A DNA stretch of 64,000 nt from Candidatus Magasanikiibacteriota bacterium (GTDB taxonomy: Bacteria > Patescibacteriota > Patescibacteriia > Magasanikbacterales > UBA922). The notes below the pieces were generated by a model that saw only the letters and a program-made list of their open reading frames with translations, searched no databases and was not told where the DNA came from. The translations under genes were made by a program, and so were the position numbers. Below, piece after piece: positions 1 through 64,000 of the stretch (positions within the stretch are counted from its first letter, which is position 1; the number at the start of each line of letters is the position of its first letter). The stretch is taken from assembly GCA_021648085.1 (NCBI GenBank), contig JAKITS010000001.1:682759-746758 (forward strand), written 5' to 3'.

Positions 1-55
1 TTCAAAAGACAGCTTTCAAAATATTTACAAACACACATTAGTTTGTAGAAAACCT

Positions 56-84
56 ATAACCCACTTTTGAAAAGTGGGTTTTTT
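56..84 (+). terminator. Rho-independent terminator, followed by a TTGACAAAA promoter
   Basis: Hairpin aacccacttttgaaaagtgggtt followed by a T-run. An extended -35 TTGACAAAA sits at 86-94. Confidence 0.55.
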
Positions 85-113
85 ATTGACAAAAATATAA
101 AAATAATGTAAGC

Positions 114-770
114 TTGAGCTGTCCAAAAAAAAAAAGAAACGGAGAAAAAATGCCTAGAAAAGGTCCAAAACAATTTTTTTCAAAACAGTTCATTTTAAAA
201 AAAGGAAAAGTTTCTCTTGGTATTACTGTAAACTTTAGTATAAAATACAAAACAGGAGAAGTATCATCACTATTCTTCGTACCATTTATTGGAATAGAGA
301 AAGAAATTACTTTTAACGGTGAAAAAATTACAAGATTTGTAAAACTTCTAGGAAAAGAAAGTTTGGAATACTACTATATTGTCGAAATTTATAGAGTCTG
401 GAGAATTCTTTGTTTAGTAAAAGGAATACATATTATCAACTCACCTCTTATAGTTCTACTCGAGCAAATGCTTGAAGAAAAATGTGCTTTAAAAAATATT
501 TTAAATGTCCTCCCAAAAGAAGTGACCGAGGTGGAATTAAAAAGAGTACTAGTTGAATTACCAAAAGACTTAGAAATTGATACTTCTATGTATAAATTTG
601 GCAGATTGTCTGATTTTGTAATTACAGATCCAAAAAATAAACCGAAGTTCCTATCTGTGAGTATTCCACAAAAATCAGACCTCTCATACTCTTACGGACT
701 AAATCGAGGTTTGGTAGACATAACAAATACAGGAAAAATAAAAACAACAAATAAAACTACCTGTTACTAA
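114..770 (+). CDS. hypothetical protein; the start may be the internal Met at 150
   Basis: Long ORF between a promoter and a terminator hairpin at 775-806. There is no SD at 114; a weak GGAG precedes the Met at 150. I recognise no motifs. Confidence 0.3.
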   Translation: MSCPKKKRNGEKMPRKGPKQFFSKQFILKKGKVSLGITVNFSIKYKTGEVSSLFFVPFIGIEKEITFNGEKITRFVKLLGKESLEYYYIVEIYRVWRILCLVKGIHIINSPLIVLLEQMLEEKCALKNILNVLPKEVTEVELKRVLVELPKDLEIDTSMYKFGRLSDFVITDPKNKPKFLSVSIPQKSDLSYSYGLNRGLVDITNTGKIKTTNKTTCY

Positions 771-897
771 AAACAAAACGGACCACAATAATGTCCGTTT
801 TTTTATTTTACTATTTATACTTTTCACTTGACAAAACAAACAAAATAAGTTATTATTTAAATAGATTGGCCAGAGGCCTTTTTTAAATAGAAAAAAT

Positions 898-1089
898 ATG
901 TTAAAAGCAATCAAAAAGCTAAAAAAATACCTTATTGACTCAAGTCGTGAAATGAAAAAAGTGACTTGGCCAACAAAAAAACAAACTAAAAACTACACTA
1001 TTATTGTAATAGCGCTTAGTCTTGGAATTATGATTTTCTTTGCTATTTTAGATTACTTATTCGACATTATTTTAAAAACAATTATTTAA
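898..1089 (+). CDS. secE: preprotein translocase subunit SecE
   Basis: 63-aa protein with a basic N-terminus and one C-terminal TM helix. It lies immediately upstream of nusG, the canonical synteny. Confidence 0.75.
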   Translation: MLKAIKKLKKYLIDSSREMKKVTWPTKKQTKNYTIIVIALSLGIMIFFAILDYLFDIILKTII

Positions 1090-1095
1090 TTTTTT

Positions 1096-1644
1096 ATGGC
1101 AAAACAAACCCTAGACCTTGGTCGCAGATGGTATGTATTACACACATATAGCGGATACGAGGAAAATGTAAAAAGAAACCTAGAGCAAAGAGCAGAGTCT
1201 TTTGATATGGGCGACAAAATTTTTGGTGTTTTGATTCCAAAAGAAAAGAAAATTAAAATTAAAGGTGGAAAAAGAAATGTAATTGAAGAAAAGATTTTTC
1301 CAGGATATGTCTTGGTAGAAATGATCGTGACAGATGATTCTTGGTATGTTGTAAGAAATACACCAAATGTCACTGGTTTTGTTGGTTCTGGTACTACCCC
1401 TACTCCAATTGACCCATCGGAGGTAAAATCACTTCAAAAGAGAATGGATGTGGAAGATCCTACACACAAAATTGATGTTAATGTAGACGATTCTGTAAAA
1501 ATTACAGATGGGCCATTTAAAAATTTCGAAGGAAAAGTTAGTGAAGTCGATGAAACACGAGGTAAAGTTAAAGTTCTTGTTAGTATGTTTGGAAGAGAGA
1601 CACCAGTTGAGCTAGACGCACTACAAATTAAAAAAAGTAACTAA
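1096..1644 (+). CDS. nusG: transcription termination/antitermination factor NusG
   Basis: NGN domain (WYVLHTYSGYE), a C-terminal KOW motif (GPFKNFEGKV), and a position between secE and rplK. Confidence 0.9.
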   Translation: MAKQTLDLGRRWYVLHTYSGYEENVKRNLEQRAESFDMGDKIFGVLIPKEKKIKIKGGKRNVIEEKIFPGYVLVEMIVTDDSWYVVRNTPNVTGFVGSGTTPTPIDPSEVKSLQKRMDVEDPTHKIDVNVDDSVKITDGPFKNFEGKVSEVDETRGKVKVLVSMFGRETPVELDALQIKKSN

Positions 1645-1707
1645 ATTAATAAAAAGTTGAAAGACGAGAGCTTCTGAAGTCTGAAAACCGAAAATAATAT
1701 ACCAAAT

Positions 1708-2133
1708 ATGGCAAAGAAAGTATTATCACAAATAAAATTACAAATTAAAGGTGGAGCAGCAAACCCTGCGCCTCCAGTTGGGCCAGCATTGGGACAACAT
1801 GGATTAAATATCCAAGAATTCTGTACTCAATTTAACAACGCAACAGCAGACAGAAAAGGAGAAATTGTGCCTGTTATTATAGATGTTTACGAAGATAGAT
1901 CTTTTAGTTTTATTACAAAAGTTGCCCCAGCAAGCGCACTAATAAAACAAACCTTAAAACTAAAAAGTGGTTCAAGTAACCCTTTGAAAGATAAAGTAGC
2001 CAAATTGAGTAATGCTCAATTAAAAGAAATCGCAGAAAAGAAAATGCCAGACTTGAACACAAATGATGTAAACCAAGCAATGAAAATTATTGCTGGGACT
2101 GCGAGACAAATGGGTATTGAAACAGAAATCTAA
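1708..2133 (+). CDS. rplK: 50S ribosomal protein L11
   Basis: Carries the L11 signature [18 protein letters not shown]. 141 aa. Confidence 0.95.
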
Positions 2134-2154
2134 AATAAAAGATACACCTAACAA

Positions 2155-2187
2155 AAACTCGCCAAAATAGGTGAGTTTTTGTTATAC
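2155..2187 (+). terminator. terminator after rplK
   Basis: Stem acucgcc/ggugagu (one GU wobble) followed by UUUUUG. Confidence 0.45.
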
Positions 2188-2227
2188 TACATAATTATAA
2201 TATATATAGCACAATAAAATAAAAAAT

Positions 2228-2665
2228 ATGGCAAAAAATAATTCATCCGCAAAAGATATAATTAGAAAAATTTATTTCTATGCAGTACTTTTGGCAGGGC
2301 TTATGATGATGGTAATCCCTGGAATAGATATGACGAAAATAGCTCTGGAAACATGGGTTTTCCCAGATGTTGCACAAGAAAACTATAGTTACGAAAAAAT
2401 GCCAATTCGTCCTTTTATTTCTGATACAAAACTTAAAATAATAGAAAACGATGGTGAAATTAAACTAACAGAAGACGAAAAAAGAATGCTAGACGAATGG
2501 AAAATTCAACATACAGTTTGGCAAGAAAAACAAGAAAATAAAAATTTTGCAAAAATTAATATGCAAAGATCTTTGGTAAGAGATATTCCAACAATGGCAG
2601 CTGGAATAATCCTATTTTTTAGTCACGGTTACATATTGAGAAAAGATAAAAATAAAAAAGTTTAA
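2228..2665 (+). CDS. hypothetical membrane protein (2 TM)
   Basis: Hydrophobic segments near the N and C termini. It is inserted between rplK and rplA. Confidence 0.45.
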   Translation: MAKNNSSAKDIIRKIYFYAVLLAGLMMMVIPGIDMTKIALETWVFPDVAQENYSYEKMPIRPFISDTKLKIIENDGEIKLTEDEKRMLDEWKIQHTVWQEKQENKNFAKINMQRSLVRDIPTMAAGIILFFSHGYILRKDKNKKV

Positions 2666-2669
2666 ATAT

Positions 2670-3722
2670 ATGTTAAAAAAATTAAACTGCTCATTTTTTG
2701 GAGTAATGACAAGTTTTACAAAATACCTAAAAACTCAACTTAAAAGTCATAAGATAACGGTTGTTAGTAAAATTATAGATATAGAAAAGTTAGATAAAAA
2801 AACAGAAGTTTTAGGCGTTTTTGTAGATTCAAAAGTAGATAAAGAAGTTTTTCAAAATTTACCAAACCTAAAATTAATTGTCACAATGTCCACTGGTTTT
2901 GACCATATAGATTTGGCAGAGGCAAAAAAGCGTAAAATTCCTGTCTGTAATGTGCCGACTTATGGTGAAAATACTGTTGCAGAACATACTATTTCTTTGA
3001 TTCTTGCGCTTTCTCGCCAACTTTTTCACTCTATAGACCGAGTAAAAGAAGGTAATTATGATTATCACGGATTGCGTGGTTTTGACATAAAAGGAAAGAC
3101 AATTGGTGTTATTGGAACTGGTCATATTGGTCAACATGTTATAAAAAGACTAGCTGGTTTTGAAGCTGAAATTATTGCTTTTGATTTATTTCCAAAACCA
3201 GAATTAGAAACTGACTTCAATTTTCGTTATGTAAAAAAACTAGACGAATTATTAAAAAAATCTGATATAATTACACTACATCTTCCACTATTTCCAGAGA
3301 CTTACCACCTCATAAATAAGAAAAACATTAAAAAAATTAAAAAAGGAGCTTATATTATAAACACAGCTCGCGGTGGACTTGTCGAACCAGAAGCTTTGGT
3401 TTGGGGATTGGAGAGTGGTAGAATTGCTGGTGCTGGTTTGGATGTTTTGGAAGATGAACAAATTGCAAAAGACCCATCAAATATTTTTTATTCAGAAACC
3501 GGTGAGCGTGGTGGACTAAGTATGAATATGATAAAAGACGAAAAAGTGATCAAAAACAGTCTTTTAAATAATATGCTGATAGATCACCCAAATGTAATTA
3601 TCACACCTCACAATGCTTTTAATAGCACAGAAGCAATAGAGAGAATAATAAACACCACAGCCGAAAACATAGACTCATTTGCCAATGGAAAAGTCATAAA
3701 TGATGTAACAAAGAAAAAATAA
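2670..3722 (+). CDS. D-isomer-specific 2-hydroxyacid dehydrogenase family (NAD-binding)
   Basis: Rossmann motif GVIGTGHIGQHV. Catalytic-domain pattern ends ...PHNAF. Overall layout matches the D-2-HDH/PGDH family. Confidence 0.8.
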   Translation: MLKKLNCSFFGVMTSFTKYLKTQLKSHKITVVSKIIDIEKLDKKTEVLGVFVDSKVDKEVFQNLPNLKLIVTMSTGFDHIDLAEAKKRKIPVCNVPTYGENTVAEHTISLILALSRQLFHSIDRVKEGNYDYHGLRGFDIKGKTIGVIGTGHIGQHVIKRLAGFEAEIIAFDLFPKPELETDFNFRYVKKLDELLKKSDIITLHLPLFPETYHLINKKNIKKIKKGAYIINTARGGLVEPEALVWGLESGRIAGAGLDVLEDEQIAKDPSNIFYSETGERGGLSMNMIKDEKVIKNSLLNNMLIDHPNVIITPHNAFNSTEAIERIINTTAENIDSFANGKVINDVTKKK

Positions 3723-3734
3723 GAATTTAACATT

Positions 3735-3768
3735 AAAAAAACCTCTTTCATAAAAGAGGTTTTTTGTT
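3735..3768 (+). terminator. Rho-independent terminator
   Basis: acctctttcataaaagaggt followed by TTTTTT. Confidence 0.7.
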
Positions 3769-4002
3769 TTGTCTATTATATTCAACTTGATTAAAAATCT
3801 AATTTGAATCACTGTATTATTTTAGAAACTCTAGATTCCCGATCAAGCTGGGAATGACGCTATAGGGATTTTTAATTAATTATCTGTATCTTATTTTAGT
3901 TAACCTGCTTAATTGTTAATTTACTATCTTTCTTGCTTGACAAAAGGGCTTTTTTGTGATATTGTATTATGATTATAAGGGTTCATTTTCAAGGAGGAAA
4001 AA

Positions 4003-4308
4003 GTGGAAAAAGTTCAGTGGTTTGTGTATAGAAATGGAGTTTTTGTAGGAAGTACACACGCTGTTTCAGAAAAACAGGCGTGTGCCAATGTAATTTTCCG
4101 AAGCTTTGGAAAAGACCAAAGTGAAAGAAAATACCTGGCTGCTTTTCTCGCAAAAGCAACGCCTAAAATTACAAAAAGACCAGCAAAGTTTCAACACCAG
4201 TTACGAGCTGGATTTTGCACAAACTGTAAATACAGCGAAAATCGCGTGGGTATTCTTTGCCCAAACTGCGAAGAAGTTGATTTGCAACAAACAAGGAGAA
4301 GAAAATAA
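4003..4308 (+). CDS. hypothetical protein with C-terminal CxxC...CxxC zinc-ribbon
   Basis: GTG start 4 nt after the SD aaggagg. A TTGACAAAA promoter at 3937. Motifs CTNC and CPNC. A terminator at 4312-4347. GC is higher than in neighbouring genes. Confidence 0.5.
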   Translation: MEKVQWFVYRNGVFVGSTHAVSEKQACANVIFRSFGKDQSERKYLAAFLAKATPKITKRPAKFQHQLRAGFCTNCKYSENRVGILCPNCEEVDLQQTRRRK

Positions 4309-4360
4309 TATAAAAGCCCAAGTAGCAACCGCGAACGGGCTTTTTTTGTTATATTTTTTC

Positions 4361-4489
4361 CTGTCATTTCGAATTTAATAATACAAATGAGAAATTACTT
4401 AAATATTGTAATCATTAAGAACTTTACTTTTAAAATGTTTAAAAAAACCACTTGCCAGTGTGCAAATCTCACTTCATTCGAAATGACAG
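4361..4489. repeat. 129-bp element bounded by perfect 14-bp terminal inverted repeats (ctgtcatttcgaat / attcgaaatgacag)
   Basis: Read directly from the sequence. The 18-mer ttttcctgtcatttcgaa recurs in inverted orientation at 34215-34232. Confidence 0.7.
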
Positions 4490-4617
4490 AATATCAAAAT
4501 TATTAATTTCCTACTATTGACAAAATCAAAGAATTCTGGTATTATTAGACCATAATTTATATGTGGGAGCTTAGTCTTCAAAAATGCTAAGCGCTAATAC
4601 CACTTACGACAAAAAAT

Positions 4618-5298
4618 ATGTCAAAAAGAATGCAAGAATTATCAGAAAAGATCGATAAAACAAAAGTTTACACAATAGAAGAAGCTGTTGCTTTAGTAAA
4701 GGAAACTAGCAATGTAAAATTTGATGCTTCGGTAGAAGTTCACACAAACTTAGGAATTAATCCTAAAAAAAGTGATCAGCAAATTCGTACCACAATGACA
4801 CTTCCTCACGGAACTGGAAAAACAAAGAAAATTGCAGCTTTTGTAGGACCAAACGATGAAGCAGAGGCAAAAGAAGCTGGAGCTGACTTTATCTATGGAG
4901 AAGAAGAAATTCAAAAAATTAAAACTAGTGGAAAAATTGAATTTGAAGTAGCTATCTCAACACCAGAAATGATGCCAAAACTGGCAATGGTTGCTCGTGT
5001 TTTGGGACCACGTGGACTTATGCCAAATCCAAAAACTGGAACAGTTGGACCAAATGTAAAAGAAATGATTGCAGACCTTAAAAAAGGTAAAGTTTCTTTC
5101 AAAAATGACGATACTTCAAACATACACCAAACAATTGGTAAAGTAAGTTTTGACGATACCAAAATAGTTGAAAACTTCAACTACTTTATGGAAACTTTAA
5201 AAAAAGTTAAACCAACATCCTCAAAAGGTACATATATAAAATCTTTATATATTACGAGTAGCATGGGGCCAAGTATAAAAGTTGAAAGTCCGCTTTAA
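4618..5298 (+). CDS. rplA: 50S ribosomal protein L1
   Basis: L1 family N-terminus (VYTIEEAVALVKE...KFDASVEVHTNLGINPKKSDQ). 226 aa. Confidence 0.95.
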   Translation: MSKRMQELSEKIDKTKVYTIEEAVALVKETSNVKFDASVEVHTNLGINPKKSDQQIRTTMTLPHGTGKTKKIAAFVGPNDEAEAKEAGADFIYGEEEIQKIKTSGKIEFEVAISTPEMMPKLAMVARVLGPRGLMPNPKTGTVGPNVKEMIADLKKGKVSFKNDDTSNIHQTIGKVSFDDTKIVENFNYFMETLKKVKPTSSKGTYIKSLYITSSMGPSIKVESPL

Positions 5299-5326
5299 AA
5301 CTATAAGTATCTAATTAAAAACTTGA

Positions 5327-5366
5327 AAAAAAGAACTTCTTGTGATAATATCCAAGAAGTTCTTTT
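5327..5366 (+). terminator. terminator after rplA
   Basis: agaacttcttg...caagaagttct followed by TTTTT. Confidence 0.7.
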
Positions 5367-5369
5367 TAT

Positions 5370-5933
5370 TTGCCAACGGAGATCCGCATTGTGAAAAAAA
5401 TAATCAAAGAAATTCGAGAAAATGGTAGTTTAATTGCAATACATAAATGGAGAAAAAATAATCCAGAAAAAAAACTAGATTTCTCTGGAATGGATTTGTC
5501 TGGTTTAAATTTTGAGTCTGCAGAGCTACAAAATACAAATTTTTCTGGAGCAAATTTAAGAAATATCTGTTTTAACAATACAAACTTACTTAATGCAGAC
5601 CTTTCAAATACAGATTGCACAAATGCAAGTTTTATTGGTGCAGAATTAATGAATGTAAACGCAAAATACGCAATTTTTGAAAATACAGATTTTAGCAATT
5701 CCAATCCAATGAATATGTATAACAAAGCATACGCAATTTGGGCTCGCGCAAAATTTAATAATAAGTATCAAGCAAATCAAATTCTAGTTTTTATAATGTC
5801 TTCGTGGCTTGCGAACAATCCATTGCTAAAAATTTTTGTATCATACAATCATTTTGAAAAAGAAGGTAGTAGGTATGACCCCGAAAAACAAAAAAGTTTT
5901 CTAACAAAATTAAAAAGTATATTTAGAAGATAA
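5370..5933 (+). CDS. pentapeptide-repeat protein
   Basis: Tandem A(D/N)LxN-type pentapeptides (LSGLNFESAELQNTNFSGANLRNICFNNTNLLNADLSNTDCTNASFIGAELMNVNA). The ORF begins with TTG and overlaps the terminator, so the start is uncertain. Confidence 0.65.
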   Translation: MPTEIRIVKKIIKEIRENGSLIAIHKWRKNNPEKKLDFSGMDLSGLNFESAELQNTNFSGANLRNICFNNTNLLNADLSNTDCTNASFIGAELMNVNAKYAIFENTDFSNSNPMNMYNKAYAIWARAKFNNKYQANQILVFIMSSWLANNPLLKIFVSYNHFEKEGSRYDPEKQKSFLTKLKSIFRR

Positions 5934-6037
5934 AAACCAAAAACACTGTTAAAATCAGTGTTTTTTAATTTGACGGTTTAGATAAGTTTGATAAACTATA
6001 CAAACTAATAGCTTTATTTTAAAGTAATAAAATAAAT

Positions 6038-6532
6038 ATGGAAGAAAAAAATAGATATATAAGACCTAGCTGGGACGAATATTTTATGGATATTGCAAAA
6101 GCTGTGGCAACAAGAGCGACTTGCGATAGAGGAAGGTCTGGCTGTGTAATCGCAAAGGATAAGCAAATTTTAGTGACAGGCTATGTTGGCTCTCCACGCA
6201 GTATTCCTCATTGCGACGAAATTGGACATCAATTTAAAACTATAATTCACGAAGATGGAAGTCAGAGTCAACATTGTTTGCGCACAACTCACGCAGAGCA
6301 AAATGCTATAGTTCAAGCTGCAAAAAGAGGTGTGGCGATTGAAAACGCAACACTTTACTGCAAAATGACACCGTGTTCTACTTGCGCTAAAATGATTATA
6401 AATTCTGGTATAAAAAAAGTTGTTTGTGAGAAAAAATATCACCGCGGTGCAGAAAGCGAAGATATGTTTAGGCGTGTTGGAATTTCACTAAATTACTTCG
6501 AAGAAACAGTAGAAAAATATGACAAACAATAA
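6038..6532 (+). CDS. comEB: dCMP deaminase (cytidine/deoxycytidylate deaminase family)
   Basis: Zinc motifs HAEQNAI and PCSTCAKMI. Confidence 0.85.
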   Translation: MEEKNRYIRPSWDEYFMDIAKAVATRATCDRGRSGCVIAKDKQILVTGYVGSPRSIPHCDEIGHQFKTIIHEDGSQSQHCLRTTHAEQNAIVQAAKRGVAIENATLYCKMTPCSTCAKMIINSGIKKVVCEKKYHRGAESEDMFRRVGISLNYFEETVEKYDKQ

Positions 6533-7085
6533 AATAATTTTAGGATTTACTGGTTTTATTGCTAGTGGAAAAGGAACCGCAGCAGAATATTTAAAAGAAA
6601 AATACAATGCGCCGTCTTACAGATTTTCTACAATGCTTCGTGATATTTTAGATAGGATTTATGTAGAAAAAAATAGAGACAATCTCATAAAAACTTCAGA
6701 ATTTATTAGAAGTACTTTTGGTGAAGATGTGATGGCTAAAACACTTGGAAAAGATGTGGAAAACGACTCAAGTAATACAATAGTAGTTGACGGAATTCGT
6801 AGAATGGCCGATATTGAATACCTAACAAAAATGTCTGGTTTTGTGTTAATTCATATCGATGCAAATCCAAAAATTCGCTACGAGAGATTGGTAAAAAGAT
6901 CTGAAAATACAGACGACCAATCTAAAACTTACGAAGACTTTTTAGCAGACCACGAAAGATCTACAGAAATTAGTATTCGTGAAGTTGCAAAGCAGGCTAT
7001 GGAAAAAATTGAAAACAGTGGAAATTTTGAAGAATTAAACAAGCAAATAGATAATATTATAAAAAAATATGGAGGTCAAAATTAA
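6519..7085 (+). CDS. P-loop nucleoside/nucleotide kinase (dNMP-kinase or CoaE-like); specificity unknown
   Basis: Walker A motif GFTGFIASGKGT. It overlaps both neighbours, suggesting translational coupling. It sits inside the dTMP gene cluster. Confidence 0.55.
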   Translation: MTNNKIILGFTGFIASGKGTAAEYLKEKYNAPSYRFSTMLRDILDRIYVEKNRDNLIKTSEFIRSTFGEDVMAKTLGKDVENDSSNTIVVDGIRRMADIEYLTKMSGFVLIHIDANPKIRYERLVKRSENTDDQSKTYEDFLADHERSTEISIREVAKQAMEKIENSGNFEELNKQIDNIIKKYGGQN

Positions 7086-7497
7086 AAGAGTTGACAAATC
7101 ACTTCCACTTCCCCACTATCAAACTAAAGGGTCTGTTGCTTTTGATATTTATACACGAAAAGATATTTCAATTGAACCAAAAGAAATAAAAATGGCTCCA
7201 AGCAATTTGATTATTGAGACTCCACAAAATTTCATGCTTGTAATTGCAGCACGCTCTAGTCTACAGAAAAGAAGTTTAATGCTTGCAAATAATGTAGGAA
7301 TAGTTGATCAAGATTATTGTGGAGAAAATGACGAGATAAGCACAGCACTTTATAATTTTGGAAATGAAACCGTAGAAATTAAAGCAGGCGAAAGAATTGC
7401 ACAAGGAATTTTTGTGCCAATTGTGAAAGTAAACTGGCAAGAAGTTGATAAAATGTCTAACAATAATAGAGGTGGTTTTGGTTCAACAGGAATTTAA
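7069..7497 (+). CDS. dut: dUTP diphosphatase
   Basis: dUTPase motifs (AARSSL, GIVDQDY, and RGGFGSTG at the C-terminus). Confidence 0.9.
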   Translation: MEVKIKRVDKSLPLPHYQTKGSVAFDIYTRKDISIEPKEIKMAPSNLIIETPQNFMLVIAARSSLQKRSLMLANNVGIVDQDYCGENDEISTALYNFGNETVEIKAGERIAQGIFVPIVKVNWQEVDKMSNNNRGGFGSTGI

Positions 7498-7503
7498 AAA
7501 ATT

Positions 7504-8376
7504 ATGAAACAATATTTAGATATAGTAAAAAATGTATTGGAAAATGGAGAAAAAAAGGAAAACAGAACAGGAGTGGATACTATTGCGGTTGCTGGAGCTT
7601 TTTTCCAGCACGATATGTCCAAAGGTTTTCCAATGTTGACAACAAAAAGAGTACCTATCAGACTTGTCTCTAGTGAATTGGAATTTTTTATAAAAGGATT
7701 GACAGACAAACAGTGGTTGCAAGATAGAAACAACCACATTTGGGACGAATGGGCTTACCCAAAAAAAGCACCGTACGGACATAGCGAAGAAGCAAAGAAG
7801 AAAATGCGAGAAGAAAGAGATTTGGGTGCAATTTATGGATTTCAGTGGAGAAATTTCAATGCTCCGTACGACCACCACACCAGCGATTATTCTGGAAAAG
7901 GTGTAGATCAACTTAAAAATGTAGTTGACAAACTAAAAACAAACCCACATGACCGCAGAATGATAGTGTCGGCTTGGAATCCTACAATGATAAATGAAAT
8001 GGCTCTTCCGCCTTGCCACTATGCTTTTCAAGTGACAGTGATAAACGGAAAATTAAATCTACTCTGGAATCAGCGTTCTGTGGATGTTATGCTTGGGCTT
8101 CCTTTTAATATTGCGAGTTATGCCTTACTATTACATTTGCTCGCCAAAGAATCTGGTTTTGAAGAAGGTCGTCTAATTGGGTTTTTGGCAGATACTCATA
8201 TTTATGAAAATCATATAAATGGAGCAAAAGAACAATTAACACGCGATGTAACTAAATTCCAATTACCAAAAATAGAAACAGAAAATTTTTCATCTATTTT
8301 TGACTGGCAGTATACAGATACAAAACTTTCCAACTACCAAAGTTATCCACGAATTAAATTTGATATAGCAGTTTAA
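7504..8376 (+). CDS. thyA: thymidylate synthase (ThyA type)
   Basis: Opens MKQYLDIVKNVLENG. Carries the catalytic-Cys region PPCHYAFQV and ends with the ThyA C-terminal IKFDIAV. Confidence 0.95.
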   Translation: MKQYLDIVKNVLENGEKKENRTGVDTIAVAGAFFQHDMSKGFPMLTTKRVPIRLVSSELEFFIKGLTDKQWLQDRNNHIWDEWAYPKKAPYGHSEEAKKKMREERDLGAIYGFQWRNFNAPYDHHTSDYSGKGVDQLKNVVDKLKTNPHDRRMIVSAWNPTMINEMALPPCHYAFQVTVINGKLNLLWNQRSVDVMLGLPFNIASYALLLHLLAKESGFEEGRLIGFLADTHIYENHINGAKEQLTRDVTKFQLPKIETENFSSIFDWQYTDTKLSNYQSYPRIKFDIAV

Positions 8377-8377
8377 T

Positions 8378-8848
8378 ATGATCGCATTAATGTCAGCCGT
8401 AAGTGAAAACAATTGTATAGGAGTAAGTGGTGATTTGCCGTGGAATATTCCTGGAGATATGAAATTATTCAAAAAATATACAACAGGAAATGTGGTAATA
8501 ATGGGGCGAAAAACTTGGGAATCTCTACCAGAAAAATTTCGCCCACTTCCAAACAGAAAAAATATTATAATAACTAGGCAACCAGATTATAAAGCACCAG
8601 AAGAGGTGGCGGTTTATTCTGATATCAAAAAAGCTATACAAGCTCACAAAAATGAAAAAGTTTTTATAATTGGCGGTGGCGAAATTTACAAACAGTCTAT
8701 AGATTTGGCCGATACACTTTATATCACAAAAGTTCACCGAACAATAGATGTGTGCGATACTTTTTTCCCAAAAATAGACGAGACAAAATGGAAAATAACA
8801 GAAGAAGAAAAAATGGGAGAAATTTCTTTTTTAACTTATGAAAAATAA
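8378..8848 (+). CDS. folA: dihydrofolate reductase
   Basis: MIALMSAVSENNCIGVSGDLPWNIPGDMKLFKKYT...IMGRKTWESLP. The start is coupled to thyA. Confidence 0.9.
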   Translation: MIALMSAVSENNCIGVSGDLPWNIPGDMKLFKKYTTGNVVIMGRKTWESLPEKFRPLPNRKNIIITRQPDYKAPEEVAVYSDIKKAIQAHKNEKVFIIGGGEIYKQSIDLADTLYITKVHRTIDVCDTFFPKIDETKWKITEEEKMGEISFLTYEK

Positions 8849-8850
8849 TT

Positions 8851-9690
8851 ATGTCTAATAAAGACAGCTCGATCACGCTTTTTCACGAAAAACAAGTTCG
8901 CAGACATTGGAATGAAAAAGATGAACTTTGGTATTTTTCAGTTGTAGACGTTATTTCTGTTTTAACTAACTCTACAATTCCAAAAAGATATTGGAGTGAC
9001 CTAAAAAATAAATTTAAAAATGAAGGAAGTGAAGTGTACGAAAAAATCGTACGGTTCAAAATGATAGCTTCTGATAATAAAATAAGGGAAACCGACTGTT
9101 TCTCTACCCAAGATTTATTACGTGCAATCCAATCCATTCCCTCCCCAAAAGCAGAACCTTTCAAACTTTGGCTTGCAAAAGTTGGCTATGAAAGAATAGC
9201 AGAAACCGAAGATCCAGAACTTGCAATAGACCGAGCAATGCAAACCTATTTTAAAAAAGGATATTCCAAAGATTGGATAAATCAGAGAATAAAAACAATT
9301 GAAGTAAGAAAAGAATTAACAGATGAGTGGGAAGAAAGAGGAGTTCAAAAAGGAATAGAATTTGCAATTTTAACAGATGAGATTACAAAAGCTTGGTCTG
9401 GAAAATCTGTAAAACAATATAAAAAGTTTAAAAATCTTCAAAAACAGAATTTAAGAGATAGTATGACTAATTTGGAGTTGATTTTAAATATGCTTGCCGA
9501 AGCAACAACAACCGAAATATCCAAAGAAAAACAACCAAAAACTTTTTTAGAAAGTAAGGAAATCGCCAAAAAAGGTGGTGACACAGCAGGTAAAGCTAGG
9601 ATAGATATTGAAGAAAAAATAGGAAAAAGTATTATTTCCCCAAAAAATGCACACTATTTACAAAATAGTATAAATAACAAGTTGCAATAA
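8851..9690 (+). CDS. dinD: DinD-like DNA-damage-inducible protein (Bro-N N-terminal domain)
   Basis: By eye it aligns with E. coli DinD: a Bro-N-like N-terminus (FHEKQVRRHWNEKDELWYFSVVDV), a KAEPFKLWLAKV/AIDRAMQTYF block and an MTNLELILNMLAEATTTEIS block. Confidence 0.65.
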   Translation: MSNKDSSITLFHEKQVRRHWNEKDELWYFSVVDVISVLTNSTIPKRYWSDLKNKFKNEGSEVYEKIVRFKMIASDNKIRETDCFSTQDLLRAIQSIPSPKAEPFKLWLAKVGYERIAETEDPELAIDRAMQTYFKKGYSKDWINQRIKTIEVRKELTDEWEERGVQKGIEFAILTDEITKAWSGKSVKQYKKFKNLQKQNLRDSMTNLELILNMLAEATTTEISKEKQPKTFLESKEIAKKGGDTAGKARIDIEEKIGKSIISPKNAHYLQNSINNKLQ

Positions 9691-9723
9691 TTTTAACTTA
9701 ATTCTTAATCCTTTTTTAAAAAT

Positions 9724-10425
9724 ATGTTTATAATTTTAGATGGAATAGACGGCAGTGGAAAAACAACAATAATAAAAACTTGGGCTGAATATTTAGAAAA
9801 CAATGGTAAAAAAGTTTTTAATTTGATTGATTTTTGGAAAGAAAATGAAAAACACCCAAAAGCAGAAGACCTGCTTGAATATGATGTGATAATTTCTGGA
9901 GAACCAACACACGCCTGGATTGGCAAAGCTATTCGCAACGAAATAATACAAAATGGAAATGACTATACTGCAAGTGCCACAGCAAATGCATATTCATTGG
10001 ACAGATTAGTTCTTTATAAAAGAATTTTAGTTCCACTTCTAAAAGCTGGAAAAATAATTTTGCAAGACAGAAGTGTAAGCACTTCACTTTGTTATCAACC
10101 AATCCAGGGAAATGTAGATATAGATTTTGTGGCAAACTTGGAAGGAAATGCTTTTGCACTACAAAATGCTCCAGATTATTTGATAATCGCAAACCTACCC
10201 GCAAACTCTGCACTTGATAGACTTTCTACAAGATATGAAAAACAAGATAATACGATTTTTGAAAACAAACCATTTTTAGAAAAAGCACAAGCTCAGTTTT
10301 TGAATCCAGAATATCAAAAATATTTCACAGAAAAAGGAACTAAAATTGAAGTCTTGAATGTAAACACAGAAATTGCTATAATGAAAATGGATGCTTTAAA
10401 CTTACTTAAAAAAATAATGAACTAA
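9724..10425 (+). CDS. tmk: thymidylate kinase
   Basis: P-loop ILDGIDGSGKTT. A LID-region and a DRS-like motif (QDRSVSTS). Confidence 0.85.
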   Translation: MFIILDGIDGSGKTTIIKTWAEYLENNGKKVFNLIDFWKENEKHPKAEDLLEYDVIISGEPTHAWIGKAIRNEIIQNGNDYTASATANAYSLDRLVLYKRILVPLLKAGKIILQDRSVSTSLCYQPIQGNVDIDFVANLEGNAFALQNAPDYLIIANLPANSALDRLSTRYEKQDNTIFENKPFLEKAQAQFLNPEYQKYFTEKGTKIEVLNVNTEIAIMKMDALNLLKKIMN

Positions 10426-10428
10426 ACT

Positions 10429-11202
10429 ATGTTAATCCCAGCAAAAGAACTAATTCAAAAAACAATAGATATTTATAAAGAAAATTTTAAACTTTTCTTT
10501 TCGTATGTAATTGCACTATTTATTCCAACAGGGATAATAACAATACTCTCAACTTTTGTAAAAGAATTTGCAGCAAGTGATTCTGCCAGAGACGCAATGA
10601 TTTTCAATGGATATTTTGTTTTATTATTAGCCTCCTGGTTTGCTACATTTTGGATTACAGCAAGTTTTATACGTGTTTTCTACGCAAAATATAATGGAAA
10701 AGAAGTAAGAGATATTAAAACAGAATTATCAAATGTGAAACATGTTTTAATTCCTGCAATTTTAGCTTCTATATTATCTACACTTATTATTATTGTTGGA
10801 TATATACTCTTTATAATTCCAGGTGTAATATTTTCAATTTGGTATTTTTTTACACTTCATGAAGCCGTTATCAACGAAAAGAAGGTCGTGGAAGCTATTA
10901 AATCTAGTAAAGAACTGGTAAAAGGACGCTGGTGGGCAGTACTTTGGAGGTTGTTTGCTTCAATTTTAATTTTTGCTATTTTAATGTTAATTATAGGAGG
11001 ACTTGTTGGTGGAATTCTTGGTCTACTTACTTCTGGAATAGACGAAACATCCAGTGTTTACACTTTTGCTTTAATTATGTCTAGTTTAATTACAAGTTTT
11101 GTGAGTATACTTTTTATACCACTTACAAATGGGGCACCGATTATCCTATTTACTGAACTTCAAAAAACCCCAAAGGTTGCAGAAATAACACAAAAACAGT
11201 AA
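10429..11202 (+). CDS. polytopic membrane protein of unknown function; paralogue of 35966..36952
   Basis: 6-7 hydrophobic helices. It shares the ...VEAI...W..LW.LFA... architecture with the ORF at 35966. Confidence 0.5.
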   Translation: MLIPAKELIQKTIDIYKENFKLFFSYVIALFIPTGIITILSTFVKEFAASDSARDAMIFNGYFVLLLASWFATFWITASFIRVFYAKYNGKEVRDIKTELSNVKHVLIPAILASILSTLIIIVGYILFIIPGVIFSIWYFFTLHEAVINEKKVVEAIKSSKELVKGRWWAVLWRLFASILIFAILMLIIGGLVGGILGLLTSGIDETSSVYTFALIMSSLITSFVSILFIPLTNGAPIILFTELQKTPKVAEITQKQ

Positions 11203-11225
11203 AATAGAAACAACTTAGGTAGATT

Positions 11226-11257
11226 AAAAAACCCTTCTACTTTAGAAGGGTTTTTTG
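11226..11257 (+). terminator. Rho-independent terminator
   Basis: aacccttctactttagaagggtt followed by TTTTTT. Confidence 0.7.
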
Positions 11258-11276
11258 TTTCTATCCTACACAAGTA

Positions 11277-11384
11277 TAGCGACTCCTGTCTGCCAGCAGG
11301 CTATCATCAAGTCAAATGCAATTTGACAATTCATCAAACGAAGTGATCTATCGAGCAAAGCGATCCATCACTTCCTAATTCTTC
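11277..11384. repeat. GC-rich palindromic repeat unit (cctgtctgccagcagg; tcaaatgcaatttga; gaagtgatctatcg/cgatccatcacttc)
   Basis: Inverted repeats read from the sequence. It is related to the element at 46464-46560 (gctcgatNgatcaNttcg) and shares the aacgaagtg core with the type-A elements. Confidence 0.6.
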
Positions 11385-11390
11385 AAAAAT

Positions 11391-12935
11391 ATGTATCAAA
11401 CAATCATTGGAATGGAGGTTCATGTAGAACTAAAAACAAATAGCAAAATGTTTTGCTCTTGCAAAAATAATCCAGACGAAAATGAGCCAAATAAAAATGT
11501 ATGCGAAATTTGCCTTGGTCACCCAGGCACGCTTCCAACAGCAAACAAAAAAGCCATCGCGTGGACTGTAAAAATTGGAAAAGCTTTGGGCTGTTCTATT
11601 CGTGAAGTTTCAAAATTTGATCGTAAACATTATTTTTATCCAGACCTGCCAAAAGCATATCAAATTTCTCAGTTTGACGAGCCTATTGCAGAACACGGAG
11701 AAATAACTCTTACTTTTGAAACAGAAGAAAATGTTCGCGATACTGCTTTGATTGAGATAGAAAGAGTACATTTGGAAGAAGATACAGCAAAATTGACACA
11801 TGACAAAGAAGGAAACACTTTGGCAGATTTCAATCGCGCCAGCACTCCCCTCGTTGAAATTGTATCAAGGCCAGATTTCAAAACTCCACTTGAAGCAAAA
11901 ACTTATTGCCAAGAATTACGCTCAATTTTGAGATATTTAAATGTGAGTGATGCGAATATGGAAAAAGGTCTAATGCGTTGTGAGGCAAATATTTCTGTGC
12001 AAGAAGCAGGAAAATTTGAAATTGTGGATGGAGTTGTAAAACCACTTGGTGATTATGTTTTAAATTCAAAAGTTGAAGTAAAAAACTTAAATTCTTTTAA
12101 AGCAGTAGAGAAAGCACTTGAATTTGAAATTGCGCAGCAGACAAAAATGCTGGAAAATGGAGAAAATTGGGAACAGCAGACAAAAGGTTGGGACGCAAAA
12201 AAACAAGAAACAATTCCACAAAGAAAAAAGGAATCTGCACATGATTATAGATATTTTCCAGAACCAGATATTCCACCGTTTCACCCTTTGCAAATTGCTG
12301 GTGAGATAAGTTTGCCAGAATTACCAATTGCAAAAAGAAAGAGGTTTCACACAGAGTACGGATTTTCCTATTCTGACTCCAAAATACTGACAAACGATAA
12401 AGAGTGGGCAGATTTTACCGAACGCGTGATGAGCGAGCTTGTGGACTGGTTGCACAGCCTGCCAGAAATAAAAGGAGATAGCAATGAAATAATGGAAGAA
12501 AAAAGAAATAAAATCGCACGACTTTGTGGAGGCTGGCTTACCAGTAAACTAATGGGTGAAATGATAAATAGAAAAATGCATATAAAAACTTTGGCAATTT
12601 CTCCAGAAAATTTTGCAGAACTTGTGGCACTTGTTTATGCTGAACGCATCAATTCTACAAATGCACTCAAACTTTTGGGAGATATGCTTAACGCTGGAAC
12701 TGATATTGACCCGACACAAATAATGGAGGAAAAAGGTTATGGGCAAATTAACGATGAAGGAAAATTGGGTGAAATTATAGAAAATGTAATCCGAAGTTAT
12801 CCAGACCAAGTGGAACAATTTAAACAAGGAAAAGAACCAATACTAAAATTCCTAATTGGAATGGCAATGAAAGCAAGTGAAGGAAGTGCTGACCCAAAAG
12901 TTTTGGAAAAAATGCTTAGAGAAAAATTGAAATAA
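11391..12935 (+). CDS. gatB: Asp-tRNA(Asn)/Glu-tRNA(Gln) amidotransferase subunit B
   Basis: GatB N-terminus MYQTIIGMEVHVEL, a Cys cluster, and a C-terminal YqeY-like domain. Confidence 0.95.
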   Translation: MYQTIIGMEVHVELKTNSKMFCSCKNNPDENEPNKNVCEICLGHPGTLPTANKKAIAWTVKIGKALGCSIREVSKFDRKHYFYPDLPKAYQISQFDEPIAEHGEITLTFETEENVRDTALIEIERVHLEEDTAKLTHDKEGNTLADFNRASTPLVEIVSRPDFKTPLEAKTYCQELRSILRYLNVSDANMEKGLMRCEANISVQEAGKFEIVDGVVKPLGDYVLNSKVEVKNLNSFKAVEKALEFEIAQQTKMLENGENWEQQTKGWDAKKQETIPQRKKESAHDYRYFPEPDIPPFHPLQIAGEISLPELPIAKRKRFHTEYGFSYSDSKILTNDKEWADFTERVMSELVDWLHSLPEIKGDSNEIMEEKRNKIARLCGGWLTSKLMGEMINRKMHIKTLAISPENFAELVALVYAERINSTNALKLLGDMLNAGTDIDPTQIMEEKGYGQINDEGKLGEIIENVIRSYPDQVEQFKQGKEPILKFLIGMAMKASEGSADPKVLEKMLREKLK

Positions 12936-12943
12936 ACAAAACA

Positions 12944-12973
12944 AAAAAGAACTTTTAAAAAGTTCTTTTTTGT
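12944..12973 (+). terminator. Rho-independent terminator
   Basis: aagaacttttaaaaagttctt followed by TTTTTT. Confidence 0.7.
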
Positions 12974-13029
12974 TTTAACCTTTTCACATAAACTCCCCGC
13001 TCAACCTAAAAAAGGTTAAGCGGGATTTT

Positions 13030-13482
13030 TTATTCCCAACAATTTACAAGACCCTCTTTTAAATGATGCTCTTTTGCCATTATTTTTATTAATTTTATTT
13101 CGATATCATTAAAAAAAATCATTGCATAACATGTTGCCTGAGCATCTAATTTCTCGGCAGTAGTAAATTTCCAATTTAAATCAACACCTAAAATAATATG
13201 CCCTTCTTCGTGTCGAAGAACAAATTCTTGCAAAAGTGGTGGTAAATTTTGTATATAAAAAGTATCCACAACTATTATTAATTCTCCTTCTGGATTTTCT
13301 ATAACCTCGGCTACAGTATGCCCATCCCAACGATAATTACCAACATCATCTGGATCTAAAGGAGAATAATAAATTTTTATATTTGGATCACTTGGTGTGA
13401 ATTCAACAAGTTTATAAGTCTTACAAGCATTCAGACCTATTAAAAAAAATAGACAAGCAAATACAGTTAAATTTCTCACCAC
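13030..13482 (-). CDS. putative lipoprotein with an HExxH (HEEGH) zinc-metallopeptidase-like motif
   Basis: Signal peptide with lipobox LIGLNAC. Motif VLRHEEGHII. Confidence 0.45.
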   Translation of the reverse strand: MVRNLTVFACLFFLIGLNACKTYKLVEFTPSDPNIKIYYSPLDPDDVGNYRWDGHTVAEVIENPEGELIIVVDTFYIQNLPPLLQEFVLRHEEGHIILGVDLNWKFTTAEKLDAQATCYAMIFFNDIEIKLIKIMAKEHHLKEGLVNCWE

Positions 13483-13840
13483 TCTTCCCTCCTTTTATAA
13501 ATTGTAGGGAATGGACGCACCCAAAATTAGGTGTAAATTTATTTTAACACTTTAAAAATAAATTACCAAAAATATAATATTATCATAATACATTAAATTT
13601 TATCCACAACCCAAGTTTTGCACAAAAATTAAAATCCTGTTATTATTTATCGCAGTATGAATACATCAAAATATCTACAAAATTCAGAAAATAAATACGG
13701 TAATAATAAAATCACCTAGTCGGTGATTTTTTTCTTTTTTATGAATATACTAAAAATAATTCTGCAACAATTAGACATAAATAAAGTTACTAGATACAGT
13801 TGCCTTAGAATAATTATTTCTAGGCAAGTTTATTCCACCT

Positions 13841-13867
13841 AAACTGGTGGTATTTTTTTAAAAAATT
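13841..13867 (+). promoter_or_regulatory. hairpin plus U-tract ~5 nt upstream of the pyrB start (candidate attenuator)
   Basis: ccacctaaactggtgg followed by tattttttt. A second terminator-like hairpin lies at 13718-13748. Confidence 0.35.
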
Positions 13868-13869
13868 TT

Positions 13870-15318
13870 ATGAACCAAAATTTCAAAGGAAAAAGTATTA
13901 TATCCATCAAAGAATTAACAAAAGAAGAAATTCTTTATATTTTAGAATGTGCACAAGAGTTAAAAATTAACCCAAAACCAAACCTACTTTCAGGATATGT
14001 CATGGGAAGTTGCTTTTTTGAACCATCTACTAGAACTAGACTATCTTTTGAAACTGCTATGAATCGTTTGGGTGGAAAAGTAGTGGGATTTGCAAATGCT
14101 GGAATAACCTCAGCAAAAAAAGGGGAAACTTTATATGATTCAATAAAAAATATTGGTCAATATGTGGATATAATAGCAATGCGTCATCCTTTGGAAGGAA
14201 CTGCCAGAAGAGCGACGGAGGCAACAGACAAACCAATTTTAAACGGCGGAGACGGCACAAATCAACATCCAACTCAAACACTTTTAGATTTATTTTCAAT
14301 AAAAGAGTGTCAAGGAACTTTAAATAATTTGAACATTGCGATAATAGGAGATTTGAAATATGGAAGAACTGCACACAGCCTAACACAAGCTCTAACTCAT
14401 TTTAAACCTAGATTACATTTTGTTGCTCCAAATTTTCTGCAAATGCCCAATTATATACTCGACGGACTAAAAGAAAATGGAATTGAGTATTTTTTACATA
14501 AAAAAATGGAAAACCTGTTGACTGAAGTGGATATTTTGTATATGACAAGAATTCAAGCAGAAAGATTTTCAGATCGAGCAGCATATGAAAAAGTAAAAAA
14601 TGTCTATATTTTGACATCTGGTATGCTTCAAAATGTTAAAGAAAATATGAGAATTATGCATCCACTACCGAGAGTAAATGAGATTGAGACAAAAATAGAC
14701 GACACAAAATATGCATACTATTTTCAACAAGCAGAAAACGGATTATTTGTGCGGCAAGCACTTCTGGGATTATTACTTGGGAAATCAATTTTAAATGAAA
14801 ATATGCAAATTAATGAGCCAACTTTTAATAATTACAGAATTGAAAATAAACAATTTGAGAATGAAAATAAACAATTTAAAGTTCTCACCATAGAAAACGG
14901 AACAGTTATAGACCATATACCTAAAAAAGTTGCTTTTAAATTATTCAAAATATTAAACTTGGCAAGTGACAATAAAATAGTATCAATAGGTGTAAATTTT
15001 CCTAGTCAAAAAGTGGGTACAAAAAATTTAATTAAAATAGAAAATAAAGAATTAACAGAAAAAGAAGTTAGTATTTTGGCTATTTTTGCACCGGACGCCA
15101 CGATAAATATTATCCGCAATTTTAAAGTTTATAAAAAATTTAAAACTGTAATTCCAAAAGAAGTCGCCAAACTTTTGGTTTGTCCAAATCCAAACTGTAT
15201 AACAAATAATGAAAAAATGGATAGTCATTTTTTCATTAATAAAAATAATTTAGACGCTCAATGCAAATATTGTGAGAAAATTTTTCATCAAAATGAAATT
15301 AAAAAATATAAAATATAA
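13870..15318 (+). CDS. pyrBI: aspartate carbamoyltransferase, catalytic and regulatory chains fused (PyrB-PyrI)
   Basis: N-terminal ATCase motifs: STRTR, HPTQ, HPLP. The C-terminal ~150 aa matches the PyrI regulatory chain (GTVIDHIP, LIKIEN, VCPNPNCI, CKYCEK). Confidence 0.85.
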   Translation: MNQNFKGKSIISIKELTKEEILYILECAQELKINPKPNLLSGYVMGSCFFEPSTRTRLSFETAMNRLGGKVVGFANAGITSAKKGETLYDSIKNIGQYVDIIAMRHPLEGTARRATEATDKPILNGGDGTNQHPTQTLLDLFSIKECQGTLNNLNIAIIGDLKYGRTAHSLTQALTHFKPRLHFVAPNFLQMPNYILDGLKENGIEYFLHKKMENLLTEVDILYMTRIQAERFSDRAAYEKVKNVYILTSGMLQNVKENMRIMHPLPRVNEIETKIDDTKYAYYFQQAENGLFVRQALLGLLLGKSILNENMQINEPTFNNYRIENKQFENENKQFKVLTIENGTVIDHIPKKVAFKLFKILNLASDNKIVSIGVNFPSQKVGTKNLIKIENKELTEKEVSILAIFAPDATINIIRNFKVYKKFKTVIPKEVAKLLVCPNPNCITNNEKMDSHFFINKNNLDAQCKYCEKIFHQNEIKKYKI

Positions 15319-15323
15319 AAAAT

Positions 15324-16277
15324 ATGAGACATATAATTTCACTAAAAGAACAATCAAAAAATGATATTTTGGGAATACTCAACACAGCTATAAAACTGAA
15401 AAAAGAATTTAAATCTGGAGTTGAACATAAAATATTATCAAACCAAACTTTGATAATGCTTTTTCAAAAATCATCCACCAGAACAAGACTTTCTTTTGAA
15501 ACAGCTATGACACAATTGGGCGGACACGCTATTTTTCTAGATGCAAAAACTACTCAGTTTTCTTTGACTGATTTTGGTGATGAAGTGCAAGCTGTTATGA
15601 GATTTGGAGAACTGCTAATGTTTAGAGCCAAAAAATCCGCAGATGTGGAATTGGCAGCTAATTTTGACAATATTCCAGTGGTGGACGCTTGTAGTGAAAA
15701 ATATCATCCAGCACAAGCTTTAAGCGATATTTTGACAATGGCTGAACATAGTGGAGGTCTAGAAAATGTAAAAAAAATAGTTTGGCTTGGAGTAGAAAAT
15801 AATGTTTCAAACACACTAATGCTTGCTTGCGCAAAATTAGGAATAGAAGTTGTTTTGGTGGCACCAGAAATAGACCCAGATAGTATTGATACAGAATTAA
15901 ACAAACAAGCAGAAGAAACAGGAAAAATAAAAAGAACATTGAATTTGCGTGATGCACTACAAGACGCAGATTATGTTCATACAGATACTTGGATGAATAT
16001 GGAGTTTTTTGAAAATGGAAAAGTAAAGCCAGAAATGCAAGAAGAATTTTACAGAAAAAAAGAAAAATTTATGCCATATCAACTTAATGCTAATTTAATT
16101 GATACTTACGCACCAAACGCAAAAATAATGCATTGTATGCCTTGTCATATTGGATATGAAATATCACGCGATGCTATTGATCACAAAAATTCAATAATTT
16201 TTGATCAGGCTGAAAACAGATTGCATATGCAAAAAGCTATGATATTATGGATGTTGGAGAAAGAAAATCTAGTTTAG
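15324..16277 (+). CDS. ornithine-carbamoyltransferase-family transcarbamylase with a non-canonical substrate motif
   Basis: STRTR and HPAQ are present. MHCMPCH corresponds to OTC HCLP. IFDQAENRLH matches OTC. DTWMNME replaces the canonical DxWxSMG. Confidence 0.75.
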   Translation: MRHIISLKEQSKNDILGILNTAIKLKKEFKSGVEHKILSNQTLIMLFQKSSTRTRLSFETAMTQLGGHAIFLDAKTTQFSLTDFGDEVQAVMRFGELLMFRAKKSADVELAANFDNIPVVDACSEKYHPAQALSDILTMAEHSGGLENVKKIVWLGVENNVSNTLMLACAKLGIEVVLVAPEIDPDSIDTELNKQAEETGKIKRTLNLRDALQDADYVHTDTWMNMEFFENGKVKPEMQEEFYRKKEKFMPYQLNANLIDTYAPNAKIMHCMPCHIGYEISRDAIDHKNSIIFDQAENRLHMQKAMILWMLEKENLV

Positions 16278-16278
16278 T

Positions 16279-18984
16279 ATGAAAATTTTAAACGAGCCGA
16301 TTTATGACAAAAATAAATCTTATCAATACAACCTTATAAACGGTCCGTTTTTCAATGAAGAAATTCCAACGATTCCTGATGTAGAAAAAGAAAAATGGGT
16401 TGATTTTCTAGGTTTTAAAATTCGCTCCAGAATCGGTGTGCCAGCTGGACCACTCTTGAGCTCAAAATGGATAGCTCTTGCCTCGAAAATGGGGTTTGAT
16501 ATTCTCACTTACAAAACAATTCGAAGTAAATATGCAGGTGGGCACAAGAGTCCAAATATTGTGTTCGTTGAAACTCCAAACCAATTTAAAACTTCAGACC
16601 TGAACACAAATTTTACACTCAAAAAAACTCCAGTTAAAAAGACAGGTGAAATAGCAATCACCAACTCTTTTGGTATGCCTTCTATGGATCCAGATTTTCT
16701 AATAGAAGATATCAAAAAAGCTCACGCAAGTATAAAAGAAGGGCAAATTATCATAGTTTCTGTAGTTGGAAGCCAAAGCGAAAATACAAGTTTGGCAGAA
16801 GATTTTGTAAATGTTTCTAAGCTTGCAAAAAGTGCTGGTGCAAAAATAATTGAGGTAAATTTTTCTTGTCCAAATGTAAAAAGTAAAGAAGGAATTTTGT
16901 ACAAAGACTCTGAGCAAGTTTTTGAGATAATTCAAAAAATAAAAAATGAAATAAAAGAAACACCTTTAATCGTAAAACTTGGTTTTTTTGAAACTGTAGA
17001 ATCACTCCAAAAAACTTTGGTTGCAATATCAAAAGCTGGAGCCTCTGGAATTGCGGGTATAAACTCTGTCTCCGTAGCCGTTCAAAAAGAAGATGGCTCA
17101 CCAGCACTTGGAATTGGTAGAGAAAAAAGTGGACTTTGCGGAAACCCAATTCGAAATTTAGCACTAGAATTGACAAAAAATGCAAAAGAAATTATTGAAA
17201 ATAAAAGCTTAAATCTAAAAATAATTGGAATGGGTGGAGTTTCCGAACCAAAGCATTTCAATGAATTTTTGCAAGCCGGAGCCGATATTACAATGACCGC
17301 AACCACAATGCTTTGGCATCCACAAATAGCATTTGAATATAAAAAAGAACAGCAAAAAAATAAACTGGTTTCAGATTTATTTGAAATAGGCGCTATAAAA
17401 TTTGGTGGATTTACTCTAAAAAATGGAACTCTCTCGCCTATTTATATAGATCTGCGTATCACAGTTTCATATCCAAAAATTCTGATGAAAATTGCAGACG
17501 CATTAAATGAATTAGCTTCAAATACAGATTTTGATCTTATTTGTGGAGTTCCTTATACTGCCCTACCGTTTGCTACAGCAATGTCTATAAAATATAATAT
17601 TCCAATGGTAATGCGCAGAAAAGAAGCAAAAAAATACGGCACAAAAAAAATAATAGAAGGTGCTTTTGAGTCAGGGCAAACATGTTTAATTGTAGAAGAT
17701 TTGATTACAAGCGGATCTAGTGTTTTAGAAACTGTTGAACCGCTAAATGATGTAGGCCTAAATGTGACAGATGTTGTAATACTTTTGGACAGACAGCAAG
17801 GCGGAAGAGAAAATTTAGAAAAAGCTGGAATAACAGTAAAATCAATCTTTAAAATAAGTGAATTGTTGGAAACCCTTTTAAACCAAAATAAAATCTCTGA
17901 ACAAAAATTTAATGAAATACAAAATTATCTTTATAGCACAAAAATAGAAAAAATAACAATACGAAAACCAGATGATTTTCATGTGCATTTGCGCAGAGGA
18001 CAAACACTTATCAATGTTTTACCTTTTACATCCGCAGTATTCAAAAGAGCCGTAATAATGGGAAACACAACTCCACCAATTAAAAATAGTCCTGACGTTA
18101 TTTCTTACAAAAAAGAAATAGGACTGCACGCTCACGACGGATTCACGCCAATAATGTCGATAATGCTTACAAACAGCACAACACCAAAAGACATAGAAGA
18201 TGCTTTTGACGCTGGAGCAAAAGTATTAAAACTTATCCCTGAAGGAACCTCTACAAATTCCGATGAAGGTGTGCCTTTGTCACTTCTTAAAAATTATTAC
18301 AATGTCCTTAAAATTGTACAAGATTTGGGTATGATTTTCTCTGGACACTGGGAGTTAATTGAAAATCCAGAAACTGGAGAAAAAATTCCTGAAATAGAAA
18401 GAGAAACACAGGCAATTCCATTTCTTTTAAAATTAATTAGAGATTTTCCTAAATTAAAAATAGTTGTAGAACATGTGACATCCAAAGAAATGATACAAAC
18501 TGTTGAACAATCTCCTAACAATGTTTCAGCTACTATTTCTGCACACCATCCAATTTTAACTTTTGACGATGTGTGCAATAAAGATAGTGATATTATCAAT
18601 CCCCTCAATTATTGCAAACCTATCGCAAAAAATGAGGTAGACCAAAAAGCAATAATTAAAGCAATGACTAGCGGAAATCCAAAATTCTTTTTTGGTTCAG
18701 ATAGCGCTCCACATCCAATTAATCAGAAAATAGATAGCCAAAATTGTCCTGCTGGAATATTTTCAGCCCCAATTGCATTACCTTTATTATGCGAAATTTT
18801 TGAAAATGAAAATGCTTTAGATAAATTAGAAGATTTTGTATCAAAATTTGGTGCAGAATTTTATGGAATACCTTTAAACCAAGAATCTATTACATTGAAA
18901 AAGGAGCAGTGGAATACTCCTTATGAACACAACGGAATTGGAATATTTAAAGGTAAAGATAAATTAAATTGGCAAATTATTTAA
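16279..18984 (+). CDS. pyrDEC: trifunctional fusion: dihydroorotate dehydrogenase (class 1) - orotate phosphoribosyltransferase - dihydroorotase
   Basis: N-terminal domain: NFSCPN, GMGGV (PyrD family 1). Middle domain: FEIGAIKFGGFTLKNGTLSPIYIDLR...LIVEDLITSGSSV (PyrE). C-terminal domain: RKPDDFHVHLRRG...GSDSAPH...FYGIP, which aligns by eye with E. coli-type PyrC. Confidence 0.85.
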   Translation: MKILNEPIYDKNKSYQYNLINGPFFNEEIPTIPDVEKEKWVDFLGFKIRSRIGVPAGPLLSSKWIALASKMGFDILTYKTIRSKYAGGHKSPNIVFVETPNQFKTSDLNTNFTLKKTPVKKTGEIAITNSFGMPSMDPDFLIEDIKKAHASIKEGQIIIVSVVGSQSENTSLAEDFVNVSKLAKSAGAKIIEVNFSCPNVKSKEGILYKDSEQVFEIIQKIKNEIKETPLIVKLGFFETVESLQKTLVAISKAGASGIAGINSVSVAVQKEDGSPALGIGREKSGLCGNPIRNLALELTKNAKEIIENKSLNLKIIGMGGVSEPKHFNEFLQAGADITMTATTMLWHPQIAFEYKKEQQKNKLVSDLFEIGAIKFGGFTLKNGTLSPIYIDLRITVSYPKILMKIADALNELASNTDFDLICGVPYTALPFATAMSIKYNIPMVMRRKEAKKYGTKKIIEGAFESGQTCLIVEDLITSGSSVLETVEPLNDVGLNVTDVVILLDRQQGGRENLEKAGITVKSIFKISELLETLLNQNKISEQKFNEIQNYLYSTKIEKITIRKPDDFHVHLRRGQTLINVLPFTSAVFKRAVIMGNTTPPIKNSPDVISYKKEIGLHAHDGFTPIMSIMLTNSTTPKDIEDAFDAGAKVLKLIPEGTSTNSDEGVPLSLLKNYYNVLKIVQDLGMIFSGHWELIENPETGEKIPEIERETQAIPFLLKLIRDFPKLKIVVEHVTSKEMIQTVEQSPNNVSATISAHHPILTFDDVCNKDSDIINPLNYCKPIAKNEVDQKAIIKAMTSGNPKFFFGSDSAPHPINQKIDSQNCPAGIFSAPIALPLLCEIFENENALDKLEDFVSKFGAEFYGIPLNQESITLKKEQWNTPYEHNGIGIFKGKDKLNWQII

Positions 18985-19049
18985 TTGACAAAAATTAGTT
19001 TTTACTGCTTTACTTAAATAAAGAACTTTTTCTAAAAAAGGAGTATAAA

Positions 19050-19340
19050 ATGAACGCAAATATAATTAGAATTATTTTTGGAATAATCATACTTTTTTGC
19101 TTTCTATATCCGCTTAAAAAAAATATTTACATACCCAAATATCACTTAATAAAATTGATAGTTATATTTTTTATTTGCTCTTTACATATTATTCTTATTT
19201 CTTTTTATGTTTTTATTTTTGATCTTTTAATATTCACACTTGTACTTAGTTTTATTTATCTTTTTAACTTGACTTTTTTGAAAAAAAATACTAAAATAAG
19301 CAAGTTCCAAAATCAAAGGAGGAAATGGTGGATCTTTTAG
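19050..19340 (+). CDS. small hydrophobic membrane protein
   Basis: SD aaggag lies 7 nt upstream and a TTGACAAAA promoter sits at 18985. Very hydrophobic. Confidence 0.4.
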   Translation: MNANIIRIIFGIIILFCFLYPLKKNIYIPKYHLIKLIVIFFICSLHIILISFYVFIFDLLIFTLVLSFIYLFNLTFLKKNTKISKFQNQRRKWWIF

Positions 19341-19576
19341 GTATTATTTTATTGACTGTAATTTACGCGATTATTTGCGCATTAATACCAGAAAAAAGAT
19401 ATCATCTTTACGCAATTCTATTTTGTATTTTTGTTATTTTTATTTTAAATATATTAATACAAAATTATGCAGTAAACCTTTTAATTGTAATATTCGGTTT
19501 TTTATTAGGAGAAATATTAAGAGTCAATTTAACACATATAAAATCTAAAGAAGATATAAAAGGAGTAAAAGAATAA
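19325..19576 (+). CDS. small hydrophobic membrane protein
   Basis: SD aaggagg upstream. A terminator follows at 19584-19608. Confidence 0.4.
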   Translation: MVDLLGIILLTVIYAIICALIPEKRYHLYAILFCIFVIFILNILIQNYAVNLLIVIFGFLLGEILRVNLTHIKSKEDIKGVKE

Positions 19577-19583
19577 AAACAAA

Positions 19584-19608
19584 AAACCGCCAACTCGGCG
19601 GTTTTTTT
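19584..19608 (+). terminator. Rho-independent terminator
   Basis: aaaccgccaactcggcggttt followed by TTTTTT. Confidence 0.7.
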
Positions 19609-19610
19609 GA

Positions 19611-19740
19611 TAGGATCCCCAACTTGATTAGGGATCCAGGGTTTGTATAATAGTGTAATTATTATAGTTTATATATTTTTATATAAAATAATTCCGGTTT
19701 GTAAACCCTGGATTCCCGATTAGCGCGGGAATTACAAATT
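19611..19740. repeat. type-B structured repeat (three stem-loops around an AT-rich palindromic core), copy 1
   Basis: ~85% identical over ~90 bp to 27617-27745. Stems: ggatccc/gggatcc, agggttt/aaaccct, attcccg/cgggaat. Core palindrome: tttatata-tttt-tatataaa. Confidence 0.7.
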
Positions 19741-19766
19741 AGAAGTTTAAATAAACACAATTTTTA

Positions 19767-20324
19767 TTATTTCATTTTAGATTCAAAATATGAACGCGTG
19801 GTTAACCCACAAACATCCTGCTCTTTTGTATTAGCATCTGTTCCTCTTTCTTGGATTTCCCCATTAAAATCAAAAATATCTACAACACTTTTGAAACAAG
19901 TAGGATTTCCATACGGATTTGTGCCAACCTCTGTATCGCAGTTTGCAATTGGCTCAAAATAACTATTTTTATAATAACAAAAACCAACGATTACATCCCT
20001 ACAAACAAAATAACTACTGGAAATACTGTCTTCTCCACTGTGAGAAGGAAAATTTCCACAAACACTCAAATTAGTCTTATCACTAGTTCTCACATTTGTA
20101 TTTTCTGACATTAAAAATGATACCTTCTCGTTTAAATCATCCAATTGAATTTGTATCTGTTCTATATCAACTTCTGTGACAGCAGGTTTTTGAAAAATTA
20201 TCAAACTAAGCATTACTAACAAACTAACAAGAAAAGCTAGACCAACAGAAACTATAATAATCCAAACAGGCTCTCTTCCCTCGTTAATTTCATCTATATG
20301 TTTTTCATTTTCTAAAATCTTCAT
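19767..20324 (-). CDS. single-pass membrane protein with a Cys-rich extracytoplasmic domain
   Basis: N-terminal TM helix followed by 8 Cys in the C-terminal half. Confidence 0.45.
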   Translation of the reverse strand: MKILENEKHIDEINEGREPVWIIIVSVGLAFLVSLLVMLSLIIFQKPAVTEVDIEQIQIQLDDLNEKVSFLMSENTNVRTSDKTNLSVCGNFPSHSGEDSISSSYFVCRDVIVGFCYYKNSYFEPIANCDTEVGTNPYGNPTCFKSVVDIFDFNGEIQERGTDANTKEQDVCGLTTRSYFESKMK

Positions 20325-20381
20325 AGTATAATATTAAAAGATAAGTATATTATACCACAAAAAAAATAACTATTTAAAAAA

Positions 20382-21326
20382 CTATTTTTTTAAAAATTCT
20401 CTTATCAACACCTCCACCTCTTCATAATTTCTTACCCACTTTATACGCTTATCACGACGAAACCAAGTAAGCTGTCTTTTTGCATACCTTTTTGTATCAC
20501 GCACAAGTAATCTTTTTGCCTCTTCCAAATCATATTCACCCTCCAAAAATCCTTTAAATTGCTTATACCCAATCCCACTCATACTTGGCAAATCCCAATG
20601 ATATTTTTGTTTTAACAAACCTTTTATTTCATCCAAAAGCCCACCTTCTATCATTTTATCAATTCTTTTTTCTATTCTTTCATGAAGCACTCCTCTATCC
20701 ACACTTATTCCAATTTGCAACACATCAAACATGGGTTCACCTTTCATTTTTTGCCCAGAAAATGGCTCGCCAGTTAAAATAGATACTTCCAAAGCTCTAA
20801 CAATTCTTCTTTTATTATTTCTATCTATCACATCCGCTGCAACAGGATCCAAAGTTGTTAAAAGTACCATTAAATCTTCGTTACTTTTTGTAGATAAACT
20901 TTTGCGCAATTTATTATTTGGGGCAACTCGTGGAATTGAAAAATTATCCACAACCGAAGAAATATAAAGTCCAGTTCCACCTACCATCATTGGCAATTTA
21001 TTTTGTTTTACAGCAAGTTTTACATATTTAATAGCTTTATCTCTAAATTCTGCAACAGTAAAAGCCTTTCCAGGATCCAAAAAATCCACCAAATGATGAA
21101 CAATATCGCCAACAAAATAAGATCTTCGCAAACCATTTCTACGCCACCCCCCTTCTACTTTTGCTGTTCCTATATTCATCTTACGAAAAATCTGCCTAGA
21201 ATCCGCTGAAATAATATCTCCATTAAAAATTTTTGCCAACTTCAAACTCCACTCAGTTTTTCCACTAGCCGTAGACCCCAAAAGTACTACTAATTTTGGC
21301 AATTTTCTCAATTCTTTTTTATCCAT
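20382..21326 (-). CDS. miaA: tRNA dimethylallyltransferase
   Basis: P-loop GSTASGKT. ISADSRQIFRKMNIGTAK. Confidence 0.9.
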   Translation of the reverse strand: MDKKELRKLPKLVVLLGSTASGKTEWSLKLAKIFNGDIISADSRQIFRKMNIGTAKVEGGWRRNGLRRSYFVGDIVHHLVDFLDPGKAFTVAEFRDKAIKYVKLAVKQNKLPMMVGGTGLYISSVVDNFSIPRVAPNNKLRKSLSTKSNEDLMVLLTTLDPVAADVIDRNNKRRIVRALEVSILTGEPFSGQKMKGEPMFDVLQIGISVDRGVLHERIEKRIDKMIEGGLLDEIKGLLKQKYHWDLPSMSGIGYKQFKGFLEGEYDLEEAKRLLVRDTKRYAKRQLTWFRRDKRIKWVRNYEEVEVLIREFLKK

Positions 21327-21394
21327 ATTTTTGAAAAAGTTCTAAATGTTCTATCACTTCACTTATTTTTTCTTTCATTTCGAATGAAACCTCT

Positions 21395-21550
21395 CACGTC
21401 ATCTTGAGCAGAACGAAGTGGAGTCGAAATATCTCGTAAACAATTCACTGTTTATATTTTTTAATTCTAGTCTTTTTAAACCAAGACCCATTCGACTTCC
21501 TGCCGGCAGGCTGGCATTTCGACTTACTCCATTTCGCTCAGGATGACGTG
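21395..21550. repeat. type-A inverted-repeat (MITE/REP-like) element
   Basis: Arms cacgtcatcttgagcagaacgaagtggagtcgaa ... ttcgctcaggatgacgtg. It also contains cctgccggcagg. It lies between miaA and miaB and abuts the miaB stop. Confidence 0.7.
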
Positions 21551-21561
21551 AATAACTAACA

Positions 21562-22914
21562 CTATTCACCTCTCCTTCCCCACAAAATCCACATCTCAGC
21601 TTTAAAAATCTCAACTGGAACAATCTTACCAATTAACTCTTCACCACCCTTAAAACGCGTTAGCTTCATCTCATTAGACTGTCCACCACACCAACCATTT
21701 TTACATTCGTCCACCAAAACTTCCACAACTTTCCCAACATAATTCTGATTTTTCTCGTGAGTTCTTTTTTTCATCATATTTTGAATTTTCAGCCAACGAC
21801 GCTTTTTCTCTGCTTTTGGCACACCATCTTCAAAAAACTTTGCCGATACAGTTCCAGAACGAGTAGAATATTGAGCGGGATAAGAAATATCAAAATCACA
21901 TTCTTTGTAGAGACTTATAGTTTCTTCAAAATCCTCTTCGCTCTCTCCACAAAATCCTACTATAAAATCTGTGCCAAGTGCAATACCAGGTTTTTTTGCC
22001 TTTATCTTCTTTATTATACCAAGAAAAAACTCGCGTGTATGCCTTCGGTTCATTTTCTCCAAAATTTTATTACTTCCAGACTGAGCTGGCAAATGCAGAT
22101 AATTCATTTGTTTTGATAATGTAAGTGCGTCTATCACCTCATCTGTCATAAAAATTGGGTGTGGCGCAGTCCAACTCATCCTCTTTATTCCTTCAATTTG
22201 ATTTACTTCCCACAAAAGTTTTGCAAAATCACTTTCTTTATACGGATTTTCTTTGGAAAAATTTTCTGGATCTGGCGCAATATAATGATTTACAATTTGT
22301 CCCAATAATACAATTTCTATATATCCATTTTTTGCCAAATCCTTCACCTCATCCATCACATCTTTCAAAGGTCTATTTACCTCTAAACCGCGAGAAAATG
22401 GCACAACGCAATAACTACAAAAATGATTACACCCAGTTTGAATTGTAACGAAAGCCTGGAATTTATTTTTGCGAACAGGGTTTAAAATTAAATAATCCTC
22501 CTCCAAATCTTCGCGACGAAATTCTGGATTTATCTCTGCCAACCATTTTGGCAAATTTATCATTTGTTTGGTTGGAAAAAATAAATCCACATTTTTCAAC
22601 TTTTTGCGAAGTTTGCCACCTTTATCACGCCCAGGCATACAACCTGTCACACAAATTATTAAGTTTGGTTTTTTTATCTTTAATTTTGCATAATTTCTAG
22701 TTTGCCCAAAAATCCTATCTTCTGCCGAAGCGCGCACACTACAACTATTCATAATTATCACATCTGCCTGCTTATCATCATCTGTATTTTCCAAACCCAT
22801 ATTGCACAAAATTGACTCCAATCTCTCTGAGTCATTTTTATTCATTTGACAGCCAAATGTGATGATGTGATAATACTTCTGATTATTCATTGTATTTTTG
22901 TTGATCTTTAGCAA
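21562..22914 (-). CDS. miaB: tRNA-2-methylthio-N6-dimethylallyladenosine synthase (radical SAM MTTase)
   Basis: N-terminal MTTase domain (FGCQMN), radical SAM CNHFCSYC, and a C-terminal TRAM domain. Confidence 0.9.
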   Translation of the reverse strand: MLKINKNTMNNQKYYHIITFGCQMNKNDSERLESILCNMGLENTDDDKQADVIIMNSCSVRASAEDRIFGQTRNYAKLKIKKPNLIICVTGCMPGRDKGGKLRKKLKNVDLFFPTKQMINLPKWLAEINPEFRREDLEEDYLILNPVRKNKFQAFVTIQTGCNHFCSYCVVPFSRGLEVNRPLKDVMDEVKDLAKNGYIEIVLLGQIVNHYIAPDPENFSKENPYKESDFAKLLWEVNQIEGIKRMSWTAPHPIFMTDEVIDALTLSKQMNYLHLPAQSGSNKILEKMNRRHTREFFLGIIKKIKAKKPGIALGTDFIVGFCGESEEDFEETISLYKECDFDISYPAQYSTRSGTVSAKFFEDGVPKAEKKRRWLKIQNMMKKRTHEKNQNYVGKVVEVLVDECKNGWCGGQSNEMKLTRFKGGEELIGKIVPVEIFKAEMWILWGRRGE

Positions 22915-22947
22915 AGTTTAACAAAAAAATACTAAAAAATCAAGTAT

Positions 22948-24090
22948 ATGAGAAGAGAATTAAAAATCCCCAGTTTTTCTAAAGAAGAATTTCTAAATAT
23001 ACCAAATAAAGAATATTTTTCTAAATTTGAAAATGCACTTGAAAAAGATGCTGAATTTAATTTTGATAATTTAAGTGAAGAAGAAACACAAAGTTTAATT
23101 TCAACCAGACAAAAATTTGAAGATGCTAGAAAAAGTTATGAAGGAGTTGATGAGAAATTTAGTGAAGTAATAGAAAACTCAACAAAACAAGATGTTATAA
23201 ATGTATTATTAGGTGGAGATCTTTCAACTTTTGAAACTAGTACAATTTTAAGATTAAAAAAAGATGATCCAGATATTTTGGCTGCGGCTTCTGTACACAA
23301 ACCAACAGAAGTAATATCTGTTTTAGCTCACACAAATTCAGAATTCTCATCACAAATAATTCAATCTATTTTAGAAAGCAAGCCTTCTCTATTAATAACT
23401 ATTGATTTAAAAATACAATTAGACATAATTTCCAAAAAACCAGAATATTTAATTTTTGCAGATAGTAGAGTACAAGAAGATTATTTAAATAAAAATCCTG
23501 ATTTTTTAAGTACCTTAAAAGATGAGGAACAGAAAGTAGTTATAGCCAGTCTTTTAAGTTTGAGCGGTGATTATAATGTTTTAGATCCAATTTTAGAAAA
23601 AATAAAAGACAAAAACTCAATATTAAAACATTTAGACGAATATAAAATAAAATACCCAAAAGAATATCAAAGATATATAGAAAAACCATTAAAGCAAAGA
23701 GAGGTTTTACTAGACACTTCTACTTTAATTAAATACAAAAATAATGGAGACATGTCTGATATATCTCTAATTCTTGCACTGAAACATAATGTCGACATAA
23801 AAGAAAAAGTTCTCGAAGGAATAAAAGATGTTGATCCAGATTATTATGAAAAAATTATTAATAAAATAAAAATATTAGATAATTTTATAAATTTACCTAT
23901 TGAGCAAAAAACTGATTTACTTAAAAAAGGTATGGTGACTGAAGAAGAAGTTAGCCTTATTTTAAAAAAATTATATCCTAGTCATCCAGAAGTAGTAGAG
24001 ACACTTCTAAGACCTACTTTAACTAAGTTAAATCGTGAAAATTTACATTCTACTCCATACAAAGCAGGAAATATAAAAAACATAATTTAA
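22948..24090 (+). CDS. hypothetical protein (predicted all-helical, no TM)
   Basis: Long ORF with typical codon usage. No recognisable motifs. Confidence 0.5.
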   Translation: MRRELKIPSFSKEEFLNIPNKEYFSKFENALEKDAEFNFDNLSEEETQSLISTRQKFEDARKSYEGVDEKFSEVIENSTKQDVINVLLGGDLSTFETSTILRLKKDDPDILAAASVHKPTEVISVLAHTNSEFSSQIIQSILESKPSLLITIDLKIQLDIISKKPEYLIFADSRVQEDYLNKNPDFLSTLKDEEQKVVIASLLSLSGDYNVLDPILEKIKDKNSILKHLDEYKIKYPKEYQRYIEKPLKQREVLLDTSTLIKYKNNGDMSDISLILALKHNVDIKEKVLEGIKDVDPDYYEKIINKIKILDNFINLPIEQKTDLLKKGMVTEEEVSLILKKLYPSHPEVVETLLRPTLTKLNRENLHSTPYKAGNIKNII

Positions 24091-24110
24091 TAAACTAAAA
24101 AATCAAGTCT

Positions 24111-25217
24111 ATGAACCCAGAAAGAAGAAGAATATCCATTGCAGAAGCCGAAGCTGCAACCGCAAAAGTTAGAGGAGACACTGGGGATTTTGATTTTGGA
24201 GAAGACGGTGATGATGAAGAAGAGGAAGGTGATTTTTTTGCAACTCCGGGAGAATTAGAACAACATAAAAAAGAAGTGGTTGAAAAAGAAAGAATAACAA
24301 TCGAAAAAGAAATAGCTGAAAAAAAAGCAACAATAGAAAAAAATAGAAAAAACCCAACAGCGGCTGAAATGGCAATGAGAGAGCTTTTATTTTCTGAACA
24401 AGGACTTCGAGTTCAATCAATATACAACCCAGAATTACCACCAAACCCAAATAGAAAACAAGAATTGCAAAAATTAACAGAAGTTTATGAAAAACCCCCA
24501 CTTTCTAATATGGAAAAGCAAAAAATAGAATTAATGGGACAGCAGTTCGATAATGCGAGAGATAGTTTTTATACAAAATATAGTGAAGATGATTTGGCAA
24601 ATTATACATCCGGGGCAAATCAAAATGAAATGCAATTTTTGATAGAACGAAACCCAAATAGTGCAAAAATATTAAGTGCTTCTGTGGCTGGAAAAGGTAT
24701 AAAAGCAAGAAAAGCTTTAGAAATTATATCGCGAATGCAGACATTAGAAGATTCAACATTAAGCCCTGAATTTAAAAAAGATTTAATAGATATAAAATTA
24801 GAATTAAACCCTGAATTAATAAATGCACTACCAGAAGAAATGCAAATACAAGAAGTATTTGAAAATCCAACCTTATTACGACACACATCTAGAGAAGCCC
24901 AGCAAAAAGTATTAGAAACTACACCACCAGAAAAATTTGCAGAAATGCTTGGTCAATTAGAAGTAAACAATTTAGATTTACTTACTGAAATAGAAGGTTT
25001 TCAAAATAATCAAGAAATAATGAGAAAACTTGTGGCTTTTGCCATTCAAGGTCCAGACCATTTTTTGAAACTACCAAATGAAACTCAAGACAAAGTTTTT
25101 GCAAAAATGGATGAACCGACAAAAAAACAGTTTATAAACTCAGCTAGAAAATTTATAAAAACTCACGGCTCACAAAAAATGCCAAGAGAAATTGAAAGAA
25201 GAGTTTGGCAAGCTTAA
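24111..25217 (+). CDS. hypothetical protein with an acidic N-terminal stretch (GEDGDDEEEEGDFF)
   Basis: Long ORF. No recognisable motifs. Confidence 0.5.
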   Translation: MNPERRRISIAEAEAATAKVRGDTGDFDFGEDGDDEEEEGDFFATPGELEQHKKEVVEKERITIEKEIAEKKATIEKNRKNPTAAEMAMRELLFSEQGLRVQSIYNPELPPNPNRKQELQKLTEVYEKPPLSNMEKQKIELMGQQFDNARDSFYTKYSEDDLANYTSGANQNEMQFLIERNPNSAKILSASVAGKGIKARKALEIISRMQTLEDSTLSPEFKKDLIDIKLELNPELINALPEEMQIQEVFENPTLLRHTSREAQQKVLETTPPEKFAEMLGQLEVNNLDLLTEIEGFQNNQEIMRKLVAFAIQGPDHFLKLPNETQDKVFAKMDEPTKKQFINSARKFIKTHGSQKMPREIERRVWQA

Positions 25218-25267
25218 CAAAAATAAAAAAGACGACTATATTTATAGTCGTCTTACTTTTTTATCTT

Positions 25268-25774
25268 TCAAAATTCTCCCCTTCCTTCACAAATAAATGT
25301 AACCCTACTACCCTCATAAAACACAACTTCGAAATCAAAGTCTGTATTTTTAACATCGTACATAAAGAAAGATGTCCTATCTCCTGTTATATGTTCGGTT
25401 AGTTTTACGTCTCCTTCAAATCTATTACACCCCAACAAACTTGAAATAGAAATTTTTCTAAGAGAAAATCTCATTAAACTTTCGTTTAGTTTTGAAAAGT
25501 TATATTCTTTATTTTCAATATTAATACAAAGAGTTTTAACCTTTCTGTCAAACCTAATATAATCTATAACAATCATAATTTCCAATCTCCAATAGTTTGG
25601 AAATTTTAGAAGTTTTGCATTCAAATCTGGAGATTTAAATGCTGGAACAACACTATAAAATCTTCCAGACATTTTTCTATGATCTGAAATTTTCACAACA
25701 TTTTTATTCATCTTTTTCTCCTTTTTTAGTTTCATTTGTAAGGAACTTTTAGAACATTTAACTATATCAAACAT
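25268..25774 (-). CDS. hypothetical protein (start trimmed to the Met at MFDIVK)
   Basis: The ORF-track N-terminus runs into the promoter region of the + gene at 25861. No SD, hence low confidence. Confidence 0.3.
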   Translation of the reverse strand: MFDIVKCSKSSLQMKLKKEKKMNKNVVKISDHRKMSGRFYSVVPAFKSPDLNAKLLKFPNYWRLEIMIVIDYIRFDRKVKTLCINIENKEYNFSKLNESLMRFSLRKISISSLLGCNRFEGDVKLTEHITGDRTSFFMYDVKNTDFDFEVVFYEGSRVTFICEGRGEF

Positions 25775-25860
25775 TTCAGGTTTTGTCAAGTTTAAGACTA
25801 ATAAATTGACAAAAAAACCATATAACATATAATAAATAGGTAATTTTAAATAAAAAAAAT

Positions 25861-26304
25861 ATGGGAAACCCTGAATTAAGATCAATGAGTTTAGAAGAAG
25901 CAGAAAGAAAACTAAATACAGAAATTGCAGGCGAAGCAATTCAAAAACAAAGTGAACAAGAATTACTTAAAAAAATGGATTCTATAAATACAAACCCAGA
26001 TGCTTTAAAAAATAGACGAGAAAAAGCAATGCGAGAACTATTGGAAAAAAATGCTAAAGATCGAGAAAAACAAAAAAATATAGATAGAAATATTCAAAAA
26101 CAAAAAGAAAGAGAAGAAGGCACAGCAGTAGAACAAGCACTTTCTGAAACAAGAAAAGTAGTAAATGAATCTATCATTAGCGATAAAGAGCAAAAAATTA
26201 TAAAAGAATTAGAAAAGGTAAATCAAAGCACAGAAAAAGACATGCAAACCTTAGGAGATTTAGATAAAACAGGTATTTTTAAACCAGTCACAAAAAATAA
26301 ATAA
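25861..26304 (+). CDS. hypothetical Lys/Glu-rich coiled-coil protein
   Basis: TTGACAAAA promoter at 25806. Low-complexity charged sequence. Confidence 0.45.
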   Translation: MGNPELRSMSLEEAERKLNTEIAGEAIQKQSEQELLKKMDSINTNPDALKNRREKAMRELLEKNAKDREKQKNIDRNIQKQKEREEGTAVEQALSETRKVVNESIISDKEQKIIKELEKVNQSTEKDMQTLGDLDKTGIFKPVTKNK

Positions 26305-26305
26305 T

Positions 26306-27514
26306 ATGGAAAAAGAAAGTAAAATAATGAGTATGAGCGAGGTGGCCAAAGAAATAGCAAAAGAAGATAACATGACAGAGACAGAAAAAGCACTTGCCGA
26401 AACTATGATTGCAGGTAAACAATCTGCGGAAGAGCAAAAGCAAGAAAAAAAAATGAAAAAAGAAGAAATAGAAATGGTGAAAAAATCAGAAGTGCAAAGG
26501 GCTGATTATCTTCAAGCTGCTCAAAAAGCAAACAATCAGCCACCCACAGAAAATGCTGGAGTAAATGAAGCAATAAATATACGAAATGCTTATAATGCGT
26601 CCGCAAATGTGGAAGATCCAAAAGTAGAAATAGAAAGAATGCAAAAACAACAAGAAATGTTAAAAGAAATAAAATTGGAAGAACAAAAAGCTGAACTTCA
26701 AAAAACTATCCAATCTGGTGAGGCAGAACTTGATGTTGCTTCAAAACCAGAAACAGATGAAGAAAAAATAATTATTTCTCCAGATTTTCAACAAGAAATA
26801 AAAAACGAAAAAAGAAAAGATGTAATAGAAGCTTTAAACGAAGCACAAAAAGCTGGTAAGGAATCTATAAAAGCAGATGAAGAAAAAGAAAAAAATACTA
26901 GTTTAGAGGAATTAACAAAGCAAGCGACTGCAGAACAAGAAAGTAAAAAAGTAGAAGACACTATTCCACCAACAACAGAAAGTGCAATAAAAACAGAACC
27001 GCCAGAAAAACTATCTGACATACTCAAAGAAGGAGAGGAAAAAGAACAAATTGGAACAGAAATTACTCCAGAGTGGCAAGAACTTGAAAAAGAATTAGAC
27101 TCAGCCCCAACAAAAGAAGAGCTAGAAGTTTTACCAGAAATTACAGAATTAGAACCACTTCCAACAAAAGGAATGGGTGAAATGATAAAAGATACACCAA
27201 TGGATCCAGACACAAAAGAATGGCTTTTGGCTCAAAGAGGATTGTTGAAAAAAGTAAATGATACAGAAGGTTCAGAAAAACAAAAAAGAGAGCTACTCCT
27301 AGAAGAGTTAACAGCAAAACTAGAAGAAAAAGAAGCTAAGCTCAAAAAAACATGGTTTTTTGGAAAAAGTGCACTCAAAAAAGATATCAAAAGATTGAAT
27401 GAAATAATAAACGACTCCACACTATTTAAAACTGGCGAGGCAACAAAACCAAGAAACTCGTCCAGAATGAATCGAGGCTCAGAAAATAGTTCTGGCTTCG
27501 CAAGTAAAGTTTAA
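26306..27514 (+). CDS. hypothetical Lys/Glu-rich low-complexity protein
   Basis: 402-aa ORF coupled to the previous gene. A terminator at 27565-27590. Confidence 0.5.
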   Translation: MEKESKIMSMSEVAKEIAKEDNMTETEKALAETMIAGKQSAEEQKQEKKMKKEEIEMVKKSEVQRADYLQAAQKANNQPPTENAGVNEAINIRNAYNASANVEDPKVEIERMQKQQEMLKEIKLEEQKAELQKTIQSGEAELDVASKPETDEEKIIISPDFQQEIKNEKRKDVIEALNEAQKAGKESIKADEEKEKNTSLEELTKQATAEQESKKVEDTIPPTTESAIKTEPPEKLSDILKEGEEKEQIGTEITPEWQELEKELDSAPTKEELEVLPEITELEPLPTKGMGEMIKDTPMDPDTKEWLLAQRGLLKKVNDTEGSEKQKRELLLEELTAKLEEKEAKLKKTWFFGKSALKKDIKRLNEIINDSTLFKTGEATKPRNSSRMNRGSENSSGFASKV

Positions 27515-27564
27515 GACCCTTAATGTTTGTTGAATAACCTTACTTAGATTACAACAAAATAAAA

Positions 27565-27590
27565 AAACACTATTTAAATAGTGTTTTTTT
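27565..27590 (+). terminator. Rho-independent terminator
   Basis: aaacactatttaaatagtgttt followed by TTTTTT. Confidence 0.7.
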
Positions 27591-27616
27591 ATTTTTTATA
27601 CGCACCGTGTTTTTCT

Positions 27617-27745
27617 GTCATCCTCAGCTTGACTGAGGATCTAGGATTTATATTACAATGTAATTATTACAGTTTATGTATTTTTATATAAAAATAATTC
27701 TAGTTTATAGACTCTGGATTCCTAAGTCGGACTAAAAATAACAAT
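27617..27745. repeat. type-B structured repeat, copy 2, preceded by a type-A-like arm (tgtcatcctcagc)
   Basis: Aligns with 19611-19740 over the core gtaattatta(c/t)agtttat(g/a)tatttttatataaaa(a)taattc...ctggattcc. Confidence 0.7.
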
Positions 27746-27772
27746 AAAAAGTTTTTTCAAATTAAAAAATAA

Positions 27773-29575
27773 TTATTTTCTTTCTTTTATTTCTTTCACA
27801 ATTCTTTCAACAAACTCCTCTTTATTTATATTTTCAGTCTCACCATCTTTATCCCTCATTCTCACAGCAAAATTATCTCCACTCAATTCTCTCTCACCTA
27901 CTACAATTATGTATGGCACTTTGTTTTCTACAGCTTTGCGAACTTTTTTACCAACTGTTTCACTTGCGCTATCTATTTCAATTCGCACTCCCGCATCTAC
28001 AAATTTTTGTGCCAATTCTTTTGTGCCTTCCAAAAATTTATCTGAAACTGGAACAAACTGAACCTGAACAGGTGCAAGCCAAACTGGCCACTTCCCTGCA
28101 TAATGCTCTATCAAAAATGCTATAAAACGCTCATGTGTAGAAAGTGGCGCTCTGTGAATTACAAACACTTCATTATTTTCATTTCCTGTTTCATCTATAT
28201 ATTTCAAACCAAATCTTTCTTTTGCCAAAAAGTCCAATTGAACTGTAGACAATGTTTCTTCTCTACCAATAATAGATTTAAACTGTACATCCACTTTCGG
28301 CCCATAAAAAGCTGCTTCATCACTTGCTTCAGTAAATGGAACTTCCATTTCCTGCAAAACTTCGCGCAACACATTTTCTGCAAACTTCCAATTTTCTGGC
28401 TCATTTATATATTTTTCTGTCTTTTCTGGATCCCATTTTGAAAGTCTAAACCAATAATCACCCAAATCAAACATTTTGAAATAATCCATTGTCATATTGA
28501 TCACAGCTCTAAACTCATATTTTATTTGAGTTTTACTGCAATACGTGTGAGCATCATTCATGGTAAGTCCACGAACACGCAAAAGTCCTGCCAAAGTTCC
28601 AGAAAGCTCGTTTCTATAAACTGTTCCATATTCTGCTACACGCAAAGGCAGTTCTTTGTAACTTCTAGGTTTGTGTCCAAATACCAAATGATGATGTGGA
28701 CAATTCATAGAACGCAAATAATATGTCCCATCGTCCATTTCCATTGCAGGATACATATCATCTTTATAATACGGCAAATGTCCAGAAGTTATATATAACT
28801 CTTCTTTTGCCAAATGCGGAGTCACAACGCGCTTATAGCCTGCTTTGTCTTCTTTTTCAACTGCCAATTTTTCTATTTCATTTCTTATAATTGTTCCATT
28901 TGGTAACCACATCACCAAGCCTTTTCCAACTTTATCATCAAAAAAATATAACTCCTGTGCTTTTGCAATTTTTCTATGATCCCTCTTCTCTGCTTCTGCA
29001 AGCATTTCCATATGATCTTCCAATTCTTGTTTTGTTTCAAAATAAACTCCATAAATTCGCTGAAGCTGTGGATTTTCATTTTTCCCTCTCCAATACGCTC
29101 CTGCCAAACGAGTAAGTTTCAAACCTTCTGGATTTAATTCACTACTATTTTCTATATGAGGTCCACGACACAAATCTGTAAATTCTCCACTTTTGTAAAG
29201 TGAAATTTCTTTTGCAGAATCGCCCACTTCCTGTTTTTCTTCTTCGCTTATTTTTGTAGTTCCATGTTTTTTTAAGTCGTTCAACAGTTCTACTTTGTAA
29301 ATCTGCCCATTTTTTTGGAAAAAATTAACCCCATCTTCCAAACTCATTTCCTGTCTTTCAAAAGTTAGACCACTTTTCATCAATTCTTTTGCTTTATCTT
29401 CTATTTTTTGCAGATCTTCCTCTCCAATATTTTCTGGAAAATCTATATCATAATAAAACCCGTTTTCTATTACAGGACCAACACCAAATTTTAAATTTGG
29501 ATAAAGCTCGTTTGCAGCAGATGCCACAATATGTGCGCAAGAATGTCTTGCTTTTTCCAATTTTTCGTTTTCCAT
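27773..29575 (-). CDS. thrS: threonyl-tRNA synthetase (no N-terminal TGS domain)
   Basis: Begins at the HSCAHI editing-domain motif. Class II core with RGLTMNDAHTYC. C-terminal anticodon-binding domain. Confidence 0.9.
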   Translation of the reverse strand: MENEKLEKARHSCAHIVASAANELYPNLKFGVGPVIENGFYYDIDFPENIGEEDLQKIEDKAKELMKSGLTFERQEMSLEDGVNFFQKNGQIYKVELLNDLKKHGTTKISEEEKQEVGDSAKEISLYKSGEFTDLCRGPHIENSSELNPEGLKLTRLAGAYWRGKNENPQLQRIYGVYFETKQELEDHMEMLAEAEKRDHRKIAKAQELYFFDDKVGKGLVMWLPNGTIIRNEIEKLAVEKEDKAGYKRVVTPHLAKEELYITSGHLPYYKDDMYPAMEMDDGTYYLRSMNCPHHHLVFGHKPRSYKELPLRVAEYGTVYRNELSGTLAGLLRVRGLTMNDAHTYCSKTQIKYEFRAVINMTMDYFKMFDLGDYWFRLSKWDPEKTEKYINEPENWKFAENVLREVLQEMEVPFTEASDEAAFYGPKVDVQFKSIIGREETLSTVQLDFLAKERFGLKYIDETGNENNEVFVIHRAPLSTHERFIAFLIEHYAGKWPVWLAPVQVQFVPVSDKFLEGTKELAQKFVDAGVRIEIDSASETVGKKVRKAVENKVPYIIVVGERELSGDNFAVRMRDKDGETENINKEEFVERIVKEIKERK

Positions 29576-29731
29576 AAAATTTTAAAAAAATAAAAGGCAT
29601 TAAAAGATTGTTTAAAATCTCTTTGCCCTACAATTTCCAGACTTACTAAAAAATAAATATACTTTCTATATATTTACTTTAGTGGATTTATGATGTTTAG
29701 TCAACAGAATTGTTTTAAATACAAAAATAAT

Positions 29732-30241
29732 TTAATTATTTTTGTTCAATATTAGTAATTCGTTTATTTTATTTTTTACTTCTTCAAAATTTATATTTTT
29801 CTGATGTTTAATGTGAAGACTTTTTATTCCTACTAATTCCAACACCCTATTTACAAATTCGTCTCTTTTCTGCCTATCACTTCTATTGTGTGTTTTTCCA
29901 TTATATTCAATCGCAATAATTGGTTTCAGATATTGTTTTTCAAAAATAACAAAATCAATTGTTTTTCTGTTTATCTTATTTTGATAAGTCCAAAAATCTT
30001 TTCTTGAAGAACTTACTTTCACAATATTACTCAATACAATTTGAGGAAAAACAATATACTCAGTAGGAATAATTGATTGCAACCTCTCAAAGAATTGCCT
30101 TTCTGGAATATTGAGTAAAAAATCTTTTCTTTTAAATGGCAAAGTCTTTTCTTCTTCCTGAAGAAAAATAGAAATTTTATCCTTAAAAAAATAAAATAAA
30201 ATTCCGAGAACTATAGCAATTACTATTAGTAAAAATTCCAT
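29732..30241 (-). CDS. membrane-anchored protein with a restriction-endonuclease-like (PD-(D/E)xK, DUF2726-like) C-terminal region
   Basis: N-terminal TM helix. DFVIFEKQ...IIAIEYNGKTH pattern. Confidence 0.4.
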   Translation of the reverse strand: MEFLLIVIAIVLGILFYFFKDKISIFLQEEEKTLPFKRKDFLLNIPERQFFERLQSIIPTEYIVFPQIVLSNIVKVSSSRKDFWTYQNKINRKTIDFVIFEKQYLKPIIAIEYNGKTHNRSDRQKRDEFVNRVLELVGIKSLHIKHQKNINFEEVKNKINELLILNKNN

Positions 30242-30280
30242 AAGTGTAAAAAATTATTAAATTATTTCACATAACGTTCC

Positions 30281-30440
30281 AGTATATGCGATGTTTTGCG
30301 GAGCGTAGCGGAGCAAAATATGGGTGAACGGAGTGCAACGAGTGAACCGCATATACTGTGTTAGGCGAGGGTGATTTTCTGTAGTGATAACGGAAGAAAA
30401 TTAAGTGCAACGACCCCGAAGCGTATTTTTGAAAAAATTT
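30281..30440. repeat. GC-rich structured repeat (10-bp perfect IR agtatatgcg/cgcatatact enclosing gcggagc-gta-gcggagc and agtgcaacga x2)
   Basis: Read from the sequence. The 12-mer cgtagcggagca recurs at 32682-32693. Confidence 0.6.
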
Positions 30441-30559
30441 ATCCTTATTATTCTTTTGTTGTTGGGCTTTTATCATTTCTTATTTTTGATTTTTTTGTTT
30501 TGAAAAATGAAAGAGGGGAATTAAAGGGGTGAATTTCATTTTTCAAAACTCCTTATTTT

Positions 30560-31258
30560 TTATTCTTTTTCAATAATTCCATCTTTTAAACATATTACTC
30601 TATCCACATATTTTTTATCGTCAGGTTCATGAGTTACCATTATAATAGTTTGTCCTATTTTTTTATTTAATTCTTTAAACAATTTTAATATCGCAAGGGA
30701 AGATTCGCTATCTAGATTAGCGGTTGGCTCATCAGCAAATAAAATCATTGGATCATTTACTAATGCTCTGGCAATAGCAACTCTTTGCTGTTCACCACCA
30801 GACATTTCTTTTGGTAAATGATGTAATCTTTCTGCTAATCCAACTTTTGTTAACATTTCAGTTGCTTTTTTTATATATATTTTTTTAGAAATTCTAGAAA
30901 GCATTAGAGGTAGGTAGACAGACTCTAACGCCGTTAATTCTGGCAATAAAGCATAGGATTGAAATACATAACCTAATTTTTTTAACCTAAACTCGGCTTT
31001 TTGTTTTTCAGAAAAATTCATAAGATCAATTCCTTCCATAATAACTTTTCCTGTAGTTGGTGTATCTAATAATCCAAGCTGATGTAAAAGTGTAGATTTC
31101 CCAGAACCAGAACGGCCCATAAGTGCCAAAAATTCTCCTTTTTTTACTCCAAAATTAATATTTTTTAATGCGTGAGTTGGGACAACTCCTTCGTATGTCT
31201 TTTTTAAATTTTTTACTTCAATAATCATGATAATTTTTAAATTAGAATTTATCCCCAA
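30560..31258 (-). CDS. ABC transporter ATP-binding protein (MacB/LolD-like)
   Basis: Walker A GRSGSGKST. Signature LSGGEQQR. Walker B ILFADEPT. Confidence 0.9.
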   Translation of the reverse strand: MGINSNLKIIMIIEVKNLKKTYEGVVPTHALKNINFGVKKGEFLALMGRSGSGKSTLLHQLGLLDTPTTGKVIMEGIDLMNFSEKQKAEFRLKKLGYVFQSYALLPELTALESVYLPLMLSRISKKIYIKKATEMLTKVGLAERLHHLPKEMSGGEQQRVAIARALVNDPMILFADEPTANLDSESSLAILKLFKELNKKIGQTIIMVTHEPDDKKYVDRVICLKDGIIEKE

Positions 31259-32460
31259 ATAGATTTCAATATACTCTCTTTTGCGCCACGATATGCTGGA
31301 AAAAACCCTCCTATCAAAGCAGCGCCTATTAAACTTAAATTACTTATGCTTATAATATTAAATGTTATTTTTAACGAGACCCAACCGACAGGAAAATCTA
31401 AAGGATTTACAATAAATAATGGTCGTATAACAAAAAGGATTAAAGATGCCCCAATGATTACGCCAACTACTCCATAAAATAATGCCTGCATAACAAAATA
31501 CAAAATAATTGTATTTTCCTCCATACCAATAGCTTTTAATATTCCAATTTGTCTTCTTTTGTTTACGACACTTACAAAAATAATAATAAATATAGTTACT
31601 CCAGCAACAATCGTTCCTATTACTCCAAGTATAATACTAATCATTGTAAAACTTTTACTAGCACCAGAAGTAAAACCCATTAAATCTTGCCATTTTTTTA
31701 TATCCTCTTTGTTTAATCCAGCTTGCCTTATTTCTTTAATATATATTTCTTCATTGCCTGTATCTTCAACTTTAATCAAAATTTCTGATGCAAAATTGTG
31801 AATTTTTAAAACAGACTCCATCTCTTTTTTAGTTATAAACAACATTTGATCGGCTTGAGTGCTTTTAGTGCTAAAAATACCCTTTACTGTATATGTTCTG
31901 TTTATACCATTGCTAAATAAAACATTTATTTCATCTCCAACAACAACACCAAGACTTAAATAATCCAAGTCACCACCATATCCTCCGGCAATTTCTTTAC
32001 CTATCATTATCTGATCTCTATCATTCTTATCTAAAAAATCTCCGTCTACAATTGACTTATGGATTTTTGTAACTTTTTTTTCATCTTCTGGGTTTATTGA
32101 TTTTAAGACCCATCTACCACTTTTTATATCATAACCATCTTTACGATAATCATATTTCACAATCGGACTATCTATGTAATGTTGAGAAACCCCAATAATC
32201 CCTGGTATTGTTTTTAATTGTTTTATTGCACTTTTATTGTCTATATATTTTTTATCAATAGCCGGTTCTATTGTTATATTTCCATATTGATTATCAATAG
32301 CTTCCTGATTTATTGCTTCAACTATTCCACCAAAAATTGAAGCAACAAAAACAAGATTAACATACGCAAGTGTCATAATTAGAATGGTCATTGCTAATGT
32401 TCCCTTGTTCCCTCGTTTAATAGAGGTGATAGCTAGGAATAATGATGTTTTTATATTCAT
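31249..32460 (-). CDS. ABC transporter permease, FtsX/MacB family
   Basis: N-terminal TM helix, a large periplasmic domain and a C-terminal FtsX-like 3-TM bundle. Overlaps the ATPase gene. Confidence 0.85.
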   Translation of the reverse strand: MNIKTSLFLAITSIKRGNKGTLAMTILIMTLAYVNLVFVASIFGGIVEAINQEAIDNQYGNITIEPAIDKKYIDNKSAIKQLKTIPGIIGVSQHYIDSPIVKYDYRKDGYDIKSGRWVLKSINPEDEKKVTKIHKSIVDGDFLDKNDRDQIMIGKEIAGGYGGDLDYLSLGVVVGDEINVLFSNGINRTYTVKGIFSTKSTQADQMLFITKKEMESVLKIHNFASEILIKVEDTGNEEIYIKEIRQAGLNKEDIKKWQDLMGFTSGASKSFTMISIILGVIGTIVAGVTIFIIIFVSVVNKRRQIGILKAIGMEENTIILYFVMQALFYGVVGVIIGASLILFVIRPLFIVNPLDFPVGWVSLKITFNIISISNLSLIGAALIGGFFPAYRGAKESILKSIWG

Positions 32461-32654
32461 TTAGTTTTATTATTTAAGAGATTTTTTAAGGAATAAAAAA
32501 TAATTTTTCTGTGTTGAATAATATGTATAGAGATAAGAATAAAAAATATTAATTGGACAATTTTTATAAATTGAATATCAATAATCTTTGACAATAGTAT
32601 AACTGCAAATATTGCGATTAACAAATAATCTATAATTAATGTATATTTTTTCAT
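32457..32654 (-). CDS. small membrane protein (start uncertain)
   Basis: Hydrophobic and coupled to the permease. The ORF-track start lies inside a repeat. Confidence 0.3.
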   Translation of the reverse strand: MKKYTLIIDYLLIAIFAVILLSKIIDIQFIKIVQLIFFILISIHIIQHRKIIFYSLKNLLNNKTK

Positions 32655-32938
32655 AGTAATATTTAGATTAGATTTTTCGTAGCGGAGCAGAGAAAACACC
32701 TTATTTCCCCTCTTTTAAATTTAAAAAAATCAAAAATATTCCTTATTCTTTAAAGCCCAACAACAAAAATCTTTAAATTCAAATTTTTTCAAAAATATGT
32801 CGTATAACTGGTTTTTATACAAACTTTTTATTTTTTAATAACATAAAATTGTATATTATACAAACTTATGTTATGTTTTTTAATACAAATAAATTAAATA
32901 AAAATTAGCTTAATATTTATTTAATTAAAAGAAAATAT

Positions 32939-34075
32939 TTAATCAACATGCTTCACAACAACCTTTACATGAGAATCCACAGGAGGTACAGTCTGAATCC
33001 ATGCAGGTTTAAATTCTACATCTACACTACTTACATGGTCTAAAGACAATATATACTCACGCACCTCCTCTGCGCTCTTGTCAAAAAACATTACTTTTTG
33101 AAGTTGCTTGCTATCTGAATTCAGTTTTGCAATTCCACTATAAAATATATTTAATACTGCCGAACCTCTAGCCAAATCATAACTCTCCAAAGAAACTACA
33201 GGATCGGCGTCACCCTGCTCCACCAATTCTATATCGTTTACAGACCTTCTCATCAATAAATTCCTTGCTCTTGCGTCTACCTCTTTTTTGTCATACATTA
33301 CTGCCAAAACTGTCGCTCTTGCAGAAACTGTAAACTCTGACACCTCTTCGCCAATTTCTGTATCTGTCTCAAAAGTATTTTGTACAATAGAAAATACGGT
33401 GTTCATTGTTGGTGCAATTTGTCCAAAAGATTTTTTACCAAGCTCTTCCAACTCCCCCAAAAGCACTGTTTCAGCTTGTTTTATATCTTCTGCACTTACA
33501 ACTCCACTTGTTGTAATTCCACCAGTCATAGCTTCTTCACTCTCACCAAAAATTACCTTCTGTTTCGCTTCATCCAATCCAGGAATTGTAAATTTTGTAG
33601 GGCTTATATTATTTTCCACGCCTTTTGTATCAGAATAGACATCTGCAGTGATTTTTCCTTTTGCAGGAACAACTACCTTATCTTTGAGTCTAAAAAGTAT
33701 GCCGTCTGCAGAAAGAAATCTTGTCGTTGAAATTAAAGGCTGATTAGAGTTTGTTTCATTAAAAACTGTAATAGTGCCACGAGCAGTCCCTGGCTCTTCT
33801 TTGTCCCCAGTTGGACTAAACACCTTGTCCAAAGTAATAATAGTTGTAGTCACTGCCCCTGTCACAGCGTTACTCCCCTTTCCCACATCCACAGTTCCTG
33901 ATACATCTACCACTTCTGTTTTACTTATTATTGTAATAGTAGCTCTTTTTGATGACATAAAAAGAATAACAGCCAAAAGAGCTACTGTTAAAAGTAGAAA
34001 TGAAATTGCAATAAATTTATACAACTTTACTGGCTGCTCTGCCGCAAAATTCTTTTGAAATTTTCCTGAAGACAT
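32939..34075 (-). CDS. hypothetical N-terminally anchored protein upstream of the GspE/PilB ATPase
   Basis: One TM helix, then a Thr/Val/Ser-rich region. No known motifs. Confidence 0.5.
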   Translation of the reverse strand: MSSGKFQKNFAAEQPVKLYKFIAISFLLLTVALLAVILFMSSKRATITIISKTEVVDVSGTVDVGKGSNAVTGAVTTTIITLDKVFSPTGDKEEPGTARGTITVFNETNSNQPLISTTRFLSADGILFRLKDKVVVPAKGKITADVYSDTKGVENNISPTKFTIPGLDEAKQKVIFGESEEAMTGGITTSGVVSAEDIKQAETVLLGELEELGKKSFGQIAPTMNTVFSIVQNTFETDTEIGEEVSEFTVSARATVLAVMYDKKEVDARARNLLMRRSVNDIELVEQGDADPVVSLESYDLARGSAVLNIFYSGIAKLNSDSKQLQKVMFFDKSAEEVREYILSLDHVSSVDVEFKPAWIQTVPPVDSHVKVVVKHVD

Positions 34076-34187
34076 ATTCTATTTTGAAATTACAGTTTTT
34101 TAAAATTCCTCCTTTTTTTAACTCCCCGAACATTTGATGTTATCATTAAAAAAGAATATTTTTAAATCAATGTTTAAGGGATTCCCG

Positions 34188-34232
34188 CCTGCCGGCAGGC
34201 AAGCCCCACTTTGGTTCGAAATGACAGGAAAA
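34188..34232. repeat. GC-rich repeat fragment (gggattcccgcctgccggcagg...ttcgaaatgacaggaaaa)
   Basis: Shares cctgccggcagg with 21497 and the 18-mer with 4356-4373 (inverted). Confidence 0.6.
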
Positions 34233-34239
34233 ATAAATA

Positions 34240-35964
34240 TTATTCAATCACTCTAAATACCTCCTCTACTGAAGTTTCCCCCTCCATTGCTTTTAACACT
34301 CCGTCTTGAATCATGGTTATCATACCATTTTTTACAGCGACCTGTTCTATATCTGTTTCCGACACATTTCCAGATACGATTAGCTGTTCTATTTCTGGAA
34401 TCATTGTAAAAATTTCATAAATACCAATTCTACCTTTGTATCCCAAATTACTGCATTTATCACATTTTCCAGGTCCGTAAAATTTTCCACTCGCTTCAAT
34501 ATTTTTTTCTGTTTCTGGTAAATTTTCCAAAGTTTTATCTACTCTTTCTTTTTGCTCTGGTGTAAGCTCAATTTCGACCTTACAATCACACAATTTACGC
34601 ACAAGTCTTTGCCCAATCACACAATTTAGTGCAGGAGCCATCAAAAATGGTTTTACACCCATAGAAAGAAAACGAGGAATGGCACCAGATGCACTATTAG
34701 TATGAATTGTAGACAACATTAGATGTCCTGTCAAAGCAGCTTGGATTGCAACTTCGGCTGTTTCCAAATCTCGGATCTCTCCAACCATCGCAATATCTGG
34801 ATCTTGCCGCAACACAGAACGCAAAGCACTTGCAAAAGTATAACCTTTTGTGGCATCCATTTGACTTTGATTTATTCCATCCATTCTATATTCTACAGGG
34901 TCTTCGAGTGTAATAATTTTTACACCTGGCTTGTTCAAATACTGCATTATAGAATAAAGTGTTGTTGTTTTTCCTGATCCAGTTGGCCCAGTTGTGATAA
35001 TCATTCCATTTGGTCGCTCTATCTCCGCTTTGAGTCTTTCGTGTGCACTTCCACGCAAACCCAAATCCTCAAAAGCCATTTTTTCTTTTGATTGTGGAAG
35101 TAATCGCATTACAATACTTTCACCATAAACAGTAGGGATTGTAGAAACACGAATATCCACATCTCCACTTTTTGCTTTTATTGTAAAGCGTCCATCTTGA
35201 GGCTGATCTACAACATTTATTTTTAAAGATGACAAAAGTTTGATTCTTGAAACCAATTTTTTATACATTTCTTTGGATATTGTACCAGCATCATGCAAAA
35301 TTCCATCCATACGAAAACGGATTACAATCTTTTCTTCTTCTGCTTCTATATGAACATCTGACGCACCCAATTTTAATCCTGCTCCCATTATAAATGTCAC
35401 TATATCTGTTGCTTTTTCGCTATCAAACAATTTTTGTAATGATGCGAAATCATTTACATCTGCCTGAACTTTTTTCAAATCTTCTTCACTTATTTCTACA
35501 TTTTTGGAAATTACAGCAATAGTTGGAACTTTTTTGTACAATTCAAAAACTTTATCAAAACTTTCTTGAGAAATTGTATACAAAGCTCCGTTTGCATGGT
35601 TTCTTTCTTGAATTTGATGTAGCAATTCCTTTACTTCTTCACGGCTTGGATCTACTGCACCCAGCCTTACCTCATCTTGAGAGAAAAAGAAACAAACAAC
35701 GCCCAATTCTTTTGCCTGCTTTTCTGGAATTTGCCTTAAAGACTCTTGGCTCACTGGAAATTTTACCAAATTTATATAAGAAAAACCCAAAGAACCAGCA
35801 AGCTGTTCAGCTCTGGTTTCAGATTCTTTCAAAGAAATATCCTCCATTTTTTTTGTAAATTTTTCCTGTACAACCGTTTTTTGTTGCGAGACTTTCTCCC
35901 CCTCTTTTTCTTGTGTTTCCTCTTTTTTTGGAATCAAATCATCTATTGTCTGAAAGTTTGACAT
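34240..35964 (-). CDS. pilB: type II secretion / type IV pilus assembly ATPase (GspE/PilB family)
   Basis: Walker A GPTGSGKTT. Asp box. His box. C-terminal tetracysteine CDC...CDKC. Confidence 0.9.
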   Translation of the reverse strand: MSNFQTIDDLIPKKEETQEKEGEKVSQQKTVVQEKFTKKMEDISLKESETRAEQLAGSLGFSYINLVKFPVSQESLRQIPEKQAKELGVVCFFFSQDEVRLGAVDPSREEVKELLHQIQERNHANGALYTISQESFDKVFELYKKVPTIAVISKNVEISEEDLKKVQADVNDFASLQKLFDSEKATDIVTFIMGAGLKLGASDVHIEAEEEKIVIRFRMDGILHDAGTISKEMYKKLVSRIKLLSSLKINVVDQPQDGRFTIKAKSGDVDIRVSTIPTVYGESIVMRLLPQSKEKMAFEDLGLRGSAHERLKAEIERPNGMIITTGPTGSGKTTTLYSIMQYLNKPGVKIITLEDPVEYRMDGINQSQMDATKGYTFASALRSVLRQDPDIAMVGEIRDLETAEVAIQAALTGHLMLSTIHTNSASGAIPRFLSMGVKPFLMAPALNCVIGQRLVRKLCDCKVEIELTPEQKERVDKTLENLPETEKNIEASGKFYGPGKCDKCSNLGYKGRIGIYEIFTMIPEIEQLIVSGNVSETDIEQVAVKNGMITMIQDGVLKAMEGETSVEEVFRVIE

Positions 35965-35965
35965 A

Positions 35966-36952
35966 TCAACTCTTTAATTTATCAATAAAGTGAACCAATT
36001 TACTTTTTACCCCTTCTTTGTGCATTCTCATAAACAGATCTGTCCAAACAGAAGTTGCAAACGCTGTAAAAACTGAACCAAGTGTCATTACAATAAACAA
36101 AGTTATTACAAATCCAAAAATAATTCCTACCATTTTTAGTGCAATCACACCTGTCAAAATAGATAAAAACCAAAAAACTGCCAAAGGTATAAGGAAGAAA
36201 AAGAAAATTGCCAAAAATCCTAGCAACATTACTGCAAAATTTAAAATCATTATTATTAGCCCAACCTCAATAGACACAAGTGGATGATGTGTAAAAAGCC
36301 TCCACGCTGCGACTATTGATTCTACAAATGAATACTCCTCTACCACCACATATCCTGCGGCATAAATTGCCAAAAATGAAATCAACATTCCAGAAATTAA
36401 TGCAAGAACCAAAGTAACCACAAAACTACTGAATGTAAAAATATTTGCACTACTGTACATTATCAAAAGAGAGAGTGTAACAAAACTGGTCACCAATAAA
36501 ATTAGACTTTTTTTCAAAACATTTATAAAAAATAAGCGTCCAGAATGATTTACACCTTTATGCCAAGCTGTGCCAAAATCTGGAACTTTTTTACCTCTCA
36601 CTTTTTGTGCTATTGAGTTTATAATAGCACCTTGGCTAATAACCGCAACAAATATAAAGAAAAACAATAAACCTGCCAAAATAACAAATAGCCAAATAAG
36701 TGCAAACCATTTTGATATAGAAAGTGGTAAACCTGTGGTTAAAATAAAAAGTTCAACAAAACCTTTTGGCACGAAAAAAGTATCCAAATAAATAGGATTT
36801 TTAAATCCTAACATTAAAATTTTGTGGATCAAATCGCCTATTCCAGCCTGACCCAAAAAAGTTGCAAACAATCCAAAAATCCACAAAATCTTATGTTCCC
36901 AGACAATCTCCCAACTTTCTCTTATGGTTTGTATGTATAATGGTTTTTTCAT
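35966..36952 (-). CDS. polytopic membrane protein; paralogue of 10429..11202
   Basis: 8 or more hydrophobic helices. Shares conserved blocks with 10429..11202. Confidence 0.5.
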   Translation of the reverse strand: MKKPLYIQTIRESWEIVWEHKILWIFGLFATFLGQAGIGDLIHKILMLGFKNPIYLDTFFVPKGFVELFILTTGLPLSISKWFALIWLFVILAGLLFFFIFVAVISQGAIINSIAQKVRGKKVPDFGTAWHKGVNHSGRLFFINVLKKSLILLVTSFVTLSLLIMYSSANIFTFSSFVVTLVLALISGMLISFLAIYAAGYVVVEEYSFVESIVAAWRLFTHHPLVSIEVGLIIMILNFAVMLLGFLAIFFFFLIPLAVFWFLSILTGVIALKMVGIIFGFVITLFIVMTLGSVFTAFATSVWTDLFMRMHKEGVKSKLVHFIDKLKS

Positions 36953-37124
36953 AATTAAAATTTAGAGCCTCTCTTAAGACCTATTCTTAAACATAGCTAA
37001 TAAGCTAATTATAGCATAATTAAAAACTAGCGACAATTCAATTTTATATAATAGGTTTGATTTTTATACTTAATTTATCTATAATTCCACCAGAGTTTTA
37101 ATCGCGAAAAAGGAGGACGAGCAA

Positions 37125-37487
37125 ATGACAGAAGGCAAAGACAAAAAAGAATTTAAAGGTGTAATTTTTGGACATTTCGAAACTGGATGTGAAGGTTATA
37201 TGTGGGTATTTTATGAAGATGGTAAAGAAGGTTATGATGGTTTGAAAAATTTAGAAGCTGGAGATCATCTAACAATTTTTAATAATGATGGTTTGGAGAT
37301 TTTTTCAGAGATAATTAAACCTGATCATGAAATCGGCAAACAAGTTATCCCTCTTAATCCTGAATATTCTCAACCTACTGCTTTGGGTTTGTGGATTCAT
37401 TGGACACAAGATGGCTTTTTACCTGACGATTGGGCAAAACTCTTCTTTCAAAAGCCTCCTTTTCGAGCAACTCTTCGCAAAAAATAA
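37125..37487 (+). CDS. hypothetical protein
   Basis: SD aaaggagg upstream. A terminator at 37507-37533. Confidence 0.45.
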   Translation: MTEGKDKKEFKGVIFGHFETGCEGYMWVFYEDGKEGYDGLKNLEAGDHLTIFNNDGLEIFSEIIKPDHEIGKQVIPLNPEYSQPTALGLWIHWTQDGFLPDDWAKLFFQKPPFRATLRKK

Positions 37488-37637
37488 ATTGTTTTGCGAT
37501 TACCAACCGCCCTGTTTCTTGGGCGGTTTTTTTAATTAATCCTTATAATTTAGTTTTTGTTCACAACTCTTGACAGTTTTTATTTTTTCGTGTATCATAT
37601 TCCACTCAAGATAGTTCTTTTAAAAAAGAGAGGTGGC

Positions 37638-37937
37638 ATGGAAGTTCAAAAAAGTAAAATTATTCCTCGTGACAAGCGAATGGCTGATTTTACAAAACAA
37701 TATGGTACTTTAGGTAAAGTTATTTTAAATGCTTTCAAAACAAACCATGCAGTTCCATCAAATTTTAGGGGTTATACACAAGATTATTATATTACTCTAG
37801 CTAAAAACTTTTTAAGGCGTTTCCAAAGTGAATGTGCTAGAATGGTTTTTATGGCGATGGTTGAAAAAAAACTCACACCAAAAGATACAAAAGCGATAGC
37901 CGAAAATATTATTCAATCTTTATGTGAACCTTTTTAA
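37638..37937 (+). CDS. hypothetical small protein
   Basis: Promoter ttgacag...tatcat at 37570. SD gagagg. A terminator at 37945-37972. Confidence 0.4.
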   Translation: MEVQKSKIIPRDKRMADFTKQYGTLGKVILNAFKTNHAVPSNFRGYTQDYYITLAKNFLRRFQSECARMVFMAMVEKKLTPKDTKAIAENIIQSLCEPF

Positions 37938-37985
37938 AACCAAAACCAGCGATTGAGTCGCTGGTTTTTTTATTTTACTTTTTTC

Positions 37986-39854
37986 TTACTTTACTTTCCT
38001 TATTCCTTTTCCCACCAAAAATTCAAAAGCTTTTTGCTCTATTGTTTCTTTTTCAAGCAAAGATTTCACAACTTTTTCCAATTCTGGCTTATATTTTTTC
38101 AAAACCACTTTTGCGCGATCAAGTGCCTCATTCAACAATCCATTAATTTCCACATCAATAGTTTCTGCAGTTTTTTCACTATAATTTTTCTTGTCATGAA
38201 TTTCTTGCGCCAAGAAAATCAACTCTTCACGCTCACCATACATTCTAGGTCCAAGCTTATCACTCATTCCATATTGCATTATCATTGCAGTTGCAGATTT
38301 TGTAGCTTGCTTCAAATCACTAGATGGACCGGTAGAAATTTCATTATCACCATAAATCATTTTTTCTACAACATATCCACCCAAAGTCATAGCCAAATCA
38401 TCTTTAAACTGCGCACGAGTTCTATATCGCACATCGTTTTCTGGCATACTCAAAGTATATCCACCAGCACTACCACGACTAATAATAGAAACTTTACGAA
38501 CAGGGTGACAATTTTCCAAGAAATGCCCAACAATTGCATGTCCAGCTTCGTGGTAAGCTGTCATTTCACGCTCTTTTTTCTGCATAACTCTAGACTTCCT
38601 CTCTGGCCCAAGCAAAACTTTTTCGATACTTTCCAAAATAAAAACCTCACTAATTTCTTTTTTGTTTTTACGCACTGCCAAAATTGCAGCTTCGTTTAAC
38701 AAACTCTCCAAATCTGCCCCAGTAAATCCAGGCGTTCTCTCTGCTAAGTTTCTCAAAGAAACCTTTTTAGAAAGTGGTTTATTTTTTGCATGAACTTTTA
38801 ATATCGCCTCTCTGTCGGTAATATCCGGCATATCTATCACAACTCTTCTATCAAATCTACCGGGACGCAAAAGTGCTTTATCCAAAACATCTGGTCTATT
38901 TGTAGCTGCAATAATAATCACACCAGAATTTGGCTCAAATCCATCCATCTCTACCAAAATCTGATTCAAAGTCTGCTCTCTTTCATCATGACTTCCACCA
39001 AGTCCTGCTCCACGCTTTCTTCCTACCGCATCTATTTCATCTATAAATATAATTGCTGGTGCAGCTTTTTTTGCTTTTCCAAATAAATCACGAACACGAC
39101 TTGCTCCAACTCCTACAAACATCTCCACAAACTCCGATCCACTAATGTGGAAAAACGGAACATCCGCCTCTCCTGCCACGGCTTTTGCCAACAAAGTTTT
39201 TCCAGTTCCCGGAGCTCCCATCAAAAGTACGCCTTTTGGAATTTTTGCTCCCATTTTTTCAAACTTTTTTGGAGTTTTCAAAAACTCAACAATTTCTTCC
39301 AGCTCCTCTTTTGCTTCTTTTGCTCCTGCAACTTTGCTAAAATTTATCTTACTTTTACTATCTTTATTAAATTCTTTTGCTTTACTTTGCCCAAAACCCA
39401 TTGCTTTGTTATTTACTCCTTTTACCTGTCTTGTCATGAAGTAAATAATCACCAAAATAATAAACAACGGCAATAAATACGGTGCCAAAATAGCCAACCA
39501 AACAACAAAACCTGTCTCTTCTTCTACAAAAACTTCAATCGCACGAACTTTATCTTCTGCAACACCATAATCAGACATAATATCTGAAAATGATTGTCCA
39601 AATTCTTTTTTTACTTGCTGCTCTTTTGCTTCCTCATTATGTAGTTGAACAAAAAGCTTATCCCCACGAACTTCAATTTTTTTGATTGACCCGTCTTCTA
39701 CTTCTTGAACCAACTGAGTAATTCCAATCTTGTCTGGCTCTTCTGTGTTCATATCTACAAAACTCAAAACTGCAGCAATTGAAAATAATATCAAAAATAT
39801 TGCCAAAAAATTCTTTGTCATTCCAAATTTTGTATTGTTTTTTTTCTTTTTCAT
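37986..39854 (-). CDS. ftsH: ATP-dependent zinc metalloprotease FtsH
   Basis: AAA+ Walker [20 protein letters not shown] zinc site. Two N-terminal TM helices. Confidence 0.95.
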
Positions 39855-40074
39855 AAATTCTTAATATTCCCACTTTTAAATAATGTCTTATAACTATAGG
39901 AGAAAATACATGTTTTGTCAATTAAAAAGTACGATTTTATTGACAAAAGTGTAAATAAATGATAATATTTTCTATTAAGAAGCTTCTAATAAATAAGTTT
40001 ATTAGAAATTCCTTAAAGTTCTTTATATTCACCAGATCTATGGCAAGATCTACCCTTAACAAAAGGAGAGGAAA

Positions 40075-40851
40075 ATGGAAAACGAGAAAAGAGACAGGAA
40101 ATCTTGGGCTAAACTTTTGGCCACACTATTTGGATTTTTAGCGTCAGTATTTTGGATTTTGTATTTAGTTCTTGGTGCAGAATCTGTGCCGAGCGTATCC
40201 TCAATATTAATGTTTGATGATTTCGGTTTGGACTTACCATTTGAAATTTCAAGATGGTGGGATATTCCAGCGTTAGCTTTCATTGTTTATATTTTTACTT
40301 TGCAGGAAAAAGATTTGGAAAATATAAAAGGAATGATACTTGTTTTTATTTTCTTATTTTTAATACTAATTCTTTTTGATAATAAAATTTTTTTACCGCT
40401 TTTGTGTATTGAATTAATTTATGGAATTACATTAGGTTTGTATTTTTCAGAAGAACTAAACAACATTAATCCAATCGACAAAATTACCTTTAAAGAAATT
40501 CTCAATTTTATTCCAAAAAATCTTCTAATTGGAATTTGGGCAGGAATTAGTGTTGGAGTTGGAGTCTTCTACGGATTCACAATCGGAGCTGTTCTAGCTC
40601 TAGTCTCCACACTTAGTATTTGGGCTTTTGCACTAGTAATAATCTTCGGAAGGAAAAACTTCAAACTTCTTGTGCAAACAATTCTTGGAACTTTTATGAT
40701 GATAGCAGTTGCGACTGCATTCCTGTTTGGAAACATTCTTGCAGACTTAACAAAAACATTAGTTGCAGGAGGTGTATTTATAGTATTAGGAATTATCCTC
40801 ATAATATTGCAATCCAAAAAGAAAAAGAAAGTTGAGGAAATTGAAGAATAA
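40075..40851 (+). CDS. hypothetical polytopic membrane protein
   Basis: Multiple hydrophobic helices. SD aaaggagagg. A terminator at 40867-40896. Confidence 0.5.
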   Translation: MENEKRDRKSWAKLLATLFGFLASVFWILYLVLGAESVPSVSSILMFDDFGLDLPFEISRWWDIPALAFIVYIFTLQEKDLENIKGMILVFIFLFLILILFDNKIFLPLLCIELIYGITLGLYFSEELNNINPIDKITFKEILNFIPKNLLIGIWAGISVGVGVFYGFTIGAVLALVSTLSIWAFALVIIFGRKNFKLLVQTILGTFMMIAVATAFLFGNILADLTKTLVAGGVFIVLGIILIILQSKKKKKVEEIEE

Positions 40852-40929
40852 TTTCAGCGCCCAAAAGACCGGAGCAAATCCGGTCTTTTTTTTATTTTAT
40901 TTTTTCCCATCCTAATTTACCACCTCAAT

Positions 40930-41074
40930 CACGTCATCCTGAGCGGAACGAAGTGGAGTCGAACGGATCCCAGTGCAATATCATCAGAACTATGAATATT
41001 TTATGTTCTGGTTATTCTGTTGCGAGATCCATTCGACTCCATTCCGTTTCACTCCATTTCGCTCAGGATAACGT
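40930..41074. repeat. type-A inverted-repeat (MITE/REP-like) element, near-complete copy
   Basis: Arms cacgtcatcctgagcggaacgaagtggagtcgaacggatccc ... cgaatggagtcgaatggatctcg...cgctcaggataacgt (~145 bp). Confidence 0.75.
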
Positions 41075-41093
41075 AAATTATAAATAAAAATAA

Positions 41094-41121
41094 AAACTCA
41101 CTTTAAAAAGTGAGTTTTTAT
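41094..41121. terminator. bidirectional terminator downstream of rpsA
   Basis: aaaaactcactttaaaaagtgagttttt. Confidence 0.65.
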
Positions 41122-41138
41122 TTTTAAGTTTTGTAGTT

Positions 41139-42512
41139 TTAAGCTTTTTTCTCCTCAGTTGGAGTTTCAACTTTTTCTTCCACAGATTCTTCTTTTACTT
41201 CTTCAGTTGGAGTTTCTTCTACTTTTGATTCTTCTACCACTTCAGTAGGTTTTTCTTCAACTTTTTCTTTTTTAACTTTTTTCTTTTTTACAACTGAAGT
41301 TTCTACAACTTCCTTAGCTTTAAGCTTTTCAGCAGTCACTTCCTCAACTACAACTTCTTTTTTTACTTCTTCAACTTTCTTCTTAGCAGGTTTTACTTCT
41401 TTTTTCTTTTTCTTCAATCCTGCTACACGAAGTCCAAGTCTGTGTTCAGCTGGTTCTATATTTACGATTTCAAAATCATATTCTTTACCAACTTCAAACA
41501 TTACTTCAAGTTCACGACTGTCATGAATTGTTTTATCACTCAATTCAGAAATGTGAGCCAAACCATGAATTTCGTTATCAAGCTTTACCATCAAACCAAA
41601 TGGTTCAACTTTATGAACTTCACCCTTTACAACCTGATCAACCTGATAACGGTCTTTCACAGATTTCCAAGGATCTTCCACCAAACGCTTAACAGAAAGA
41701 TAGATTTTTGATTTATTTAAGTCAATAATTTGAGCTTGGACTTTCTGCCCAACTTTCAAAACATCTCTTGGGTGTTCAATTCTTTGCCATACAATTTCAG
41801 AAATGTGAACCAATCCTTCCAAACCTTCACCAAATTTGATAAATGCACCAAACGATGTCAGCGCACTAACCTCTCCATCTACAATATTTCCAACCTTGTA
41901 AGATTCAAGTACAGCTTTTTGATCATCTTCCCAAACAGCTTTTTCAGAAACGATTAATTTTTCATCTCTTTGGTCAACATCGATAATTTTTACTTGCAAT
42001 GTTTTTCCAATTAAAGCTTTTAAGTGTTCTAAAATACGATCTTTGTCTCCGCCAGGAACACGAGGATAATTTTCTGGACTCAACTGTGATACAGGCAAAA
42101 ATGATACTAACGCATCAACTTGAACCATAAGTCCACCTTTATTTGCTTGCAGTATTTTAGCTGGAACAGTCAAACCACTCTCTACCAAATCTCTCATTTT
42201 ATTCCAAACATTTTCATAACCAGCCACACGAAAAGACAACTCAACTTCACCAGTTTCATTTTCCAATTCTACAACTGATGCTTCAATTTCCTCTCCAACT
42301 TTTAAATTTGAATATACTTCTGATTCAGAAAACAATTCTTTTCCACGAACAATTCCTGTAGTCACTCCGTTTACATCTATCCTTACAGATCCGTTTTCAA
42401 TAGAAATAATTTTACCTTTTACATTGTCTCCTACATCTGGAACATTTGCAAAATAATTGTTTAACAATTCTTCGAAACTTCCACCTTTTTTTGTTTTAGC
42501 TTTTTCAGCCAT
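41139..42512 (-). CDS. rpsA: 30S ribosomal protein S1 with a Lys/Glu-rich C-terminal extension
   Basis: Four S1 (OB) domains with G..V.G.V motifs. Long KE-rich tail. Confidence 0.85.
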   Translation of the reverse strand: MAEKAKTKKGGSFEELLNNYFANVPDVGDNVKGKIISIENGSVRIDVNGVTTGIVRGKELFSESEVYSNLKVGEEIEASVVELENETGEVELSFRVAGYENVWNKMRDLVESGLTVPAKILQANKGGLMVQVDALVSFLPVSQLSPENYPRVPGGDKDRILEHLKALIGKTLQVKIIDVDQRDEKLIVSEKAVWEDDQKAVLESYKVGNIVDGEVSALTSFGAFIKFGEGLEGLVHISEIVWQRIEHPRDVLKVGQKVQAQIIDLNKSKIYLSVKRLVEDPWKSVKDRYQVDQVVKGEVHKVEPFGLMVKLDNEIHGLAHISELSDKTIHDSRELEVMFEVGKEYDFEIVNIEPAEHRLGLRVAGLKKKKKEVKPAKKKVEEVKKEVVVEEVTAEKLKAKEVVETSVVKKKKVKKEKVEEKPTEVVEESKVEETPTEEVKEESVEEKVETPTEEKKA

Positions 42513-42907
42513 ACTAATTAATAATTAAATTTAACCCTTATACATACATGTGTGTGGGTTGCTCCAAATGGAGCTAAATAAATGGAACCTTTGGTAAAAA
42601 TAGCACCGTCACAAAATCTTCAAATTTTGAGCGAGATGAAAAAAAATCTTTGTTCTTTTAAAGTATACAAAATATTTTTTCTTAAAATCATAGCCAAAAT
42701 TTGGAGATTTTAGTAGGTGATGTGTTTACTAAAGGTTCCTGAAGTGCTAACTATAACACAACTCTTGAAAAAAATCAAGTACAACGAACACAGATTGTGT
42801 GCAACATATTCAAAACCGTACTTGCACAGAGTAATAATCTAAGATACAATATGAAAGCAATCAAAAAAATACTTAATTTTTAGCTATTAACTCTTAAATC
42901 TGAATTT

Positions 42908-43522
42908 ATGCATATAACCTGGCTAGGCAGTACTGCTATAAAAATACAGGCAAAACCAAAGCACGATGAAGTATCTATTGTAATAGACCCATACAAACCA
43001 GAAGTTGGAAGTTTTCCAACAAATTTGGCTCCAGATGTGGCTGTTTACACTCAGGGAGATGAAAACTCTATCACAGTTGGTGAAGCTTTTTCACTTTCTA
43101 TGCCTGGAGAAATAGAAATTAAAAATGTTTTAATATCAGCAGTACAAGGAAACAAAGAAAAACAGACAATGATTCGAATAGATGCAGAAAATTTAAGTTT
43201 AGCCCACCTCGGAAAAACAAAAAAGACACTTACAAACACCCAACTTGAAGTTTTGTCTGGTGTGGATATTTTACTTCTTCCAGTTGGTGGTGGAGATGAA
43301 ATGTATACAGCACAAGAAGCTATGAAAGCTGTAAACGCAATAGAGCCTAGAATAATAATTCCCATCGGACACAAAAGTGACAATGATCCAAAAGCAGATG
43401 AAGTTGAGAGGTTTATAAAAGAAATAGGAATAAAAGCAAAAGCAACAGACAAAAAAATAATTATAAAGAAAAAAGACTTGCCAGCAGAAGAAACAGATGT
43501 TTATATACTAACAAAAGAATAG
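42908..43522 (+). CDS. MBL-fold metal-dependent hydrolase (UPF0173/Lactamase_B_3-like)
   Basis: The pattern ITWLGSTAIKI...D......H matches this family. No further motif. Confidence 0.6.
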   Translation: MHITWLGSTAIKIQAKPKHDEVSIVIDPYKPEVGSFPTNLAPDVAVYTQGDENSITVGEAFSLSMPGEIEIKNVLISAVQGNKEKQTMIRIDAENLSLAHLGKTKKTLTNTQLEVLSGVDILLLPVGGGDEMYTAQEAMKAVNAIEPRIIIPIGHKSDNDPKADEVERFIKEIGIKAKATDKKIIIKKKDLPAEETDVYILTKE

Positions 43523-43523
43523 T

Positions 43524-43928
43524 ATGCCAAGTGCAAACAAATCTACAGATAAAAAAGTAGATTCAATGCCAGGAATAATTGTAGGTCGTATCACAAAAGA
43601 AACAGTTTCAAAAGAGAACTCAAAAAAAATACTTAAAAAGAAAAAAATTATACTTTGGGTATCTGTAATTTCAATAAGTTGTGTTATTCTTATTATGTGG
43701 ATTTTAAACATGAGTATACTTTTCTTCGATATAGATTTTCAAGAAAAAACAGAAGAAGGCATGTTTAAAACTGCAAAGTTTGAATTTAACACAACAATGG
43801 ATGAATTTCTTTTGAAAGATGAAAATGGTAAAAATAAAAATATAATAACCGAGATAGAAAAAACCTTGGAACAAATTGTAAGTAGCACAACACAAACCGC
43901 AACAAGTTCTGAAGAAAATATAGAATAA
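43524..43928 (+). CDS. hypothetical membrane-anchored protein
   Basis: One TM helix. Coupled to its neighbours. Confidence 0.4.
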   Translation: MPSANKSTDKKVDSMPGIIVGRITKETVSKENSKKILKKKKIILWVSVISISCVILIMWILNMSILFFDIDFQEKTEEGMFKTAKFEFNTTMDEFLLKDENGKNKNIITEIEKTLEQIVSSTTQTATSSEENIE

Positions 43929-43931
43929 AAT

Positions 43932-46463
43932 ATGCCAAAAAAACAAGAAGAGTTGAGCGTAAAACCACAAAACATAAAACCAATAGAATTGGTAAAAGAA
44001 ATGGAAACATCTTATTTGCAATATGCAATGAGTGTTATTGTCTCTCGTGCATTACCAGATGTTCGCGACGGATTAAAACCTGTTCACAGAAGGATTTTGT
44101 ACGCAATGTGGGGAATTGGACTAAAACATAATGCAAGATTTAGAAAATCTGCCCACGTAGTTGGAGAAGTGATGGCAAAATACCACCCTCACGGAGACTC
44201 CGCTATCTATGATTCTATGGTTCGTATGGCGCAAGACTTTAGTATGCGTTATCAATTGGTAAATGGACAAGGAAACTTTGGGTCATTAGATGGCGACTCT
44301 GCTGCTGCTATGCGTTATACCGAGGCAAAACTTCAAGCAATTGCAGAAGAGCTTCTTTTTGATATAGAAAAAGACACTGTAGATTTCAAAGCAACTTATG
44401 ACGGATCTCACAGAGAACCTCGTGTATTACCAGCCAAATTACCAAACCTTCTTTTGACAGGAAGTATGGGAATTGCAGTTGGAATGGCAACTAATATTCC
44501 ACCGCACAACCTTACCGAACTTTGTGATGGAATAACACATTTAATAGAAAACTCAAACGCAACAATAGAAGACTTAAATAAAATTATAAAAGGACCAGAC
44601 TTCCCTACCGGAGGTATTATTTACGATAAAAAAGATATTGCTGTAGCATACGCCACAGGAAAAGGTGGTGTTGTAATGCGTGCAAAAATAGACACAGAAG
44701 AAAAAAAACCAGGTTATCATCAAATTATTGTTAGAGAAATTCCATATCAAGTAAATAAATCTAGGTTAATAGAAAAAATTGCAAATCTTGTTCAAGAAAA
44801 GAAAATGACAGACATAAAAGACTTACGTGATGAATCTAACAAAGATGGAATTCGGATTGTAATTGAGTTGAAAAGAGATGCTTTTCCAAAAAAAGTTTTA
44901 AATAAATTATATAAACTTACAGATCTACAAACAAAATTCCATTTCAATATGCTTGCACTTGTAGATGGAATTCAACCAAGAATTTTGAACCTAAAAACAA
45001 TTTTAGAAGAACACATAAAACACAGACAAGTCGTGGTTGTTCGCAGAGCTGAATTTGAACTTGCAAAAGCAAGAGCCAGGGCTCATATTTTGGAAGGTTT
45101 GAAAAAAGCATTGGATAAAATAGACGAGGTAATAAAAATTATCAAAAAATCCAAAAACAAAGAGGAAGCTAAACAAAACTTGATGGCAAAATTTAAATTT
45201 AGTGAACTTCAAACTATTGCTATTTTGGATATGCGTTTGCAACAATTAGCAAACCTGGAACGCCAAAAAATTGAAAATGAGTTGAAAGAAAAAATGGTAA
45301 TTATCAAAAAATTGGAAGGAATTTTGAATAGTCCAAAAAAGATATTAGGCATTATTAAAACAGAAATTTCAGAAATAAAAGAAAAATTTGGTGATACAAG
45401 AAGAACAAAAATTGTAGCTCACGGCGTAAAAGAGTTCAGAATTGAAGACTTAATTCCAAACGAACCAACTCTTATTATCGCTACACGCGACGGATATATA
45501 AAAAGACTAGATCCGAACTCATTTAAAACTCAAGGTCGCGGAGGAAAAGGGGTCATTGGGTTAGCGACAAAAGAAGAAGATGTTGTAGAGCATTTAATTT
45601 CCACATACACTCACGACAGACTATTACTTTTTACCAGCAAAGGACAAGTTTTCCAACTTTATGCTCATGAAATTCCACAAACAACAAGAACCTCCAGAGG
45701 TAATGCTTTAGTAAATTTCTTACAACTATCCCCTCGCGACAAAGTCACATCAATCCTTTCAATGGATGATATAAATAAGTACAAATTCCTAATAATGACA
45801 ACAACGAAAGGAACTTCAAAAAAGACAAAAATTAAAGATTTTGAGACAGTGAGAAAATCTGGTTTAATTGCAATTAAATTGAAAGATGGCGACAGACTTG
45901 AGTGGGTTCGTCCATCTAGTGGAAAAGATGATGTTGCAATTGTCACCAAAAAAGGTCAAGCAATTCGATTTAAAGAAAAAGACCTAAGACCAATGGGTCG
46001 TGCTGCAGCTGGTGTTAGAGGAATAAGACTAAAAACAGATGACGAAGTTGTAGGAATGAATGTGGTCACACTAGAATCAATAGAACAGAGTGATGCACTT
46101 CTTTTGGTAGTTTCAGAGCTTGGTAGAGGAAAAAAGACAGCTCTCAAATATTACAAAGTTCAAAAAAGAGGTGGTAGTGGAATAAAAACAATGGCAATCA
46201 CTCAAAGAACCGGACAAATTGTAAAAGCCAAAGTTCTAAGAAAAAGTGCAAAAGACGATCTACTTATAATCACAGTAAAAGGACAAATAATTCGAATCCC
46301 TTTGAAAAGTGTCTCTACACTTGGACGCGCAACCCAAGGTGTAAGAATTATGAAATTCAAAGCGGTTGGAGACAAAGTAGTGAGTTTGGCGCTACTAGAA
46401 AAAGCAAATCCAAAAGAAAACCTTGCACTTCCACTTGTAAAAAAAGAAGGAACGAAGAAATGA
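43932..46463 (+). CDS. gyrA: DNA gyrase subunit A
   Basis: Active-site region [14 protein letters not shown]-like [11 protein letters not shown]-terminal beta-pinwheel repeats. Confidence 0.95.
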
Positions 46464-46560
46464 TGATAAATCGTTAACGCTCGATGGATCATTCGCTTCG
46501 CTCATTTGATAAATCGAAAAACCATGTTTTTCTTGATGCATAACTTCGCTTGAATAAAGA
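46464..46560. repeat. repeat unit related to 11277-11384 (cgctcgatggatcattcgcttcg), flanked by direct tgataaatcg
   Basis: Immediately follows the gyrA stop. Confidence 0.55.
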
Positions 46561-46623
46561 ATTTAGGGATATTTTATAATAATTACTACCGTACCGAGGC
46601 AAGTCTCACTGTATTACTATGAA

Positions 46624-46664
46624 TAAAACAAAAAACGCTATTTAAATAGCGTTTTTTGTTTTAT
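46624..46664. terminator. bidirectional terminator
   Basis: aacgctatttaaatagcgtt with A/T runs on both sides. Confidence 0.7.
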
Positions 46665-46715
46665 ATTTTTTTACTTACTCTACCTAATCTGCTTTTTTGT
46701 CTGTCTCATTTTTTC

Positions 46716-47120
46716 TTAGGCTGCCATTCTGTCATCTGTAGAAAGGCTTTCAATTGTTTTTCTTAATTCAGCTATAGTTGCTTCTGTTTCAACTTTTATT
46801 CTATTACTCCTTGCTTCTATTTCTGCTTTTTTTATACCTTCTCCTCGTTTTTTAATTTCTTTGTTTTTCCTTTCTGATTCTACTTCCCTCTCTTTTCTTT
46901 CACGAACAAGTTTTTCCATTGGAGTTTCACTTTCCGCTTGTTCCATTTCTTTTAATCGTTCTTCACCAACCTCTAATTTAGTCAACCTTTCTGAACTTTC
47001 AGCATCTACTTGTTCTTGTTTTACTTTAGCCTCCAAAGCTTGGGACTCTGGAGAATTTGGATCAAGAGCCTCGCCAATTTCTCTTTTATTTACACCTCTG
47101 ATAAAACCTCTTCCCTCCAT
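46716..47120 (-). CDS. hypothetical Lys/Glu-rich coiled-coil protein downstream of ruvA
   Basis: Coupled to ruvA. Low-complexity sequence. Confidence 0.4.
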   Translation of the reverse strand: MEGRGFIRGVNKREIGEALDPNSPESQALEAKVKQEQVDAESSERLTKLEVGEERLKEMEQAESETPMEKLVRERKEREVESERKNKEIKKRGEGIKKAEIEARSNRIKVETEATIAELRKTIESLSTDDRMAA

Positions 47121-47124
47121 ATAT

Positions 47125-47703
47125 TTATCTACTTAAAAGTTTTAATGCTTCACGAAGTAATGCTTCGCTGTTTTTGTTTGGATCTTTAATTCGTTTCGCG
47201 GCAGCGCGCGCTTCTGCTTTGGAATACCCCATTGAAACAAGCCCATCTACCACATCAGCCAAAGCTCCATTATCAGCTTCCATTTCTCCAGCGTCTACCA
47301 ACTTCTCTATTTTACTTCTTAGCTCCACTATCATCCTCTCAGCCGTCTTCTTCCCTATTCCACTCACTTGCGTTAGATAACTTACATCTTTTCTAGCTAT
47401 TGCAGATGAAATTTCCTTTATACTTCCAAGTGTCAAAATATGCAAACCACTTTTTGGACCAACTCCAGACACAGATATTAAAAGTTCGAAAAAACCTTTT
47501 TGTTCTAAACTTTCAAATCCATACAAATCCAAAGCATTTTCTGCAACTTTCAAAAATGTGAATAATTCTACTTTATCCCCAATGTTTTTCTGCACCAAAA
47601 AAGTCGGCACAACTCTTATTTCATACCCAACCCCCTCTCCAGCCAATACCACAAAAGAAGTTTTAGTCTTCCCAATCAATTTTCCACTCAAAAATGCAAT
47701 CAT
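47125..47703 (-). CDS. ruvA: Holliday junction DNA helicase RuvA
   Basis: OB-fold N-terminus (MIAFLSGKL). Tandem HhH motifs (GVGPKSGL, GIGKKTAERM). C-terminal domain. Confidence 0.85.
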   Translation of the reverse strand: MIAFLSGKLIGKTKTSFVVLAGEGVGYEIRVVPTFLVQKNIGDKVELFTFLKVAENALDLYGFESLEQKGFFELLISVSGVGPKSGLHILTLGSIKEISSAIARKDVSYLTQVSGIGKKTAERMIVELRSKIEKLVDAGEMEADNGALADVVDGLVSMGYSKAEARAAAKRIKDPNKNSEALLREALKLLSR

Positions 47704-47809
47704 AATTTTTTTTAAGAGTTTCTATTGTAAACCCCACTATATTGTATCTTTATTCCAACTTTTGGTCAAAAATAAAAGAGCAGGGATAAACCGCCACTCT
47801 TTGTTTTTA

Positions 47810-48091
47810 TTATGCAATTATACTTTCGCAAACTACAGACATTTTTTTTAGATCTTCCACTTCCCTCATAAAAAATTCAAAAGTAAAACCTATTTTAATA
47901 GCTAAAAATGAACAATCTTCTTTTCCTGAAAACCCATAAGTTTTAGAAATACCTTGCAAAGCCTCGGTCCACAAATTATGTAAACCTACTTCACATACTA
48001 AATTTAAAGACTTTAAATAAGTATTTCTAAGAATCTCCTTTCTTTTTATATTCATCCAAACCTCCTTTTGAAGATTAATACATTTAACCAT
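47810..48091 (-). CDS. hypothetical small protein
   Basis: ORF only. No SD. Confidence 0.25.
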   Translation of the reverse strand: MVKCINLQKEVWMNIKRKEILRNTYLKSLNLVCEVGLHNLWTEALQGISKTYGFSGKEDCSFLAIKIGFTFEFFMREVEDLKKMSVVCESIIA

Positions 48092-48119
48092 AAAATAACT
48101 TAAATGTCAATAGCAAACC

Positions 48120-49457
48120 TTACAAATTCGCAGATTCATTAAATTTATTATAAAGACTTATATTTCTTTTTTGTAAAATTTTTCTAATTTCATCTGCCAA
48201 TATCTTTTTTTCTTCCTCATTTTCAACAAAATTATCTAACTCACTAGCTAAAAAATATCCTATTAAACTTTCGTCCGGTGGAAGCATTCTATTTGTAGTC
48301 AAATTTGCATAAAATTTATTTGCGATTAAATCGTCTACTTCACCAGATTTTATAGCTTCAAATAAACTTTGAACTGGTATCCTCATTTCATTATTAAACT
48401 TTTGTGTCATTTTTCTTTTTTCTAACATATCAAAATGACGACTTAGTTTTGTTCCTAAAATATTTTTTTTCTTTTTTTTTGTTCCAGCTTCAGACCGGTC
48501 TTCTGCAATATCTTGCCAAAATTCTACAAAACCAGTATCTCTATTAAATTCTCCTCCTTTTAAATTACTATAATAAGGGTCTGTTACTTTTTTATCATTA
48601 AGTCCCATACCAAAATCTATTACAAAAACATCTCCATTTTTATCCATCATTATGTTTCTTTCATGTAAATCACGGTGATAAATTCCATTTTCATTTAACA
48701 ATTTAATAGTGTTGGCAATTTTTGAAAAAAAATCTTCAGGCAAACGAAATTCAGAACCCTCCCCCTTTTTACCCTTACCAATTCCAAAAAAATCTACCAC
48801 TTTTGCTACATTTTCTCTATCCAACAATTCTTTTCCTCCCCCTGTTGTACCAGACTTTGAAAATTTTAGTGCAACTTGAACCTCATAAGCCAACTGTTTA
48901 AAAGATGTATTTTCTAATTTTAAATCTATAAGTTTTGGATGTCTTTTTGCAACCTCTTCAAATAAAATTGTGTTAAAATCCTTTCCATCAACCGCATCCA
49001 TAATAATAACATTTAGACTTCCCCCTTCTCTCGCTGGAACACCATAATTAGACAAAGTCTCTGCTAATTCTGCGTCTAAATCTTTTAAATTATAATTAAT
49101 ATGTGCTTGTGGAATTTTTGCATATTCCTCGACTTTATCCGGACTACTTTCAAAAATACTATTCAACACATCATACGCACTAGACATAACATTAAATTCA
49201 TTAGTTGCTTCCGTAACAGAGTCTATTTTAAATATTTTAGACACAAGTGACTGTCCTTCAAATTTTGGGTTAACATTTTTAATTTCTTCATCCAAAACTC
49301 CTCCCTCAACCCTCACAATTACACCGTTATTACCTTCATTTATTTTTACACCTTCTTTTAGAGCTTTAACCAATAATTCTCTAAAAATAGCCTCTTTTAC
49401 TTCTTTCGATTCTTTTTGTATTTGTAAAGCTCTTTCATTTCTATTATTTTCTGACAT
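48120..49457 (-). CDS. protein-kinase-like fold protein (HRD/DFG catalytic motifs)
   Basis: IYHRDLHERNIMMD and VIDFGMG resemble the kinase catalytic loop and DFG motif. No canonical Gly-rich loop. Confidence 0.5.
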   Translation of the reverse strand: MSENNRNERALQIQKESKEVKEAIFRELLVKALKEGVKINEGNNGVIVRVEGGVLDEEIKNVNPKFEGQSLVSKIFKIDSVTEATNEFNVMSSAYDVLNSIFESSPDKVEEYAKIPQAHINYNLKDLDAELAETLSNYGVPAREGGSLNVIIMDAVDGKDFNTILFEEVAKRHPKLIDLKLENTSFKQLAYEVQVALKFSKSGTTGGGKELLDRENVAKVVDFFGIGKGKKGEGSEFRLPEDFFSKIANTIKLLNENGIYHRDLHERNIMMDKNGDVFVIDFGMGLNDKKVTDPYYSNLKGGEFNRDTGFVEFWQDIAEDRSEAGTKKKKKNILGTKLSRHFDMLEKRKMTQKFNNEMRIPVQSLFEAIKSGEVDDLIANKFYANLTTNRMLPPDESLIGYFLASELDNFVENEEEKKILADEIRKILQKRNISLYNKFNESANL

Positions 49458-49590
49458 ATAAAATAAATTAACCTAATTTAAGCCAAAATACTTGACAAAA
49501 CACCCAAAATATGCTATAATTATAAGATTCCTTTCGGTATAGTTCCGTCTGGATGTCCTTTTTACAACATGCCCACAAAAGGAGGCAAGT

Positions 49591-50289
49591 GTGGGAGAAG
49601 TAAGGGTATGGCCCAAAATTTGTCATAGAAAAATTGGCGAGTTGACTTTGCACGAGCAAAGTCAACTCACTTTAATTGTAAAACAAAACTACCCAGATTG
49701 CAAAGAGCAAGCTGGGGATTTCGAGGAGGTATTGGAAGAAAAGCAAGGCGAAGTCACCTATTTGGAGACAAATAGTGAGATTGAAGCCTTTTTCTACACA
49801 GAAAACTTGGGCAAAGCTGGGGTTCAATTCCGATTCGTGAATGTCAAAAAAGACAGTCAGCGAAATGGACTCGGACAAAAGCTTATCGAGTTAATGGCTC
49901 AAAAAATTGAAACAACCCGCATTATAGGTTGCGTCGTCGTTGGCAATGCAATCGGCGAGCAGTATGTGGATGCTGGTTGTGTTATTAATGGTATCGAGGA
50001 GATTGAAGAAGGTGTTACGGTTTTTAACTTAGTTGGAAGCCGTGAAATGAACTCTTTATTTACCACAAAAATGTGGGGAATAAGGGAATTTGTAAAAACC
50101 TTTGATCGCCAAAAGAAGGAAGTGACAAGATTTTTACTGGAAGAAAATGAGCAAGTAATTGTTCGTGAATATTCCAGAAAAAAAGAAGCCATTCAGGAGA
50201 CAAGAGAACTCCTGAAAAGAGGCTATTTCGGAACTATCTACATAGTAGATAGCGAAGAAGAAATGATCATTTGCTTCGAAAAAATTTGA
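49591..50289 (+). CDS. GNAT-family N-acetyltransferase-like protein
   Basis: GTG start after the SD aaggagg. A TTGACAAAA/tataat promoter at 49493. Motif A-like RNGLGQKLIELM. GC is higher than the background. Confidence 0.5.
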   Translation: MGEVRVWPKICHRKIGELTLHEQSQLTLIVKQNYPDCKEQAGDFEEVLEEKQGEVTYLETNSEIEAFFYTENLGKAGVQFRFVNVKKDSQRNGLGQKLIELMAQKIETTRIIGCVVVGNAIGEQYVDAGCVINGIEEIEEGVTVFNLVGSREMNSLFTTKMWGIREFVKTFDRQKKEVTRFLLEENEQVIVREYSRKKEAIQETRELLKRGYFGTIYIVDSEEEMIICFEKI

Positions 50290-50310
50290 TTTCTTGCGTG
50301 TTTTTACCAG

Positions 50311-50344
50311 CCGTTCTCACACTTTAGTGAGAACGGCTTTTTTA
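50311..50344. terminator. bidirectional terminator
   Basis: ccgttctcacactttagtgagaacgg followed by TTTTTT. Confidence 0.7.
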
Positions 50345-51124
50345 TTTACTTGAATGCTCCCAAATAAAACCAAAAAGCTGCTTATAAAAAGTATAGACTT
50401 CCCTATCTTCTATTATAAAAGTGACCAATTTTCCCTCTCTTAAACTCAAAATGCCGACTTTATCTTCATAAATAAGCAAAAATAAGAATAAGTCTTTAAA
50501 CCTTTCTGGCAAAAATTTTACTTTTGTAAACTCTCCTGGTTTAATTTTTTTATAAGATTTCCTTGCAAAAGGTGTATCTACAGACAATAAATCCATTTTT
50601 ATACCCTGTTTTAGACGCACTTTTGTAAATTTATTCACCAATTCAGAAAAATTCTTGTCTAATACATCTTTATTTACAATACTTAAAATCTTCTTTCTGG
50701 GCTTCAAACTATCGTCCAAAGCCTCTTTTAACCCCTTTTTACCCTCAAAAAACCTAACATTTGGCTTATCTTGCCCCAAACGATACAAAGACTGCAAATC
50801 AAACAAATTACTATTTAATATCTTCTTTTTTGCCAACACCTCTGTTTCTTCTACTTTTAGCAAGTTTTTTAAATTGTCCGGTGGTAGTGAATTATATACA
50901 GTTTTCCCAGAATCTTTACTCTTTTTCAACAAACCTTTTTCATTTAATCCATCCAACACATAATAAAGCAGAGTTCTGGAAAGATCTATGTTTTTTTGTA
51001 AAATTTTTATATTAGTGTTTGCGTTTTTGAGCAAAAATTCATAAACCATCGCTTCGTTTTTACTGAGCCCCAAGCTAACCAATGTTTTTTGGGTTGTATT
51101 TACTTTTTTATTACTTTTTGACAT
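50342..51124 (-). CDS. TrmB-like winged-HTH transcriptional regulator
   Basis: N-terminal wHTH (KNEAMVYEFLLKNANTNIKILQKNIDLSRTLLYYVLDGLNEKGLL) plus a ~150-aa C-terminal effector-type domain. Confidence 0.6.
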   Translation of the reverse strand: MSKSNKKVNTTQKTLVSLGLSKNEAMVYEFLLKNANTNIKILQKNIDLSRTLLYYVLDGLNEKGLLKKSKDSGKTVYNSLPPDNLKNLLKVEETEVLAKKKILNSNLFDLQSLYRLGQDKPNVRFFEGKKGLKEALDDSLKPRKKILSIVNKDVLDKNFSELVNKFTKVRLKQGIKMDLLSVDTPFARKSYKKIKPGEFTKVKFLPERFKDLFLFLLIYEDKVGILSLREGKLVTFIIEDREVYTFYKQLFGFIWEHSSK

Positions 51125-51179
51125 ATTTTTTATTGTTTATAGTAGTATTATAAATAATAATACCATATTTTTCTTATTT

Positions 51180-51198
51180 TGTCAAATTTAGTTTGACA
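51180..51198. promoter_or_regulatory. perfect palindrome TGTCAAA-TTTAG-TTTGACA overlapping the -35 of the regulator promoter
   Basis: Two inverted TTGACA hexamers sit 56-74 nt upstream of the start of the TrmB-like gene. Confidence 0.5.
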
Positions 51199-51780
51199 TT
51201 TTTTACTATCACAAATACTTATTTTGTCTACAAAGACTTGACAAAGTTTTATTTTTATGATATTGTTGCTCTTGTTCATAACGCAAAAGCTTGTCAAGTC
51301 GCAGCGGATCTAAGTCATTTAAGCATCCGTACATGTTTGACTTACACACAAGTAAACACGCTTTGAACATTTCAAAAAATGTTTGCAAGGATTTTATCCA
51401 AAACAAACATCAAATGTCATATTGGTGATACTTGCCCTTTTTGGGCAGTATCGTTTCAAACACCTATTGAGCTGGAGAACTTAATAAGTGTTTGAAACGA
51501 TGCTATTCAAAAAAACACCTCCCCAATTACTAATTAAACAAAAAATATGGTTTTCCCAGCAGAACTTATCTCATTATTTTAAACAAAAGAAGATAGTATA
51601 AACCTTTCTCCACTTAATTGAATCCTTGAGTTATTCAAGGATTCAACAGAGTCTAGTTTTAAACATTAGTCAAAAACAATTTTCCGCTTAATTTGTGTAA
51701 GAAATATACAAATTAAACTGGAAATGGTTTCCAAAAAGGTGTCCCTCCCTTTGAGTGATAATAAAAAAAAGGAGGTTTAA

Positions 51781-52017
51781 ATGACCAACTTAGCTCAAGC
51801 TTTTGCAGCGGCTGGCATCGTAGATGCAGAGTCAGCCCAAAAAGCTGAGCGGGCAGTGGAACGTCGCGCCGCCGTAAACACACTTTGTGTTCGGGTGAGC
51901 AAGGCTTTCCAACTCGCCAAATCGCTTCCTTCGGGAAGTGACGCCGCGAATCGGGAGTGGAAGCATTATTATACGCTACGCAACCGCCTGCCCTACCATC
52001 TCCGACAAGCCTACTAG
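51781..52017 (+). CDS. small protein (78 aa) encoded in a ~56% GC segment; could instead be, or also be, a structured RNA
   Basis: A perfect SD aaaaaaggagg lies 6 nt before the ATG. I counted 67/120 G+C in the first 120 nt. The segment contains a cuuccUUCGggaag hairpin and other stems. Confidence 0.4.
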   Translation: MTNLAQAFAAAGIVDAESAQKAERAVERRAAVNTLCVRVSKAFQLAKSLPSGSDAANREWKHYYTLRNRLPYHLRQAY

Positions 52018-52414
52018 GCAAAAAGGATATGGTTAATCGGACTCCCGCCGAGCCGATGAAAAATAAACGGGAACAAATCTTCTTGTCTAATAGAGGACAG
52101 AACAAGAAGTTGAAGTAATTTAATAGTAAAACTTCCTAAAAAGTACTATCCAGCCCATCGCCTGCTGTAAATGGTGAAAAATGTGGGAGTAAATTGCTAA
52201 AAACAATTTACTCCCTACCTTAACTAAATATTTAAATATATTTTGAATAATTAGTTAGGGTCTTTAAAAAAATATTACAAATCCTGGATTCAATTGAGTT
52301 TTTAAATAAGTTAAAAGTTTAATTGAGTTCCTTTTACAGTTTTTTTCACAAGAGGCCTCGTATGAGCGATTACGGAGGTAAAATCACCGCGTACCCACAA
52401 ATAGGAGAGAAATC

Positions 52415-53038
52415 ATGAAGACAGCGTACTCCTTTGATTCTACTATTAAAATTCCAGATTTTCTAAAAAACCCAGCTTTTTATCTGGGAAATGAATGGCT
52501 CTTATCTTTAAACAAGTCGAAGTTTACTAAAAAACAGTGGAAAAATAATGGAAACCTACTGTATGTTTTAAAAGCAGTAGGACTACTTTTACTTATTTGT
52601 AAAAGTAGAAAGGTGGAAAAGCTAGCAAAAAAATGGCTAGAACCAGAAGAAGAGATTGAAATAAAAGCTTTGATAGATTTTTTAAGATTTGCTCTAATTA
52701 TAGAGTCAGATCCTGCGGTAGCACCAAGCTTAATGTATATAAATACATTAAGCCCTGTATTAGAAGCGCAAATAGAGGTCTCCGCTATTGACAAAATTTT
52801 AGAAATACTTGATGCAAAGAATAAACATAGTTTTCCTGTTGGAGATATTGAATGGTGTATTTTTGGGCTTGATCAGTTGCGAATAGCTCAAAAAGGTAGA
52901 CACCCCACCCAAGATGATATTGATTTTGATTTCAAAATAATGAATCAATCTCAATTTAAGCGGACAATTTCCGCTATTTTCCCAGAGTATGAAAAGGCTT
53001 TGGAGGAATTCTTGGTAACACAAACGGCTTTTGTCTGA
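52415..53038 (+). CDS. hypothetical protein
   Basis: SD aggagag upstream. A possible coupled 17-codon upstream ORF ends in an ATGA overlap. Confidence 0.5.
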   Translation: MKTAYSFDSTIKIPDFLKNPAFYLGNEWLLSLNKSKFTKKQWKNNGNLLYVLKAVGLLLLICKSRKVEKLAKKWLEPEEEIEIKALIDFLRFALIIESDPAVAPSLMYINTLSPVLEAQIEVSAIDKILEILDAKNKHSFPVGDIEWCIFGLDQLRIAQKGRHPTQDDIDFDFKIMNQSQFKRTISAIFPEYEKALEEFLVTQTAFV

Positions 53039-53166
53039 TAATTAATCAGACACAAAGTCATTCCCCAGACTTTTACATTTTTTGTAAGTAAAAGTCTGGG
53101 TCTCACTTTTACACTTTTATAAAATAAGAGTAGAAAAGTGAGACTCATCACAAAAAAGGAGATAAA

Positions 53167-53307
53167 ATGAGTAAAAAAAAGAAAAAAAGAAAACTCAAAA
53201 CTGTACCACGAAATTTCTTTGTTGTTCAAATGCGAACAGAAAGAAAAAATGGTGCTCACAAAAACAAAAACACTTGTCGTGGAAAATACAGAAGCAACTC
53301 TTATTAA
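53167..53307 (+). CDS. small, highly basic 46-aa protein (not in the ORF track)
   Basis: SD aaaaaggag lies 7 nt before the ATG. Translates to MSKKKKKRKLKTVPRNFFVVQMRTERKNGAHKNKNTCRGKYRSNSY. A terminator hairpin gcaactct...agagttgc follows. Confidence 0.4.
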   Translation: MSKKKKKRKLKTVPRNFFVVQMRTERKNGAHKNKNTCRGKYRSNSY

Positions 53308-53603
53308 TTAGAGTTGCTTTTTATTTTTTTAAGTCCAAACCCTTGACAAATAACTATTTTTATGGTTTAATTAAGCCTGCTTTAGTGTGGTGCTGGAGCA
53401 GTTCGATCCTTACAAGGAGTAAATGGTAAATGAATTCAAAAATCTGTGTTGTACAACTCACACCTCCCAACAACCAAAAACCAGCAGCTAAAGGTAAAAA
53501 TACCAGAAGCTGTTGGAAACACGCTAACCAAAGGCGTGAAAGAAGAGAGGTGAAAGTGCAACTCAAAAATACCAATCTTAAAGATTGGTAAAAAGGAGAA
53601 ATA

Positions 53604-53957
53604 ATGAAGATTCTTGTAGATAATAAACCTGGTTCTTCAAAACTGGAGATAGATAGTGAAAATGATGCTCTTTTAGCCTCCATTTCTCTTGATATTACCG
53701 AAGGTATTATCAATAGTCTAAGCTCTTGGACAATTATAGAAATTAATGGGAAAGATTTTTGTGTAATTTCAATGATACGAGCAGATTTTTTTATGTTTAA
53801 TTCCAATTTGTCAATAATTCCACTAAATAAAGAAATGATTTTTTATTTTATTACTGAGTGCCAAACGGCACTCAGTGAAATAAAGGAAGGCTCAAAAGAG
53901 GAATCTTTTTGGGCAGCCAAAATTGTAAAGCTAGACAAAATTTTGTCTCATTACTAA
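53604..53957 (+). CDS. hypothetical protein
   Basis: SD aaaaaggag upstream. A terminator at 53965-53995. Confidence 0.45.
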   Translation: MKILVDNKPGSSKLEIDSENDALLASISLDITEGIINSLSSWTIIEINGKDFCVISMIRADFFMFNSNLSIIPLNKEMIFYFITECQTALSEIKEGSKEESFWAAKIVKLDKILSHY

Positions 53958-53964
53958 AACCCAA

Positions 53965-53995
53965 ATCCCCGCACAAATGTGCGGGGATTTTTTTA
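53965..53995 (+). terminator. Rho-independent terminator
   Basis: atccccgcacaaatgtgcggggat followed by TTTTTTT. Confidence 0.75.
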
Positions 53996-54074
53996 TTGGC
54001 ACTAATTATATTATAGGGTTTTCTATTTAATTACAAAACAACCTTAATTCTTAACCTCGGAGAGGTCTTTCTTC

Positions 54075-54236
54075 CACGTCATCTTGAGCGACAGTCGAAA
54101 GATCCCCGTGCAATATCACAAAATATAAATAATTATAATAAAACATAAGTCAGTTTTTTCTTTTGTTCTTTGTTAGTTCTGGTGATTCTATTTCGAGATC
54201 CGTTCGACTTCACTTCGTTCCGCTCAGGATGACGTG
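54075..54236. repeat. type-A inverted-repeat element flanked by a perfect 28-bp direct repeat (54043-54070 and 54303-54330)
   Basis: Arms cacgtcatcttgagcgacagtcgaaagatcccc ... gatccgttcgacttcacttcgttccgctcaggatgacgtg. The direct repeat is cttaattcttaacctcggagaggtcttt. Confidence 0.75.
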
Positions 54237-54336
54237 AGAGAATAGAATTAAGAAATAAGATAGAAAGAAAATTTCCTACTTAAATACGAAGTAGTCTTAG
54301 TACTTAATTCTTAACCTCGGAGAGGTCTTTTTCTGA

Positions 54337-57300
54337 TTAATCTACTTTCCTCACTCCAAGTTCTATTTCAACATCACCAATTTTTACACTTTTTTCTCCG
54401 CCGTCCTGCAAAATTTCATCTGCTAAAACACCCTTTTTAATATCTTCTGCAAATTTTTCAAACACGCTTTGAAGTAGAAAATCTTCTGTATGATAAGTTA
54501 TCACAACTCTGTCTTCTCTAGTTAAACCTTGTTCTTTGCGAAGTTGGTTCACCGTTCTTACAATTTCACGCATCAAACCTTCTTTTTTCAATTCTTCTGT
54601 TATTTCTGTGTTGAGTGCAACTAATGTTCTTTGACTTTCAATAACAAAATATTTTTTGTCTTTTTTAACTCTATTTATGTCAGGACATCCCATTTTTAAG
54701 AATTTAACTTCTTTAACATTTAACTCATTTTTAATTAAAGTTTCATATTTTTTCTTTTCTTCATTATCATCATAAATAGGCGGTCCAAAAAAACAAACTT
54801 CTGACAAAGGTTGCCTAACTTTAATTCCAGCACTTGATCTAGCAGATTGACCTAACTCAATAATATCTCTTGTGGATCTCATATTTTCTAATGGTAGAAA
54901 ATCAATATCACCTTCCAGAACTTCTGGCCAATCTTCTAAATGCACACTTTCTGCAGTTCCTTCACCTTTTATTTGCAAGTAAATTTTGTCTGCAATAAAC
55001 GGCATAAATGGCGCCATCACTTTTGATAAAGTTAACAAAACATAACCCAAAGTTTTTTCTGCTTGTTTTTTGTCTTTTTCCAAATCACCTTCAGTAGAAT
55101 TCATTTTAAATCTATCACGACTTCTACGAATATACCATTGAGATAAATCTGCAATAAAATCTTGGATTGGACGAATTGCTTCAGCAAGTTTATACTCCTC
55201 CATATTTTTGGTGACATCTACTACCAATCTGTTCAGTTTTGCTACAATCCACTTATCCAAAACATTTTCCAATTCTACTGTATTTATTTTGCTCACAGCT
55301 TTTTCCTCTGCAAACATTTCATAAAAACTAAACACATTCCAAAGCATATTTATCACTTTTCCATAAACTTCACGCACACCTTTTTCAGAAAAACTCATAT
55401 TTTCTGCATGTACAACAGGCGAAGAAAGTAGATAATATCGCAGAGCATCTGAACCATATTTTTCCAAAACCAACATTGGATCTGGATAATTTTGTAGACG
55501 CTTACTCATCTTTTTTCCGTCTTCTGCCAAAATAATTCCGTTTACAATTACATTTCTAAAAGCTGGCAAAGATTCATCTGTTGGAATAGTAGGATTTTCT
55601 CCGCGAGTAAGTGCCGTCGCCAAAACATGTAAAGTATAAAACCAACCACGAGTCTGGTCTTGACCTTCTGCAATAAATTCTGCTGGAAAACCTGCTTCAA
55701 ATTTTTCTTTGTTTTCAAACGGATAGTGCATCTGGCCATAAGGCATAGCACCAGATTCAAACCAACAATCTAAAACCTCTGAAACTCTGTGATATGTTTT
55801 TCCATCTTTTTCAAAAACCAATTTGTCCACGGTATCTTTGTGCAAATCTTCTACTTTTTGCCCAGACAACTCCTCTAATTCTTCAACACTTCCTACACAA
55901 ATAAAATCTTCACCATCATCACTTCTCCAAATAGGAAGTGGCGCACCCCAAAAACGATTTCTAGAAACAGCCCAATCTCTTACATTTTCCAACCACTTTC
56001 CAAAACGCCCTTGTTTTATATGGCTTGGTACCCAGTTTGTCTTTTCATTATTTAATAGTAAATCTTCTTTAAGTTCTGTGACGCGAATAAACCAACTGCT
56101 TGTTAAATAGTTTAAAAGTGGCGTATCACAACGCCAACAATGTGGATAGCTGTGCAAATATTTTTCTTTTGCAAACAATTTTCCATTTTTTGCAAGCCAT
56201 TTTATAATTTCTACATCAGTCTTAGAATGATCTGCTTTTGGTTTTACTTCTTGCCCGACAAAATCTAGCACTTCTGGTTTAAATTTTCCATCCATTCCTA
56301 CATGTTGCACAAAATCAATCTCCTCTTTTTCTCCCAAACTATAGTCATCAGAACCAAAAGCTGGTGCAATATGTACAATTCCAGTTCCATTTTCTGTCGT
56401 CACAAAATCAGCTTCCACAACTTTAAATGCATTTTTTGTATCTTTATAATAAGGAAATAATGGCTCATAATTTAAACCAACCAATTTTGAACCTGTAAAT
56501 TCTGCCACAATTTCGTAAGCTCCTTTTGTCACATAATCAGCTCTCTCTTTTGCAACCAAAAATGTCTCTTTATTTTTTTCACCATTTTCATTTATTGTAC
56601 GAATTTGCAAATAATCTATATCATTTCCAACAGCAATTAGCACATTTCCCGGTAATGTCCACGGGGTTGTAGTCCAAGCCAAAATATATAAATCTTCCTC
56701 AACTCCCAACTTTTCTTTTGCATTCAAAACTTTAAACTGTGCTGTCACAGTTAAATCTTTTATATCTTTATAACCTTGTGTCACCTCAAAATTTGAAAGT
56801 GGGGTCTCACAACGCGGACAAATATGCATTGGCTTCCTACCCTCATAAATCAAATTCTTATCCCAAAGCTGTCTAAAAACCCACCAAACGCTTTCCATAT
56901 AATTTATATCCATAGTTCGGTAGGAATTTTCCATATCCACCCAACGACCAAATCTATGAATTATTCTTTTCCACTCGTCTACATAATTTGAAACATTAGA
57001 CCTGCAAGCATCGTTAAAATTATGTATGCCAAAATCTTCAATATCTTTTTTTGTTTTCAAATCTAAAGCCTTTTCTACAATATTTTCAATTGGCAAACCA
57101 TGACAATCCCAACCCCATTTTCTCTCTACACGAAAACCACGCATAGTCCAAAAACGCGGAATTGTATCCTTCATTGCAGTTCCAACTATATGCCCATAAT
57201 GTGGCAAACCTGTCGCAAACGGAGGTCCGTCATAAAAAACATATGGTTTATCTTTTGGTCTACTTTCTACTGATTTTTCAAAACACTTATGCTGATCCCA

Positions 57301-57342
57301 ATATTTTAAAATTTCTTTCTCATTTTTATCTGCTTCGTACAT
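54337..57342 (-). CDS. ileS: isoleucyl-tRNA synthetase
   Basis: HIGH motif (PHYGHIVG). KMSKS (KMSKRLQN). CP1 editing domain. About 1000 aa. Confidence 0.95.
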   Translation of the reverse strand: MYEADKNEKEILKYWDQHKCFEKSVESRPKDKPYVFYDGPPFATGLPHYGHIVGTAMKDTIPRFWTMRGFRVERKWGWDCHGLPIENIVEKALDLKTKKDIEDFGIHNFNDACRSNVSNYVDEWKRIIHRFGRWVDMENSYRTMDINYMESVWWVFRQLWDKNLIYEGRKPMHICPRCETPLSNFEVTQGYKDIKDLTVTAQFKVLNAKEKLGVEEDLYILAWTTTPWTLPGNVLIAVGNDIDYLQIRTINENGEKNKETFLVAKERADYVTKGAYEIVAEFTGSKLVGLNYEPLFPYYKDTKNAFKVVEADFVTTENGTGIVHIAPAFGSDDYSLGEKEEIDFVQHVGMDGKFKPEVLDFVGQEVKPKADHSKTDVEIIKWLAKNGKLFAKEKYLHSYPHCWRCDTPLLNYLTSSWFIRVTELKEDLLLNNEKTNWVPSHIKQGRFGKWLENVRDWAVSRNRFWGAPLPIWRSDDGEDFICVGSVEELEELSGQKVEDLHKDTVDKLVFEKDGKTYHRVSEVLDCWFESGAMPYGQMHYPFENKEKFEAGFPAEFIAEGQDQTRGWFYTLHVLATALTRGENPTIPTDESLPAFRNVIVNGIILAEDGKKMSKRLQNYPDPMLVLEKYGSDALRYYLLSSPVVHAENMSFSEKGVREVYGKVINMLWNVFSFYEMFAEEKAVSKINTVELENVLDKWIVAKLNRLVVDVTKNMEEYKLAEAIRPIQDFIADLSQWYIRRSRDRFKMNSTEGDLEKDKKQAEKTLGYVLLTLSKVMAPFMPFIADKIYLQIKGEGTAESVHLEDWPEVLEGDIDFLPLENMRSTRDIIELGQSARSSAGIKVRQPLSEVCFFGPPIYDDNEEKKKYETLIKNELNVKEVKFLKMGCPDINRVKKDKKYFVIESQRTLVALNTEITEELKKEGLMREIVRTVNQLRKEQGLTREDRVVITYHTEDFLLQSVFEKFAEDIKKGVLADEILQDGGEKSVKIGDVEIELGVRKVD

Positions 57343-57520
57343 AAAATGACAATTAACTTTCTTTTTAAATTTACTTATTTATATTATCCAATTCCCTAGG
57401 CAATGTCAACAAAAATAGCTGAATTTAGCTTTTAGACTTCAAACTTCTGATTTAAGTTTTATATTTTGGAAAATAAAAAAATAGCCCGAAAGCTACTTGA
57501 AATTTAAGAAAACTATTTTT

Positions 57521-57784
57521 TTATTTTGAAAGATTTTTTAAAATAATAATTTCTTTTGGTTTTCTCCTCTTACCAAGAATACACAAAGCAATGTCCTTCT
57601 GCACAAACTTTTTTTGTAACTCGTTGACCTCATATAATAAAGCCAATGCTCTTCTAAAAATTTCGGCACAATCCTTAACGCCAAAATCTTCTCTCAGCGA
57701 TTCTATAATCTTATACATTTCGAAGCTTATGTTTATTCCAATTCTCACACGAACTTCTTTATTTTGAATTTCTTGTTCAGACAC
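57521..57784 (-). CDS. ribbon-helix-helix (CopG/Arc/MetJ-like) DNA-binding protein
   Basis: GTG start after the SD aaggagg. Own TTGACAAAA promoter. Beta-strand (VRVRIGINISFEMY) then helices (AEIFRRALALL). Confidence 0.5.
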   Translation of the reverse strand: MSEQEIQNKEVRVRIGINISFEMYKIIESLREDFGVKDCAEIFRRALALLYEVNELQKKFVQKDIALCILGKRRKPKEIIILKNLSK

Positions 57785-57851
57785 TTCAGCCCTCCTTTTT
57801 GTTGTATAATTATTTCAAATAAATAATAGCAATTTTTCACACTTTTGTCAA

Positions 57852-57881
57852 TAAAAAAACCGCCTATTTAATAGACGGTTT
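57852..57881 (-). terminator. Rho-independent terminator (minus strand) after the 212-aa gene
   Basis: aaccgtctattaaataggcggtt followed by U7 on the minus strand. Confidence 0.65.
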
Positions 57882-57887
57882 ATATTT

Positions 57888-58526
57888 TTAAGCGCAAAAC
57901 CTACGAAGTGATGCTTTAGCTCTTTCGTCCAAATTCATCCAAGCTCTCAAAATCTTGTATTCTGCAATTAAGCTTTCGAAACTACCAAATTCGTTTATTT
58001 CAAATTCCAAATCTTCAAGTCTAAATTTAAGCTGATTAAACTCTTTCAAATAAACTGCCGTTGCAACTCGCATATCATATTTTTTCATAGCTTCATATTT
58101 TACAAGATGCTCTTTAAAAATTTTGGTCAACCTATGAGTACTCAAAATTCTTTCCTGCAAAATTTTTAAATGGCATAATATTTTATTATCTCTTTCGTAA
58201 CTAATCTGCCTATTTAATTCAAAAACTCTATCTCTTTTCACAGAATAAATACGGTTACTTGATTTAATAGCACAAAGCTCTATCATTTTCTGTAAAAATC
58301 TTTTTCTTTTGCTGGCCTCCTCTTTTTCTCTCAACCCTACAGTTTTCTCATTACTTTTGGCTGGAATATGTCCTTTTTCTATTACGATATACCCTTCCTT
58401 ACCCTTAGATCTTCGGCATTGTCCAAAGATCCAATTAAACGCATTCATAAACTCCAGAGGAAAATCAATAAAATCAATAAAACCCAATTTTTGTTTTAGA
58501 TTTTCTTGTGTTCCTTCTATCACCAT
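57888..58526 (-). CDS. hypothetical protein (212 aa)
   Basis: Coupled to the upstream 92-aa gene. No recognisable motifs. Confidence 0.5.
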   Translation of the reverse strand: MVIEGTQENLKQKLGFIDFIDFPLEFMNAFNWIFGQCRRSKGKEGYIVIEKGHIPAKSNEKTVGLREKEEASKRKRFLQKMIELCAIKSSNRIYSVKRDRVFELNRQISYERDNKILCHLKILQERILSTHRLTKIFKEHLVKYEAMKKYDMRVATAVYLKEFNQLKFRLEDLEFEINEFGSFESLIAEYKILRAWMNLDERAKASLRRFCA

Positions 58527-58527
58527 C

Positions 58528-58806
58528 TTAACCTCCTTTTTTGTCTTTAGTTTTTTCTTCTGGGAAAACTTCGTAATAAATTACAGGATCTATCTGAAAA
58601 ATATCCCGATTATCATCATTGAGTTCAATAGCAGGCTCATCCTCCTCTTTTGCCAACCTGTTTATCTCAAAAATTAACCGCTCCAAAGTGCTAAAATCAC
58701 AATATTTCGCAATTTTATATGTTAAATCACTTTGCACAAAAGTTTTCTTATGCAAAGCTTTACAAATTTTTTTGACTATTTTGTAGCCCAAACTTAATTT
58801 GGTCAT
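58528..58806 (-). CDS. hypothetical protein (92 aa), possibly HTH-containing
   Basis: SD aaaaggagg upstream. A TTGACAAAA promoter at 58876-58884 (minus strand). Confidence 0.45.
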   Translation of the reverse strand: MTKLSLGYKIVKKICKALHKKTFVQSDLTYKIAKYCDFSTLERLIFEINRLAKEEDEPAIELNDDNRDIFQIDPVIYYEVFPEEKTKDKKGG

Positions 58807-58932
58807 TTTACCTCCTTTTCAACTCCTCTATTTTATTGTAATGTGCTTAATACCATTTTTAGCACAAAAACCAAGTTTTGTCAATTCAAAATAAAGGTGT
58901 AGAATAAGATTATACTTATTTTATAAAATAAT

Positions 58933-59373
58933 ATGGAAAAAATATATTTAGCAACAGACCATGCCGGTTTTGAACTAAAAGAAAAAATTAAACAATTTTT
59001 AATTGAAAGAAATTTTGAAATAGAAGACAAAGGAGCAGTAGAGCATAATGAAAAAGATGATTATCCAGATTTTATATCTTTAGTCGCAAAAGAGATATCA
59101 CAAAATCCAAATAAAAAAGCCATTATTTTTGGTGGTTCCGGTCAAGGTGAAGCTATGGCGGCAAACCGTTTCCCAAATGTTCGCGCTGTAGTTTTTTATG
59201 GAGGAAATTTAGAAATTATAAAACTTTCACGAGAGCATAATGATGCAAATATACTTTCAATAGGCGCAAGATTTCTAAACGAAGAAGAAGCAAAGACAGC
59301 AATAGAACTTTGGCTAAACACAGAATTTACAAATGAAGAAAGACATATCCGAAGAATAGAAAAAATTGTATGA
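58933..59373 (+). CDS. rpiB: ribose-5-phosphate isomerase B (Glu-type active site)
   Basis: DHAGFELK. GGSGQGEAMAANR, which resembles the M. tuberculosis-type RpiB with a Glu base instead of Cys. Confidence 0.85.
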   Translation: MEKIYLATDHAGFELKEKIKQFLIERNFEIEDKGAVEHNEKDDYPDFISLVAKEISQNPNKKAIIFGGSGQGEAMAANRFPNVRAVVFYGGNLEIIKLSREHNDANILSIGARFLNEEEAKTAIELWLNTEFTNEERHIRRIEKIV

Positions 59374-60014
59374 TTAAAATAATCCCAGCAATAAATGTTA
59401 TATCACAAAACGAATTTGAAAAACAAATAAAATCAGTAGAAAATTCTGTTGATTTAGTTCAAATTGATATCGCCGATGGCAAATTTACACATTGGAAAAA
59501 TTGGGCTGATGCAGAAAAAATTAAAGAAATTCCAACAACTTTAAGTTATGAATTGCATTTAATGGTAGAAAATCCAATTCAAGAATTAAAAAAATGGGAA
59601 AGTCTCTCAAATGTACAAAGAATAGTTGTTCACACCGAATCTTTTAAAGAAATAAATTTGGAACTTTTTCATAAACTTGTAGATTTTGGTTTTGAAGTTG
59701 GCTTTGCACTTAATCCAAAAACTTCAATCGAAAAAATAGAATTTTTATTACCAAACCTTGAGTACATACTCTTTTTAGGAGTAAGTCCAGGAAAATCTGG
59801 GCAAAAATTTCAGAAAAAAGTTTTAGAAAAAATAAAAAAAATAAAAGTTGCATTTCCGCACATTAAAATAGAAGTTGACGGAGGGGTAAACGAAGGAACT
59901 GCAAAAAATATTTCCAAAGCTGGCGCCGATATTTTATGTATTGGAAGTGCAATTTTCAATGAAAACGGAACTCCAGCTGAAAATTTAACTTTTTTCAATA
60001 ATCTGGTAAACTAA
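59370..60014 (+). CDS. rpe: ribulose-phosphate 3-epimerase
   Basis: DIADGKF, HLMVENP and VDGGVN motifs. Overlaps rpiB. Confidence 0.8.
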   Translation: MIKIIPAINVISQNEFEKQIKSVENSVDLVQIDIADGKFTHWKNWADAEKIKEIPTTLSYELHLMVENPIQELKKWESLSNVQRIVVHTESFKEINLELFHKLVDFGFEVGFALNPKTSIEKIEFLLPNLEYILFLGVSPGKSGQKFQKKVLEKIKKIKVAFPHIKIEVDGGVNEGTAKNISKAGADILCIGSAIFNENGTPAENLTFFNNLVN

Positions 60015-60030
60015 TTAATATGTTATATTT

Positions 60031-60141
60031 AGCGGAACAAAGTGAAGTCGAAATATCTCGTGTCTATTTCATAAGAATTTTATATATTTATAATTCTATG
60101 AAATTTAATCGAGATCCTTCGACTTCGCTCAGGATGATGTG
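60031..60141. repeat. type-A inverted-repeat element (left arm truncated)
   Basis: agcggaacaaagtgaagtcgaaatatctcg ... cgagatccttcgacttcgctcaggatgatgtg. Confidence 0.7.
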
Positions 60142-60166
60142 ATTTATTTTATATAATTTAAAAAAT

Positions 60167-61117
60167 ATGTACGATTTGATAATAATTGGAGCGTCGGCCG
60201 CAGGACTTTCAGCATCTGTTTACGCGGCGCGTAGAAATTTAAAATTTTTAGTAATATCCAAAGATATTGGTGGAGAGGTTGCACTTTCTGGAGAAGTTGG
60301 AAACTGGCCTGGAATTATAAAAATAAATGGAATGGAATTGGCAAAGAATTTCGAAGATCACGCCAAATTTTATAACACAGAAATTCGCGAAGGAACAGAA
60401 GTCCTAAAAATAGAACAAAAAGATAATATTCATATAGTTCACACAAAAAAAGGTGCTAAAAAAGTAAAACTTGATACAAAATCTATAATTGTAGCAAGTG
60501 GAATACACCCACGAGAGCTAGGTATTCAAGGTGAAAAAGATTTTCGTGGAAAAGGTATTACATATTGTACAGTTTGCGATGGCCCACTTTTTAAAGGAAA
60601 AATAACAGCCACAATTGGCGCTGGAAATGCAGGTCTAGAATCTGCTCTTATGATGAGTGGGATTGCTGAAAAAGTTTATTTAATATCAAACAAACCAAAT
60701 ACAAAAGAAATGAATGGTGGTTTTCCAAAAGGTGAAAATATTTTAATAGACAAAGTAAAAAAAGCAAAAAATATAGAGATAATTTATAATGCGAACACAA
60801 CAAAAATTTTGGGTGATAAAATGGTTTCTAGTTTGAAATATGAAGATAGCGAAAGTAAAAAAGAAAAAGAATTAGAAGTTGGTGGAGTGATGGTCCACAT
60901 AGGAACAATTCCAAATTCCTATTTTATAGACTGTGTAAACAAAGATAAACAAAAATCAATAAAAATCGACCAAAAATGTCAAACTAGTTGCAAAGGAATT
61001 TTTGCTGCCGGCGATGTAACGAACATACCACACAAACAGATAGTTATCGCTGCTGGACAAGGTGTTATAGCAGTACTAAGTGCAATTGATTATATAAACA
61101 GATTTGAAACAAAATAA
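60167..61117 (+). CDS. trxB: thioredoxin-disulfide reductase-like flavoprotein
   Basis: FAD motif IIGASAAG. Redox CTVCDG. NAD(P) motif GAGNAG. Confidence 0.85.
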   Translation: MYDLIIIGASAAGLSASVYAARRNLKFLVISKDIGGEVALSGEVGNWPGIIKINGMELAKNFEDHAKFYNTEIREGTEVLKIEQKDNIHIVHTKKGAKKVKLDTKSIIVASGIHPRELGIQGEKDFRGKGITYCTVCDGPLFKGKITATIGAGNAGLESALMMSGIAEKVYLISNKPNTKEMNGGFPKGENILIDKVKKAKNIEIIYNANTTKILGDKMVSSLKYEDSESKKEKELEVGGVMVHIGTIPNSYFIDCVNKDKQKSIKIDQKCQTSCKGIFAAGDVTNIPHKQIVIAAGQGVIAVLSAIDYINRFETK

Positions 61118-61225
61118 AATAAATTCAAAATAAAAAATTATCTTCCCTGATAATTTTTTATTTGACTTAAACTTTTAGAAATTATAGAATTTAACCAAGA
61201 AGTTCTTTAACAAAAGGAGTAAGCA

Positions 61226-61402
61226 ATGAATGGTAAACAAGATGTTTGCAAAGGTCACAATACAGAACAATACCCTGCCATTATGAGCTGGTGTGAAAAA
61301 TGTGGGCAATTAAAAGCAAGTAAAACATTTTTAACCTGCAAAAAATGCGCAAAAAAAAATAGTAGATGTCATATTTGTGGCAAAAAAAAAAGGAGTAACT
61401 AG
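61226..61402 (+). CDS. Cys-rich mini-protein 1 (58 aa, zinc-ribbon-like; not in the ORF track)
   Basis: SD aaaaggag 6 nt upstream. CEKCG, CKKC and CHICG motifs. Confidence 0.45.
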   Translation: MNGKQDVCKGHNTEQYPAIMSWCEKCGQLKASKTFLTCKKCAKKNSRCHICGKKKRSN

Positions 61403-61569
61403 TGAATGAAGAAGTTTGTGATTGCCCCAAAAAACAAACATCATGTGTTTTTAGAATCTGCATTGACTGTAAAGCTCTTTTTTTAACATTATCTTCTAAA
61501 TTATGTTTACCCTGTTCCAACAAAAAAAGAACCTGCGTTTATTGTGGTAACCAAAAAAAGAAAACTTAA
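61402..61569 (+). CDS. Cys-rich mini-protein 2 (55 aa), paralogue of mini-protein 1
   Basis: GTG start overlapping the previous stop, with the SD aaaggag. CDC, CIDC, CLPC and CVYCG motifs. A terminator at 61570-61600. Confidence 0.4.
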   Translation: MNEEVCDCPKKQTSCVFRICIDCKALFLTLSSKLCLPCSNKKRTCVYCGNQKKKT

Positions 61570-61680
61570 AAGATCGAAGTAAATTCGATCTTTTTTTAAT
61601 CCCCGAACATTTAACTACCTAAAAATAAATTAAATTTTAATTTTAATTTTTGGATGAATGTTTGAGTGAAATTAAGATAA

Positions 61681-61709
61681 GATCCTTCGACTTCGCTGAG
61701 GATGACGTG
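61681..61709. repeat. solo right arm of a type-A element
   Basis: gatccttcgacttcgctgaggatgacgtg. Confidence 0.6.
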
Positions 61710-61757
61710 GAAACGATCCTCAAATATGCTATAATATAATAAATTAATTATAAAAAA

Positions 61758-62726
61758 ATGCATACAGATATAATTACAATTGGAGATAGTGTTTTGGATA
61801 CTTATATAATGATAGACGACGCTACAGTTCATTGCGATATCAAAAAAGAACATTGCAAACTCTGTCTAAATTATGCAGAAAAAATTCCTATCACAGGATC
61901 CGCTCAGTCTGTTGGTGGAAATGCCGCAAATGTAGCAGTTGGTACACATCTTTTTGGGCTAAACTCTACAATTATTACAGAAGTTGGAGACGATTTAAAC
62001 GGTCATATTATTTTATCGAGCCTTAAAAAAGTTGGTGTAAATATAAAACATATACAGGTTAAAAAACAAGAAACTCGCTACGCAATTGTATTAAATTTCA
62101 AAGGTGAGCGTACAATTCTGTCTCAACACCCAAAAAGAAATTACACCTTATTAAACATTCCAAAAACTAATTGGATTTATTATACATCGCTTAGTAAATC
62201 ATTTGAAAAAATTCAAAAAAAATTAATTTCTCATCTTAAAAAAAATCCAAGCATAAAACTTGCTGTAAACCCAGGAACATACCAATTGAAAGACGGTTTG
62301 AAAATTCTAAAAAAAATACTCCCCTACGCTCACGCAATTATTTTAAACAAAGAAGAGGCGGAAATTATAGTTGGTAAGAAAAAAACCGAAAAAAGTACCT
62401 TAAAAGCTTTATTGGAAACTGGTGCAAAAATTGCTGTAATTACAAACGGTAAAAAAGGATCGTACACAACAGACGGAAAAGAATTTTTATTTATGCCAAT
62501 TTACCCACTAAAAGCAAAGGCTAAAACAGGCGCCGGTGATGCTTTTACAAGTGGTTTTTTGTCCGCTTTGGTACAAGGACACACAATAAAAGAAGCTGTG
62601 CAGTGGGGTACCGCAAACTCAGCAGGGGTAATACAAAAATTTGGTGCACAAGTTGGATTATTAAGTAAGCGGCAAACTTTAACAATGATAAAAAAATATA
62701 AAAAAATAATTCCGAAATCAATTTAA
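61758..62726 (+). CDS. PfkB-family carbohydrate/nucleoside kinase (ribokinase-like)
   Basis: N-terminal GG region (GSAQSVGGNAANVA). C-terminal TGAGDAFTSGF. Confidence 0.85.
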   Translation: MHTDIITIGDSVLDTYIMIDDATVHCDIKKEHCKLCLNYAEKIPITGSAQSVGGNAANVAVGTHLFGLNSTIITEVGDDLNGHIILSSLKKVGVNIKHIQVKKQETRYAIVLNFKGERTILSQHPKRNYTLLNIPKTNWIYYTSLSKSFEKIQKKLISHLKKNPSIKLAVNPGTYQLKDGLKILKKILPYAHAIILNKEEAEIIVGKKKTEKSTLKALLETGAKIAVITNGKKGSYTTDGKEFLFMPIYPLKAKAKTGAGDAFTSGFLSALVQGHTIKEAVQWGTANSAGVIQKFGAQVGLLSKRQTLTMIKKYKKIIPKSI

Positions 62727-62813
62727 ATGACAAAAAACAAAATCAAGTCCTTTTAAGCTTGATTTTTTATTCATTTTAGTGCATAATGTCTAAGTATTTT
62801 ATACTTTTTAATT

Positions 62814-64000
62814 ATGAAAAAAAATATAATCTTGTTTGTAGGTAAATACATCTCTGGTATTTCAAAAAGTTTAGAAGCTTACGAAGAGAAAACTGGAGAA
62901 AAATTTAAAACCGCACTATTACACGACAATAAAAAAACACCAAAAAAATTAGATATGGTGGATATTTTAATTTCTTGTAAAACTAAATCTGTAAACAGCA
63001 TACAAAAAGCTTTACTACCACACAGAGACTCATTTATTGCAGTCACTTGTCGTGGAGAAGATCAGATTCAAAACTTTGCAAAAGTAATACCAAACCTTCC
63101 ATATCTAAAAACACCAACAAGTGAATCTCTTTTGTGGTCTTCGGATAAATTATTAATGAGAAAGAGATTACATACACATAACAAGAAAATTACTCCTACA
63201 TACACAATCGTAAAAGATTATGAAGAAAAAACTATAAATAAAATTGCAAAAAAAGTTGGCTTTCCTTTGATTGTAAAGCCTACAGGCCTAGCTGGAAGCA
63301 GGCTTGTCACAATGTGTTTTGATAAAGAAGAATTAAAAAAAACACTAAAAAAAGTTTTCAAAAAAATTAAAAAAGTACACAAAGAGTCTGGTGGAAATTG
63401 GGAACCAAAAGTCTTGGTAGAACAATTTTTAGAAGGAAGTATGTATAGTATAGATGCTTATGTAGACAACAAAGGTAAGACCTACTTTTGTCCACTTGTG
63501 AGAGTGACGACTGGAAAAGAAATAGGCGGAGACGATTTCTTTGGCTACAAACAAACTACACCAGTTAAACTAAAGTCTGCAACAATAGAAGGTGCACGAT
63601 ATGTCGCGGTTCAAGCAGTTGAAGCCTTGGGTCTAAAAAATACAACAGCACACATAGAAATGATGAGAAATGAAGACGGCTGGAAAATTATAGAAGTAGG
63701 AGCAAGAATTGGCGGTTTTAGGCATGATTTATACCAAATGACTGCAAACATAGATCATAATATGAACGACATTTTAATACATATGGGTAAAAAACCTATT
63801 ATTCCAAAAAAGATAAAAGGTTATGCAACTGCAATGAAATTTTTTACACCAAAAGAAGGAGAATTGGTCAAAGTTTTTGGACTAAGAAAAGCAAATAAAT
63901 TGGAATCCTTCAAAAAAATAAATATAAGAAAAAAACCGGGAGACAAGTGTCTGTTTGCTAGAAATGGTGGAATAAGCATATTTAATATTATATTATTTAA
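62814..64000 (+). CDS. ATP-grasp domain protein (3' end outside the window; not in the ORF track)
   Basis: Pattern FPLIVKP..G.GS...EQFLEGSMYSID...GARIGG is typical of ATP-grasp ligases. The ORF is open to the end of the window. Confidence 0.65.
   Translation, partial: MKKNIILFVGKYISGISKSLEAYEEKTGEKFKTALLHDNKKTPKKLDMVDILISCKTKSVNSIQKALLPHRDSFIAVTCRGEDQIQNFAKVIPNLPYLKTPTSESLLWSSDKLLMRKRLHTHNKKITPTYTIVKDYEEKTINKIAKKVGFPLIVKPTGLAGSRLVTMCFDKEELKKTLKKVFKKIKKVHKESGGNWEPKVLVEQFLEGSMYSIDAYVDNKGKTYFCPLVRVTTGKEIGGDDFFGYKQTTPVKLKSATIEGARYVAVQAVEALGLKNTTAHIEMMRNEDGWKIIEVGARIGGFRHDLYQMTANIDHNMNDILIHMGKKPIIPKKIKGYATAMKFFTPKEGELVKVFGLRKANKLESFKKINIRKKPGDKCLFARNGGISIFNIILF

Follow-up and report, generated by a model that had tools for sequence, protein, structure and literature searches.

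A hairpin-rich, lineage-specific orphan-gene islet between ileS and ruvA of a Candidatus Magasanikbacteria genome

The window analysed here is a 64-kb stretch of the genome (~32% GC) of a tiny uncultured CPR bacterium of Candidatus Magasanikbacteria. The interval flagged by the initial annotation (51130–54335) sits in the gap between the core genes ileS and ruvA and forms the right-hand half of a wider lineage-specific block of ~6.6 kb (~47.7–54.3 kb). It harbors two strong promoters, P1 and the predicted P2, five small ORFs and an 18-codon uORF, three predicted canonical terminators as well as several hairpins without a T-tract (Table 1). The coding content of the islet is unusually low (~30–45%); the flagged island is ~70% non-coding.

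Table 1. Genes, predicted signals and hairpins of the islet, in window coordinates. Promoters, terminators and the translation of o78, o46 and o53 are predicted.
Feature	Position	Strand	Description
gnat232 promoter	49492–49520	+	TTGACA-17-TATAAT
gnat232 (L3J07_03780)	unit 49492–50338; CDS 49591–50289	+	GNAT-like; GTG start, AAGGAGG SD
gnat232 internal hairpin	49639–49668		13-bp perfect stem inside CDS
gnat232 terminator	50309–50338	+	stem followed by T-tract
TrmB-like regulator gene TrmB260 (L3J07_03785)	50342–51124	-	260 aa
Control region of TrmB-like gene	51157–51198	- (promoter)	promoter and palindrome
Palindrome 1	51180–51198		TGTCAAA-TTTAG-TTTGACA
Promoter P1	51238–51266	+	TTGACA, 17 nt, TATTGT, extended -10 TG; 10/12 consensus matches
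Leader of P1 unit	51268–51780	+	untranslated, ~510 nt, six stem-loops
Leader stem-loops	51289–51353; 51379–51410; 51434–51446; 51447–51504; 51612–51652; 51674–51730	+	
Small G+C hairpin	51434–51446		adjoins palindrome 2
Palindrome 2	arms 51450–51463 / 51488–51501		14-bp perfect stem
Palindrome 3	51618–51646		12-bp stem
o78	51781–52017	+	78 codons, unannotated by NCBI; AAGGAGG SD 6 nt upstream of ATG
Palindrome 4, stem-loop past o78	52185–52215		12-bp perfect stem, GGGAGTAAATTG-N7-CAATTTACTCCC; -16.9 kcal/mol, z = -6.65
uORF	52362–52418	+	18 codons (MSDYGGKITAYPQIGEKS); AAGAGG SD
o207 (L3J07_03790)	52415–53038	+	all-helical orphan protein; AF2 model poor, pLDDT 45
Palindrome 5, twin hairpins	53064–53144 (53064–53100 and 53100–53144)		abutting, 13-bp and 11-bp stems, between o207 stop and o46 SD
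o46	53167–53307	+	46 codons, very basic, unannotated by NCBI; AAGGAG SD 5 nt upstream of ATG
Intrinsic terminator, canonical	53290–53321	+	12-bp stem, 8-nt loop, then TATTTTTTT
Promoter P2 (inferred)	53343–53371	+	TTGACA, 17 nt, TTTAAT, TG at extended -10; homologous to P1
o53	53430–53591	+	53 codons, basic, unannotated by NCBI; AAGGAG SD 10 nt upstream of ATG
Palindrome 6	53570–53590		10-bp stem
o117 (L3J07_03795)	53604–53957	+	orphan protein; AF2 pLDDT 59
Intrinsic terminator, strong	53963–53990		13-bp G+C-rich stem, T-tract on + strand; -21.3 kcal/mol
MITE-like insertion	54043–54330		core ~54075–54238, terminal inverted repeats CACGTCATCYTGAGCG
Six further perfect stems ≥9 bp	51688–51716; 52583–52608; 52728–52753; 53292–53319; 53853–53876; 53963–53990		

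The flanks of the block are conserved. The adjacency of ileS and ruvA is kept in 55 of 80 relatives, at a spacing of 7 bp to 9.3 kb, and synteny of gyrA, ruvA, ileS, rpiB and rpe extends to as many as 55 of the 80 related Magasanikbacteria/Patescibacteria loci. For the nine ORFs of the ruvA–ileS gap, no homologue occurs at any of these loci, in line with the initial annotation of the region as accessory rather than core. Since the relatives available for comparison are remote (IleRS identity 66% or less, save for L001 at 83%, whose contig stops 64 nt past ileS), "accessory" means lineage-specific here and does not imply a demonstrably recent acquisition. The proposed phage or plasmid remnant found no support: the island ORFs gave no significant match to PHROG, Pfam, NCBIfam or PADLOC, blastn against 50,697 phage and 72,556 plasmid records gave no match, and no integrase, Rep or tRNA gene lies nearby. 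The MITE with its 28-bp direct repeat is present as annotated and belongs to a family of at least three full copies in the window. Its core is followed by a further 64 nt, and the whole is enclosed by the perfect repeat (54043–54070, 54303–54330), which includes a small hairpin directly past the ileS stop codon.

Atypical composition, claimed for the whole island, holds only for a 300-bp patch at o78. Positions 51801–52000 (56.5% GC) are indeed the GC-richest 200 nt of the 64 kb, the next patch outside reaching 46%, but the island minus this patch has 32.0% GC vs 32.1% in the window. GC3 is foreign in o78 (0.53 vs a native mean of 0.22) and gnat232; o207, o46 and o117 have native composition. 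The strong SDs are real: AAGGAG or AGGAG is found 5–10 nt upstream of ATG in o78, o207, o46, o53 and o117. In the window, 21 of 44 AAGGAG sites stand ahead of an ORF of ≥40 aa.

Promoter P1 is embedded in a 41-nt repeat (D1) that recurs around P2 with 73% identity. Its predicted leader folds with z = -6.4, and stem-loop 51447–51504 has 17 bp (-38.6 kcal/mol jointly with its neighbour). None of the six leader stem-loops is followed by a T-tract. An SD scan of the leader revealed no ORF with a credible SD, comparison with Rfam gave no family match even at permissive thresholds, and NCBI annotates nothing there. The Ala- and Arg-rich o78 (55% GC) shows a codon-position pattern in this frame only (G1 = 0.37; GC1 0.65 > GC3 0.53 > GC2 0.48). 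No homologue turned up in the protein word-index search or among Pfam or PDB sequences, nor did scans of metagenome and viral contigs with degenerate patterns, sensitive to close relatives only, give a match. The sequence is moderately structured (z ~ -2.5). It is probable that o78 is a genuine gene, foreign in composition. Stem-loop 52185–52215 has no T-tract on the + strand and probably marks either the 3' end of the P1 transcript or a stability barrier for it.

Two leader peptides had been suggested, of which one is plausible, namely the uORF. It ends in a stop codon that overlaps the start of o207 (ATGA), an arrangement suggestive of translational coupling. The o207 CDS contains two perfect hairpins (52583–52608, 52728–52753). 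Its product matches only itself among 5.8 billion protein clusters, with no other match in an exhaustive scan of 1.84 billion representatives; the frame-specific coding score is 0.21. The twin hairpins (-37.8 kcal/mol, z = -9.0) have no T-tract after them; they probably form a barrier between the cistrons or stabilise a 5' end. One is a tandem duplicate of the other (repeats D4, D7), and a third copy of their stem core ACTTTTAC/GTAAAAGT lies inside o207 (52585–52606). The stop codon of o46, whose coding score is ambiguous, is located within the loop of terminator 53290–53321.

Promoter P2 was missed by the consensus scan because position 2 of its -10 element is T. The hairpin 53570–53590 covers the last codons of o53 and ends 4 nt ahead of the o117 SD. 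The o117 CDS holds one perfect hairpin (53853–53876) and has a frame-specific coding score of 0.215; its product also matches only itself among 5.8 billion protein clusters. The codon scores of o78, o46 and o53 are weak. Terminator 53963–53990 was called by the consensus scan on the - strand too.

The divergent neighbour carries a TrmB-type HTH, as initially annotated (PF01978, N-terminal, 43.4 bits against a cut-off of 25.6, E = 3.2e-11); its C-terminal ~170 aa match no family. Its promoter reads TTGACA (51185–51180), 17 nt, TATTAT (51162–51157) on the - strand, with TG before the -10 element, and palindrome 1 consists of this -35 hexamer and its inverted copy. The palindrome is probably the autoregulatory operator of the gene, or else the back-to-back -35 elements of divergent promoters. 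TTGACAAA is a general extended -35 of the genome (20 sites), and a one-mismatch twin of the palindrome lies at 11310–11328. A distant TrmB homologue (27% identity) in the relative L054 carries TGTCAA-N8-TTGACA across its -35 element. The HTH, and a perfect palindrome lying across the promoter of the gene itself, resemble characterised TrmB-family regulators with their palindromic operators; unlike in those, no sugar-binding C-terminal domain is detected, and against NCBIfam TrmBL1 the protein scores 16.8 vs a cut-off of 650.

All six palindromes of the initial annotation exist within 1–2 nt of the positions given there: palindromes 1 and 3 exactly, palindrome 2 having been placed 2 nt short on each side and palindrome 4 off by one. 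The stem of palindrome 2 grows to 34-nt arms of 82% complementarity. Overall, the interval contains 12 perfect hairpins (stem ≥9 bp, loop ≤25) vs 0.88 ± 0.99 expected from 200 dinucleotide shuffles (maximum 4), and 5 stems of at least 12 bp vs 0.03 expected. Such hairpins number 0–7 (mean ~2.6) in each of the remaining nineteen 3.2-kb bins of the window. Folded alone, single hairpins give z from -2.7 to -9.0. Per kb of non-coding DNA, the island is on a par with the rest of the window (4.03 vs 3.75; Poisson P = 0.46). It looks dense mainly because it is ~70% non-coding and the intergenic DNA of this genome carries ~4 perfect hairpins per kb everywhere.

The hairpins stand exactly at ORF ends or just ahead of the next SD. 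Terminator-like sites number 10 vs 2.0 ± 1.6 expected. A T-tract is absent from 10 of the 14 perfect hairpins at 49.4–54.3 kb, vs 22 of 48 elsewhere in the window (the other 26 have one); most of them are therefore not canonical terminators, and the role given to them below is a proposed one. Hairpins are also found inside coding sequence, three in o207 and o117 (3.07 per kb vs 0.29 per kb in other genes).

The structural anomaly begins at 49.5 kb, upstream of the flagged interval, and is shared by gnat232, which lies outside it. Both gnat232 and the + strand ORFs fold far better than their own synonymous-codon permutations, with z from ~ -2.5 (o78) to -10. For gnat232 the RNA fold over 826 nt gives z = -10.0 on the + and -10.8 on the - strand (-8.4 with DNA parameters), synonymous-codon permutation gives -8.3 and -10.0, and local permutation -5.6. 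The o207 mRNA fold has z = -4.7 (synonymous permutation -5.9 and -4.7, local -3.65); synonymous permutation gives -3.4 and -4.6 for o117 (local -3.56), -6.5 for o53 and -3.2 for o46. Core genes and the interleaved TrmB-like gene show no such excess, the latter having a fold z of -0.42 and synonymous-permutation z of 0.0 and 0.2. The excess pairing is Watson-Crick and local (median span 23–29 nt vs 42–54 in shuffles), nearly the same on the two strands and poorer in G-U pairs than shuffles. In the zone, 11 of 24 windows of 200 nt have z < -3, vs 0–14% in the ileS–ruvA intervals of 12 relatives, which fold ordinarily. This excess of local self-complementarity in o207, o117, o53, o46 and, above all, gnat232 is the one unexpected and unexplained result.

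Most probably, though with moderate confidence, the locus as a whole is a lineage-specific accessory islet whose hairpins mostly punctuate transcripts, acting on the RNA. The flagged part would comprise at least two, and possibly three, short transcription units on the + strand. The first would run from P1 through the leader and o78 to stem-loop 52185–52215, the second from the uORF coupled to o207 through the twin hairpins and o46 to terminator 53290–53321, and the third from P2 through o53, the hairpin and o117 to terminator 53963–53990. Consensus promoters with an extended -10 are located at 49492, 51238 and 53343 (the last a predicted one). Three palindromes (50309–50338, 53290–53321, 53963–53990), each a stem with a T-tract, would be canonical intrinsic terminators, and the intercistronic and leader hairpins without a T-tract may be 3' or 5' barriers to exonucleases. 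Palindrome 1 would be the exception, with its most likely role in the promoter of the TrmB-like gene as described above. Six stem-loops in one untranslated leader find no explanation in this account, and punctuation leaves the hairpins inside o207 and o117, together with the excess folding that survives permutation, unaccounted for.

It is conceivable, though rather unlikely, that the hairpins, genic ones included, are a mutational by-product of short-range template switching at replication (quasipalindrome correction or expansion), having no function of their own and surviving where DNA is young and under weak constraint, but removed from core genes by purifying selection. Both the formation and the perfecting of inverted repeats and RNA hairpins by template switching are documented (PMC5941160, PMC8794818). 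A DNA-level origin fits the local, strand-equal, G-U-poor Watson-Crick pairing, the perfection of many stems and the stem core ACTTTTAC/GTAAAAGT common to three hairpins within 550 nt, two of them tandem duplicates. The affected genes are all orphans, and the three other ORFs of the window with z < -3 are likewise hypothetical proteins without a Pfam match. However, the lineage-specific islet genes kinase445, u93 and TrmB260 and the nearby d212, d92 and u134 show no excess (z -1.2 to +0.2), and the relatives' intervals fold ordinarily. Moreover, the effect follows + strand units with consensus promoters and SDs, which points to RNA-level selection, and the ORFs are still open and frame-specific despite the many events required.

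Folding energies far below permuted controls across the coding regions of neighbouring genes resemble single-stranded viral genomes, which possess ordered secondary structure on a genome scale. The + strand genes at 49.6–54.0 kb might be read as an integrated ssDNA element (rolling-circle plasmid, filamentous or micro-phage, conjugative leading region) with hairpins protecting or organising the single strand and leader hairpins as remnants of an origin or single-strand promoter. The pervasive structure of co-oriented small orphan genes, coding and non-coding (11 of 24 windows), its persistence when folded with DNA energies (z = -8.4 and -7.6) and the foreign GC3 of o78 and gnat232 are consistent with this. 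It is nevertheless very unlikely: Rep/HUH, integrase, morphogenesis, capsid and relaxase genes are absent, PHROG gives no match at E < 0.01, the searches of phage and plasmid collections and of viral contigs were negative, there are neither attachment-site repeats nor a tRNA, the - strand regulator gene breaks up the block, and o207, o46 and o117 are native in composition. Unlike in single-stranded viruses, the signal resides in chromosomal double-stranded DNA, is equal on both strands and is accompanied by no viral hallmark gene.

Alternatively, the ~940 nt from P1 to stem-loop 52185–52215 could be a large structured non-coding RNA, with o78 as a chance ORF in GC-rich sequence. The fold (z = -6.4 for the leader, -5.4 for 51770–52220), a C(UUCG)G tetraloop hairpin on the + strand, the GC-richest patch of an AT-rich genome, as is usual for structured RNAs, a 130-codon antisense ORF demonstrating the chance origin of long ORFs here, and the lack of any NCBI annotation would suit such an RNA. 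It is highly improbable in view of the consensus AAGGAGG 6 nt ahead of the o78 ATG, the G1/GC1 periodicity confined to the o78 frame, the absence of an Rfam match at permissive thresholds and the only moderate structure of the patch for its composition (z ~ -2.5 to -2.9); besides, known large ncRNAs have irregular helices, unlike the long, perfect, AT-rich hairpins of the leader. Finally, that the palindromes form an operator array through which the TrmB-like regulator controls the whole island from many sites is barely credible: the gene is transcribed divergently from P1, with a perfect 7-5-7 palindrome over its -35 and an analogous one upstream of the distant homologue, but the palindromes are unrelated in sequence and share no half-site (stems TGTCAAA, ATCGTTTCAAACAC, TTGAATCCTTGA, GGGAGTAAATTG, CCCAGACTTTTAC, TACCAATCTT), only 51180–51198 being a credible operator, TGTCAAA-N5-TTTGACA occurs in the window at chance level (14 matches with ≤3 mismatches vs 14.25 expected), stems of 12–17 bp with loops of 5–24 nt are atypical of dimer operators, and the majority of palindromes lie at ORF ends.

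Among known systems, stem-loops at ORF ends, three of them with a G+C-containing stem and T-tract, recall intrinsic (Rho-independent) terminators and intercistronic or 5' stabilising stem-loops, but 10 of the 14 hairpins of the zone have no T-tract, six are stacked in one leader and several are intragenic. Perfect inverted repeats with both arms translated are known from the mitochondrial coding sequences of Nematomorpha, where perfect stems reach 284 bp (PMC6649704). The gnat232 hairpin 49639–49668 likewise encodes ELTLHEQSQL, so that coding and strict secondary structure coexist; here, unlike there, the stems have 10–13 bp, the excess consists mostly of many imperfect local hairpins, and the genes are orphans of a bacterial chromosome. 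The block as a whole resembles strain-specific orphan-gene islets, orphan genes being described as enriched in islands (PMC1285063): it has no homologues, is flanked by conserved core genes that remain neighbours in relatives, deviates in part of its composition (o78, gnat232), and includes a regulator gene as well as, at its edge, a MITE. In contrast to such islets, the present one has no integrase, tRNA, flanking attachment repeats or mobility genes, is mostly native in GC, coding-poor and rich in stem-loops even inside genes. One unexplained structural peculiarity apart, the ~6.6-kb block is an ordinary kind of feature, an accessory orphan-gene islet, in which hairpins without a T-tract, if they act as processing or pause sites, would set the relative amounts of the small products.

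The lineage-specific islet occupies ~47.7-54.3 kb between ruvA and ileS, in a window of ~32% GC, and its genes and signals are collected in the table. The flagged interval, hereafter the island, is 51130-54335; its + strand ORFs (o78, o207, o46, o53 and o117) are named by codon number, gnat232 is a GNAT-like gene, and uORF is an upstream ORF. The NCBI annotation is empty at 51125-52414 (no protein, no RNA), and the well-signalled small ORFs o78, o46 and o53 have no NCBI gene call; together with the uORF, likewise missing from public annotation, they illustrate the under-calling of small genes in CPR genomes. The 1.29-kb stretch that lacks genes was searched for decayed pseudogenes with tblastx and blastn, the subjects being 80 related loci and the remainder of the window; the MITE was the only match.

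Features of the ruvA-ileS islet and its surroundings, with the z value of the synonymous-permutation folding test
Feature	Position	Strand	Permutation z	Remark
gyrA	43932-46463			
u134	between gyrA and ruvA			lineage-specific gene
ruvA	47125-47703			
u93	between ruvA and protein kinase			lineage-specific gene
Protein kinase	48120-49457	-		
gnat232	49591-50289	+	-8.3 and -10.0	GNAT-like, L3J07_03780
Regulator	50342-51124	-		TrmB-like, L3J07_03785; followed by the island, then the MITE
P1	51238-51266	+		near-consensus promoter
Untranslated leader, 510 nt	3' of P1	+		six stem-loops, no credible ORF
o78	51781-52017	+	-2.6	
12-bp stem-loop	52185-52215			after o78
uORF, 18 codons	52362-52418	+		stop overlaps o207 ATG
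o207	52415-53038	+	-5.9 and -4.7	L3J07_03790
Twin hairpins	53064-53144			tandem duplicates of each other
o46	53167-53307	+	-3.2	
Terminator	53290-53321	+		canonical, over o46 stop codon
P2	53343-53371	+		predicted promoter
o53	53430-53591	+	-6.5	10-bp hairpin in the last codons, its end 4 nt upstream of the next SD
o117	53604-53957	+	-3.4 and -4.6	L3J07_03795
Terminator	53963-53990			strong, after o117
MITE, full copies	21392-21552, 40930-41075, 54075-54238			
MITE, partial copies	~60040-60140, ~61680-61710			
ileS	54337-57342			followed by two hypothetical genes, rpiB, rpe, trxB
Regulator, kinase, ruvA, ileS, rpe, rpiB			-0.6 to +0.3	

A scan for IleRS with one genome per species gave 80 loci, all from Magasanikbacteria or other Patescibacteria; as only one IleRS is 83% identical and the others are at most 66%, absence in relatives is measured here over distant genomes. 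Many of these loci carry gyrA, ruvA, rpiB and rpe near ileS, and ruvA lies downstream of ileS in 55 of the 80, at a distance of 7 bp to 9.3 kb. None of the nine window ORFs between ruvA and ileS has a homologue at any of the 80 loci, except for distant TrmB-family paralogues located elsewhere. The accessory module proposed in the initial annotation is right in substance. Hypothetical genes specific to one lineage abound in CPR genomes. The ileS-ruvA gaps of the relatives hold shifting gene sets, none shared with the window gap, and some ORFs in them were judged by eye to resemble NIF3, ATP-grasp, PepA and peptidase U32. Because the gaps include such partly housekeeping-type genes, the idea of a strict integration hot spot was rejected; with relatives this distant, ordinary loss of synteny accounts for at least part of the variation. 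In the closest relative (assembly CAZHUL01, IleRS 83% identical) the contig stops 64 nt past ileS, just beyond a terminator (6171-6235), so that the counterpart of the island is missing from the assembly; the break may come from a repeat or variable region there.

Homology searches gave nothing further. Among 5.8 billion clusters o207 and o117 matched only themselves, as did o207 in an exhaustive phmmer search of 1.84e9 representatives; no protein homologue of o78 was found, and pattern scans that recognise close relatives only were empty both for o78 in viral contigs and for o78 and gnat232 in metagenome contigs. A look-up of encoding contigs had no record for o207 or the regulator. The island ORFs have no match in Pfam, PHROGs, PADLOC or NCBIfam, and o78, o46 and o53 gave nothing meaningful against PDB sequences. 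Single-sequence AlphaFold2 models of o207 (pLDDT 45) and o117 (pLDDT 59) were too poor for a fold search. The lineage-specific kinase, also without a homologue in the 80 loci, matches kinase models over only ~45 residues of the catalytic loop (Pkinase, Bud32/RIO-type and the PADLOC defence kinases PD-T4-6 and MADS6).

The strong SDs reported initially are present, AAGGAG or AGGAG standing 5-10 nt before every island ORF start; on both strands of the window AAGGAG occurs at 44 sites, and 21 of these stand ahead of an ORF with 40 aa or more. Of the leader peptides suggested, one is plausible, namely the uORF. P1 lies within a 41-nt stretch (repeat D1) 73% identical to the P2 region. Elsewhere in the window, two tandem small Cys-rich ORFs of 58 and 55 codons (61226-61402 and 61403-61570), zinc-ribbon-like with several CxxC pairs, are each preceded by AAGGAG and followed, as a pair, by a terminator.

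The frame-specific codon scores of o207 and o117 (0.21) are at the lower edge of those of native genes (0.24-0.69), and those of the very basic o46 and o53 are ambiguous. GC3 falls outside the native range of 0.11-0.30 in o78 (0.53 vs native mean 0.22), gnat232 (0.39) and o53 (0.33) only; o207, o46 and o117 are native-like. G1/GC1 periodicity is seen in the frame of o78 alone and is missing from a 130-codon antisense ORF, and o78 is taken as a real gene of apparently foreign composition. The GC-rich patch is real; atypical composition of the island as a whole is not supported. Without the o78 patch the island has 32.0% GC vs 32.1% for the window. That o46 and o53 are paralogues (BLASTP E = 2.0 between them) or ArfA-like small basic proteins (no Pfam match at E <= 1) was rejected.

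All six palindromes listed initially were present, with coordinates right to 1-2 nt. In a scan for perfect hairpins (stem of at least 9 bp, loop of at most 25 nt) the island contained 12, compared with 0.88 +/- 0.99 in dinucleotide shuffles of the same sequence, and five stems of at least 12 bp where 0.03 were expected; other 3.2-kb bins of the window held 0-7. Folded singly, each island hairpin gave z between -2.7 and -9.0. With genes called by a simple codon score, non-coding DNA makes up ~70% of the island vs 18% of the window as a whole, and per non-coding kb the island has 4.03 perfect hairpins vs 3.75 in the rest of the window (Poisson P = 0.46). The apparent hairpin density is thus chiefly a result of low coding density, and what really has to be explained is the scarcity of recognisable coding sequence in the island. 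Only trivial low-score repeats were found in a search for tandem or CRISPR-like arrays.

Several hairpins elsewhere in the window are 19-21-bp perfect palindromes, i.e. a hairpin flanked by A- and T-tracts. That extended perfect palindromes belong to the usual intergenic punctuation of the genome is shown by four of 38-42 bp, their arms separated by 0-2 nt, at 12938-12976, 27556-27595, 41085-41126 and 46623-46664; the one read in sequence, 41085-41126, has a hairpin between complementary A- and T-tracts and is a bidirectional terminator. A T-tract accompanies 26 of the 48 perfect hairpins elsewhere in the window (mostly terminators) and only 4 of 14 at 49.4-54.3 kb. An intrinsic terminator has a stem of 5 bp or more that contains G+C, a loop of 3-8 nt and, after these, a T-tract on the transcribed strand. 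Both terminators of the table have these features, as does 50309-50338 outside the island; the hairpins at 51450-51501, 51618-51646, 51688-51716, 52185-52215, 53064-53100 and 53100-53144 lack the T-tract. A third copy of the stem core of the twin hairpins lies inside o207. Together, o207 and o117 contain three perfect hairpins, or 3.07 per kb vs 0.29 per kb in other genes.

The N-terminal part of the regulator (residues 17-82) matches the TrmB winged-helix HTH domain PF01978 with 43.4 bits (Pfam gathering score 25.6). Its C-terminus has no Pfam match to an effector (sugar)-binding domain, and against NCBIfam TrmBL1 the protein scores 16.8 bits at a cut-off of 650, i.e. below equivalog level. 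The regulator promoter, TTGACA-17-TATTAT with TG, lies on the - strand at 51185-51157, and the 7-5-7 palindrome 51180-51198 is formed by its -35 hexamer and an inverted copy. Since the + strand half has no good -10, a role as operator is at least as likely as one as a second promoter, and the palindrome probably serves the adjacent regulator as a putative operator. A near-twin stands at 11310-11328. The extended -35 TTGACAAA, present at 20 sites, is the general form in this genome; several of the sites stand back to back where promoters diverge. At one of the related loci a TrmB-like homologue, 27% identical, has TGTCAA-N8-TTGACA over its own -35; this palindrome, ATGTCAAG-AGCGTA-CTTGACAT at ~3380-3400 upstream of the gene, covers the -35 of a TTGACA-17-TATAAT promoter, a layout that mirrors that of 51180-51198. 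A multi-site TrmB regulon is not borne out, as no common operator motif was found among the palindromes and the promoter-palindrome pattern is not over-represented.

The element at 54043-54330 is indeed MITE-like and has a 28-bp repeat, being short and non-coding with TIRs (CACGTCATCYTGAGCG) and several dispersed copies. The direct repeat, separated from the TIRs by 4 nt at one end and by 64 nt at the other, greatly exceeds the usual length of target-site duplications; the other copies have no obvious duplication at their ends. The MITE-like family (~150-175 bp, TIRs CACGTCATCYTGAGCGGAACGAAGTGGAGTCGAA) is always intergenic, and its 13-mer GTCATCCTGAGCG occurs once in each of three related loci.

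The phage or plasmid remnant suggested initially would be marked by one or more hallmark genes (integrase, Rep, terminase, capsid, portal or relaxase) or by similarity to known phage or plasmid DNA, and neither was found: Pfam gave no hallmark, blastn against phage and plasmid records gave no match, and the best PHROG E-values for the island were 0.03-0.15 with inconsistent functions. The region is absent from the same locus in the 80 distant relatives, as expected of a genomic island; the accompanying hallmarks of tRNA or tmRNA, flanking repeats and integrase were not found (ARAGORN detected neither tRNA nor tmRNA over the 64 kb, and Pfam no integrase), the sole flanking direct repeat being the 28-bp one around the MITE. 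An integron attC array was also rejected on inspection. AttC sites are imperfect palindromes of 57-141 nt with R''/R' cores (RYYYAAC...GTTRRRY) after each promoterless ORF, and complete integrons have an integrase nearby; in contrast, the island hairpins are of 21-52 nt with perfect stems and no common core, and the units have their own promoters and no integrase. With PADLOC no significant match was obtained for o78, o207, o46, o53 or o117, and the neighbouring kinase matched PD-T4-6 over the catalytic loop only. Rfam 15 at gathering scores matched nothing in the whole window; at permissive E-values it gave only chance-level matches (50900-54500, 51250-52420 and 49450-50400), and known ncRNAs were rejected on these grounds.

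The property that sets these genes apart is their folding. In a sliding scan (200-nt windows, dinucleotide shuffles) z is ~0 over ruvA, the kinase, the regulator and ileS, and below -3 in 11 of the 24 windows of 49.5-54.0 kb; windows with z < -4 elsewhere in the 64 kb are isolated, most of them at a terminator hairpin or MITE. The ileS-ruvA gaps of 12 relatives fold ordinarily (mean z -0.1 to -1.2). The strongest signal comes from gnat232, outside the flagged interval. Over 826 nt its MFE is -276.7 kcal/mol vs -201.8 kcal/mol in shuffles (z = -10.0; other strand -10.8; with DNA energy parameters -8.4), and its region 49492-50338 is the most structured sequence of the window, with a 13-bp perfect hairpin inside the CDS (49639-49668).

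When synonymous codons were swapped among positions, the excess remained in gnat232 and the island ORFs (table) against a median z of -0.68 for 63 ORFs; outside this set z < -3 was reached by three other ORFs only, all hypothetical and without a Pfam match. The excess thus does not come from protein sequence or codon usage. With the permutation confined to 40-codon blocks, which changes ~12% of bases, z was still -5.6 for gnat232, -3.65 for o207 and -3.56 for o117, with controls at ~0. The folding excess is large, withstands three kinds of control and is found in one set of neighbouring orphan genes. The pairs in excess are local and mostly Watson-Crick, with fewer G-U pairs than in shuffles, and about equal on both strands, which identifies the signal as inverted symmetry at the DNA level. 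Such symmetry alone does not tell selection on RNA from selection on single-stranded DNA or from a mutational origin.

Folding was also observed in other parts of the window. The gene-poor stretch 3723-4617 (895 nt) contains a TTGACAAA promoter at 3937, an AAGGAG SD at 3991 and a hypothetical 101-codon ORF at 4003-4308 (L3J07_03555; permutation z = -4.25). Its folding at 4201-4400 is strong and strand-specific (z = -8.0 on the + strand vs -0.7 on the - strand), and it has no Rfam match; the stretch could be a structured RNA or a further structured orphan gene. Two hypothetical - strand ORFs without a Pfam match, 19767-20324 and 25268-25939, gave permutation z of -3.7 and -3.5. The latter, judging by a TTGACAAA promoter at 25789 and an AAGGAG SD at 25723, probably starts internally, after these signals.

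The best-supported reading of the island is a lineage-specific orphan-gene islet with two or three short, strongly signalled transcription units. Its stem-loops would terminate transcripts, form barriers between cistrons and stabilise 5' or 3' ends, and one promoter palindrome would serve the adjacent regulator. This covers the position of nearly every intergenic hairpin and leaves over the stem-loop stack of the leader and the intragenic excess. For these, template-switch (quasipalindrome) mutations piling up in young, weakly constrained genes are ranked first. This mechanism of hairpin formation is documented (PMC5941160, PMC8794818) and agrees with the perfect stems, with the symmetry between strands and with the duplication of hairpin modules; it does not account for the lack of an effect in other lineage-specific genes of the islet. 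In second place is selection for stable RNA in cassettes of high expression, which agrees with the link to consensus promoters and SDs. A passage through a single-stranded replicon is placed third and has no hallmark gene in its favour. The nearest described case of hairpins inside translated sequence is that of the coding palindromes in Nematomorpha mitochondria (PMC6649704).

It is also conceivable, but in our estimate improbable, that the co-oriented orphan genes of 49.6-54.0 kb form a unit whose CDSs are selected for extreme local nucleic-acid structure, either as genes carried by a single-stranded mobile element of CPR bacteria that has yet to be recognised, or for post-transcriptional control or RNA protection, with whole mRNAs as strings of hairpins. 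The permutation z values of -3 to -10 favour this, together with values of ~0 for the interleaved regulator and every core gene. In either form the unit, if real, would give bacteria an equivalent of the coding palindromes and genome-scale ordered structure otherwise described in organelles and viruses.

In kind, the island is an ordinary CPR orphan-gene islet in which no function, mobility gene or defence system was recognised, and its one surprising property, robust to the controls, is the pervasive codon-independent hairpin potential of neighbouring orphan genes. If this excess is selected, it hints at a constraint at the RNA or single-strand level on accessory genes of an ultra-small bacterium. 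If it is mutational, the locus offers a clear natural case of hairpins accumulating in young genes through template switching, and possibly of the way in which such sequence contributes to gene birth.

Follow-up and report, generated by a model that had tools for sequence, protein, structure and literature searches.

The question raised by this locus is what produces a sharp peak of GC content in the AT-rich genome of a Candidatus Magasanikiibacteriota bacterium: a horizontally acquired mini-gene or, as preferred in the initial annotation, a structured RNA. The window, that is, the whole stretch of 64,000 nucleotides analysed here, has a GC content of 32.1%, vs. 55.8% for positions 51781–51900 (67 of 120 nucleotides, exactly the count given in the initial annotation), 55.3% for 51781–52017, and 51.5% for 51781–52110. 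In a profile made with a sliding window of 240 nt the segment 51781–52017 forms the highest peak, reaching 55.8% against a mean of 32.1% (standard deviation 4.7) and a runner-up of 45.4%. Compared with its dinucleotide shuffles, the 330-nt stretch as a whole has a more stable fold on either strand, with z of −3.73 for the plus and −3.48 for the minus strand.

The reading favoured here, at a probability of roughly 55%, is that the peak consists of two neighbouring parts, a small coding gene and a conserved structured RNA, both located within an accessory segment of 594 bp. The choice between gene and RNA is a false one, because each of them fits a different sub-segment, the gene 51781–52017 and the RNA 52028–52112; both halves of the original proposal stand, and only their mutual exclusion has to be given up. 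To judge from the sequence, the open reading frame (ORF) and the RNA element are likely to be carried on one transcript. A methodological lesson is that a GC spike in an AT-rich genome can be gene and RNA together, as it appears to be here. Bacteria of the CPR/Patescibacteria have tiny genomes with few known regulatory RNAs, and their accessory genes are mostly uncharacterised.

The 78-codon open reading frame

The ORF at 51781–52017 on the plus strand comprises 78 codons and a TAG stop, and the Shine–Dalgarno sequence AGGAGG (51770–51775) lies 5 nt ahead of its ATG, as the initial annotation had reported. The ORF alone is no evidence of a gene, since by our own arithmetic a 78-codon open frame at 55% GC has a chance of about 4–5% per frame, and a 130-codon ORF is present on the antisense strand; the initial annotation, too, had noted that GC-rich DNA is poor in stop codons. 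The antisense ORF was itself rejected as a real gene: its frame is not conserved, and it is closed in two of the related loci, L003 and L004.

An exhaustive HMMER search of about 15 billion proteins returned four full-length homologues of 73–77 aa, aligned end to end with the product of the ORF, with E-values between 4e-8 and 6e-4 when the single sequence was the query and between 1e-25 and 1e-32 with a profile. The family has five members, the window protein and these four, and four loci were compared as DNA (the window, L002, L003, and L004). Both ends of the protein are conserved, and the indels between homologues, all of them multiples of three nucleotides, are confined to an internal linker. 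Identity at codon positions 1, 2, and 3 amounts to 0.52–0.61, 0.60–0.70, and 0.22–0.41, respectively, a pattern shared by all six pairs. AGGAGG or GGAGG is found 5–9 nt ahead of an ATG-ACN start in four of four DNA copies, and the reading frame, start, and stop are kept across GC backgrounds of 49–74%. These comparisons make it very probable that 51781–52017 codes for a protein.

The product is basic and rich in Ala and Arg. The AF2 model of its 78 residues (pLDDT 82) places helices at 16–48 and 54–68, a predicted two-helix hairpin that would represent a very small orphan family. Searches of Pfam, PHROGs, PADLOC, NCBIfam, and PDB, by sequence and by fold, gave no assignment, and the domain and fold searches detected no RNA-binding domain. 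A word-index protein search with the small protein returned no homologue, exact-protein look-ups for the small ORF and for the neighbouring TrmB gene returned no record, and searching phage and plasmid collections at the DNA level yielded no relevant match. The GC content at third codon positions is 0.53, vs. 0.17–0.30 in host genes, and the GC content of the small gene exceeds that of its flanks or genome by 11–23 points in all four loci. Together with a homologous family showing 3-periodic substitutions and the presence/absence difference from a sister genome described below, this foreign composition bears out the suggestion of a horizontally acquired mini-gene.

The four hairpins named in the initial annotation, GCATC-GTA-GATGC, CTTCC-TTCG-GGAAG, ATCGG...CCGAT, and CTTCTTGT...ACAAGAAG, are all present in the sequence, and as signatures of a structured RNA they fare unequally. 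The last two are the helices H1 and H2 of the covarying element discussed in the next section. The hairpin with the UUCG tetraloop (51925–51938, plus strand) is not conserved; it lies inside the ORF, in the variable inter-helix linker (codons 49–53), and each homologue has either lost this stretch or carries a different sequence in its place. The GCATC/GATGC hairpin has positional counterparts in the homologues, and in the window it folds just marginally better than synonymous shuffles. Compared with such shuffles, the folding of the coding sequence has a z of −2.95 in the window, −6.1 in L002, −7.4 in L004, and −0.55 in L003, the excess in the window being modest (local z from −1.7 to +1.1). 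The mRNA of the small gene seems to be under selection both for the protein and for its fold, and the high GC content of the ORF might have two sources, a composition rich in Ala and Arg and synonymous sites chosen in favour of mRNA hairpins, each accounting for part of it.

That the GC-rich stretch in its entirety is a structured, non-coding RNA, with the ORF as a by-product of GC richness, as could be thought from a GC-rich island in an AT-rich genome, a fold z of −3.7, a coding sequence more structured than its synonymous shuffles, and an antisense strand showing how easily open frames arise here, is largely refuted and retains hardly any probability in view of 3-periodic substitutions with a third-position identity near random, the preserved frame, start, and stop, a strong Shine–Dalgarno sequence in every copy, indels limited to the linker and to multiples of three, and an L003 protein kept without excess structure. 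A short ORF embedded in RNA whose fold is more stable than the codons alone demand recalls hok-type mRNAs, SgrS/SgrT, and RNAIII/hld; in contrast to these, the small protein is neither hydrophobic nor toxin-like, an antisense partner was not found, and the excess structure varies among homologues and is absent in L003.

The RNA element behind the gene

The core of the RNA element occupies 52028–52112 on the plus strand, where the covariance model matches with 60.6 bits (E-value of 8e-12). The element begins 10 nt past the stop codon of the ORF, and its conserved UAR-H1 unit begins at 16 nt. Hairpin H1 (52036–52057) pairs AUCGG (52036–52040) with CCGAU (52053–52057) around a 12-nt loop; its closing pair covaries between A-U and G-C, and the other four pairs are invariant. 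It is followed by an A-rich linker of the GAAAAAYAAA type (GAAAAAUAAA in the window, 52058–52067), across which UCCCG of the H1 loop (52043–52047) pairs with CGGGA (52068–52072) to form a 5-bp pseudoknot (52043–52072). Hairpin H2 (52079–52109) then pairs CUUCUUGU with ACAAGAAG around a 15-nt loop of the AAUAnnGGAyAAA type.

Nine copies of the element are known, with H1, the pseudoknot, and H2 kept in all nine. This census is a lower bound: the pattern used to scan metagenomes, which gave 27 matches, about 20 of them chance ones, required a 12-nt loop where the window, L002, and L004 carry 11 nt, and it missed copies with the shorter spacing. Each of the nine copies lies 7–19 nt 3' of the stop codon of a co-directional ORF, six of them, in other uncultivated bacteria, behind ORFs unrelated to the small protein, and no member of its family is encoded in those loci. 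L017 contains two tandem units of ORF plus element, and the small gene of L003 is not followed by the element within the available 180 nt. In L002 and L004 an identical 32-mer is located 3' of the gene, the proteins being about 47–50% identical.

Pairing is found in 99.2% of the alignment cells, and double-sided changes occur in 10 of 19 pairs, counts that rest on 7–9 sequences in a hand-made alignment (A4), used because MAFFT and model-derived alignments misregister H2. In H2 seven of nine pairs show double-sided changes and 100% of the cells are paired, values to be read with an alignment that leans toward structure in this hairpin. The covariation score is 0.624, vs. 0.162 for shuffled and at most 0.095 for slid controls. 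The pseudoknot pairing exists among the nine copies in the versions UCCCG/CGGGA, CCCCG/CGGGG, GCCUG/CAGGC, and GCCAG/CUGGC, and it persists despite insertions of 28–46 nt in the linker. Minimum free energy folds of single sequences recover H1 in nine of nine copies and H2 in eight of nine, E-values of the covariance model range across the copies from 1e-9 to 5e-17, and one G-U pair is compatible with the plus strand only. That a conserved pseudoknotted RNA element exists at 52028–52112 is, on this comparative evidence, highly probable, if slightly less so than the coding of the ORF. A homologous protein family with no conserved RNA structure was the outcome named in the initial annotation as speaking against its own proposal; the family was found, and so was a conserved RNA structure.

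Rfam covariance models gave no match at the gathering score in the whole window and none overlapping 51781–52112 at E ≤ 10, and ARAGORN detected no tRNA or tmRNA, in agreement with the initial annotation, which had not recognised RNase P, tmRNA, SRP, or 6S RNA. In the related loci, too, there was none at E ≤ 10 (L017 copy), E ≤ 1 (L002–L004), or E ≤ 0.1 (L014, L017, L023, L029, and L030) apart from chance matches. Scans of viral contigs with motif patterns returned no true copy, and a description of such a motif was not found in the literature. The element is, by sequence comparison, uncatalogued, supported by covariation, and linked to variable genes at their 3' ends.

These data also bear on an account of the locus in which an ordinary horizontally acquired hypothetical gene is followed by incidental hairpins or a plain terminator. 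The presence/absence difference from the sister genome and the foreign GC3 are what it would predict, and it is contradicted by the covariation: sequence, helices, and pseudoknot are conserved behind unrelated genes in hosts of 32–60% GC. The bases after H1 are GAAAAA and those after H2 are GUUG, neither of them a U-tract, and no plus-strand intrinsic terminator was found in 51781–52272. Such an account is highly improbable.

Three other candidates were rejected. A stop-codon readthrough or frameshift signal is unlikely, as the distance from the stop codon is not constant (7–19 nt) and stop codons soon appear in the frames downstream. The L029 copy is preceded by an ORF that is not a remote homologue of the small protein (hhalign probability of 0.3%), and a weak covariance-model match in the sister genome (L032, 7871–7945) is an unrelated hairpin.

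Aptamers of the preQ1-I type consist of a 5-bp stem with a 12–13-nt loop, an A-rich strand about 10 nt long, and a second helix of 4–5 bp formed with the loop. The first half of the element has the same topology and size, and its invariant unpaired nucleotides include the C just 3' of the loop strand; the likeness to preQ1-I (RF00522), and to SAM-II and SAM-V, an H-type pseudoknot with an A-rich 3' strand, is a resemblance of topology only. Unlike preQ1-I, the element always includes a second hairpin, the loop of which is conserved, and the sequence of its pseudoknot is different and covaries freely; neither RF00522 nor any other Rfam family matches it even at E ≤ 10. Queuosine or SAM genes are not found near it, and it is located just past an upstream stop codon instead of just ahead of a start codon.

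Possible action at the RNA level

A cis-regulatory or processing role of the element is proposed tentatively, at a little under even odds, from sequence comparison. Acting as RNA and in cis, the element would be part of operons, as an intercistronic or 3'-UTR module, and these often appear to diverge from a TrmB-type regulator gene. The fold is most likely a compact pseudoknot with the A-rich strand in the groove of H1, a fold that would serve to bind either a small ligand or a protein and that, together with a variable 3' extension from hairpin H3 onward, would set transcript continuation, processing or stability, or how the next gene is translated. Should such binding occur, a major uncultivated lineage would have a regulatory class of a new kind; the element may be a new class of riboswitch or a self-processing RNA. 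The genes downstream of the element code for unrelated hypothetical proteins, and the distance to the next start codon is variable (about 130–400 nt); this long, variable gap and the unrelated genes count against a classic riboswitch.

The 3' extension in the window (52107–52272, plus strand) consists of GUUG, H3 (52112–52135), and two further hairpins at 52185–52215 and 52217–52261, and is 81% conserved with the sister genome. Related modules of GUUG plus H3 are found in L014, L017, L023, and L029. Core and 3' extension are separable, since the sister genome keeps the extension without the core. Downstream of the RNA, L017 copy b and L023 have an intrinsic terminator, and the 3' arm of the L030 H3 overlaps the Shine–Dalgarno sequence of the next ORF; these are hints of a downstream role.

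A position behind a small first gene divergent from a repressor-like gene is shared with put of HK022, with nutR of lambda, which follows cro, and with EAR of eps operons, as are two hairpins, a presumably cis-acting role within an operon, and terminators downstream in some copies. The element has no sequence or model similarity to these, and neither put nor nut is known to contain a pseudoknot.

By analogy with the ribosomal proteins S15 or L20, which bind pseudoknots in their own mRNAs, the small basic protein could also bind the element and form with it an autoregulatory or ribonucleoprotein pair. The Arg-rich, helical protein, the element directly 3' of the gene in the window, L002, and L004, three of the four loci compared as DNA, and the unusually structured coding sequences of the same three loci are consistent with this. 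The six copies behind unrelated ORFs, in loci encoding no family member, the L003 gene lacking the element over those 180 nt, and the protein's lack of a detectable RNA-binding domain argue against such a pair and make it improbable.

The accessory segment and its flanks

The segment 51513–52106 (594 bp) is absent from the genome of a sister Ca. Magasanikbacteria, and it is very probably accessory, as judged from the aligned flanks. These abut in L032, L033, L034, and L035 by BLAST: window positions 50342–51512 correspond to 5928–4760 of L032, and 52107–52272 to 4761–4595. The junction shows a 2-nt microhomology (AA) and an imperfect CAA(A/G)AA repeat, the sequences being CAAAA|AAACACC on the left and AAG|TTGAAG on the right, and the right end of the indel coincides with the last bases of H2. 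Besides the ORF and the RNA core, the segment includes an AT-rich non-coding 5' part (51513–51780, plus strand, 29.5% GC) with long hairpins at 51618–51646 and 51674–51730, which has no similarity to any other locus compared. No plus-strand sigma-70-like promoter was found in this part; the only good one upstream, TTGACA-17-TATTGT with a TG (51238–51266, plus strand), was located by a consensus scan only and is conserved in the sister genome. It is likely the start of a transcript comprising the leader, the ORF, and the RNA.

Such an arrangement could also arise if the conserved fold were a DNA-level signal, an attC-like single-stranded structure at the 3' end of a mobile gene cassette, with the 594-bp unit captured downstream of a fixed promoter beside the TrmB gene. 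The unit of ORF plus pseudoknot would then be one cassette of an unrecognised CPR gene-cassette system, made of promoterless genes each with a 3' folded element; genes would be shuffled through a fixed expression site beside a TrmB-type regulator by machinery unrelated to integron integrases, possibly via RNA. A role as a marker of mobile cassettes would imply that genes move by a route not recognised before. The clean presence/absence difference with a boundary at the last bases of H2, the tight spacing of the element behind the stop codons of diverse co-oriented ORFs, the two tandem units in L017, the foreign GC3 of the inserted ORF, the single promoter upstream of a segment with no plus-strand promoter of its own, and the gene content to the right of the locus, which also differs between the two sister genomes, all speak for it. 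It is opposed by the lack of any integrase, transposase, or reverse transcriptase among the 15 window ORFs scanned (about 14 kb on each side) and of any domain in the scanned ORFs of L017 and L029 (part of each genome). The left junction does not carry the right-junction sequence except for CAA(A/G)AA, GTTRRRY/RYYYAAC cores are missing, the segment contains 268 nt of surplus non-coding DNA, and a single indel may be an insertion or a deletion alike. A pseudoknot, an A-rich linker, and conserved single-stranded bases are typical of a folded RNA and not of attC. A DNA-level cassette signal is unlikely on balance, though not negligibly so.

The likeness to integron cassettes lies in diverse co-oriented ORFs, each with a folded element within a few nucleotides, in tandem units, in what may be the clean gain or loss of one unit between relatives, and in a common upstream promoter and a foreign composition of the cassette. 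In contrast to integrons, an IntI-type recombinase is not encoded among the ORFs scanned here, and the element does not have the R/L box architecture (R''-L''-L'-R') with its GTTRRRY cores; it is pseudoknotted and strongly conserved in sequence, with one indel and one tandem pair observed.

The synteny anchor of the locus is the divergent gene of a TrmB-family regulator at 50342–51124 on the minus strand (Pfam PF01978, 3e-11), whose product is 100% identical to a protein from a Ca. Magasanikbacteria MAG. A scan of genome contigs with this protein returned one distant relative only. TrmB neighbourhoods do not generally carry the element: none of four blind-chosen loci with TrmB homologues (L036–L039) contained a copy, so the link is not a general one. 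In L003 and on the P0004 contig a TrmB gene adjoins the small gene, and L017 and L029 have one next to the RNA element.

A GC-rich small gene

The interval at 51781-52110, which the initial annotation took for either a horizontally acquired mini-gene or a structured RNA, is the highest GC peak of the 64 kb in a 240-nt sliding window (55.8%; the mean is 32.1% with an sd of 4.7, and the next-highest peak reaches 45.4%), and 67 of its first 120 bases are indeed G or C. Its 78-codon ORF (51781-52017, + strand; 55.3% GC, against 32.1% for the window) is present as described, with AGGAGG 5 nt before the ATG, as are the four hairpins named in that annotation. The 330-nt stretch is more stable than its dinucleotide shuffles on both strands (fold z of -3.73 and -3.48). 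The ORF by itself proved nothing, since open frames of 78 codons are not rare at 55% GC and an antisense ORF of 130 codons is also present in the interval.

Judged from its sequence and those of its relatives, 51781-52017 is a real gene, predicted to be translated. The two checks suggested earlier for the ORF, a BLAST-type search and a codon-level test, gave four homologues and codon-periodic substitutions. A word-index protein search with the 78-aa product returned no homologue; exhaustive scanning of 1.84 billion cluster representatives with HMMER yielded the four, of 73-77 aa, which align from Met-Thr to a C-terminal RLPxHL motif, and a profile search found none beyond them. The family is unannotated, with no match in Pfam, PHROGs, PADLOC, NCBIfam, PDB sequences or PDB folds, and extremely rare, since about 15 billion sequences contain just five members. 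DNA was retrievable for three homologues (loci L002, L003, and L004), all with AGGAGG or GGAGG at SD distance from a start ATG-ACN; the annotated start of L004 lies upstream of the evident one. In a protein-guided codon alignment, nucleotide identity in all six pairs is 0.52-0.61, 0.60-0.70, and 0.22-0.41 at codon positions 1, 2, and 3, respectively, a three-periodic pattern of the kind left by selection acting on a protein. The indels comprise whole codons and fall in one stretch only, the linker between the two long helices (16-48 and 54-68) of a confident AlphaFold model (pLDDT 82). The CUUCC-UUCG-GGAAG hairpin, called a 'textbook' tetraloop in the initial annotation, sits exactly in this linker and is therefore not conserved. 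The antisense ORF was rejected as a gene, since stops interrupt all antisense frames of L003 and L004.

The small gene lies 11-23 GC points above its flanks or genome in all four loci, so its high GC is a family trait and not only a trace of recent transfer. GC at codon positions 1, 2, and 3 of the window gene is 0.65, 0.48, and 0.53, with a GC3 of 0.17-0.30 in host genes. The excess is partly due to an Ala/Arg-rich composition, and folding, too, seems to draw on synonymous sites. Compared with shuffles preserving the protein and codon set, the fold z of the CDS is -2.95 in the window, where the local effect is weak, -6.1 in L002, -7.4 in L004, and -0.55 in L003. The CDSs of L002 (275-496) and L004 (717-917) consist of near-perfect hairpins in chains, which lie at three or four homologous positions, and their folds surpass those of synonymous shuffles by 6-7 sd; examples from L004 are GCTGAGCGCC-GTCA-GGCGCTCAGC and GCCAGCGCGT-CCAGA-ACGCGCTGGC. 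L003, the homologue without an RNA element downstream, has a CDS without excess structure.

A pseudoknotted element behind the stop codon

A conserved pseudoknotted element (core 52028-52112) lies directly downstream of the small gene on the same strand. An identical 32-mer stands just 3' of the stop codon in L002 (57% GC) and L004 (43% GC), whose proteins are only about 47-50% identical, and the window carries a diverged version in the same place. Further copies were recovered by a pattern scan of metagenome contigs, in which most of the 27 matches were chance and a 12-nt loop was required, so that it overlooked copies with 11 nt, the spacing of the window, L002, and L004. The nine distinct copies found are those of the window, L002, L004, and the metagenome loci L014 (identical to L018), L017 (two copies), L023, L029, and L030.

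All nine share one layout: UA directly followed by hairpin H1 (RUCGG/CCGAY, loop of 12-13 nt), the A-rich linker GAAAAAYAAA, a 5-nt pseudoknot strand complementary to the H1 loop, a short A-rich joint, and hairpin H2 (6-10 bp), whose loop is of either the AAUAnnGGAyAAA or the AUAGACCrGGAAA type. The pseudoknot pairing occurs as UCCCG/CGGGA, CCCCG/CGGGG, GCCUG/CAGGC, and GCCAG/CUGGC, and is kept in L002 and L029 despite 28-46 nt of extra hairpins inserted in the linker. In an alignment made by hand from the seven copies that lack such insertions, which was fitted to this structure and thus favours it, 99.2% of cells are paired (76.7% when shuffled, 48% or less with partners slid), 10 of 19 pairs changed on both sides (shuffle mean 6.1), and the covariation score is 0.624 (0.162 shuffled, 0.095 or less slid). 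Single-sequence MFE folds contain H1 in all nine copies and H2 in eight, the stems being directly readable in the sequence. A covariance model built from the hand alignment scores true copies at 50-83 bits and finds a single copy in the window.

The initial annotation could not match the interval to RNase P, tmRNA, SRP or 6S elements, and no known RNA family was found there: nothing in Rfam overlaps it even at E<=10. No Rfam 15 match reaches the gathering score anywhere in the window, ARAGORN found no tRNA or tmRNA, and the related loci gave chance matches only. The element is absent from Rfam 15 and no description was found in the literature. Bacterial structured mRNA elements with an H-type pseudoknot are a known class of object; what is new in this one is its architecture, its location behind a stop codon, and its association with an accessory unit. 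In its fold it is similar to small ligand-binding pseudoknots such as preQ1-I, a family to which, when tested, it proved not to belong.

The element starts 7-19 nt past the stop codon of a co-directional ORF in all nine copies; these ORFs are mutually unrelated, except for the three small-protein family members. The 3' extension after H2 (52107-52272 in the window) is more variable. GUUG and a hairpin H3 are present in six copies; H3 covaries, also between the L017 copies (CGAG/CUCG vs CCUG/CAGG), and its loop in several copies is AAAAUCCA. L017 copy b and L023 have intrinsic terminators behind the RNA, and the L030 copy has an H3 whose 3' arm overlaps the following gene's SD.

In L017 the element with a roughly 130-nt extension occurs twice (7428-7650 and 8140-8345), 712 nt apart and separated by a 123-aa ORF, with compensatory changes in H3; a canonical terminator (8340-8365) and a promoter-like site come after the second copy. 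At 52185-52215 the window has a 12-bp hairpin, GGGAGTAAATTG/CAATTTACTCCC, which scores as an intrinsic terminator on the minus strand only and is kept in a sister Candidatus Magasanikbacteria genome (L032, about 4689-4657) via a compensatory G-C to A-T change (GGAAG.../...CTTCC). Both L017 extensions have similar 'minus-strand terminators', which probably arise because A-rich linkers precede hairpins on the + strand.

An accessory unit in a variable island

The window TrmB-like protein (gene at 50342-51124, - strand) is 100% identical to a protein on a 984-kb Candidatus Magasanikbacteria MAG contig, and the sister genome has a 78% identical orthologue. Contigs of the latter (L032-L035) align at window positions 50342-51512 and 52107-52272, and these blocks abut; 51513-52106 (594 bp, 2 nt of microhomology at the junction) is thus carried by the window genome and missing from its sister. 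This segment comprises 268 nt of non-coding, AT-rich DNA in which two long hairpins occur, the ORF, and the RNA core to the end of H2. The 3' extension is common to both genomes. The unit of ORF and RNA core is therefore accessory between the two genomes compared. No + strand promoter was found inside the segment; the nearest (51238-51266) is also in the sister genome.

Beside the TrmB gene, the core genes ruvA, gyrA, and ileS border a small variable island. To the right of the common extension (window 52273-54336, L032 2137-4594) gene content differs too: L032 has a 323-aa gene absent from the window, and a 207-aa ORF of the window shares just 33% identity with a portion of an L032 311-aa gene. 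The sister genome also carries a 54-codon duplicate of the ruvA 5' end, 96% identical and about 6 kb from the full gene (L032 1918-2082 vs 7952-8530; window 47561-47704).

A candidate cis-regulatory module

We infer that the element acts as RNA in cis, from its A-rich linker and invariant unpaired bases, the 1-2-nt first loop and 10-nt A-rich third loop fitting a classical H-type pseudoknot, one G-U pair compatible with the + strand only, and strict co-orientation with flanking genes. On nine element copies and one indel, it may tentatively be read (probability about 0.45) as a module with a cis-regulatory or processing role in TrmB-divergent operons. A ligand or protein would bind to the core, and the extension would convert this into an effect on termination, stability, or access to the SD. 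The small gene or the element has TrmB-family regulators nearby in the window, L003, L017, L029, and the contig of a further homologue (P0004, JGI 3300075153); four blind-picked TrmB-homologue loci had no element copy. On the P0004 contig, five tandem TrmB-family genes of about 242-256 aa each stand upstream of the homologue.

The accessory segment ends with H2, and the element might instead be a DNA-level or cassette-end signal, attC-like; this is unlikely, and the ORFs scanned within about 14 kb either side include no recombinase, transposase, or reverse transcriptase. Slightly less likely still is a binding site for the small protein: gene and element occur together in three of four loci, and the element is also found behind other genes. 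That the hairpins are incidental is very improbable beside the covariation of the downstream stems, and a purely non-coding RNA is about as hard to credit beside codon-periodic substitution.

The upstream leader in the window (51425-51513), common to the sister genome, has two mutually exclusive hairpins: GATACTTGCCC/GGGCAGTATC, flagged as terminator-like, and an inverted repeat with 34-nt arms (51438-51471 and 51480-51513), immediately after which the 594-bp segment starts; the arrangement looks like an attenuator. L004 has a perfect TTGACA-17-TATAAT promoter (53-81) and then a structured leader of about 630 nt (85-716) before the small gene, paralleling about 500 nt in the window; the leader of L003 is only about 75 nt. 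In the related contigs L014 (about 1440-1480 and 2827-2880) and L029 (about 6840-6885) a long palindrome, CTCTCTAAAAAT...ATTTTTAGAGGG, with a second conserved hairpin behind it, recurs before several genes, perhaps as an operator or a further RNA module.
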